In this document: positions 1 through 23,582 of the stretch, piece after piece | How the letters are laid out: the number at the start of each line of letters is the position of its first letter | Position numbering within the stretch: the stretch's first letter is position 1 | NCBI GenBank assembly: GCA_034722055.1 | Contig: JAYENL010000254.1 | Span: forward strand, 1 to 23,582 | Direction: 5' to 3' | From: Armatimonadota bacterium | Lineage (GTDB): Bacteria > Armatimonadota > Zipacnadia > Zipacnadales > UBA5352 | DNA length: 23,582 nt | Position numbers and translations under genes: made by a program | Notes under the pieces: model-generated | Database searches by the model: none | Seen by the model: the letters and a program-made list of their open reading frames with translations, nothing else | What the model was told of the DNA's origin: nothing

Positions 1-258
1 CGGCGGTCGGGCTTCCAGCCCGACCTACGCGATGAAGGGACGAGCGGAACGAGCGCTTGGCTGTCGTGTCGTATGGAGGGGCCGGACCACTGTCCGGCCC
101 GCCGTTCCCCCCTCCGGGACGGAGGGGGGAGAACGACAAACGGCGGACGGGTCTGAAGACCCGTCCCTCCGAACGGCGGTCGGGCTTCCAGCCCGACCTA
201 CGCGATCAAGGGACGAGCGGAACGAGCGCTTGGCTGTCGTGCCGTTTGGAGGGGCCGG
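1..258. repeat. Direct repeat (period 173 bp) built from REP-like hairpins (BIME-like mosaic); probably truncated at the window start
   Basis: 1-85 matches 174-258 at 82/85 positions. The unit holds GTAG+palindrome on - (5-28, again 178-201), GGAG+GGGCCGGAC/GTCCGGCCC on + (75-100), an 11-bp hairpin (106-130) and GGAG+palindrome on - (145-170). It lies in the intergenic region downstream of the 344 stop. Confidence 0.85.
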
Positions 259-343
259 TCTCCGTCGCGGCCCGGCCGTCGTCGTTCCAGTCCAAGCGAA
301 CGGCAAACGAGCCCCGCAGCCCAGTTCCGAGTACTCGGTCGGT

Positions 344-3300
344 TCAGCGCGCCTCCAGCCACGCCACGATGTTCCGCAGGAGCTGACCGCAGGCGTCCAC
401 GGAGAGGCCCTCCGGCGCCGCCTCGGTGCCGATAACGTAGCGGTCCGGCGACGGCTGCGCCACGAGCACGCCACCCCCGACATCCGCCTCGAGGATCGAC
501 GGGTTCCCGTTCTCGTCGCGGGCCAGCACCGTCCACGCGTCATCCTCCCCGACGATGGTGTCGTAGGAGATGACTCCGGCGAGAGGACCGACCTGGCCGG
601 GCCTCGCGAAGATGGCGTGGTGGGGTACGATAATCTCCGCCAGCGCGCTGGAATCGTCGGATAGCCTCAGCGGCAGCGGCAGGTACCCGGCCTGGTAGCT
701 GGTGTTCTGGAGCTGGATGAGCGCCACGCGGCCCCCGGAGGCGATGAAGTCGCGGATCAGCGGCCAGCCCTCCTGCAGGCCACAGAAGTCCTTCTCGTGT
801 GCCTCGCTCCCGATCAGCAGCGCCCCATAGCCCGCCAGCGTGGCGGCGCTGAGGTCCGGCAGGGCCGGCAGCTCTACGCCGATCTCCCCCAGCGCAGCGG
901 CCACCGGGTCCTCCTCGCCCGTCACCAGTCCCACCGCGTCGCCGATGTCGATCCGCCGCCCTGCGCGCGGCCTGGCGGTGAGCGTGCCCTCCGTCTCGTG
1001 GACGCGATAGCGGACCGTGACCTGCCCCTCGCCCGCGCCGGTGAGGCTGAAGGCCGGCCCCGGCTGCACGCCGGACTCGGCCGTCCACTCCACCGCCATC
1101 GGCTCGGCTGAGACCCCGTCGGGCAGCTCCACGATCTCGGCCATGGCCTGGAGCGGCCGCCGACCGCGGTTGTTGACCCGCACTGCCAGCAGGCCGGGCT
1201 GGCCGGCGGCCATGTACACCATACGCCCCATGCCCACCTGGGGCTCGGGCGGCGGCGGAGCGGGCAGCGCGGTCATCCCCCACTGCTGCATGGCGCTGAG
1301 GGCGAAGGGCGTCATGCGAATCTGCATGGCGTAGCCCTTGCCGGAGCCGGACGGCCCGCGGTTGATGACCATGTCGCCCAGCGAGCGCTCCAGCATCTCG
1401 CGGTAGATCTCCTCGCCGGCGAGGTCGTAGGCGTGCGCGAGGCCCTCGCAGGCCATGTAAGTGCCGGCGTGCGTGGAGCTGTCGTCGTACTGCGGGCACT
1501 GGGCGTACTGGAAGCTGTTGTCCTCGGGATGCCACATGCGCCAGTGGATCCAGTCGGCGCTGCGCACGATGGCGTTCCTGAGGTCCGGGTCGGGATCGAT
1601 CTGATCCAGCATCTTCAGTCCGGTCATGACCACGCCGGTCATGAAGGTCTTCCCGCCCATGTGCCGCACCTCGTGCTCGCACTCGCCGATGCCGTGGATC
1701 AGCGTGCCGGTGCCGGGATCCTGGCGGGCGACGACGTTCTGGCAGAACAGGCGCGCCGCGTTGAGATACCACGGGTGCGGGACGACGTGGTAGCCGCCCA
1801 GCGCGGCGATGGTGGTCCAGCCGTACTGCCGATGCACCCACTGCGACAGCCGCGTGGCCTCCTCCCGCGCCATCCAGTCCACCAGCAGCATGGCCGCCTC
1901 GCGGTAGCGGCGGTCGCCGGTGAGGCAGTAGGTGGTGAGCGTGCCCTGCGACCACACGTGGCCGGTGTTCCAGATGCCATCGGAGAACCAGTAGGTCGCC
2001 CCCTCCGGGCGCTGGATGTCGAAGCCGCCCACGTGCCCCACGCAGTGGGCCTTCTGAATGCCCACCAGGCTCTCGCTGGGCGCCACGTGGATGGTGTCCA
2101 CCGCGGCGGTGTGCCGCGCCGCCTCCTCCGCCCGGTCGAAGAACCGCCAGTCGCCCGAGCGCGCGAAGTGCACCAGCAGGCCCCACTGCAGGTCATACTC
2201 CTGGTTCGTCCAGTTCACCCACCGCTCCCCGTGCGTGTCGCCGAAGTTCATCCAGTCGTACTCCCGCACCCTCCGCCGGCGCTCCTCCAGCGCCTCGAAG
2301 CCCTCATCCATGTAGGTCTGGAAGCTCTCGAACACGCCGGGCTGCTCGGGCTCCAGCGGCTCGCCGAGCACGCCCGATGCACACATGTGCTCGGGACTGG
2401 CGGTCAGCAGCGGGATGTGGTCCCACGCCACGTCCATGATCTCCTTGGCCTCGGTATCATCGAAGCAGTAGAACAGGAGGTCGTAGCTGAGGGCCACGCC
2501 CATGGGGATGGAGTACTTGCCGTCGCTGCACCAGTAGTAATGCTGGGTGCGCTCCAGCGGCTCCATCTCCTCATCGGCGTACTGGTCGGCCGGCAGCTTG
2601 GGGAAGATCTCGGCCACCAGCCGTGAGCCCTTCGCCGAGTAGGCCTTGGGATAGAGCTGCCAGAAGTCGCGCATGGTCACGCCCAGGCTGCGCTGGAGGC
2701 CATCCTCCTCGTAGCTGAGGCCGACGGCCGCGTTCGTGTGCCCCTCATGCTCCTCCGTCCGGTCGCCGCGCGTCACGATGTAGCGGTTGTCGTAATCGTG
2801 CAGCATTCGCGTGCCCTGCTGGATCACCCGCCAGGCGTGCTCTGCCTCCTCTCGCTCCTCCTGGTCGGCCTCGCCGGCGATCTCCTCCCGCGACATCTCC
2901 GCCGCGAACCGGATGGGAACCGTGAGGCTCTCGATAAGGGTCATGGTCGGCGGCCGCACGGAGGTGCCCTCATCGCCGATGAGTGTGAAGACCGTGGGCA
3001 CGCCCGCAAAGCCGCGATAGAAGTACATGCGCCAGCGCCAGCCCAGCAGCTCGCCTGCGTCACCGGCGAACCGGCCCTCGGCGAGGATCACGGTGCGCAC
3101 GGGGCCGGCCTCCTCGACCTCCAGCCGCTCCACCGGCTGACCGGCGGTGGAGTAGACGTGGCCCTCGGCGTCGGTGAGCACCGCGCCCTCATCGGCGATG
3201 GCGATCCGCTCACTCTCAGCGAACCGCCCGTCGCCGTCGATGTCTCGCCAGAGGTCGCCCGGCGGCGAGAAGCGCTGGCGCGAGATCTCCGCCCGCAGCA

Positions 3301-5077
3301 CGTTGGTCGTGACGCGCAGCCCGTCCGGAGTCTCCTCGACGCGAATGGGCTCCGCCACCTCCGGCTGGCTCACCTGCTCGCCGTACTCCAGCGCGTAGTC
3401 CCCGGCGTCGCCTTCGTGCAGCACGCTGACCAGCAGCCACTTCACGCTGCCGTCCGGCCACCACGCCAGCTCCGTGAAGCCCGCCGGGATCGCCTCCCCG
3501 CCCCGCAGCAGTCGGCAGTGCGAGGCGTCGCGCAGATGGCCCTTTGGGATGGGAATGCCGCCGCTGATGGGCCACGCAGGCCGATCCTCCACCGGGTCGG
3601 TGACGGACAGCTCGACCCGCGCCCGCTCCACGCCACAGCGCTCCGGCCGCAGCGGCTCAGCGACGAAGGTGGCCACCTCCGACTGCGCCTGGCCCTCGCC
3701 ACGTCCCGCGACTGCACGGAAGCTGTAGGTCGCGCCACGGTCCAGATCGCGCAGCGTGATGCGATGGTTGTAGGTGCTATCCTCCTCCTCGGCGACCTGA
3801 TCCAGCTCGCCGGCACCCCACTGCACGCGCCCGCTGCATGGCCGATTGGTCAGGAAGCACACATCGACATCGACCGTCTCGCCCCGCTCGTCCGGAGCGC
3901 AGAAGGTCTCGATATCGCTGATGGTCAGCCCCGGCGGCTGCAGCATCTCCCGCGTGATGGTCAGCTCCGAGATGCGAGCATCCTGGGCCGGCCCGTCGCA
4001 GACGAGGCGGATCGACTGGCCCTCGCGCAAGGCCACCGGCTCGGGCGTGGAGCAGATGCGGATGAGGCCATCGTCACTCGCGGCCACCACCAGCGCCACC
4101 AGCTCATCGTCCAGGAAGACCTGCACCCGCTCCTGCCGCTCGGGGCTGTCCTGCAACACTACGTTGAGGTGATAGCTGCCGGAGACCGGTGCCGAGAGGG
4201 TGGCCGAGGCGCCCTTCTCGTCGGCGACCAGCGACCGGTCCTCGATGTGCATGTCCTGCACCCGGGCGGCGGTGAGGTCGAGCGTCACGGCGTCCATGGC
4301 GCGAAGCTGCTCCCGCCACGACAGCCACGGCTCCTCCACCCACACGCCCTCCGAGAGCAGCTCCGAGATGGAGCCCACGCGGGGCTTGAGGCGGTCGGAC
4401 TCGCCGGGTCCGCACACGGTGAACCACTCCTCGGAGCTGTCCTGATCGCCACTGGGCGGGCGGTACTGGCTGAGCACGTAGGCGCGGTACTCGGTGTTGC
4501 CCTGCTCGTTGTGGTTGAGCTGCAGGTCCATGGAGTAATACACGGAGCTGCCGTCGATGTAGCCGCGCAGGTCGCGGTTGTCCGAGAGCACGTCGGCGTT
4601 GCGGATGCTGGGCTTGAAGGAGCCGCTGGAGAAGACCAGCATCATGTCGGTGCCCAGCGCACCATCCTGGCGGCCGGTGGCGGTATCGTTGTCGCAGTCG
4701 AGGTAGAGGATGAGGATGGTGCCGGGCTTCCGGAAGTCCTCGGCGAAGTCCAGCCGCCAGACCCAGCGGTCCCCGGCTGCATTGCCGAAGTACAGGTTCG
4801 TGAAGTCGTTGGCCTGCTCGAAGTTGCCCGCCACCTCATCGCCCTCGGCCACCGAGCCGTCCTGGAAGACCAGGTGCATGGTGTCCGCGTGCTCGTCGTC
4901 CATCCCCAGGACCTTCTCGGCCATGTCCGGGATGCCGTCGTTGTCGGCGTCGGGCTGATCGGTGGCCAGCTCCGCCACCGGCGCCGGCTGCGGAGTGCCA
5001 TCATCGTCGGTGTCCTGGGCGAAACACGGCACGGCGAGCAGAGCAAGTGCGGCAAAGCATCTCGCAAAGCGCTTCAT
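344..5077 (-). CDS. Large secreted multidomain protein (~1577 aa) with a PcRGLX/YetA-like (exo-rhamnogalacturonan lyase, PL26-like) core
   Basis: Start reassigned to ATG 5077 (MKRFARCFAALALLAVPCFA signal peptide, GGAGG upstream). Has a DADNDGIPDMAE Ca-binding-like repeat, an FN3-like segment (YNHRITLRDLDRGATYSFRAVA) and PcRGLX-type motifs WPISGGIPIPKG, WPDGSVKWLLV, EEAGPVRTVI, YDWMNFGD and WTNQEYD, followed by an alpha-toroid-like region. Confidence 0.8.
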   Translation of the reverse strand: MKRFARCFAALALLAVPCFAQDTDDDGTPQPAPVAELATDQPDADNDGIPDMAEKVLGMDDEHADTMHLVFQDGSVAEGDEVAGNFEQANDFTNLYFGNAAGDRWVWRLDFAEDFRKPGTILILYLDCDNDTATGRQDGALGTDMMLVFSSGSFKPSIRNADVLSDNRDLRGYIDGSSVYYSMDLQLNHNEQGNTEYRAYVLSQYRPPSGDQDSSEEWFTVCGPGESDRLKPRVGSISELLSEGVWVEEPWLSWREQLRAMDAVTLDLTAARVQDMHIEDRSLVADEKGASATLSAPVSGSYHLNVVLQDSPERQERVQVFLDDELVALVVAASDDGLIRICSTPEPVALREGQSIRLVCDGPAQDARISELTITREMLQPPGLTISDIETFCAPDERGETVDVDVCFLTNRPCSGRVQWGAGELDQVAEEEDSTYNHRITLRDLDRGATYSFRAVAGRGEGQAQSEVATFVAEPLRPERCGVERARVELSVTDPVEDRPAWPISGGIPIPKGHLRDASHCRLLRGGEAIPAGFTELAWWPDGSVKWLLVSVLHEGDAGDYALEYGEQVSQPEVAEPIRVEETPDGLRVTTNVLRAEISRQRFSPPGDLWRDIDGDGRFAESERIAIADEGAVLTDAEGHVYSTAGQPVERLEVEEAGPVRTVILAEGRFAGDAGELLGWRWRMYFYRGFAGVPTVFTLIGDEGTSVRPPTMTLIESLTVPIRFAAEMSREEIAGEADQEEREEAEHAWRVIQQGTRMLHDYDNRYIVTRGDRTEEHEGHTNAAVGLSYEEDGLQRSLGVTMRDFWQLYPKAYSAKGSRLVAEIFPKLPADQYADEEMEPLERTQHYYWCSDGKYSIPMGVALSYDLLFYCFDDTEAKEIMDVAWDHIPLLTASPEHMCASGVLGEPLEPEQPGVFESFQTYMDEGFEALEERRRRVREYDWMNFGDTHGERWVNWTNQEYDLQWGLLVHFARSGDWRFFDRAEEAARHTAAVDTIHVAPSESLVGIQKAHCVGHVGGFDIQRPEGATYWFSDGIWNTGHVWSQGTLTTYCLTGDRRYREAAMLLVDWMAREEATRLSQWVHRQYGWTTIAALGGYHVVPHPWYLNAARLFCQNVVARQDPGTGTLIHGIGECEHEVRHMGGKTFMTGVVMTGLKMLDQIDPDPDLRNAIVRSADWIHWRMWHPEDNSFQYAQCPQYDDSSTHAGTYMACEGLAHAYDLAGEEIYREMLERSLGDMVINRGPSGSGKGYAMQIRMTPFALSAMQQWGMTALPAPPPPEPQVGMGRMVYMAAGQPGLLAVRVNNRGRRPLQAMAEIVELPDGVSAEPMAVEWTAESGVQPGPAFSLTGAGEGQVTVRYRVHETEGTLTARPRAGRRIDIGDAVGLVTGEEDPVAAALGEIGVELPALPDLSAATLAGYGALLIGSEAHEKDFCGLQEGWPLIRDFIASGGRVALIQLQNTSYQAGYLPLPLRLSDDSSALAEIIVPHHAIFARPGQVGPLAGVISYDTIVGEDDAWTVLARDENGNPSILEADVGGGVLVAQPSPDRYVIGTEAAPEGLSVDACGQLLRNIVAWLEAR

Positions 5078-5255
5078 CGTGTGCCTCCACGGGACATGGC
5101 TGTTGAGACCAGGGGCCCTGACAGCGCGCCTTGCGCCGATTGCCGACATGCAGCAAGATGTCCGCCCACGGCCTGACCATCGGCCGTGTGCCGGACCTGC
5201 AAGACATACAAGCCCTGGACCGCGCTGAGCGCCTGCTCTGGCGCGGCCTGCGCGG

Positions 5256-5939
5256 CTACGGCCAGTCAGGATCCATGCGGAAGTCCCGGCTGGCGTAGAG
5301 CGTGGGCGGGTAGTAAGCGTGCGGGACCCGTTCGCCGCTGACCCACTTGGCGTGACCGTCGCACAATGTGTAGTTCGCTCCCCCGTTGTGCCGATCGTAG
5401 CGCCAGACGAAGTTCTTGTTACCCGCGTCGGCTTCGTTGAACCATCGGCCGTAGGGGAGGTTCCCGTCCTGTTCGACCAGCATGATCACGCTCGCGGGCT
5501 CCCTGATTCTGGCCAGCTTTACCGGCTGGATGTAGCAGAAGTTGTAGTTCCAGCCGTAGCCAAGCGGCGGGTCATACACTTTGAGGCTGCCTCCGGAGCC
5601 CTGAACATAGAAGTAGTCGCGCATCTGACTGGGGCATGAGAGTATCTCCCGGTTCTTCAGGTAGGGCTCAATGTAGACGTACCACACTGACCGGCCACCC
5701 GGGTGGATGAGCGTCTCCGCTGGCTCACCTCCGGAATTGTGATACTGCAGTGGCAGGCGTTCGTCATAGTCCTGCGTGTACATCAGCACCGCCAGGCCGA
5801 TCTGCTTCATGTTGCTCAAGCAGCTCGTCTGCCGGGCCTTCTCACGGGCCCTCGCAAAGACCGGGAACAGGATCGCTGCCAGGATGGCGATTATGGCGAT
5901 CACCACCAGCAGCTCGATGAGTGTGAAACCTCGCTTCAT
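5256..5939 (-). CDS. DUF1559 / prepilin-type N-terminal cleavage-methylation domain protein with H-X9-DG motif
   Basis: Start at ATG 5939 gives MKRG^[45 protein letters not shown]-terminal [17 protein letters not shown]. Confidence 0.93.
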
Positions 5940-6029
5940 TGTGCTCACCCCAGACTTGTGATAGGCGTTACACGTAGATTCGAGGCCTGACCACGGTATT
6001 CCTTCCACTTGCGGGATGCGTTCTCACAG

Positions 6030-6059
6030 AAAAAGCATGCGCCCCACCAGGCGGAGGCA
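6030..6059 (-). terminator. Possible intrinsic terminator of the rSAM operon
   Basis: On the - strand, directly after the 6060 stop: a weak GC stem (GCCTC...GGGGC) followed by GCATGCTTTTT. Confidence 0.3.
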
Positions 6060-6821
6060 TCAGGACGGACGAGATGCTCCCACCCGTGGGTGAGCTGCGA
6101 CCACCAGCACATAGGGCACGTGCAGGAAGACCTCCCACTCGCCACAGGCGCCCGCAAGGCGCTGCCGGGCCTCGGCCACGGCCTGCCGCTCGGCATCGCT
6201 CAGAGGCAGGTCGTCCAGCAGCGCCAGCGCCTCGGCCTCCGCCGGTCGGGGGATGTGCGCCAGCTCCACCCACGGGTCCAGGCCGGCGCCCTCGCAGAGC
6301 CCGGGCAGCCTCCGGCCGACGCGCGGGTCGGCCCCGGCTCGGCTCAGCCCGTCGAGCCAGGCATCGCGGAGACCCATGGGAGGCTGCTCGAGCATCCCGC
6401 CGTAGTCCGGCTCCAGGGCCACCACGCAGCCGCCGGGCCTGAGGACCCGCGCCGCCTCACCGATGGCCGCCTCGGCCTTCCCGAGCCACAGGAGGACGTT
6501 CTCGAAGAGCACGAGGTCGAAGCTGGCGTCGGCGAAGGGGAGCTGTTCGGCATCGCCGGCCACAGGCCAACAGTGCGGTACCGCGGCCCAGCCCGCCCGC
6601 CGCTGTCCCAGCAGTATCTCGGCATCACGGTCGAGGGCCACCACCTGACCGCGGGCACGCCGCACAAGCTCGCCCGTCACCACCCCATGCCCGCACCCCA
6701 CCTCCAGCACGCGCTCCCGGACGCCGATCCGCGCCCGCCGCAAGGCACGCGACCGCGGCCCGGCCAGCCACCGGGCCAGCGCACGCGACAGCTCCAGCCC
6801 CGGGCGCTCCGGTACGCTCAC
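6060..6821 (-). CDS. Class I SAM-dependent methyltransferase (Methyltransf_11/UbiE-like fold)
   Basis: Motif I VLEVGCGHG, VVALD, GDAEQLPFADASFDLV and RVLRPGG. Start taken as GTG 6821, which overlaps the upstream TGA (GTGA, 6821-6818). Confidence 0.9.
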   Translation of the reverse strand: MSVPERPGLELSRALARWLAGPRSRALRRARIGVRERVLEVGCGHGVVTGELVRRARGQVVALDRDAEILLGQRRAGWAAVPHCWPVAGDAEQLPFADASFDLVLFENVLLWLGKAEAAIGEAARVLRPGGCVVALEPDYGGMLEQPPMGLRDAWLDGLSRAGADPRVGRRLPGLCEGAGLDPWVELAHIPRPAEAEALALLDDLPLSDAERQAVAEARQRLAGACGEWEVFLHVPYVLVVAAHPRVGASRPS

Positions 6822-8635
6822 CGGCCGCCACCGGCGCAGGCGCAGGCGCACGCGCAGCCGGCGCAGGCACAGGCGCAGCCGCCGCCCCCACTGAACCCGC
6901 CGCTGCCGCCGCTGGACTCGGCCATCGACTCCAGGAAGTCCATGCTGACCCTGTCCACGCCGGACAGGTCCATGACCTGGCTGTCAACAAGCCCGACGCT
7001 GACGGGGTCCATGGTGGCGGCCATGCGCCCGGTGACGTTCTCCGACCACCCCGCGAAGGAGGCCGCCACGTCGCCGAAGCTGGTCCGGTCGCCCGGCGCG
7101 GGCGCGGCCACGGTGGGGGCCTCGCCCGCCGGACGCGCCCAGCCCGGCGAGTAGTGATAGCCGGTGCGATGCCAGGTGTGGAAGTGCCGCGGGTAGCCGT
7201 CATCGAGCATCAGCCAGCCGATGTTGCTGTCCACGTACTCGTCGCGGCGCTCCACGTCGCCGATCTGCCGCGCCTCCGACCAGGCGTCGGCGACGATGGA
7301 CTGGTAGTACTCCCGGGTGCGCTCCAGATCGAAGCCCGCCATGCGCTCGGCGAGCTGATTGACGAGATGGCGCATCTGTTTGCTCAGGTCCAGGTCCGGG
7401 ATCGGCACGCCGGGCCGCTCCATGACGGCGTCCAGGAACGGCTGCTCGTAGCCGCGAACGACCGTCCCCAGCTTCGCCGCCACCTCCCGGCGCTCTCCAC
7501 GCGTGGTCCTGAAGTGCTCCGGGACCTCCACCGTCACCGGGTCATCGTTGATCATCACCACGAGGCCCTTCTTCAGCATCCCGAAGACCACCAGCGCCAA
7601 CACCTGGCCGAGCGGGCGCTCCAGCAGCACCGCCGCCTCGGGGGCCGTCAGCCCCCGCTTGATCTCCCCGCCCGGCACGGACTCAATGGGCGGCAGATAC
7701 GAGCGGCGCCGTGACGCTATCAGCCGGTCGCCCAGCAGCCACAGAAGGATCAAGACCGGGATGGCTACCAGCTCCAGCGTGGGCCCCAGCGGATTCGGCA
7801 GCGACCACAGGACCGGCAGGGCGATGACCAGAGGGATGAACAGGCAGGTGCCGGTGCCGCCGGTAAGCCGGAAGTACCACAGCGAGAACAGGATCAGCAG
7901 CACAATCCCCACGACCACCCGCGCGGTGCCGCTCTCCGTCCACCACTTCCACGCCAGGTCCAGCGCGGTCTGCCTCACCACCTGCTCCATCCAGTCCCTG
8001 GGGAAGGACAGGCCCACCATGTGCGCGTGGGACAGGCGCGTGTCAGCGAACACCCACGCGACAGCCTTGCGGCCCTCGAGCTGCATCTTGCGGTCGAAGG
8101 GCCGGTCGAGCTGGTAGACGACGTCGTCGGGATTCACCGAGTCCGGCAGATAGACCACGATCATGAGGTCCGTGGTCTCAGTCAGGAGGTCGCTATCGAA
8201 CCACGTCGGCGTGATGCGCAGGGAGGCCAGCTCCGCGTTGGTCGTGTCCTGATAGACCCGGTTGGGCATGGTGGCCTCAAACTCGAAGGTCCCGGTCTGG
8301 TTGGGCTGGATGGGAGGGCTCAGCGGCACCTCCACGCCCACGTCAACGTACTCCGAGGGCCGGATGGTTCGCTGGGGCATGCCGTTGAGCGACGCGCTCA
8401 TGTTGGCGATGTTGTAGTCGCGGTCCGGCAGCCCGATGTCCACGATGTCAATGGGGTCGGCGCCCCCGTTGCAGTGCAGCTTGATCGTGTACTGCAGCGT
8501 GACGGAGGCGTCAACATTCGGCGTGACCTCGAAGCGCATCTGAGGCACCGAGAACGAGTAGTCCTGCGCCTGGGCGGCGCTGCCCGTCACGAACGCGAGC
8601 GCGGCACAGACGAGCATCCACCGGGCGCGTGTCAC
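6818..8635 (-). CDS. Membrane protein (signal peptide, extracytoplasmic beta-domain, ~3 TM, cytoplasmic domain) with a Gly/Ser linker and a C-terminal (Cys-Ala)n tail; DUF2207-like architecture
   Basis: Signal MTRARWMLVCAALAFVTGSAAQA. Hydrophobic segments VVVGIVLLILFSLWYF, CLFIPLVIALPVLWSL and LVAIPVLILLWLLG, followed by RRR. Ends SSGGSGGFSGGGGCACACAGCACACACAGGGR. GTG start overlaps the upstream TGA, with GAGGTG SD. Confidence 0.88.
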   Translation of the reverse strand: MTRARWMLVCAALAFVTGSAAQAQDYSFSVPQMRFEVTPNVDASVTLQYTIKLHCNGGADPIDIVDIGLPDRDYNIANMSASLNGMPQRTIRPSEYVDVGVEVPLSPPIQPNQTGTFEFEATMPNRVYQDTTNAELASLRITPTWFDSDLLTETTDLMIVVYLPDSVNPDDVVYQLDRPFDRKMQLEGRKAVAWVFADTRLSHAHMVGLSFPRDWMEQVVRQTALDLAWKWWTESGTARVVVGIVLLILFSLWYFRLTGGTGTCLFIPLVIALPVLWSLPNPLGPTLELVAIPVLILLWLLGDRLIASRRRSYLPPIESVPGGEIKRGLTAPEAAVLLERPLGQVLALVVFGMLKKGLVVMINDDPVTVEVPEHFRTTRGERREVAAKLGTVVRGYEQPFLDAVMERPGVPIPDLDLSKQMRHLVNQLAERMAGFDLERTREYYQSIVADAWSEARQIGDVERRDEYVDSNIGWLMLDDGYPRHFHTWHRTGYHYSPGWARPAGEAPTVAAPAPGDRTSFGDVAASFAGWSENVTGRMAATMDPVSVGLVDSQVMDLSGVDRVSMDFLESMAESSGGSGGFSGGGGCACACAGCACACACAGGGR

Positions 8636-9912
8636 CGCACCTCACCACCTTGGCGATCATCGCTCCAGCCCGCCGGGTCCTTGGGGCAGTCGGCGCTGCA
8701 GATGGGCAGGTCCGGGCAGTCGGGGCAGCGCGTGGGCTGCTTGAGGCGCTCGCGATAGCGCTCGAAGGCCTCGTGGCCCCAGATGTCCGCCCAGGCATCC
8801 GCCAGGAGGTTCCCCGCAGCCTGGGCGCCGCGCGGGGGCAGCACCGTCCCGTCGGCCCGCACCCGGATGGTGATGTCCGCGGAGGTGCGGGGGCCGGCCA
8901 GGACTTGCTCGGCCAGGCCGCGAGCGCTGTCGAAGCGCACCGGGGGCGCCCACAGGTAGCGGGCCTGCGTGCTCTCCGCCAGCTCAATGAAGGTCGTGGC
9001 CACCTGCGGCAGGGCCCGGGCGGGCAGGGCGCCGGAGGCGTCGGCGGCCTCGTCCTCGTCCGGGCAGGCGATGGCGAAGCCCACGATGTTCGTGACCCCC
9101 AGCTCTTGCAGCCGTCCCATCATCTCGTCCAGGTCCGCGAGGTTGGCGTCGATCAGCGGCACCTGCGCCACCACCGCCAGCTCCAGAGCCTGCGCCTGCT
9201 TCACCGCGGCCACGAAGGCCGCGTAGTCCCCCTCGCCGCAGGTCGCATCATGCTCGGCGCGGTCGTGGCAGACGAAGAGCAGGTCGAGGTGGTCCAGCCC
9301 CGCCATGGCGCAGGCCTCGATGACCTGCGGTCCGCTTGACTCCCCGGAGCCGAGCCAGCCGGCGACCGTCCGCAACCCGCAGATCATGCCGATGTCCTCC
9401 GCCGCCTCCACCAGCAGCACAAGCTGCGCCACGTCCCCGGCCGGGTCGGTCTGGATGGCCGCGTGGGGAATCCCGGCGTCCCACAGGCGACGGATGAGCT
9501 GCTTGAAGCGATCCAGCTCGCACTGCTCCACGTCCGCCCGCAGCGGCGCCGCAAGCTGGCGCTGCCACTCCGAGAAGCGGGGGTCGGTGAGGTTGCTGAC
9601 GGGGTAGTTATCGCCGGGCTTGGAGAGGTCGGCGATCAGCTCCTGCACCGCCGCCAGGTCCGCCTGGACCTGACTCTCCGGCGCGCCCGGGAAGCTCTGC
9701 ATGACCCCGGAGACGATCTCCTCCTCGGCGCGCTCCTCCAGGATGCCTCGCGCCATGCGGACGCCGACCGGGGACAGGTAGGCCGCCTCCGCCGCGTTCG
9801 CCAGCAGCAGCCCTCGCCCGTCGGGATCGATCCGCAGGTGGAAGCGCGTCGGCCACTCGCCGACCAGCCGCTCGTAGGGCCTGATGTCTACGCCGTTCGG
9901 CCTGTCTGACAC
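8632..9912 (-). CDS. Degenerate radical SAM/SPASM paralogue lacking CxxxCxxC (putative pseudo-enzyme partner)
   Basis: GTG 9912 with GAGGTG SD 8 nt upstream. Colinear with the upstream rSAM protein (FHLRIDPDGRGLL; APLRAD; RLWDAGIP; AGLDHL; AGNLLADAWADIW; CPDCPDLPICSADCP) but has no CxxxCxxC or GGEP. Confidence 0.85.
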   Translation of the reverse strand: MSDRPNGVDIRPYERLVGEWPTRFHLRIDPDGRGLLLANAAEAAYLSPVGVRMARGILEERAEEEIVSGVMQSFPGAPESQVQADLAAVQELIADLSKPGDNYPVSNLTDPRFSEWQRQLAAPLRADVEQCELDRFKQLIRRLWDAGIPHAAIQTDPAGDVAQLVLLVEAAEDIGMICGLRTVAGWLGSGESSGPQVIEACAMAGLDHLDLLFVCHDRAEHDATCGEGDYAAFVAAVKQAQALELAVVAQVPLIDANLADLDEMMGRLQELGVTNIVGFAIACPDEDEAADASGALPARALPQVATTFIELAESTQARYLWAPPVRFDSARGLAEQVLAGPRTSADITIRVRADGTVLPPRGAQAAGNLLADAWADIWGHEAFERYRERLKQPTRCPDCPDLPICSADCPKDPAGWSDDRQGGEVR

Positions 9913-11339
9913 CGGCTCATCACCTCGCCTCGCCTTGCTCTGAGTTCCAGGGGACAGCCCCCGCCACACAGCCTCAGATGCTCGCAGTCGTGGCACTCGG
10001 GCGGCAGGTCGGAGCGCTCGGGGTGTTCCCGCCGGAATCGGATGCTGGTGAACAGGTCACTCTCCCAGATGCTCTCCCAGTCGTCGCGGAGGATGTTGCC
10101 CGCCGGCTGGTAGTAGGACTGGCAGGGCAACACGTCGCCATTGGGCTCCACGCACACGGAGTACTCGGCGGCATTGCAGAATCGCAGCCCCAGGCCCATC
10201 TCCGCGGGCGAGAGCTCGCAGTGTCGCGTCACGGTGTACCAGATGAAGCGCATCCCCCGCGCCCCCGCCCGGTCGCGCACCCGCGCCACGACCTGGCGGA
10301 GGCGCTCGATGCTCAGGGCGTCGGGGTGGTCTGTGCCGCGGCCGGAGTGGATGATCCCGTTCATCGCGAAGGTCGTCAGCCCCAGCCCCGCGAGGAAGTC
10401 GATGATCGCCTCCGCGTCGGCCGCGTTGTCCTCGGTGAGGGTGGTGTTGGTGATAGTGTGCAGCCCCGCGTCGAGGGCATTGCGGATGCCCGCCACCGTC
10501 TCGTCATACGCCTCGGCGCGGACAATGCGGTTGTGCGGCTCCCGCCGGTGCGACGCGAGCGTGATCTGCACGTGATCGAGCCCGGCCCGCGTGAGTCGCT
10601 CGACCAGCTCCCGGTCGGCGAGCCGCCGGCCGTTCGTGTTCATGCCGCACACCTGGCCGAGGAACTCAGCGTGCTCGACGAGGTCGAGCAGGTCCGGGTG
10701 CAGCGTGGGCTCGCCCCCGGTGAGGATGACGTAGGGTACGCCGATGTCCCAGAGGCGCTCGAGCACCAGCCACCAGTGCTCGACGTTGAGCGACCGCATC
10801 TCCCGGCGCTCGGGCTCGTTGTAGCAGTGCGCGCAGTCGTTGTTGCAGGCGTAGCTCAACGCCAGATCGGCCTTGTAGGGCGCCTGCGCGCGCACCGACA
10901 GCGGCGGCGGCTGCGGGATGCCCAGCTCGCAGATCACGCAGCCCTCCGCGGGTTGCCGCAGCTTCCGCATCGCCGCGGCCATGCGATCGTACTCGGACCG
11001 CAGCGCGAAGTCGCGCACCCCCGGGTAGAAGGTCCGCAGGCGCACGAGCGCCCGGTCGGCGGGCGTGTCGTCGAGCGCCGGCTCGGCCATCTCCACCTGC
11101 TGGGGACCGAGCAGCAGCGCGTCGGTCACGTTGCGCCACAGCACGCCGGTGCCGTCCTCGTGCACGCGCAGGTGCAGGCGCACGCGTCCTTCCGGCGTCT
11201 CGAAGCGCCAGTGGCGCATGCGCACGCCGCGCCGGGGCCGCAGCGCCCCAAGCCGCGCGCCCAGCCGGCCGAGGTCGGCGCGGATCTCTGCGCCCGCGCG
11301 CCTGGCGATACGGCCGAAGAAGGACGAACCGCTTACCAC
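9888..11339 (-). CDS. Radical SAM/SPASM-domain protein with a PqqD/RRE-like N-terminal domain
   Basis: CNNDCAHC at 10824-10847, ILTGGEPT, NTNG, SPASM CNAAEYSVCVEPNGDVLPC...GNIL...CHDCEHLRLCGGGCP. Start GTG 11339 with GAGGAG SD, overlapping the upstream stop. The ORF-track extension to 11930 overlaps other genes. Confidence 0.93.
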   Translation of the reverse strand: MVSGSSFFGRIARRAGAEIRADLGRLGARLGALRPRRGVRMRHWRFETPEGRVRLHLRVHEDGTGVLWRNVTDALLLGPQQVEMAEPALDDTPADRALVRLRTFYPGVRDFALRSEYDRMAAAMRKLRQPAEGCVICELGIPQPPPLSVRAQAPYKADLALSYACNNDCAHCYNEPERREMRSLNVEHWWLVLERLWDIGVPYVILTGGEPTLHPDLLDLVEHAEFLGQVCGMNTNGRRLADRELVERLTRAGLDHVQITLASHRREPHNRIVRAEAYDETVAGIRNALDAGLHTITNTTLTEDNAADAEAIIDFLAGLGLTTFAMNGIIHSGRGTDHPDALSIERLRQVVARVRDRAGARGMRFIWYTVTRHCELSPAEMGLGLRFCNAAEYSVCVEPNGDVLPCQSYYQPAGNILRDDWESIWESDLFTSIRFRREHPERSDLPPECHDCEHLRLCGGGCPLELRARRGEVMSRCQTGRTA

Positions 11340-11674
11340 TTGGGCTTCTCCTCGAGCTGGTAGGTCGTGCCGCAGTACGGGCACTTCACGTAGATGGCGC
11401 CCTCCCGCATCTCGATGGCGTCGGAGTCGAGCTGGGCCCCGCAGGAATTGCAGCGCAGGCGCTCGAGCTCCGTGTCGCCGGTGAAGTCTACCTTGTGGGT
11501 GATCTTGGTCTCCGGGCCCTTTGAGCGCGCCAGGTAGACCAGGAACCCCGCCGCGCCCAGCAGCACCACGCCGATGATCACGCGCGGCAGCGCGTTGCCC
11601 TGACCGGCCGCCACCAGGAAGATCAGTCCCGCGACTCCGAGGACGATCGCAAGCAGGTATCCAGCGGTCTTCAT
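11333..11674 (-). CDS. Small membrane protein: 2 TM helices plus a C-terminal CxxC...CxxC zinc ribbon
   Basis: MKTAGYLLAIVLGVAGLIFLVAAG and VIIGVVLLGAAGFLVYLARSK helices; LRCNSCGAQL...VKCPYCGTTYQLEE; 113 aa; stop overlaps the rSAM start. Confidence 0.85.
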   Translation of the reverse strand: MKTAGYLLAIVLGVAGLIFLVAAGQGNALPRVIIGVVLLGAAGFLVYLARSKGPETKITHKVDFTGDTELERLRCNSCGAQLDSDAIEMREGAIYVKCPYCGTTYQLEEKPKW

Positions 11675-11892
11675 GCCGTCGGCGGCCGGTCGGCCGCGAC
11701 ACCTCCTCAGCAGCGCCTCTTCGCGCCAGCCCTCCAGGATGTTCGGCCTGCGACCGCCCGGCACCTGCCCGAACGCTCGCCATCAGGCCGGCAGCGTCCG
11801 CGCCACGCCGGTCAGGGCGCATATCGGAGGTATCGGGGCGGGGATGCCGAAGAGAGCGTCCGCGGACCATCAGGCGCAGCGGAGGTCCCACG

Positions 11893-13281
11893 ATGGCTGC
11901 CGGCGATCGGCCCAACATACTCTTCATCATCTCCGACGACCAGTCGTTCCCCCATGTCAGCTACGCCGGCGATCCCGTGGTGCGGACGCCCAACTTCGAC
12001 CGCGTGGCCCACCAGGGCGTCATCTTCACCAACGCCTACGTCTCCTCGCCCTCATGCACTCCCTCGCGCGCCTCGGTGCTGACCGGCCGGAATCACTGGG
12101 AGCTGCGCGAGACCGGCAACCTCTGGAGCCTCTGGCCCGGGTGGGCGACATACACACAGCGATTCGCGGACGCCGGCTATCACGTCGGCTACTCGGCCAA
12201 GGGCTGGGCGCCAGGCCGCCGGGAGGACATGCGCGAGAACAACCCCGCCGGCCCCCGCTACGCGGATGTCCGCGAGTTCCTGGCCGCCGACTCCGGAGGG
12301 CGGCCGTTCTGCTACTGGTTCGGCAGTCACCGTCCCCACCGGCCCTACGTGGAGGGCTCCGGCGTGCAGGCCGGCATGAGCCTCGACGACGTGCCGGTGC
12401 CTCTGTTCTTTCCTGACGCCGAGCCCCTGCGCGCCGACATCGCCGACTACTACCTGCAGTGCCAGATGTACGACGCGCAGATCGGCGAGATCCTGGCGGC
12501 CCTGGAGGAGGCCGGCCGGCTGGAGAACACGCTCATCGCGGTGACCAGCGACAACGGCATGCCCTTCCCCCGCTGCAAGGCCAACCTCTATGACTTCGGC
12601 ACGCGCATGCCGCTGGCGGTCGCCTGGCCGGGGGTCATCGAGGGCGGGCGCATCGTGGATGACTTCGTCAGCTTCGCCGACTTCGCCCCGACCTTCCTGG
12701 AGGCCGCGGGCCTTCAGCCGCTGCCACACGCATCGGGCCGTAGCTTCCTGGACGTGCTCACCAGCGGCCGATCCGGCCGCGTCGATCCCCAGCGCGACCG
12801 CGTGCACTGCGGGCGCGAGCGCCATGCCATCTTCGGCACCGGCGGCGTCGGCTACCCCATGCGCTCGCTCCGCACCGACCGGTTCCTCTACATCCGCAAC
12901 TTCGCGCCCGACCGCGGGCCGGCCGGCAACCCGCCGCTCTACGGGGATGTGGACCCGGGCATCACCAAGCGCTACATGATCCGCAATCGTGACCTGCCCC
13001 AGGTGGCGCCGCTGTTCGAGCTGGCCTTCGGCGGACGCCCGCCGGAGGAGCTTTACGACCTGCGGCGCGACCCCGCACAGATGGTCAACGTGGCGCACCT
13101 GCCGGAGTACGAGGAGATCCGGCGCCGGCTGTGGGACGAACTGGAGAGCTACCTGGCGGCCACCGGTGATCCGCGCCTGGAGGACGATAGCTTCGACTTC
13201 GACACACAGGAGTACTTCGGCGGCCGGGCCTGGGCGCCCCGGCGGCAGCCGGAGGTGTTCACCCGCCGGCCACGGCCCTGA
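11893..13281 (+). CDS. Formylglycine-dependent sulfatase (family S1, Cys-type; resembles N-sulfoglucosamine sulfohydrolase-like members)
   Basis: RPNILFIISDD, SCTPSRASVLTGR (CxPxR), TSDNGMPFPRCKANLYDFGTRMPL, EELYDLRRDPAQMVN; GGAGG SD; no signal peptide. Confidence 0.95.
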   Translation: MAAGDRPNILFIISDDQSFPHVSYAGDPVVRTPNFDRVAHQGVIFTNAYVSSPSCTPSRASVLTGRNHWELRETGNLWSLWPGWATYTQRFADAGYHVGYSAKGWAPGRREDMRENNPAGPRYADVREFLAADSGGRPFCYWFGSHRPHRPYVEGSGVQAGMSLDDVPVPLFFPDAEPLRADIADYYLQCQMYDAQIGEILAALEEAGRLENTLIAVTSDNGMPFPRCKANLYDFGTRMPLAVAWPGVIEGGRIVDDFVSFADFAPTFLEAAGLQPLPHASGRSFLDVLTSGRSGRVDPQRDRVHCGRERHAIFGTGGVGYPMRSLRTDRFLYIRNFAPDRGPAGNPPLYGDVDPGITKRYMIRNRDLPQVAPLFELAFGGRPPEELYDLRRDPAQMVNVAHLPEYEEIRRRLWDELESYLAATGDPRLEDDSFDFDTQEYFGGRAWAPRRQPEVFTRRPRP

Positions 13282-13303
13282 TACAGCCTGAGAGGTGACA
13301 CGG

Positions 13304-15574
13304 ATGGCCGACTTCACGGCGACCGAGCGCGGCGTTTCGGTGTGCGATGAGGGAACGATGCTGGCCGAGTTCTGCGCGCCGGGCATCCTCCGCATTCGCG
13401 GCTGGCGCGGCGATGAGCCGCGGATGTCCCCGTTGCTCCGCTACGACCTGTGGCGGCGCCAATGGCCCCAGGTGCAGGTCGAGACGCGCGTGGAGGCCGA
13501 TGGGGCCGTCGCGACCACCGACCTGCTGGCGGTCGAGATGGACGCTGACGCCTCCTTCCGCGTGCTGAACGCGGACGGCGCGGAGCTGCTGGCGACCTTC
13601 CAGCGCCCCATGCTCGGGCCGGCGCCGGGCTTTCGCGCCCGGTTCGCCCTGGAGCAGGCCGATCGCTTCTACGGCCTGGGCGATCAGACCCGGGAGCGCA
13701 TCCAGCACCGGGGGACGAGCGGCGATCTGTGGGTGCGCAACGTCGAGGAGTACATCCCCATCCCCTTCGTGATCTCCACCCGCGGCGTGGGGCTGCTGGT
13801 GCAGACCACCCGCCGCGTCCTCTACGATCTCGGCGCCACCTCCGACGACTGGTTCGGCTTTGAGGCCGAGGGCCAGCACCTCGACCTCTACGTCATCTAC
13901 GGGCCGGAGCCGCTTCAGATCGTCGAGCGCTACACGCGCATCACGGGCCGTCCGATGTTGCCGCCGCGGTGGGGCTTGGGCCTGTGGTTCATCTGTCGCA
14001 CACAGGCGGACGCGAAGGAGTTCACCGACGACTGCCGCAACTTCCGGCGCGAGGGCATCCCCTGCGACTGCATCGGCCTGGAGCCGGGCTGGATGCAGAC
14101 GAACTACGACGCCTCGGTGGAGAAGACCTGGAGCGACGAGCGCTTCCGCATCCCTCCCTACAGCCGCTTCCGCCACACCTTCTTCGCCGCCGCCCAGCGC
14201 ATGGGCTTCAAGCCGGGCCTGTGGCTGTGCAATGACTACGACCTCTCCTATGAGGAGGAGCGGCGCGTCGATCCCGAGCTGAAGCAGGCCGAGCAGCAGC
14301 GCGACGCGGAGCGCGCGGCCTTCGCCACAGGCCACGAGGTGGACGAGCGCCCTTCGGGTCAGCGCCGCCTCGACCGCCTCACGCGCCAGGAGGAGCCGTG
14401 GTTCCAGCACCTGCAGCGCTTCGTGGACGAGGGCGCGCACTGGTTCAAGCAGGACGGCGCCTACCAGGTCCTCGAGCATCCCGATCGCCTGTGGGGCAAC
14501 GGGATGACCGACGCGCAGATGCACAACCTCTACCCCCTCATCTACTCCAAGCAGATGTACCTGGGCTTCCGGGAGCATACCGAGCGGCGGACCTTCCCGT
14601 TCACGCCCGCCGGCTGGGCCGGCCTGCAGCGCTGGACCGGCACCTGGACCGGCGACACCGGAGGCGAGGAGGGCCCGCTGGGAGCCTGCCTGAACCTCAG
14701 CCTCTCCGGACACGGCCTCAGCACCGTGGACATGGAGGCCGGCACGCCGGAGGGCATCCACTTCGGCTTCCTCCTGCCCTGGGCGCAGCTCAACTCCTGG
14801 AACTACTGGCGGCACCCGTGGCTGCAGGGGGAGCGCCTGCAGTGCATCTTCACCGACTACGCCCGCCTGCGCTACCGGCTGCTGCCCTACCTCTACTCCT
14901 GCGCCTGGCAGGCCCACCGCACGGGCGTGCCCATGATGCGCGCCATGCCGCTCGTTCACGACCAGCCGGACGCGGACGAGTGCCTCCGGCAGTTCTATCT
15001 GGGCCCCTCCCTGCTGGCGGGCTGCTTCACCGACCGGCTGTGGGTGCCCGGGGGCCAGTGGCACAACTTCTGGACCGGCGAGCGCTTGGACGGCGGCGGA
15101 TGGATCAGCCCGGAGGTGCCCGAGGGCCGCGGCGGGCCGCTGCTGGCTCCCGCGGGCGGGATGCTGCTGATGGGTCCGGAGATGGACTACGTCGGTCAGC
15201 GGCCGGACGATGAGCTGACGGTGCACGTCTTCGCCGGCGCGGCCGGCGAGATCACGCTCTACGAGGACGATGGCGAGACCTTCGCCTTCGAGGAGGGCGA
15301 GTACCGCACCCAGCGCATCTGCCACGAGCCGGTGGGCGACGGCCTGGGCGTGCACTTCGGCCCCGCGGAGGGCGAGTTCGAGGGCGCACTCGCCCGCCGG
15401 GAGCTGACCGTGGTGGCGCACGGCCTGCAGGACGTGACCAGCGTGGTCCTCGACGGGGAGGCGATCGCCCCATCGGCAGACGGCCCGCGGCCTCGCTGGC
15501 AGTGGCAGGCGAACGTGGTCACCGTGGAGCTGGGCCGGCGCGACGTGGGGCGCCTGGAGCTGGTTATCGAGTAG
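13304..15574 (+). CDS. Glycoside hydrolase family 31 (alpha-glycosidase)
   Basis: FYGLGDQ, IPIPFVIS, YTRITGRPMLPPRWGLG, FRREGIPCD, WFKQDG (nucleophile position), WTGD (acid/base), LRYRLLPYLYS, GVPMMRAM, LYEDDGET. ATG 13304 is preferred over GTG 13295 because of the GAGGTG SD. Confidence 0.92.
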   Translation: MADFTATERGVSVCDEGTMLAEFCAPGILRIRGWRGDEPRMSPLLRYDLWRRQWPQVQVETRVEADGAVATTDLLAVEMDADASFRVLNADGAELLATFQRPMLGPAPGFRARFALEQADRFYGLGDQTRERIQHRGTSGDLWVRNVEEYIPIPFVISTRGVGLLVQTTRRVLYDLGATSDDWFGFEAEGQHLDLYVIYGPEPLQIVERYTRITGRPMLPPRWGLGLWFICRTQADAKEFTDDCRNFRREGIPCDCIGLEPGWMQTNYDASVEKTWSDERFRIPPYSRFRHTFFAAAQRMGFKPGLWLCNDYDLSYEEERRVDPELKQAEQQRDAERAAFATGHEVDERPSGQRRLDRLTRQEEPWFQHLQRFVDEGAHWFKQDGAYQVLEHPDRLWGNGMTDAQMHNLYPLIYSKQMYLGFREHTERRTFPFTPAGWAGLQRWTGTWTGDTGGEEGPLGACLNLSLSGHGLSTVDMEAGTPEGIHFGFLLPWAQLNSWNYWRHPWLQGERLQCIFTDYARLRYRLLPYLYSCAWQAHRTGVPMMRAMPLVHDQPDADECLRQFYLGPSLLAGCFTDRLWVPGGQWHNFWTGERLDGGGWISPEVPEGRGGPLLAPAGGMLLMGPEMDYVGQRPDDELTVHVFAGAAGEITLYEDDGETFAFEEGEYRTQRICHEPVGDGLGVHFGPAEGEFEGALARRELTVVAHGLQDVTSVVLDGEAIAPSADGPRPRWQWQANVVTVELGRRDVGRLELVIE

Positions 15575-15591
15575 ACGAGGAGGGATGCCGC

Positions 15592-16962
15592 GTGGTCAAG
15601 TTCCTGTTCCTCGACAACTGGGAGCTGGAGGTCGTGGAGGGATTCGCGCGGCGGCTGCAGCGGCCCGAGAAGCATCCTGATAACCCGCTGATGATCGCCG
15701 ATCAGCCGTGGGAGAACGGGAACATGCAGCTCTACGGCAGCGTGGTCCGCCGCCCCGACGGGCTCTTCCAGCTCTGGTACAGCGTGATCCACGAGCCGTG
15801 GACGATGCGCCTGGCCTACGCGGAGAGCGATGACGGCATCGAGTGGCACAGGCCGCGGCTGGAGCTGTTCGAGTGGCAGGGGCAGCAGACCAACATCGTC
15901 TTCACCGACAATCCGCACGGTCCGGCGGTCATCTACGACGCCGAGGACCCCCGCGAACACTGGCGCTACAAGATGGTGGCCGGCGCCAGTCCCCATCACC
16001 ACGCAGGTTGCATCCACGGCTTCCACAGCCCGGACGGGATTCACTGGGAGCAGGTGGGGCCCGGTCCGATCATCGCCACCCCGCCGGACTGCCCCATGGC
16101 CTTCTATCGCCAGCAGGACGGGCGCTACGTGGTTCACCATCGCCTGCAGGGGTATGGCCGGCGCGTCTTCCGCAGCGACTCCTGGGACTTCCAGCGCTTC
16201 AGCGAGCCGCGGATGATCATGGAGCCGGACGCCGGCGACGGACCGCAGGTGCAGCACTACGGGATGGGCGCCACCACCTGCGGGCCATACCACATCGGCA
16301 CCCTCTGGATCTACCATACCGAGCCGTCGGCGCTCACCTCCGGCAAGATGGCCGGCTACCAGGAGGCGGAGCTGACCTACGCCCGGTCGGGCTACGCCTG
16401 GCACCGCGCGGCCCAGGGCGAGGCCTTCATCCCGCATGGTGAGCCAGCCGACTGGGACCGTGGGAACCTGCAGTGCGCCTCGCAGCCGGTCTTCATGGAG
16501 CACGAGATCCGCTACTACTACATGGGCACCACGGCCCGCCACGAGAGCCGCTGGGAGCTGCTGCCGCAGACGGCCGGGCTGGGGATGGCGCGCCTTCGGC
16601 CCGACGGCTTCGTAGCCCTGGAGGCCAGCGAGGAGACGGCGGAGCTGCTGACCGTCGGCTTCGCGCTCCCGTCCGACCGCCTGCATGTGAACGCGGCGGT
16701 ACGGGCCGACGGCTGGGTGCGGGCGGAGCTGCTGAGGGCGGACGGCTCGCCGGTCCCCGGCTGCACCATGGAGGACTGCGCGCCCCTGGAGGGCGACCGC
16801 ACCGACCACCGCCTGCGGTGGCCCGGCGGCAACGTGGACTCCGTCGTTGGGGAGGGGGTCCGGCTACGTGTGCAGGCCCGCGAAGCCAGCCTCTTCTCGG
16901 TCTACGCGCTGGAGCCGGATGAGGAGCCGGTCTACTGGCGGTTCGCCGCCGCACGGCGGTAG
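15592..16962 (+). CDS. Putative beta-propeller glycosidase-like protein (GH32/43/130-like fold) with a C-terminal beta-sandwich
   Basis: GTG 15592 after GAGGAGG. KHPDNPL, Asp-box-like repeats YAESDDGIEW, SPDGIHW, SWDFQRF and RSGYAW, and LRPDGFV at the domain boundary. Confidence 0.7.
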   Translation: MVKFLFLDNWELEVVEGFARRLQRPEKHPDNPLMIADQPWENGNMQLYGSVVRRPDGLFQLWYSVIHEPWTMRLAYAESDDGIEWHRPRLELFEWQGQQTNIVFTDNPHGPAVIYDAEDPREHWRYKMVAGASPHHHAGCIHGFHSPDGIHWEQVGPGPIIATPPDCPMAFYRQQDGRYVVHHRLQGYGRRVFRSDSWDFQRFSEPRMIMEPDAGDGPQVQHYGMGATTCGPYHIGTLWIYHTEPSALTSGKMAGYQEAELTYARSGYAWHRAAQGEAFIPHGEPADWDRGNLQCASQPVFMEHEIRYYYMGTTARHESRWELLPQTAGLGMARLRPDGFVALEASEETAELLTVGFALPSDRLHVNAAVRADGWVRAELLRADGSPVPGCTMEDCAPLEGDRTDHRLRWPGGNVDSVVGEGVRLRVQAREASLFSVYALEPDEEPVYWRFAAARR

Positions 16963-17151
16963 GCCGGACTGGCTGGGGAGTCGTGCTGTCGGCGAAACGC
17001 GCGGTCGAGGACGCCCGGAGGCGGCTCCGGTTCCGTTCTGCTGCCACACCCCGCCAGCGCCCTGTCACCACCTGACGGTCACTTGCACAAGCCCACGAAC
17101 GTTGATGATGAGAGTAGTCGGCGGCCCCGCTTACGGTGCCGAGGAGGATTC

Positions 17152-17388
17152 TGGTGGAGGGGCCGCCTGGCGCGCAGCCCCGGTGAGGCCCGTGAGTGCA
17201 CCGAACGGGCGAGACCGGAGGTCTCCGAAGGTTCCACCCGGCCCAGAGGTTAAGTAGTGCAGGGGCCCTCCCCTGCACGCCGTTTGGGCCTTCCCGGAGA
17301 CGCCGGCATGGGCCGGGGTGGAACCTGCGCGGTCAGTCGCTCCCGCTCCTGACCCCGCCCGGCTCGCTTCGCTCGCGGCGGCCCCTCC
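17152..17388 (-). ncRNA. Candidate structured RNA or REPIN-like palindromic element (~237 nt)
   Basis: Terminal 12-bp stem GGAGGGGCCGCC/GGCGGCCCCTCC followed by ACCA on -; inner 17-bp stem (17229-17245 with 17309-17326); 9-bp hairpin (17257-17278). Lies between convergent genes. Strand and identity are uncertain. Confidence 0.4.
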
Positions 17389-17503
17389 ATGGTAGCAGCG
17401 CACGGTACTCTCACGCAGGTAAGACGCGAACCGCTGCGGCACAGCAGTAGCTTGCGTGCGCCCGCGCCTCGAACCCACGATCCAAGGACACAAGCGGCGG
17501 ACG

Positions 17504-19825
17504 TCACCGCCCGTCCGGGAACGCGGGCAGCTCGAAGGGCCTGCCGATCTCCTCCATGTGCTTGATCGCCAGGTAGCCGAGGATGGAGATCTCCAGCATC
17601 CCGTTGGTGCCGGTGCGATGCGCGGCTCCGCTGTCCCGCACGAGGAAGTCGCGCCACTGCCGCTCCTCGGACCACTGCCGGTCCATCGTCGCCAGCCAGT
17701 CCTCAAAGCGCTCGTCCGGGCCAACGGCCGCCGTCCACTCCGTCCACAGCCAGTAGAGGTACGGCCCCACCCAGAACTCCAGCGGTGGCGTGTACTTCGT
17801 GCCCTTGTTCCAGCAGTCATCGGTGACGTAGTGGTAGGCCTTCGCGGCCGCCTGCTGTGCCAGCGCCGCCTGCTCCGTCCTCCCCGCCTGGCGGTCGGCG
17901 AGATAGCAGCCGAAGAGGCCCTCGCCGATGTAGATGTTGCCCAGGAAGGTGTGACAGCCGCCCTCCACGCGGTCGCCGCAGCGCCAGTCGAACCAGCCGT
18001 TGGGCTTCATTTCCCGCGCGGTCCAGCGCACCGTGGCGTCCATCGCCTCGAACCACTCCTGTGGGATGTCCTCGCCGAGCACCTGCGCGGCGTAGGCGTA
18101 GTATGCCAGGCCCGAGAGCGTCCTGCCCAGGTACACGTTGCAGACGTGATCCTCGCGCGTAAGCAGTGACCGGTTGACGCTGCCGTCCGCCGCCTCGGCA
18201 ATGCGCAGGTGGCGGATCACATCCGGGATTCCGTCCGAGTCCATGCGCGAGTAGTCCACGATGTACTGCGCGGCCTTCCGCGCCGCCGCCGACAGCCGCC
18301 GGGCGTACTCCGGCCGCTCCGCCACCTGCGAGTAGTAGATCATCCCGCGCGCCAGCGGCGTGATCCACTCGCCGATCTGGTTGCTGTCGTAGCTGCCGAA
18401 GCTGCGCGAGGGCCCGCCCTTGCCGATGCCTGCCTGCGAGACAAGCTCGTTCGTCCACATGATGGTGGCGCCATTGGGCGCCTGCATGGCATCGATCATG
18501 TGCTGGAAGCTGTCCTCGATGATGGCCTCGGTGAACTGGCACCGCTGCATGTCGCCGCTCTTGCGGAAGGCCTCCGCGGCCAGTAGCAGCCCGGTATCGC
18601 CGGCCTCGTTGCCCTCGGTGTGCTTGCCCGTAGTGTGGCCGAACAGCCGCAACAGCTCCGCATAGGTCTCTTCCCTGAGCGGGTCGTAGGTGTGCGGCAG
18701 GTGGATGTCGGTGCGGCACATGACATCGCCGTACAGCAGGTCCTGCACCCACTTCACCATCCCCGTGCGGACCGACAGGACCGTGAAGGTCATGGACTCG
18801 TCCCGCCGGCGAACGTAGAGATCATCCGACCCCACACGCCCGCCCAGCAGCGAGCCATCCTCCCCCACCAGGTCCGCGATGATGGAGTAGTAGCCCGGCG
18901 CCAGGTCCTGCGCCAGGTCCGCCACCAGCTCCACGCGCCCGGTCTCGCCGGCGGCAAGCTCCTCCCCCAGCGGCATCTCGAGGCTGCTCTGCTTGCCCGA
19001 GAAAACCTCCCGAAAGGCCAGCCGCAGTACGGTGTCCGCCGGCACCAGGAGCTCGCTCCCGGTCTCCCACACCAGCAGCACCGGCAGGGACCGGGCGCCC
19101 TCGTCGAGGATCACGATCTCGTCACTGCTGTTCGCGCGCTCGCCCACGTACAGCGCCACCGCCGCCTCGTCGGCGGGCAGCGTGGTCAGCTTCCGCTGCA
19201 GCTTGCAGAGCCGGAAGCCGCCCACCTCGAACGTCACCTCGTCGCCGTGCGCGTAGGCATTCTCGCACAGGAAGAAGTGGATCAGGCTCACGCGCTCGAG
19301 GTCCGGTATCTCATCCAGCCGCCGCGTCACCAGCGCCCACTGGTCGTCAGGCAGCGGATCGATGAGCTCGTTCACTACCGCGCCGTTATCCTCGCCGTCA
19401 GCGTTGTCGGTGTGCAGGATGAAGCGCAGCGTCGTGGGTCGGTCGATCTCCGTGTCGCGGCGCACCCAGTACTGAATGGCGTCATACTCACTGAAGTCCA
19501 GCGGCTGAGGCGGCGTGTGCTGAAAGGCCGGCCAGCCCTGCGGGTAGCGCCCCTCGTTGAGGTGATCGATCTGCACGTGGAAACGCAGGTACGGGCCGCC
19601 CCAGGGCCCCGGCTGCTCGCTGCGACTCAGCGTCCCCTCTCTCCCACCGACGCTCTCCCACTGCGCGTCCAGCAAGTGGAGCGGGAGGATCTCACCCTCG
19701 GCCGGCACCCACTGCCACTGCTGCCAGGGCAGCAGCTCCCCCTCCTGCGCGCCCGCCACGCCGCCGGCCGCAAGGCTGGCCGCGACGAGCAGCGCTGCAA
19801 ACGCGATCGCATGTCCCCGGATCAT
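17504..19825 (-). CDS. Secreted hypothetical protein (~773 aa): CBM-like jelly-roll N-terminus and a helical (alpha/alpha toroid-like) C-terminus
   Basis: ATG 19825 with GAGGGAG SD (GTG 19846 and ATG 19840 are alternatives). Signal IAFAALLVAASLAAGGVAGA; PLDFSEYDAIQYWVR is a CBM-like pattern; helical Trp/Tyr-rich C-terminal half. Confidence 0.75.
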   Translation of the reverse strand: MIRGHAIAFAALLVAASLAAGGVAGAQEGELLPWQQWQWVPAEGEILPLHLLDAQWESVGGREGTLSRSEQPGPWGGPYLRFHVQIDHLNEGRYPQGWPAFQHTPPQPLDFSEYDAIQYWVRRDTEIDRPTTLRFILHTDNADGEDNGAVVNELIDPLPDDQWALVTRRLDEIPDLERVSLIHFFLCENAYAHGDEVTFEVGGFRLCKLQRKLTTLPADEAAVALYVGERANSSDEIVILDEGARSLPVLLVWETGSELLVPADTVLRLAFREVFSGKQSSLEMPLGEELAAGETGRVELVADLAQDLAPGYYSIIADLVGEDGSLLGGRVGSDDLYVRRRDESMTFTVLSVRTGMVKWVQDLLYGDVMCRTDIHLPHTYDPLREETYAELLRLFGHTTGKHTEGNEAGDTGLLLAAEAFRKSGDMQRCQFTEAIIEDSFQHMIDAMQAPNGATIMWTNELVSQAGIGKGGPSRSFGSYDSNQIGEWITPLARGMIYYSQVAERPEYARRLSAAARKAAQYIVDYSRMDSDGIPDVIRHLRIAEAADGSVNRSLLTREDHVCNVYLGRTLSGLAYYAYAAQVLGEDIPQEWFEAMDATVRWTAREMKPNGWFDWRCGDRVEGGCHTFLGNIYIGEGLFGCYLADRQAGRTEQAALAQQAAAKAYHYVTDDCWNKGTKYTPPLEFWVGPYLYWLWTEWTAAVGPDERFEDWLATMDRQWSEERQWRDFLVRDSGAAHRTGTNGMLEISILGYLAIKHMEEIGRPFELPAFPDGR

Positions 19826-19842
19826 CAGTATCTCCCTCATCG

Positions 19843-22278
19843 TCACATCGGCGGCAGGCCCTTGGTCACCGCGATCTGCTCGGCGTGCAGGTGGTCCCAC
19901 AGGACCTTGGCGGGCGGGGTGACGGCCTCATCGAGCAGGTCCATCGGCCCGTGCGGGATGAGCCACACGCAGGAGGTCTGGGGCTCGGTGAATGCCTGCT
20001 CGGTGCCCCACAGATAGAGGACCTCCAGCCAGTCCGACGCGTCGTAGAGGCGCGTGACGTCGTAGCTCCTCATGCCCGCGTCCGCCCAGCGGTACTCGAT
20101 GGCCACGCCCAGCCCGCCCGTGTCGTCGCCGTAGGAGAAGTCGATCCAGCCCGCGCGGTCGGCGTTCTCCGGCGACGGTCGGCCGCCCAGGTATCCGAAC
20201 AGCAGGTCGCGATACTGGTCGCTGTCGTGCAGCCACCCCCGCCGCACCGGCCCACCCACGCCCGGCTGCAGCGCGTAGCTCCCGCCACGCTGGAAGAGCC
20301 CACAGCGGTCGCCGGCGCCCGAGAGGGTCACCTCGCCCTTCGGCCGCCACACCCGCCCGATGCGGATGGCGGGGTTCACCGCAAAGAACACGTACTGGCT
20401 CTGGCCCGATGCGATCTCGCCGTCCCACGGGATCGTCACCACGAGCGCGCCGGGAAGCTCCTCGACGCGCGGCTTGCCGAAGCCCTCGTGGCCCTCGGCG
20501 TTGAGGACCCAGGGCTGGCGGAGGACGTTCCCGCCGCCGGCGGGCGTGATGGAGCTGATGGCGTCGGCGGCCAGTTCAAGCTCAAGCTGGTAGGCATCGT
20601 TCGAGATCAGCACCCGGTCGCCATCCCGCTGGTACGGGGGCGGCTCGGACTCCCACTGCGATTCGCCAGGCCGAAGCAGGAGCATGGCTGGCCGGTCGCT
20701 GCCGTAGCGGCTGAAGGCCGCCTGGCGCTCATCCCGCCCAGGGCGAGGGGGCAGCACGGCGCAGGGCGTGTCCACCGGCTCCTGGTGACCGCCGGGCAGC
20801 AGCTCAATCAGATGCCGCGGCCCGGCGTCCGGCACCGTCGCCAGCCGGAGCATCCGCCCCTCATACTCAGTGGCCGGTACGGAGACCGCGACAGCCTCGC
20901 CCACGTCCTCGGCCCGCCAGACGGTGTACACCTGCGCGCGACCGTCCAGCACGGTGTAGCCATCATCGGGCACGATCCGCAGCTCCACCGGGCCCCAGCC
21001 GGGGCCGTCAGGGAGCTCGGTGGAGGTCGCTACGCTCTTACCCGCGGCCACCGAGCTTACCGTCTCCCGGCGCAGCCTCGCCTCATCGGCCGGCCAGCCG
21101 ATGGCCCACTCCAGCGTCACGTCCTGGGCGTCCATCCCGCCCACGTTGCGGACCCGCGCCAGAGCACGCACGCCATCGCCCTCGCGGCGGATCTCGATGG
21201 GCCGCGCGGGCCGCTCGATGGTCACCACCGGCTCCACGTAGTACTTCCCGCACAGCTCGTCGGCGTACTCCGCCACGCCCGGCGCCGCGGAGTAGGCCGT
21301 GAAGAAGCCGATCCCGTTCAGCTCCGGCGCGGTGCGCTTGAGGTAGCGGAACTGCCGCAGAACATCCTGGCGGGTGGGCGAGACCGTGATCAGCCCGCGG
21401 TCGCTCTCGCGCTGGTTGATGCCCAGCGCCGGGATGACCTGGTCGATGACGCTGGCCTCCCGCGCCACCTTCAGGTAGCTGTCGAACTGCCCCAGGTGGT
21501 TCCCCCGGTAGTTGAGGTAGATCTCGGGGAGGAACAGGTCCACCAGGTCGGCGACCTCCGCCCAGTAGTGGTGCGCGCCCATGTACCAGACGCCGATCCA
21601 CTGATGGGGCTTGTCGTCCCTGAGGCGCTTCCAGGCCTCGATGAACTTGTCGGTGACCTCGCTCGGCCCACCGATCTCGTCGATGGCGATCCAGTCGTGC
21701 GAGCCCCAGCTCTCCACGAAGCGCTCCACGGGCCACTGTTTGTAGCAGACGCCGCCCTTCCAGTGCGCAGGGATTGCCCCGCGCCGCAGCCACCACTGCG
21801 TGTCCTCCTCGGTCTTCACGGTGGTGGGCACGTTGCACCACCGGAACTGTTGCGGTGCGCCGAACCACACGAACCACAGGTCGCGCTCCGTGACCGCGAT
21901 CTCGCGCTCCACCCGCACGTCCGGGGGCATGTCAAAGACCGCGCGATACCAGCCGTTGCGCTCCGGCGTCCACTCGAAAATCACGTCCCGGCGCTCACCG
22001 AGGCTCTCCTCATCCTCCGCGCCAGCCAGCGTCAGCTCCTCGGTAACCGTCAGCGGCTCGCCCAGCGGATCGCCGCGCCGGGCGACCCGCATTGTGACCG
22101 TGACCTCGCCCTCGAAGGGCTCCTGCGTGTCATTGACCACCGGCACCCGCCAGGTCACGCTCTGGCCGGCGGCGGGGATCATCTTCGTGATCCCGATGTC
22201 CTGCTCATCGATGGTCAGCGCGTGCGCACACCACGTCGCCGCCAGCGCAGCCAGCATCACCGTCAGCCTCAGTCGCAT
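19843..22278 (-). CDS. Secreted hypothetical protein (811 aa): Ig/CARDB-like domains flanking a possible TIM-barrel domain
   Basis: AGGAG SD; signal MRLRLTVMLAALAATWCAHA; ARVRNVGGMDAQDV is a CARDB-like strand; central WIAIDEIG and DLFLPEIY; stop adjacent to the next gene. Confidence 0.8.
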   Translation of the reverse strand: MRLRLTVMLAALAATWCAHALTIDEQDIGITKMIPAAGQSVTWRVPVVNDTQEPFEGEVTVTMRVARRGDPLGEPLTVTEELTLAGAEDEESLGERRDVIFEWTPERNGWYRAVFDMPPDVRVEREIAVTERDLWFVWFGAPQQFRWCNVPTTVKTEEDTQWWLRRGAIPAHWKGGVCYKQWPVERFVESWGSHDWIAIDEIGGPSEVTDKFIEAWKRLRDDKPHQWIGVWYMGAHHYWAEVADLVDLFLPEIYLNYRGNHLGQFDSYLKVAREASVIDQVIPALGINQRESDRGLITVSPTRQDVLRQFRYLKRTAPELNGIGFFTAYSAAPGVAEYADELCGKYYVEPVVTIERPARPIEIRREGDGVRALARVRNVGGMDAQDVTLEWAIGWPADEARLRRETVSSVAAGKSVATSTELPDGPGWGPVELRIVPDDGYTVLDGRAQVYTVWRAEDVGEAVAVSVPATEYEGRMLRLATVPDAGPRHLIELLPGGHQEPVDTPCAVLPPRPGRDERQAAFSRYGSDRPAMLLLRPGESQWESEPPPYQRDGDRVLISNDAYQLELELAADAISSITPAGGGNVLRQPWVLNAEGHEGFGKPRVEELPGALVVTIPWDGEIASGQSQYVFFAVNPAIRIGRVWRPKGEVTLSGAGDRCGLFQRGGSYALQPGVGGPVRRGWLHDSDQYRDLLFGYLGGRPSPENADRAGWIDFSYGDDTGGLGVAIEYRWADAGMRSYDVTRLYDASDWLEVLYLWGTEQAFTEPQTSCVWLIPHGPMDLLDEAVTPPAKVLWDHLHAEQIAVTKGLPPM

Positions 22279-22292
22279 GGCAGCTCCTCCTG

Positions 22293-22474
22293 AAACGGCC
22301 GACGCATCTGAAGATGCGTCGCTCCGAACGGCTGAGCCGTTGCTTGTAGCTTGCAGCTTGCGGCTTGCGGCTTGTGAAGATGCGTCGCTCCGAACGATCC
22401 TGCCCGCCCCGCAGCGACCTTCCCGTCCATGGCGTTGTCATGCCGTGGCCGTTGCTTGTAGCTTGCAGCCTGCG
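22293..22474. repeat. Intergenic repeat mosaic: GGAG-type REP hairpin, a half copy of it, and two GCTTGYR heptamer arrays
   Basis: REP at 22293-22332 with a half copy at 22375-22396. Heptamers x5 at 22342-22376 and x3 at 22454-22474. GCCGTTGCTTGTAGCTTGCAGC is duplicated (22336-22357 and 22448-22469). Confidence 0.85.
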
Positions 22475-22475
22475 G

Positions 22476-23582
22476 CTACGTATACACAAACTGCGCCGTG
22501 GCGGTGCAGTCGCGGTCGGCGACCACGCGCGTCCAGTGCGCCGAGAAGCCCTCCGGGAAGACGTGCGTCCGCTGCTCCCCTCCGCCCACGGTGACGGCCT
22601 CCGCGGCGGCGAAGGTCCCGTCGCCGAGCGCGTCCACCTCGATGGTGAACTCCACCGGCCCGGCGGAGAGCTGCGAGAGGTGCAGGCAGGTGCGCTGGAA
22701 GCCGGTCATGAGGAAGGGGTCAGATGGCTCGCCGGCCTCCACCCGCGTGCGCCGCCACGGCCCTCCCCAGCCGGCGGGCCGGCCGAAGCTCCACAGGTCA
22801 TCGGTCTTCCCAAGCCACAGGTTCGCCTGCGGCTGGCCCTGGTGCAGCACGCTGTCGCCGGTTGGGGTGCACTGGTTCCCGCCCAGCACCAGCAGGCCCA
22901 TCCAGGTGCAGAAGTCGGGGATGATGCGCAGGTGCTGGCAGATGGGCTTCATCGGGAGGACGTCGCCGCCGTAGGCCTGCGCGGGAAGCTCGTAGAACAT
23001 CCCGTGGCAGTCCATCAGGAAGCGCTCCGTCTCCACCTCCCGGATGCGCGTCCACTCCGTGAGCCAGCCGTGGTCGTAGCATTGGCTGGCCTTGGGGAGG
23101 CGGTAGGTCCGCCATCGGCCCCCGGTAAGCACCTTCAGGATCGCCGACGCCTCATCCCAGCCTGTGGCGAAGACCGCCTGGCCGAGATTCCGCCGGCCGG
23201 CGACCTCCATGAAGGGCCTCTCCTCGATCAGCCGCCACATCTCGCCGTCCCACTCCCCGAGGCGGCCGGCGGCGCGCCTGCCCAGATACTCCGGCTCATC
23301 GTAGGTGTTGTTGGCGACGATCACCCGGCCCATGGCGGTGTGGGCGCCCTTGAAGTGCGGCCAGGCGTCCTCCGGCATGCCAAGCTCCCCACGGACGTCG
23401 AAGAGGACCTCGCAGGCCAGGCTCTCCACGTCCACCTCGATGAGCAGCCCCTCCATGGTCAGGAAGTAGACGAGACGCCCGGGGTCGTAGAGATGCTCCA
23501 CCGTGGCCGTCAGGCGGTGCTCCACCAGGGGCTCGATGGTCCGGACCTCGCCGTCGGCGTCGATGATGTGCGGGCCGATGAT
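22476..23582 (-). CDS. Hypothetical protein, probably beta-propeller fold (5' partial, start outside the window)
   Basis: The frame is open to the window edge (IIGPHIIDADGEVRTIEPLVEHRL...). Beta-rich sequence with HFKGAHT, WTRIRE, HLRIIPDFC and GGPW; coding-like codon usage. Confidence 0.8.
   Translation of the reverse strand: MIGPHIIDADGEVRTIEPLVEHRLTATVEHLYDPGRLVYFLTMEGLLIEVDVESLACEVLFDVRGELGMPEDAWPHFKGAHTAMGRVIVANNTYDEPEYLGRRAAGRLGEWDGEMWRLIEERPFMEVAGRRNLGQAVFATGWDEASAILKVLTGGRWRTYRLPKASQCYDHGWLTEWTRIREVETERFLMDCHGMFYELPAQAYGGDVLPMKPICQHLRIIPDFCTWMGLLVLGGNQCTPTGDSVLHQGQPQANLWLGKTDDLWSFGRPAGWGGPWRRTRVEAGEPSDPFLMTGFQRTCLHLSQLSAGPVEFTIEVDALGDGTFAAAEAVTVGGGEQRTHVFPEGFSAHWTRVVADRDCTATAQFVYT

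Follow-up and report, generated by a model that had tools for sequence, protein, structure and literature searches.

A near-invariant cysteine-alanine tail on a predicted membrane protein is co-inherited with an RRE-type radical SAM/SPASM enzyme in bacteria and archaea

Results

Genes and features of the locus

The stretch of DNA analysed (23,582 nucleotides from an Armatimonadota bacterium, henceforth the window) harbours a run of five minus-strand genes whose ends touch or overlap. They encode a small membrane protein with a zinc ribbon, an RRE-radical SAM-SPASM enzyme (“the enzyme”), a pseudo-radical SAM paralogue (“the pseudo-enzyme”), a large membrane protein (“the carrier”) whose C terminus reads ...MDLSGVDRVSMDFLESMAESSGGSGGFSGGGGCACACAGCACACACAGGGR*, and a methyltransferase (Table 1). 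The true start of the pseudo-enzyme gene may lie about 85 nt further downstream. A scan for promoters and terminators was uninformative, with 0 promoters and 2 terminators against 1.2 expected.

Table 1. Features of the Cys-Ala tail locus (positions within the window)
Feature	Position	Strand	Basis
Class I SAM methyltransferase, type I cassette member; GTG start overlaps carrier stop	6060..6821	-	Pfam-level match, neighbourhood
Carrier, 605-aa DUF2207-like membrane protein with Cys-Ala tail	6818..8635	-	sequence, homologues
Cys-Ala tail C587-R605, CACACAGCACACACAGGGR, proposed substrate	6821..6877	-	alignment; model pLDDT <50
Gly/Ser linker S574-G586, length varies	6878..6916	-	homologue alignment
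Acidic segment M555-E573, candidate clade-specific recognition segment	6917..6973	-	alignment
Predicted cytoplasmic domain, residues 328-536	7028..7654	-	GOLPH3/Vps74-like fold, moderate match
Three predicted transmembrane helices, 236-302, then RRR	7730..7930	-	hydropathy, structure model
Predicted extracytoplasmic beta-sandwich, residues 24-214	7994..8566	-	Ost1/ribophorin-I and M1-aminopeptidase N-domain fold
Predicted signal peptide	8567..8635	-	hydropathy, structure model
Pseudo-enzyme (radical SAM paralogue)	8632..9996	-	CxxxCxxC deleted; RRE-like region and last four SPASM Cys retained
RRE-radical SAM-SPASM enzyme	9888..11339	-	profile matches, orthologue alignment, model
Small membrane protein with C-terminal zinc ribbon, cassette member	11333..11674	-	profile match, neighbourhood

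Conservation of the tail

As a preliminary description of this DNA had claimed, seven Cys lie within 14 residues (codons 6836-6877, the first Cys codon being 6875-6877 and the last 6836-6838), preceded by a Gly/Ser linker and an acidic stretch, both found as described. L557 and D561 of the acidic segment are invariant in close homologues. The same description had argued from varying codons against a microsatellite. Although the variation within the window is slight (TGT for one of seven Cys, GCG for one of seven Ala), the tail cannot be a microsatellite because its third codon positions differ between genomes while its protein sequence is fixed. This variation, the conservation described below and a reversed-pattern control, negative in all 251 and all 181 genomes, rule out a microsatellite or chance origin. 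Cys-rich ends as such are not unique, at least five Cys within the last 25 residues occurring in 17 of the 10,253 stop-to-stop frames in this genome that span 200 aa or more.

A search with the complete carrier found 804 homologues, the closest one, at 89% among those listed, being labelled Armatimonadota. The tail is present in 118 of the 120 listed, as the identical 19-mer in 71, shortened by one CA unit in 44 and with one substitution in 3; of the two homologues lacking it, one is labelled partial and one diverges early. Since this query contained the tail, the search was also run with a tail-free profile built from 20 carriers, which retrieved 453 clusters at E<=1e-30. The best 150 of these include 125 with a CA...CAGGG tail, one with a variant Cys tail and 24 which end or lose similarity ahead of the tail position and which their locus context did not show to be fragments. 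Across 88 aligned full-length homologues (of 121 rows; those set aside include two fragments without tail) C589-G604 is invariant, so that the Cys spacing and the terminal GGGR prove strictly conserved in the alignment of homologue tails which the preliminary description had proposed as a check. Mean column identity amounts to 0.95 in the tail versus 0.55-0.68 in the carrier body. The tail is a real and strongly conserved feature.

Scanning DNA for codons of CACACAGGGR, independently of the carrier and in 4 of 64 GTDB parts, leads to an estimate of about 2,400 motif-bearing GTDB stretches. At least 120 loci are listed, from Chloroflexota, Bacillota, Thermoplasmatota, Heimdall- and Hodarchaeota, Planctomycetota, Fermentibacterota and others, and in most full-length cases the Cys motif terminates a membrane protein of 300-700 aa. 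Type I tails, most of which contain 6-8 Cys, stop at GGGR, and clostridial type II tails extend further by a short AGCS-led stretch. The residue preceding Cys is Ala, Gly or Ser in about 99% (type I) and 98% (type II). Among the type I tails of the motif-scan set (77), the upstream segment contains DLSGxD in 12 and a TNPxP-type sequence in 63, which excludes a universal leader. In the leader-linker-core layout seen in the preliminary description, the acidic stretch is accordingly no universal leader.

Topology and family membership of the carrier

The signal peptide and the three membrane helices followed by RRR which had been noticed earlier are all found in the carrier, as a signal-like segment at residues 7-23 and hydrophobic helices at 236-252, 263-279 and 286-302. 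In the structure model (mean pLDDT 82.5) a signal helix is followed by a beta-sandwich, three membrane helices and a helical domain; the tail has no resolved structure. The beta-sandwich matches the oligosaccharyltransferase subunit Ost1 (6c26_1, Z 15.4, rmsd 2.8, 180 aligned) and also resembles M1 aminopeptidase N-domains, and the helical domain matches, more weakly, GOLPH3/Vps74 (3kn1, Z 8.5, rmsd 3.6, 157 aligned; 2zih, Z 6.8). The Ost1 domain is lumenal and GOLPH3 is cytosolic. Because the majority of distant carriers, and likewise every full-length clostridial carrier scanned, show a signal segment and one hydrophobic helix, the C terminus is predicted to lie inside. Together with the Ost1-like N-domain and the GOLPH3-like C-domain, this topology agrees with the cytoplasmic location of the tail proposed before, which is still a prediction. 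A further stretch, 346-362, exceeds the hydropathy cut-off in 69 of the 118 close sequences; a fourth transmembrane helix is unlikely here since the stretch contains KK and sits in the GOLPH3-like part, and we read it as soluble-domain core.

Neither Pfam nor NCBIfam gave any match to the carrier at E<=0.1, and its profile found no sequence relative in the PDB. DUF2207 clusters are among its Atlas neighbours, one of them with a feature score of 0.93-0.95 and TM values of 0.45/0.49. In its predicted succession of signal, beta-sandwich, transmembrane part and cytoplasmic domain the carrier may resemble DUF2207 (PF09972/PF20990), and several carriers match PF09972 below threshold, the best relative scoring 24.3 against a gathering score of 24.4; the window carrier has no PF09972 or PF20990 match above gathering score. 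The Cys tail and the radical SAM cassette distinguish the carrier, both being absent from the available text of the DUF2207 family description.

The enzyme

In the enzyme, C165, C169 and C172 of the CxxxCxxC motif are invariant in 41 of 41 orthologues (PF04055, 100 bits), as are C388, C406 and C462, and a SPASM domain is recognised above cut-off (PF13186). Type II enzymes are devoid of three AuxII-type Cys. PqqD matches at E<=0.01, indicative of an RRE, were obtained for 21 of the 41 orthologues. The window enzyme itself gives no such match; its model displays a three-strand/three-helix layout of RRE type. By architecture, the enzyme is an RRE-dependent radical SAM/SPASM peptide maturase. Its nearest solved relative is SkfB (126 bits by sequence, rank 1 in Foldseek). 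Against the curated maturase families (SkfB, StsB, PqqE, NirJ2 and others) it stays below every NCBIfam cut-off, its best score, 115 bits against 500, being obtained for NirJ2, a non-peptide enzyme; likewise, none of eight live enzymes scanned exceeds an NCBIfam maturase cut-off.

Pairing of tail and enzyme

Among 79 motif-selected loci with wide flanks, a radical SAM gene lies within 8 kb of the tail in 72, on the same strand in 71 (type I 43/49, type II 28/29, unclassed 1/1). The other seven comprise three cut by contig ends and four with an orthologue elsewhere in the genome, which scores 503-597 bits, the next best reaching 108 or less. Methyltransferase (28/49), zinc-ribbon gene (39/49) and pseudo-enzyme (26/49) accompany type I tails only, and a zinc ribbon is fused into 12 of 27 type II carriers. 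As the accessory genes are limited to type I and the minimal clostridial system consists of enzyme and carrier without any further gene, enzyme and tail form the core of the cassette. Clustering of the neighbours revealed neither a conserved protease nor a dedicated exporter, and no conserved family of short Cys peptides near tail loci at a floor of 80 aa; a generic ABC ATPase cluster occurs near 17 loci at varying distance and strand.

At genome level, including genomes in which the genes lie apart, 49 of 50 tail-bearing genomes in two sampled groups possess the enzyme. In the phylum of the window (251 genomes) 25 have the tail, 25 the enzyme (248 bits or more) and 24 both; in the class of a genome with an Anaerolineales locus (G256; 181 genomes) the 25 with tail are the same 25 with an enzyme of at least 487 bits. 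Both thresholds were chosen once the gaps in the scores had become visible, and the sampled genomes include non-independent kin. In G099 the carrier runs off the contig end; in G174, which is 89% complete, the tail is intact and no enzyme orthologue was found. Tail and enzyme genes are truly apart, yet both retained, in G251, G309, G378 and G219. Within the class sample seven genomes have them on different contigs. Of three of these checked, one (G428) looked unlinked but is an assembly split at contig ends, and two (G309 and G378) are genuine, with zinc-ribbon gene and carrier at one site and enzyme and methyltransferase at another. The lone carrier of G254 is a second copy. The tight pairing with one RRE-radical SAM/SPASM clade supports the association of tail and radical SAM enzyme suggested in the preliminary description.

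Carriers with (CHSA)n tails and their enzymes

The next-best enzymes adjoin carriers with (CHSA)n tails, in which Ala precedes Cys in 94% and which occur in an estimated 1,400 or so metagenome stretches. In Cys-Ala as in CHSA tails, a small residue mostly also occupies position i+3. With tails removed, CHSA and Cys-Ala carriers match in hhalign (99.9%, E 3e-32, 358 columns), both domains being homologous. Counting tandem matches only, as the short ACHSAC pattern is noisy (110 of 251 genomes), a CHSA-clade enzyme is accompanied by a CHSA carrier in the same genome in 20 of 20 cases in the phylum sample, all 20 verified as carriers, and in 28 of 30 in the class sample, both misses lying near contig ends. 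Conversely, where a CHSA carrier is followed by 1.5 kb or more of sequence (54 cases), the enzyme is nearby in 52. Both systems together were met in 0 of 432 genomes, where co-occurrence would be expected 2.0 (p 0.11) and 3.9 times (p 0.011), kinship being uncorrected. A FastTree phylogeny of the enzymes (121 rows) separates a CA group of 66 rows (support 98) from a CHSA group of 54 (support 84); given one long-branch outgroup and no other radical SAM families, the tree does not prove the clades to be sisters. The tail subtype changes 7 times on it, the minimum being 6, a clustering which shared descent alone can yield. CAHSSC or CVSSC units precede the CA run in many type II tails, a possible intermediate form.

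Discussion

The tail as a putative tethered substrate

The co-inheritance of tail and enzyme indicates a shared pathway; it does not say which part is modified. Since, at the 80-aa floor, the tail is the sole invariant Cys-rich, core-like sequence near a peptide-maturase-type enzyme, we infer that it is the substrate of this enzyme, with a probability of roughly 65%. It would then constitute a RiPP-like core which remains attached to the membrane protein at what is predicted to be its cytoplasmic end. The RRE of the enzyme would bind a segment upstream of the Gly/Ser linker and an auxiliary cluster would bind a tail thiol, while H-abstraction would lead to a C-S bond to a nearby Ala or Gly carbon at the expense of 2 Da each. 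Joining Cys(i) to residue i+3 would be compatible with both tail types. As no conserved protease is seen, the modified product presumably remains unreleased, and might finally provide a protein that spans the envelope with a rigid arm, rich in thiols, for binding a metal or a partner. Thioether cross-links, which we prefer over thiooxazoles because of the closest relatives of the enzyme, are given somewhat less than an even chance overall, and thiooxazole or other Cys chemistry appears rather unlikely. Against thioethers, alternating Cys would produce overlapping i to i+3 rings unless only some of them react, and the tail offers none of the Asp, Glu or Thr acceptors usual for ranthipeptides. 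Speculatively, the methyltransferase, which tracks type I tails with their free C-terminal Arg, may act at this Arg or on thiols, and the pseudo-enzyme with its RRE-like region may serve as a binding partner.

Alternative readings

The enzyme might act on the same substrate with another chemistry, converting the small-residue-Cys units to 5-thiooxazoles in the manner of SbtM (TIGR04082) at Gly-Cys and yielding a tethered multi-thiol metal chelator as an oxygen-independent counterpart of MNIO products. SbtM, in the description available, is likewise a radical SAM/SPASM enzyme working on a small-residue-Cys motif, where it forms a thio(seleno)oxazole (PMC9204691), and the small residues ahead of nearly all Cys in all tail forms would suit such a product at Xaa-Cys (-4 Da, about 304 nm); position i+3, however, suits the data about equally well as i-1. 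Moreover, SbtM differs in its short (seleno)peptide substrate, and its profile match is weak: 71-76 bits on two CHSA-clade enzymes, and a place outside the 25 best of 67 matches for the window enzyme. TIGR04222 membrane proteins, linked to MNIO genes, resemble the carrier in a low-complexity Gly/Ser/Cys C terminus on which an adjacent Cys-modifying enzyme has been proposed to act, and fontiphorin is described as having seven thiooxazoles and a copper role (PMC12452194; PMC12668002). Two CHSA carriers match TIGR04222 weakly (E 1.4e-6 and 8.3e-5), yet below cut-off (28.2 and 22.3 versus 43 bits), and the window carrier does not match. In the account available, TIGR04222 tails are variable, predicted to be periplasmic and only proposed to be modified, the enzyme belongs to another class and MNIO is missing in a third of genomes (PMC12452194), whereas the present tail is near-invariant and its pairing with the enzyme close to complete. 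We thus regard conversion to thiooxazoles as unlikely. No more probable, in our view, is the wider scheme in which DUF2207/TIGR04222-like envelope proteins bear exchangeable RiPP-like Cys tails, with mutually exclusive (CA)n or (CHSA)n radical SAM versions in anaerobes from Clostridia to Asgard archaea, making the tail a metal chelator of poly-thiooxazole or poly-thioether type that remains tethered. Such a tail would be the oxygen-independent equivalent, built into an entire membrane protein, of MNIO captophorins.

Alternatively, the unmodified tail could itself bind a metal or Fe-S cluster, the enzyme acting elsewhere in the pathway, be it on another part of the carrier, on the zinc-ribbon protein or on a cofactor delivered to the tail. 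Ligands could plausibly be provided by the six to eight Cys of most type I tails and by the Cys and His of (CHSA)n tails, and both the frequent zinc ribbon, adjoining or fused, and the four cluster-type Cys retained by the pseudo-enzyme would fit. The invariant Ala and GGGR, on the other hand, seem more than a simple ligand strand would require, the RRE is a peptide-binding module, the tail type changes along with the enzyme clade, and carriers without the cytoplasmic domain still have tail and enzyme. On its own, metal or Fe-S binding is an improbable explanation; the tail, once modified, may have this function. It is very unlikely that the membrane protein acts as a giant leader from which a host protease cuts the modified tail, a true RiPP core, for release: while the tail's C-terminal position behind a flexible linker is core-like and short ORFs with related CHSA repeat ends exist (L224, L228; weak TIGR04117 match), the neighbour clusters contain no conserved protease or dedicated exporter, the carrier body is itself conserved and the linker has no conserved cleavage motif.

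Relation to known systems

Besides TIGR04222-MNIO and SbtM, the closest parallels to a modification of the tethered tail include Methanococcus voltae, where CrpC cross-links Cys motifs of the protein CrpA (PMC13692751). There, too, an RRE-radical SAM-SPASM enzyme (TIGR04463) adjoins a protein whose Cys-containing C-terminal region is repetitive, and the thioethers were narrowed to four-residue motifs, e.g. CAGM and CPLV; CrpA, however, is a protein of 29 kDa with 17-residue repeats, and membrane, CACA and DUF2207 are unmentioned in the available text of the paper and its supplements (PMC13692751). TIGR04463 substrates carry CxxQ/D repeats, while the carrier tail has no Q or D, and the TIGR04463 model lies outside the 25 best of 67 matches of the window enzyme. 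The sactipeptide and ranthipeptide maturases SkfB, CteB, PapB and QhpD have their domain layout in common with the enzyme, at 22% identity or less; they differ in that the proposed substrate is here the end of a 600-aa membrane protein, and the carrier is no short precursor with leader and released core. The CXXX-repeat radical SAM targets (TIGR04117), small predicted peptides, are matched weakly by (CHSA)n tails (E 0.011-0.089) and by none of the scanned Cys-Ala carriers.

The system works like a thioether RiPP maturase system, without a short precursor or a match above a curated cut-off; genome mining for short precursors would overlook it. It is real and widespread across bacteria and archaea, including gut Clostridia, and no description was found in the curated families or the literature searched (subscription journals and figures lying outside the search). 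Proven radical SAM chemistry of RiPP type on large proteins comprises few cases, QhpC and CrpA, as far as the available text goes (PMC13692751), and the literature searched contained no case of such a modification of an integral membrane protein. For a DUF2207 member of S. mutans an effect on stress tolerance is reported in the text available (PMC10457818); the present system, if worked out, would be the first handle on a DUF2207-like scaffold. Cultured hosts among the matches are Ornatilinea apprima and Gemmiger formicilis.

Carriers with (CHSA)n tails and short repeat ORFs

The tails of the homologous (CHSA)n carriers terminate in CVSGGAH or CVSSF, and these genes are followed by an rSAM enzyme of a separate clade which is specific to them. 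An additional conserved membrane protein adjoins them in 41 loci, a coiled-coil protein in 14. In the short ORFs at loci L224 and L228 (140-144 aa) the C-terminal repeats are succeeded by GSRGWR. No enzyme of the CHSA-specific rSAM clade is found near either ORF, and both match TIGR04117 weakly; they are probably classical CXXX-repeat precursors.

Coordinates and strands of the features
Feature	Location	Strand	Remark
(CHSA)n carrier	L124:7202-9013	-	
(CHSA)n carrier	L134:2884-4746	+	
(CHSA)n carriers	L175-L254, L295-L311		
Short ORF, CHSA-like repeats at end	L224:4965-5399	-	
Short ORF, CHSA-like repeats at end	L228:4977-5399	-	
Enzyme with C-terminal extension	L003:2875-4503	+	
PcRGLX-like lyase	window 344-5149	-	unrelated to cassette
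Prepilin-type DUF1559 protein	window 5256-5939	-	unrelated to cassette
Sulfatase	window 11893-13281	+	unrelated to cassette
Likely (putative) alpha-glycosidase	window 13295-15574	+	unrelated to cassette

Neighbouring genes and variants

The sulfatase gene is divergent relative to the cassette. Since it is absent from the recurrent neighbour clusters of the loci, an anSME role of the window's rSAM enzyme is unsupported.

In 11 Anaerolineales loci (among them L009, L021, L031, L038 and L039) a small gene, termed PAS-like from its putative product's sequence, lies between the live and the pseudo enzyme. The L003 enzyme carries a C-terminal extension of its own containing the GGGCAGCSGSCG motif.

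Five carriers of 766-838 aa (P0124, P0125, P0126, P0127, P0130) comprise two profile stretches each, the N-terminal domain apparently being duplicated. A type II-like tail (CACACVSCACACACAGGGGAGCS...), elsewhere found in Clostridia, occurs at L132 (G044:C435) in a genome from the window's phylum. Two tail-bearing carriers per contig are present in the Lachnospiraceae loci L028 and L097/L113; at L028 the lone enzyme gene sits between them.

Follow-up and report, generated by a model that had tools for sequence, protein, structure and literature searches.

A radical SAM enzyme family paired with membrane proteins ending in a cysteine repeat points to a putative tail modification

The radical SAM enzymes SkfB, CteB and SuiB act on short precursor peptides that are accompanied by export and processing genes. 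Proven examples of RiPP-type radical chemistry acting on a whole protein are few: QhpC, of the QhpD/QhpC system, and CrpA are named in the accessible part of one report (PMC13692751), in which CrpC (TIGR04463), an RRE-SPASM enzyme from Methanococcus voltae, was shown to form thioether cross-links in CrpA. The accessible parts of other reports describe SbtM (TIGR04082), a three-cluster radical SAM enzyme that forms a thiooxazole at Gly-Cys (PMC9204691), propose TIGR04222 membrane proteins as substrates of MNIOs (PMC12452194), and link a DUF2207 member of S. mutans to stress tolerance and biofilm (PMC10457818).

We analysed a window of 23,582 nucleotides, positions 1–23,582 of contig JAYENL010000254.1 from an Armatimonadota bacterium, in which five minus-strand genes, each overlapping the next, encode a Zn-ribbon protein, an intact radical SAM enzyme (rSAM1), its paralogue (rSAM2), a membrane protein with a cysteine tail and a methyltransferase. 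The rSAM1 start overlaps the end of the Zn-ribbon gene in GTGGTAA (11339/11333), rSAM1 and rSAM2 share 25 nt (9912/9888), and GTGA overlaps join rSAM2 to the tail protein (8635/8632) and the tail protein to the methyltransferase (6821/6818). The initial annotation had read this region as five co-oriented, overlapping genes, and the open reading frames, their junctions and a GC3 of 0.82–0.96 in the expected frame across 11900–6200 all agree with that reading. Two public contigs, from one study that is possibly the source of the window, cover 5900–11768 without gaps. A terminator-like hairpin with a T-run lies directly 3′ of the methyltransferase stop (6040–6059, minus strand); as two such sites were found against 1.5 expected, its position alone is suggestive. 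No sigma-70-like promoter was found, and clustering of neighbours over 175 loci revealed no additional gene conserved across types. The core of the system is the enzyme and the tail protein, and the remaining three genes are accessory.

Like CrpC/CrpA, the locus places an RRE-SPASM enzyme gene beside that of a full-size protein whose C-terminal Cys region is repetitive (PMC13692751). CrpA, unlike our protein, has a mass of 28.8 kDa and carries CxxQ/D repeats of 17 residues; its main text contains neither 'transmembrane' nor 'membrane protein', and the accessible part describes no dead paralogue, methyltransferase or Zn-ribbon gene for CrpC/CrpA (PMC13692751). In a TIGR04463 search of its own genome (cut-off 525), the window enzyme was unlisted and the best match reached 37.9 bits; the model was also missing from the enzyme's top 25 families, which puts it under ~61 bits, and the sister enzyme scored 87 bits. 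The TIGR04222/MNIO proposal likewise concerns membrane proteins with a Ser/Gly-rich, Cys-containing C-terminus modified within the protein, but its enzyme is an MNIO rather than a radical SAM protein, and 'SPASM', 'rSAM' and 'DUF2207' occur 0 times in the accessible text (PMC12452194). TIGR04222 proteins come mostly from Actinomycetota, are loosely linked and have tails predicted to be periplasmic (PMC12452194), whereas our tail is tightly linked, invariant and probably cytoplasmic. The homology is remote (sister-type L165, E = 4.8e-8, 32.9 bits against a cut-off of 43), with no TIGR04222 match for the window tail protein itself, and there is no MNIO gene in the cassette or match to PF05114 in the 92.7%-complete genome.

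SkfB, CteB and SuiB share with rSAM1 the domain order RRE, radical SAM and SPASM/twitch and are among its best structural matches, but identity is only 18–23% and their NCBIfam cut-offs are not reached. Unlike in sactipeptide and ranthipeptide systems, the Cys core here terminates a membrane protein of 605 aa, and no credible short precursor was found. SbtM resembles rSAM1 as a SPASM radical SAM enzyme associated with a small-residue-Cys unit, in our case a putative target, but its substrate is a peptide with a GGUG motif, as far as the accessible text goes (PMC9204691), and rSAM1 scored 48 bits on TIGR04082 (cut-off 350). Pseudo-rSAM partners (TIGR04347) and CXXX-repeat systems (TIGR04115/TIGR04117) are in-silico NCBIfam families that also involve dead rSAM/SPASM paralogues and Cys-repeat targets, but scores were far below cut-off and the target architecture differs; the window enzyme was unlisted by the TIGR04115 maturase model (cut-off 350), and the tail has a period of 2, not 4. 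A literature search that included CACACACAGGG found no description of the system, with most subscription journals and the supplements of PMC12452194, which could list these loci, lying outside it. The earlier view that no characterised system has this composition thus stands for the NCBIfam cut-offs and the literature searched, although the concept itself is precedented by CrpC/CrpA and MNIO/TIGR04222. That literature yielded no case of radical chemistry on an integral membrane protein.

The tail-bearing protein (605 aa; 6818–8635, minus strand) is a core component, the putative substrate and a remote DUF2207/TIGR04222 relative. Its AF2 model comprises a signal peptide, an extracytoplasmic beta-sandwich (residues 28–212), three TM helices (236–310) and a cytoplasmic alpha/beta domain (331–490), followed by a low-confidence linker and the tail. 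The same layout of signal peptide, beta-sandwich, TM segment, cytoplasmic domain and Gly/Ser tail characterizes DUF2207 proteins (PF09972/PF20990), but the 13 ordinary members examined end in a Gly-rich run that lacks a Cys repeat. Neither Pfam model matched the window protein, and its relatives reached 22.5 bits against the DUF2207 cut-off of 24.4. Profile comparison by hhalign linked it to DUF2207 over 309 columns (90.9%, E = 1.1e-6; reversed control, 0.3%), with profile–profile probabilities to the family of 90.9–94.2%, ESM Atlas feature scores to DUF2207-bearing clusters of 0.93–0.95, and Foldseek matches to aminopeptidase-N and OST subunit 1 entries over ~210 columns. Remote homology over both domains and the shared architecture place it in a DUF2207-like superfamily. 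The tail is probably cytoplasmic, as had been proposed.

The protein closes with ...SSGGSGGFSGGGG-CACACAGCACACACAGGGR-stop, so that the seven-Cys, (Cys-Ala)n tail reported in the initial annotation is present; CACACAGCACACACAGGGR (residues 587–605; 6821–6877, minus strand) is the putative core for modification. Among the matches listed, 119 of 120 homologues end in this sequence or its 6-Cys form, the exception being labelled partial. The coding pattern for CACACAGGG occurs once in the 6.1-Mb genome, and a reversed control pattern occurred 0 times in 151 genomes and 0 times in 121 genomes. The 153 tails are encoded by 143 different DNA strings, and the three strain differences inside the tail (6842, 6854 and 6857) are all synonymous third positions; DNA slippage or chance as the origin of the repeat was rejected on these grounds. 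In a six-frame scan of the whole genome, the four other matches lacked the CACAGGG end and no credible short precursor carrying a comparable motif came to light, which bears out the earlier remark that no small precursor gene is evident. Tail cysteines number 4 to 10 and are preceded by A/G/S in 99% of Cys-Ala tails and by Ala in 93% of the (Ala-Cys-His-Ser)n (ACHS) tails of a sister clade, a pattern that fits a repeated local chemistry. Upstream, a conserved pre-tail segment, FGDVxxSFxGW ... DLSGxD (6911–7087, minus strand), has F, W, L and D invariant in 25 type-A sequences and is a candidate leader or recognition element. An unmodified poly-Cys tail that simply bound metal would likewise be conserved.

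Enzyme and tail are closely associated across genomes, a co-occurrence that had been set as a check beforehand. Tail-anchored GTDB loci contained the same enzyme family within 7 kb in 73 of 79 cases, a partly circular count because enzymes adjacent to tails had served to build profile A2; the tests on genomes and metagenomes are free of this circularity. The six exceptions comprised four contig ends, one apparent chance match that lacked a tail-protein profile match, and one genome with both enzymes elsewhere. Conversely, the tail protein adjoined 66 of 80 enzyme-anchored metagenome loci. Most of the linkage misses were contig ends, but three enzyme-anchored loci with ~8 kb upstream (L174, L186 and L218) contained no tail gene. 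Within the phylum of the window (151 genomes), the tail pattern was found in 13 of 14 genomes with a high-scoring enzyme versus 0 of 137 others, and within the class of a second genome, G151 (121 genomes), in 19 of 19 versus 0 of 102. The sister enzyme clade pairs with the ACHS tail (10 of 10 loci; 19 of 21 genomes), and the Cys-Ala tail was never found in its 21 genomes. This very tight two-way co-occurrence supports the intact membrane-protein tail as the likely substrate, as first suggested.

rSAM1 (483 aa; 9888–11339, minus strand), the core enzyme, exceeded Pfam cut-offs for Radical_SAM (PF04055; 100.4 bits against 29.5, E = 1.6e-28) and SPASM (PF13186; 41.3 bits against 21.5, E = 1.9e-10). 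Its CxxxCxxC motif (C165, C169 and C172; 10824–10847, minus strand) is invariant in all 146 typed rSAM1 rows, which were chosen partly by that motif. The motif and both domains place the enzyme in the radical SAM superfamily and the SPASM/twitch subclass. The SPASM region (9954–10220, minus strand) contains eight cysteines (374, 388, 396, 406, 449, 452, 458 and 462), and C449, C452 and C458 are missing from 37 of 41 Bacillota-type enzymes, which are twitch-like. In the AF2 model (pLDDT 91.9), residues ~41–127 (10959–11219, minus strand) form an RRE-like (PqqD-like) N-terminal domain of four strands followed by three helices, and the best structural matches, SkfB (Z = 28.3) and SuiB (Z = 26.6), align across it from residue 4–13 onwards. 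PqqD was not detected by Pfam in rSAM1 itself but scored above cut-off in orthologue L036 and sister L165, and the proposal of an RRE domain on the enzyme is upheld. No NCBIfam equivalog cut-off was reached (SkfB, 81 bits against 300; StsB, 91 bits against 625), and sactipeptide and ranthipeptide maturase equivalogs gave best E-values of 1e-44 or weaker over 50 family members. The chemistry cannot be read from homology because rSAM1 is as similar to models of small-molecule enzymes (NirJ2, AhbD, PqqE and MftC) as to those of thioether maturases.

We consider it probable (roughly 0.72) that the tail cysteines undergo oxidative modification by an rSAM1-family enzyme while part of the intact membrane protein. 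Supporting this reading, the structure model is closest to RRE-bearing peptide maturases, and an RRE-SPASM enzyme that cross-links Cys in a large protein has precedent in the accessible account of CrpC (PMC13692751). After insertion of the membrane protein, with the beta-sandwich outside and the Gly/Ser-linked tail in the cytoplasm, rSAM1 would bind through its RRE, the conserved pre-tail segment being the candidate site, and would cleave SAM and move repeatedly along the tail, oxidizing each small-residue-Cys unit. The modified tail may then stay attached to what would be an envelope or stress protein, as a cytoplasmic module that is rigid or binds metal; this is the weakest step of the model. 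A complex prediction of rSAM1, rSAM2, the last 95 residues and three 4Fe-4S clusters scored 0.02, which counts neither for nor against binding. With 19 nearly invariant residues in the putative substrate, a short fusion would suffice to test the chemistry directly.

By analogy with SkfB, CteB or CrpC, the likeliest single product would be Cys thioether cross-links, at somewhat below even odds; the thioether chemistry originally proposed thereby keeps first place as one candidate among several. Next, and considerably more tentative, is an SbtM-like thiooxazole at each Xaa-Cys (−4 Da per Cys, thiol retained), giving a poly-heterocycle, metal-chelating tail that would be an oxygen-independent counterpart of MNIO/TIGR04222. 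SbtM does this at Gly-Cys (PMC9204691, accessible part), small-residue-Cys is the sole unit common to both tail families, thioether rings from i to i+3 would hardly fit the alternating Cys spacing, Cys-tailed TIGR04222 membrane proteins, which are distantly related, show linkage to MNIOs (PMC12452194, accessible part), and no MNIO gene was detected in this genome; against it stand the low SbtM score and the preference of the structure for SkfB-, SuiB- and CteB-type enzymes. A broader proposal, also doubtful, is that the family turns the Xaa-Cys repeat into a sulfur-heterocycle chain or another unseen Cys modification, assisted by the pseudo-enzyme and a capping methyltransferase, to yield a membrane-anchored metal-binding or sensing module in two alternative tail versions, again as an oxygen-independent MNIO/TIGR04222 counterpart.

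Poly-Cys stretches, like Cys/His repeats, typically bind metal. The tail could stay unmodified, as a native thiol array binding metal or an Fe-S cluster, with the rSAM proteins either loading it or working on some other substrate that the membrane protein delivers. Zn ribbons are a recurring feature of the cassette and occur even within 18 Bacillota-type tail-protein rows, and rSAM2 retains one Cys cluster motif without catalysis; this reading is nonetheless unlikely, as the invariant CxxxCxxC, the SAM-binding motifs and the RRE mark a peptide-binding catalyst, and the tail repeat type switches with enzyme clade. A classical RiPP, with the modified tail cleaved from the protein to yield a free bioactive peptide, would suit the leader, linker and core-like layout and the follower after GGG in Bacillota-type tails, but this earlier suggestion is improbable because no protease or exporter recurs beside the cassette (only generic ABC ATPases in scattered places and strands), and the long conserved membrane scaffold is kept throughout. 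Least probable is an rSAM1 epimerase making mass-neutral alternating D/L residues and a beta-helix-like tail, since, for all the resemblance of strict Cys-Ala alternation to polytheonamide-type epimerization and an EpeE match at Z = 18.2, EpeE falls far below SkfB and SuiB, the sister tail has a period of 4, and conservation centres on Cys.

The accessory genes belong to one version of the system. rSAM2 (426 aa; 8632–9912, minus strand) retains an RRE and a C-terminal CxxCx5Cx3C but no longer has CxxxCxxC, GGE or the PC cysteine; CxxxCxxC is deleted in 31 of 31 rSAM2 sequences, so the protein does not qualify as an active radical SAM enzyme, consistent with its first description as an inactive paralogue. 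These sequences form one clade (100% SH-like support), which groups with type-A rSAM1 by FastTree (97%) and with R3, a second dead paralogue, by quick IQ-TREE (88%); a true outgroup was lacking from these trees, and the 46-row tree omitted L066_R1 and L228_R3. AU tests rejected neither rSAM2+A (P = 0.81) nor R3+B2 (P = 0.41), and the dead paralogues may stem from either one or two duplications. rSAM2 may act as a non-catalytic partner adding a second RRE and one Fe-S site. A natural rSAM1–rSAM2 fusion (L154) supports the suggested heterodimer here, but such a partnership is not generally required because the dead paralogue is absent from all 41 Bacillota-type loci.

The methyltransferase (253 aa; 6060–6821, minus strand) is a class I SAM enzyme (Methyltransf_11) of a cassette-specific subfamily, whose profile matched 11 of 151 genomes, each of them one of the 14 that carry rSAM1. 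LahSB (E = 2.5e-22) was its second-best match, flanked by other methyltransferases with E = 3.8e-23 and 4.1e-22. The enzyme may cap the C-terminal carboxylate or methylate sulfur. Arginine methylation is disfavoured, as locus L027 pairs the gene with a tail ending GGGV. The small membrane protein (113 aa; 11333–11674, minus strand) has two hydrophobic segments, taken as TM helices, and at its C-terminus a C4 zinc ribbon that closes with ...EExPKW; Pfam Zn-ribbon matches were weak and below cut-off, but the four cysteines are invariant in 34 homologues and every one of the 19 type-A loci that span at least 12 kb contains the gene. Its profile did not match the Bacillota internal zinc ribbon. 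The methyltransferase and Zn-ribbon genes, like the dead paralogue, are missing from 41 of 41 Bacillota-type loci, and the five-gene composition first noted is thus real in the window but describes only one version of the system.

Mapped on the enzyme tree, tail type required 6 changes for 5 types, a congruence that is no proof of co-evolution because linked genes are co-inherited and kin are non-independent. No genome searched contained both Cys-Ala and ACHS systems (P = 0.019 and 0.37 before allowing for kinship), which is only a hint of mutual exclusion. Together, the comparisons point to a widespread, uncharacterised protein modification in bacteria and archaea, and the system could help to reveal what the DUF2207/TIGR04222 superfamily does and what role pseudo-radical-SAM proteins play. 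A single search scored at least 6,444 related proteins, and the system reaches gut Bacillota, including a Gemmiger formicilis strain (L053), as well as Anaerolineae, Planctomycetota, Armatimonadota, Methanomassiliicoccales and Asgard archaea.

The cassette consists of five minus-strand ORFs (11674-11333, 11339-9888, 9912-8632, 8635-6818 and 6821-6060), each overlapping its neighbor as the initial annotation had claimed, with a terminator-like hairpin after the last stop. Gap-free coverage of the operon comes from two public contigs; inside the tail, strains differ at three sites, all of them synonymous. The window is an entire contig, C254, of a source genome that measures 6.1 Mb and is 92.7% complete. 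In order, the flanks carry a PcRGLX-like secreted protein (344-5149, minus) and a prepilin-type DUF1559 protein (5256-5939, minus) on one side and a sulfatase (11893-13281, plus) and GH31 hydrolase (13295-15574, plus) on the other; the remaining stretch (15502-23582) holds four further large ORFs without a Pfam match (15595-16962, 17504-19900, 19843-22278 and 22476-23525). The four annotated neighbors are unrelated to the cassette, and none of the flanking genes appears to be linked to it.

A GTDB motif scan for the Cys-Ala tail yielded at least 122 stretches in at least 121 loci, with those listed including at least 67 from Bacillota, 13 from Chloroflexota, 8 each from Thermoplasmatota and Planctomycetota, 4 from Heimdallarchaeota and 3 from Armatimonadota, plus smaller groups. 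Among the GTDB matches listed, an enzyme of the family of rSAM1, the 483-aa radical SAM protein, lay within 7 kb of the tail at 73 of 79 flank-bearing loci, the co-occurrence that the initial annotation had proposed to look for. The other six comprised four contig ends, one apparent chance match and L072, where both enzymes lie on another contig with one stop within the rSAM1 match. Because such loci supplied the enzyme profile, this tail-anchored test is circular in part; the non-circular reverse test revealed the tail or its protein at 66 of 80 enzyme-anchored metagenome loci. Where it was missing, 11 loci had less than 2.3 kb upstream, and L174, L186 and L218 are real or possible exceptions. 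Across 151 genomes of the same phylum, the enzyme profile splits into 14 high-band and 10 low-band genomes, the low band being a sister enzyme clade. The tail pattern occurs in 13, all high-band, with the sole high-band miss being a gene cut by a contig end, and the cassette methyltransferase in 11, again all high-band. In the class of genome G151 (121 genomes, reached via locus L059, titled Anaerolineales), the 19 genomes with a high-band enzyme are exactly the 19 with a tail. These profiles are given without a P value because related genomes are not independent.

Two tail-protein paralogs, with differing pre-tail segments or divergent orientation, lie near one enzyme at seven loci (L049, L171, L177, L178, L231, L016 and L058). 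In-frame stops within the rSAM match at L166:7694 (TGA, genome G148) and G155:C53:11442-12752 (TAA) are possibly broken genes or sequence errors.

Radical_SAM and SPASM domains were found in rSAM1, and its AF2 model (pLDDT 91.9) begins with a domain of four strands then three helices. Near full length, the model aligns both with SkfB (Z 28.3; 353 aligned at rmsd 4.1) and with SuiB (Z 26.6; 371 aligned at rmsd 3.7), which together make the N-terminal RRE proposed earlier very likely. The enzyme reached no NCBIfam equivalog cut-off and did not attain those of the models for SbtM, CrpC and the CXXX-repeat maturase; the best NCBIfam model across 50 family members was no better than E 1e-44, and no NCBIfam system cut-off was reached for the cassette. 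The dead paralog rSAM2 lacks CxxxCxxC in every one of 31 sequences and has also lost GGE and the PC cysteine; its RRE signature is retained, as is CxxCx5Cx3C (28-29 of 31). It shares one frame of 942 codons with rSAM1 at L154:6082-8910 (minus) and is apparently also fused at L169, which we counted as one event because the tails are identical. A second, differently decayed paralog, R3 (37 loci, including L181, L183, L185, L218:9701-10915 and L222:1974-3125), has CxxxCxxC substituted rather than deleted, GGEPT retained and the SPASM cysteines gone. At L007:5503-9039 (plus), rSAM2 lacks its SPASM end and continues in frame into the tail protein, which may be a natural fusion, deletion or assembly artefact.

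The 605-aa tail protein ends in a Gly/Ser linker followed by CACACAGCACACACAGGGR and has no Pfam or NCBIfam match. AF2 predicts a signal helix, then a beta-sandwich at residues 28-212 and helices at 236-258, 263-277 and 283-310; residues 331-490 form an alpha/beta domain, and the end of the model is of low confidence. Foldseek matches over ~210 columns were entries for aminopeptidase-N and oligosaccharyltransferase subunit 1. Comparing its profile with 12 DUF2207 proteins (90.9% over 309 columns; reversed control, 0.3%) identifies the protein as a remote DUF2207/TIGR04222 relative with a gained Cys tail, in agreement with the ESM Atlas. Three hydrophobic segments then RRRS suggest a cytoplasmic tail; relatives of other types mostly have one segment in the same crude scan, implying the same tail side. 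Of 8,000 candidates searched, 6,444 scored as relatives, and of the best 120 listed, 119 have a C-terminal 7- or 6-Cys tail, the other being labelled partial; the closest among these is 89% identical and labelled Armatimonadota. Eighteen Bacillota rows (16 distinct; for example, L003, L012 and L076), of the type without a separate Zn-ribbon gene, contain an internal CxxCG..CxxCG zinc ribbon, and their tails go on as RAGC(S/T)xKDFY.

The five-gene cassette described in the initial annotation is present in the window but is not general. At loci of at least 12 kb, the window type (19 loci) has the Zn-ribbon gene in 19, the dead paralog in 19 and the methyltransferase in 13; the second type, with tail ...CAGCACACAGGGR (18 loci), has 17, 18 (R3) and 16; and the mainly archaeal type (10 loci) has 6, 0 and 8. 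All three genes are absent from the Bacillota type, whose tail has a follower (24 loci), and from the type ending in (Ala-Cys-His-Ser)n, or ACHS (7 loci). A two-gene core of enzyme and tail protein therefore underlies the five-gene form, which elaborates on it. Wherever the methyltransferase is found, the protein ends directly after GGG-x, which fits C-terminal carboxyl methylation like that described for LahSB (PMC11285071), although LahSB was not clearly closer to it than other methyltransferases.

The ACHS system (L159-L168; for example, L161:8912-10642 and 7575-9011, minus) accompanies the low-band enzymes, with a homologous membrane protein (hhalign 98.2%) ending in the repeat at 10 of 10 loci. 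Eight of these have a third membrane gene after the pair, a LemA gene (L168:4983-5594) lies directly upstream of one ACHS-tail protein, and one ACHS-type protein matches TIGR04222 below the cut-off (E 4.8e-8). In the G151 class, 19 of 21 low-band genomes carry the repeat (G164, G170, G171 and 16 more) and 0 of 21 a Cys-Ala tail; the two systems never occurred together in the 272 genomes searched. On the enzyme tree, 6 changes suffice for 5 tail types, a result that linked genes would be expected to give and that is supportive only. Cysteine counts vary from 4 to 10 in 188 Cys-Ala tails and from 9 to 13 in 12 ACHS tails, and the unit common to both is a small residue then Cys.

The best reading of this system, to which we assign a probability of roughly 70%, is iterative radical modification, in which the enzyme would act repeatedly on the tail cysteines while the tail is still part of the intact membrane protein. 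Thioether cross-links are the favored product because of the structural neighbors and the CrpC/CrpA precedent (PMC13692751). The main rival is that the cysteines become SbtM-like thiooxazoles, for which the Xaa-Cys unit of the tails, the SbtM precedent (PMC9204691) and an analogy with MNIO-linked TIGR04222 proteins (PMC12452194) all argue. Less likely are an unmodified tail that binds metal or Fe-S natively, an epimerised tail and a released tail peptide; no recurrent protease or exporter was found beside the cassettes in the neighborhoods examined. If radically modified, the tail could give an envelope or stress protein a module for metal binding or sensing; a DUF2207 mutant of S. mutans is described as stress-sensitive (PMC10457818).

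The openly accessible literature searched contained no description of the Cys-Ala system. The proposed principle, in which an RRE-SPASM enzyme acts on a stretch of Cys repeats within a large protein, is already published for CrpC/CrpA. Relative to this principle, the system adds a putative membrane-protein substrate, an invariant tail, a pseudo-enzyme and a spread across domains.

Follow-up and report, generated by a model that had tools for sequence, protein, structure and literature searches.

To our knowledge, hardly any work has addressed pseudoenzymes of the canonical radical SAM superfamily. The NCBIfam family TIGR04347 (pseudo_SAM_Halo, 'pseudo-SAM/SPASM protein') is by its name a radical-SAM/SPASM-like pseudo-enzyme, which we take to be haloarchaeal, AhbC-like and without the cysteine triad, and its context is presumably the haem pathway. 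SkfB, CteB and SuiB, RRE-rSAM-SPASM/Twitch RiPP maturases, are active monomers that act on short leader-core peptides. In Methanococcus voltae, the RRE-rSAM-SPASM enzyme CrpC (TIGR04463 family) makes thioethers on the soluble Cys-rich protein CrpA, targeting C-terminal Cys-rich C-X-X-Q/D repeats of the whole protein, and modification went further with the accessory protein CrpB; the portions of that report drawn on here describe no dead paralogue, membrane substrate or methyltransferase (PMC13692751). HxsB and HxsC are two co-encoded radical SAM proteins that mature a repeat-bearing envelope protein; the first cluster is required in both (either mutation abolishes processing), and no HxsB-HxsC complex was seen (PMC13128918). 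Dph1-Dph2 is a protein-modifying, asymmetric paralogous heterodimer derived from a homodimer, in which one subunit is non-catalytic and which uses the small metal-binding carrier Dph3 (PMC11048331; PMC8251694). Membrane proteins of the TIGR04222 family, encoded with MNIO enzymes, carry Gly/Ser-rich, Cys-containing C-terminal tails that are proposed RiPP-type substrates, variable and predicted to be periplasmic (PMC12452194).

We analysed a 23,582-nucleotide stretch of DNA from an Armatimonadota bacterium (contig JAYENL010000254.1), called the window below. It contains an operon with the gene order ZN, ACT, PSE, MEM and MT, all on the minus strand, with the following features.

11333..11674, minus strand: ZN, first gene of the operon, 113 aa, with two hydrophobic segments near the N-terminus and a zinc-ribbon (CxxC...CxxC) at the C-terminus
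9888..11339, minus strand: ACT, intact RRE-like, radical SAM and SPASM enzyme, 483 aa, with CxxxCxxC at C165/169/172, GGEP and eight invariant SPASM-side cysteines
8632..9912, minus strand: PSE (type A), catalytically dead paralogue of ACT, 426 aa, with an RRE-like domain (about residues 9-97), a partial TIM barrel from which the cluster loop is missing, and a degenerate SPASM domain
9517..9549, minus strand: site of the in-frame deletion of the CxxxCxxC loop in PSE (22 residues, 66-nt equivalent), reading APLRADVEQCE, placed by alignments
8686..8727, minus strand: retained Cx2Cx5Cx3C motif of PSE (C396, C399, C405, C409), followed through homologue counts
6818..8635, minus strand: MEM, 605-aa DUF2207-like membrane protein with an N-terminal signal-like segment, a soluble domain, 3-4 hydrophobic segments (from a hydropathy scan) and a C-terminal domain leading to a Gly/Ser linker and a Cys-Ala tail
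6821..6877, minus strand: MEM tail CACACAGCACACACAGGGR, candidate substrate
6060..6851, minus strand: MT, last gene of the operon, class I SAM-dependent methyltransferase (Pfam Methyltransf_11, E 8.9e-20), conserved in position; its actual start is possibly a few codons further downstream
6040..6059, minus strand: terminator-like hairpin and T run directly 3' of the MT stop, weak alone (two such in the region against 1.1 expected)

PSE is a full-length paralogue of ACT without the SAM cluster triad, the GGE motif and four SPASM cysteines. BLASTP aligned the two proteins over 422 columns at 25% identity (E 4e-33) with a single 22-residue gap falling exactly on LALSYACNNDCAHCYNEPERREMRSL, and profile-profile comparison (E 3.5e-62, probability 100%) gave the identical 22-column gap, bearing out a first, sequence-only reading of this DNA in which the CxxxCxxC loop was precisely deleted. 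GGEP, also read as lost, is replaced by QTDP, and further SAM-binding motifs are changed (TNG to TVA, QITLxS to LDLLFV). The same reading had the first SPASM cysteines replaced; the changes it named (CNAA to TSAD, VLPC to VLPP) are present, but four SPASM-side cysteines are gone, not two, with C374, C388, C396 and C406 of ACT (483-aa numbering) having no cysteine counterpart. It was right that Cx2Cx5Cx3C is intact, that the frame is uninterrupted, being open over 426 codons from GTG at 9912 to TGA at 8632, and that the gene has a Shine-Dalgarno sequence and is coupled to the next one: GAGGTG stands 8 nt 5' of the GTG, the start overlaps the 3' end of the ACT gene by 25 nt, and the stop overlaps the MEM start as GTGA. 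Judged by its sequence, PSE is outside the active radical SAM proteins (PF04055), the triad having gone with the loop and GGE and the other SAM-binding motifs being lost; automatic annotation labels proteins of this type 'radical SAM' or 'SPASM'.

The structure model of PSE (pLDDT 87, pTM 0.87) keeps the maturase fold with a partial TIM barrel, and matched SkfB (Z 19.0, rmsd 4.8, 313 aligned) and viperin (Z 18.6). Its N-terminus is modelled as strands (E9-46) followed by three helices, and its alignment with the N-terminal parts of SkfB and SuiB starts at residue 22; the RRE/PqqD-like model PF05402 reached only E 0.024, under cutoff. No NCBIfam family scored PSE over its own cutoff, the PSE profile had no match to PDB sequences at E 0.001, and PADLOC gave no match for PSE, MEM or ZN. 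ACT was recognized by the Pfam models Radical_SAM (E 1.3e-28) and SPASM (E 1.7e-10); its invariant columns were taken from 34 orthologues, its best solved relatives are SkfB, PqqE, BlsE and SuiB, and its model has a pLDDT of 89.

Compared with the described systems, PSE scores 16 bits on TIGR04347 (cutoff 525) and stands instead with an RRE-like domain in a protein-tail operon. As modelled, it shares the three-domain fold of SkfB, CteB and SuiB, which gave the best structural matches and are sequence matches of ACT, and differs from them in lacking the SAM cluster. The locus resembles HxsB/HxsC in its pair of co-encoded proteins, but PSE has no triad, ACT scores 61 against 268 on TIGR03977, and the window's MEM has none of the His-Xaa-Ser repeats of the HXS substrate. 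CrpC/CrpA is like the predicted ACT/MEM system in its targeting of a whole protein's C-terminal repeats; the strings CACACAG, DUF2207, Armatimonad and CHSACHSA were absent from three supplementary files of PMC13692751. The proposed ACT-PSE pair is like Dph1-Dph2 in its asymmetry, but the radical SAM fold of the latter is non-canonical and bears no relation to the TIM-barrel SPASM family, and Dph2 still has an Fe-S cluster where PSE has deleted the homologous site. MEM shares a Gly/Ser-rich, Cys-containing tail with the TIGR04222 proteins, whose enzymes belong to another class, and has no TIGR04222 match. A literature search, mainly of open-access papers, found no description of this family or operon.

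Homologues of PSE show strong conservation of its altered state. The triad was present in none of 120 close and none of 57 distant full-length homologues, 54 of 58 measurable orthologues have the identical short loop length, and GGE occurred anywhere within residues 120-230 in one of the 57 distant proteins. The lesion is therefore old, not recent, as dated by these homologues. Full-length PSE proteins form at least 57 clusters at 50% identity, and over the same 15 pairs dN/dS was 0.12-0.34 for PSE and 0.16-0.39 for ACT, showing at the sequence level that PSE is kept intact under strong purifying selection in many bacteria. Residues R181, D173, H221, G340-P341-R342 and R350 are invariant and face or lie near the barrel. 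As a new cluster ligand, C283 was ruled out: it is present in 116 of 120 close relatives but does not rank among the five most frequent residues of that column in the 57 distant ones. No other conserved set of cysteines able to rebuild a SAM cluster on the barrel was found among the 120 close and 57 distant homologues. The sequence-only reading had argued for selection rather than decay and named as checks a deletion shared by orthologues and a dN/dS below 1; these data agree, and neither of the contrary outcomes it had named (a triad in close orthologues, a cluster rebuilt from other cysteines) was seen.

Its statement that one SPASM cluster site is retained did not hold in that form. In anSME, the four cysteines of this motif are 317, 320 and 326 of Aux II and 330 of Aux I, and the fourth ligand of Aux II lies further downstream, according to the part of that report used here (PMC5715301). 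The SPASM seven-cysteine motif, as given in the section cited, is CX9-15GX4C-gap-CX2CX5CX3C-gap-C (PMC6231123); PSE has the CX2CX5CX3C part only, a cysteine downstream of it was present in only 3 of 59 dead copies, and scores on the SPASM models PF13186 and TIGR04085 were both under cutoff (19.8 against 21.5 bits and 22.6 against 27 bits). On this comparison, Cx2Cx5Cx3C in PSE falls short of a full canonical cluster site. The motif itself is well kept, each cysteine being present in 116-119 of 120 close homologues and in 48-49 of 57 distant full-length type-A representatives (roughly 85% of the type-A proteins, a very diverse set). The exact motif is missing in 10 of the 57; at least three of these (P0255, P0273, P0337) have an apparently intact end without the cysteines, and others are cut or frameshifted.

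The operon context is equally stable. ACT lies directly upstream of PSE at 52 of 63 distinct PSE loci (including L065 and L109, where PSE is cut), with seven contig edges and four loci where the two are not adjacent, and MEM lies directly downstream at 56 of 63, with five contig edges and two exceptions. Among 401 genomes of the phylum, type-A PSE was present in 37 of the 39 with an ACT orthologue (E<1e-130), and such an ACT in 36 of the 38 with type-A PSE, the other two being contig breaks. ZN, which has weak zinc-ribbon Pfam matches under cutoff, was found at nearly every locus that no contig end truncates, and is possibly a membrane-bound metal or electron carrier. MEM had no match in Pfam or NCBIfam, including DUF2207 (PF09972/PF20990) at E 0.1, and none to plasmids; DUF2207 clusters in the ESM Atlas gave feature scores of 0.93-0.95 with TM 0.45-0.49.

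The MEM tail CACACAGCACACACAGGGR is invariant behind its Gly/Ser linker, though the rest of MEM is about 30% identical, and its DNA pattern occurred in 42 of 401 genomes, against none for the reversed control. ACT beside this Cys-rich tail has the gene context of ranthi-/sactisynthase systems, and the tail is likely the substrate of ACT; its invariance, its place behind the linker and the different Cys-repeat tails next to more distant ACT relatives speak for this. The operon points to an undescribed system, present in uncultured members of the Armatimonadota and also in other bacteria, with a predicted radical modification of a membrane protein tail.

Another kind of dead partner, called type B and represented by 18 distinct sequences, has retained the loop length and GGEPT but lacks the triad, the C-terminal motif and every cluster cysteine. 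It follows ACT, not MEM, in gene order, and ACT subclades track the partner type. After its central Gly, the tail has four CA units in 49/49 type-A operons and three in 15/15 type-B operons. Both partner types share the RRE-like N-terminus and barrel, but not the cluster cysteines. A quick tree placed them on one side (SH-aLRT 93); in a careful 32-row tree they were together in 14% of bootstraps, and a careful 40-row tree, with bootstrap not fully settled, gave a polytomy. The PSE stem branch after duplication is long, at 1.6-1.9 changes per column. No dead partner was found in G187 (single contig, 97% complete) or G032, both with an ACT orthologue, ZN, MEM and MT, or in G333 and G303, which carry more distant enzymes; since operons without it exist, the chemistry does not inherently depend on the partner. 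Partnerless operons, operons whose partner has deleted the loop and kept four SPASM cysteines, and operons whose partner has kept the loop and lost every cluster ligand form a matched natural series. It allows a direct test of the contributions of the RRE-barrel scaffold and of an Aux II-like site in isolation, a question that has long been open for SPASM enzymes.

We give an even chance to the explanation that PSE is a selectively kept paralogue without a SAM cluster, likely serving as the non-catalytic partner subunit of ACT that helps to hold and crosslink the Cys-Ala tail. ACT would modify the tail, most likely through a series of Cys thioether crosslinks at -2 Da apiece, and MT would add methylation; CrpC sets a precedent for thioethers made by such an enzyme on a Cys-rich protein, and Dph1-Dph2 one for an asymmetric pair of paralogues. 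PSE would have arisen by duplication of ACT and would bind it, an ancestral homo-oligomer giving way to a heterodimer with one active site, in which the RRE-like domain and empty barrel of PSE could provide a second grip for multi-site processing. The four C-terminal cysteines may hold a metal, as remodelled Fe-S or as Zn, in a structural or accessory role that would not be the essential function of PSE. A non-catalytic subunit had been proposed from the outset; the shared deletion, a dN/dS far below 1 and the absence of a rebuilt cluster support it, while its physical binding to ACT we infer. Of the roles then named (scaffold, electron relay, regulator), a scaffold is favoured over a relay because type B has no cluster cysteines and other operons have no partner. 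Counting against our explanation are the ACT operons with ZN, MEM and MT and no dead partner, the four loci where PSE is not adjacent to ACT, the four C-terminal cysteines kept in about 85% of type A and unneeded by a pure scaffold, and the HXS pair, co-encoded yet without stable association in the part of the report cited (PMC13128918); as HxsB/HxsC illustrate, co-encoding is no proof of a complex. A bolder proposal, possible but doubtful, is that these would be the first family of canonical radical SAM/SPASM maturases in which enzyme and pseudoenzyme act as a heterodimer, with a full-length membrane protein as substrate, that the dead partner sets the grip on the tail and the counting from the C-terminal GGGR, and that dead partners arose more than once by different lesions.

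It is rather unlikely that PSE instead binds the MEM tail or the product alone, as a chaperone, protector, reader for metal or cluster loading before or after ACT, or competitive regulator, with no stable ACT complex. Type-A PSE is translationally coupled to MEM, adjoins it at least as often as ACT (56/63 and 52/63), stays with it in the split operons L064 and L103, and has invariant residues of its own at or near the barrel; type-B partners, however, are placed after ACT rather than MEM, and their type is tracked by the ACT subclades. We also think it unlikely that PSE is an electron relay whose C-terminal cysteines hold a [4Fe-4S] cluster passing electrons between the zinc-ribbon/rubredoxin-like ZN and the ACT clusters, as proposed for Dph2/Dph3. 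The retention of the cysteines in 48-49 of 57 distant type-A proteins and the near-constant presence of ZN would fit such a role, as would the passages cited here that propose Aux II of anSME, a surface cluster, as an electron route (PMC5715301) and term the Dph2 cluster regulatory and required for Dph3 activation (PMC11048331). Yet type-B partners lack these cysteines, the exact motif is missing in 10 of 57 type-A proteins, at least three of them with apparently intact ends, ACT has a full SPASM set of its own, and PSE lacks the canonical fourth Aux II ligand. Quite improbable is a neofunctionalised enzyme performing non-radical or non-canonical second-step chemistry on the tail, for instance with a three-Cys cluster and open iron: the long stem branch followed by strong constraint, the new invariant Arg residues and the different tail registers of type-A and type-B operons speak for it, but every SAM-binding motif is gone and the same slot is elsewhere empty or held by a protein without cluster ligands. 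That PSE is a decaying pseudogene left by tandem duplication is practically dismissed, a few frameshifted or truncated copies (L074, L127) notwithstanding, by its dN/dS of 0.12-0.34, its 57 or more full-length clusters and its confident fold.

A sulfatase homologue is encoded at 7 of 124 loci, the window's included and mostly in close relatives; the linkage is not conserved, and a role as an anaerobic sulfatase maturase was ruled out. The only in-frame ACT-PSE fusion, at L063, is probably a lost stop and would not support an ACT-PSE complex, because its junction retains GGAGAGGAG and an ATG and no fused homologue of greater length was found among 8000 candidates, itself weak evidence; paralogous rows all align to its first half. 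More distant ACT relatives adjoin membrane proteins with other Cys-repeat tails, namely CHSA repeats (L163 and L164) and CACACVSCACACAC (L161 and L162).

PSE, a dead paralogue, lies just downstream of ACT, an intact RRE-radical SAM-SPASM enzyme:

8632-9912, minus strand: PSE, an open reading frame of 426 codons
9888-11339, minus strand: ACT, the open reading frame upstream of PSE

The two aligned over their full length (25% identity, E 4e-33) with a single 22-residue gap spanning the CxxxCxxC loop, and a profile comparison of 34 paired orthologues gave the same 22-residue gap (probability 100%), bearing out the sequence-only reading that this loop was deleted and GGEP lost. Substitutes stand in PSE where ACT has GGEP, TNG and the QITLxS strand. 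Four SPASM-side cysteines, invariant in ACT, were gone and Cx2Cx5Cx3C (C396-C409) was kept; the earlier proposal of one retained SPASM cluster site stands for the motif, but not for an intact canonical site. Every Pfam and NCBIfam model scored PSE below its cutoff. PSE begins with GTG, 8 nt downstream of GAGGTG. Its first 25 nt overlap the end of ACT, and its stop overlaps the next gene's start as GTGA, in keeping with the uninterrupted 426-aa frame, Shine-Dalgarno site and coupling to the next gene read originally.

A homologue search with PSE returned 188 proteins. Among the best 120, aligned at 46–100% identity and with the few named ones from Armatimonadota, none carried CxxxCxxC in the first 300 residues, and each of the four C-terminal cysteines was kept in 116–119. 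A profile search of 50%-identity representative proteins listed 150 proteins, 123 of them scoring best with the PSE model; the CxxxCxxC cysteines (triad) were absent from all 57 full-length distant PSE-type representatives among the matches listed, and each C-terminal cysteine was kept in 48–49 of these. Of the 58 PSE sequences in which the distance across the loop could be measured, 54 gave 24 residues, as against 45–46 in 55 of 61 ACT sequences, which marks the deletion as one old, precise event. Over 15 chosen locus pairs, dN/dS (Nei-Gojobori) was 0.12–0.34 for PSE and 0.16–0.39 for ACT, values that are if anything too high, since the method underestimates dS at the GC content here. An AlphaFold2 model of PSE (pLDDT 87, pTM 0.87) resembled SkfB, CteB and SuiB, and with SkfB and SuiB the match extended into the RRE-like N-terminus; as modelled, PSE keeps the maturase fold. 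PSE is thus a folded, maintained protein, real, old and selected, and not a pseudogene. Two checks proposed with the sequence-only reading, a deletion shared by orthologues and dN/dS below 1, came out as it expected, and the conserved deletion, dN/dS and confident model together uphold its preference for selection over decay.

According to extracts of PMC5715301, three cysteines of the anSME CX2CX5CX3C motif ligate Aux II and one Aux I, with a later cysteine completing Aux II; an extract of PMC6231123 also gives the motif. A cysteine later than the motif occurred in 3/59 loop-deleted partners (type A, including PSE) versus 16/63 ACT sequences. Since this canonical Aux II ligand is rare in type A, the PSE site would, judging from sequence, be a three-Cys cluster or else a set of four cysteines remodelled to hold Fe-S or Zn. 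The exact motif was missing from 10 of the 57 full-length distant type-A proteins among the matches listed, some of which are truncated or frameshifted, while three or more seem to have lost it naturally.

PSE is the third of five genes, following a membrane-anchored zinc-ribbon protein (ZN) and ACT, and preceding a membrane protein (MEM), a class I methyltransferase (MT) and a terminator-like hairpin. MEM, likened to DUF2207 through ESM Atlas only, ends in a Cys-Ala tail, CACACAGCACACACAGGGR. The gene order was constant across genomes of the order and metagenome contigs. ACT lay upstream in 52 of 63 distinct PSE loci (50 by automatic count and 2 more at contig ends; 7 cut, 4 non-adjacent), and MEM downstream in 56 (5 cut, 2 non-adjacent). 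Among 401 genomes of the phylum, type A was present in 38 (E≤1e-120) plus one fragment, an ACT orthologue in 39 (E<1e-130) and the tail pattern in 42 (reversed control, 0). The three genome sets were almost identical, showing co-inheritance of PSE with ACT and the tail; kin being non-independent, the locus and genome counts speak for linkage rather than for many separate events. Two genomes (G187, G032) had ACT, ZN, MEM and MT with no partner found anywhere in the genome; in other exceptions the match was in an unrelated frame (G107), the operon was cut (G179) or the tail adjoined a more distant enzyme (G333). A single 942-codon frame (L063:7085-9910, G017) covers ACT and PSE; its junction still has a ribosome-site-like GGAGAGGAG and ATG and looks like a lost stop, and we rejected it as evidence for ACT-PSE binding. 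Unrelated genes separate ACT and partner elsewhere: a 684-codon membrane protein (L054:6575-8626), two ORFs (L068:2608-4004) and ~2.7 kb insertions (L141, L142, L145).

Metagenome loci L129-L156 had the order ZN-MEM-ACT-partner-MT, with a second kind of dead partner, type B (18 distinct sequences; ~380 aa, e.g. L130:8299-9471). Its degeneracy is opposite to that of type A: loop length and GGEPT are kept and the triad is substituted. Type B ends ahead of the Cx2Cx5Cx3C position and has no SPASM cysteines. In trees, types A and B each formed a fully supported group on a long stem, and ACT subclades tracked partner type. Triad-less P0354 and P0365 each clustered with a different intact enzyme (support 95/87 and 100/99), indicating that triad loss has recurred; both may be decaying copies. 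A missing or altered triad was also seen in the ACT-like P0382, P0393 and P0326, the CxxxCxxC of the last ending in CG, not CY/CF. Between the RRE and barrel of ACT sits a C-x-x-C (C134/C137; window 10931-10940); C134 is invariant in 34 type-A enzymes, with Tyr there in type-A partners and Asp in type B.

Tails read (CA)2-3-G-(CA)4-GGGR in 49/49 type-A operons (preceded by an additional CV in one of them) and (CA)3-5-G-(CA)3-GGGR in 15/15 type-B operons; this contrast counts as a single difference between clades rather than as 64 tests. These counts set aside 11 loci without assigned type; one of these, L128, shows the type-A register yet has no partner between ACT and MEM. More distant partner-less enzyme relatives adjoin membrane proteins bearing other Cys-repeat tails. 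In short ones (L158:6462-7502, L161:6304-7335, L162:2294-3313), GGGGAGCSRK and a CxxC come after a Cys-Ala tail; others, beside a more distant RRE-radical SAM-SPASM enzyme, end in (CHSA)n-type repeats (L163:2975-4789 in G382; L164:8763-10016 in G149), and G382 has the Cys-Ala system of PSE and ACT as well. Two tandem MEM genes (L150:688-4099) have four and five CA units ahead of the central Gly.

With a signal-like segment and either one or three membrane segments ahead of it, the tail is likely cytoplasmic. Being also invariant, behind a flexible linker and co-varying with the enzyme, the tail is a putative ACT substrate. Thioether crosslinking would be its likeliest chemistry, by analogy with CrpC, which puts ranthionine-type links on a Cys-rich protein (extract of PMC13692751). 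We predict, with middling confidence, that PSE is a non-catalytic subunit, adding to ACT a second RRE-like domain and barrel that would grip the tail over several turnovers. A chaperone or regulator that binds the tail on its own, which fits the tight PSE-MEM coupling, is a distinctly weaker prospect. A core role as electron relay is rather less probable again, types A and B having the scaffold in common, not cluster ligands. New catalysis is improbable, canonical SAM binding not being possible for PSE, and a decaying copy is scarcely credible.

The PSE-ACT pair has partial parallels. TIGR04347 is a named precedent for pseudo-radical-SAM proteins, on which PSE scores 16 bits against a cutoff of 525. 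Dph1-Dph2 shows how an asymmetric pair of paralogues can function, but its fold is unrelated (PMC11048331); HxsB and HxsC are both active enzymes and form no stable complex (PMC13128918); and TIGR04222 proteins are proposed membrane substrates, but of another enzyme class (PMC12452194). A literature search, in which subscription journals were little covered and supplementary tables possibly missed, found no account of the PSE family or operon. PSE/ACT is a variant of known enzyme-pseudoenzyme pairing, within an undescribed protein-modification operon.

Three further features flank the operon:

5256-6008, minus strand: protein with a prepilin-type N-terminus, downstream of the operon
11893-13281, plus strand: ORF with a CTPSR motif, divergent from the operon
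13295-15574, plus strand: the next ORF

Homologues of the prepilin-type protein, whose family is common in these genomes, occurred in 15/124 loci. From their motifs, we take the second ORF to be sulfatase-like and the third to be glycoside-hydrolase-like; a sulfatase beside the operon was seen in close relatives only. Other large ORFs of the window (344-5149, 17504-19900, 19843-22278 and 22476-23525, minus strand) include some with signal-like N-termini.
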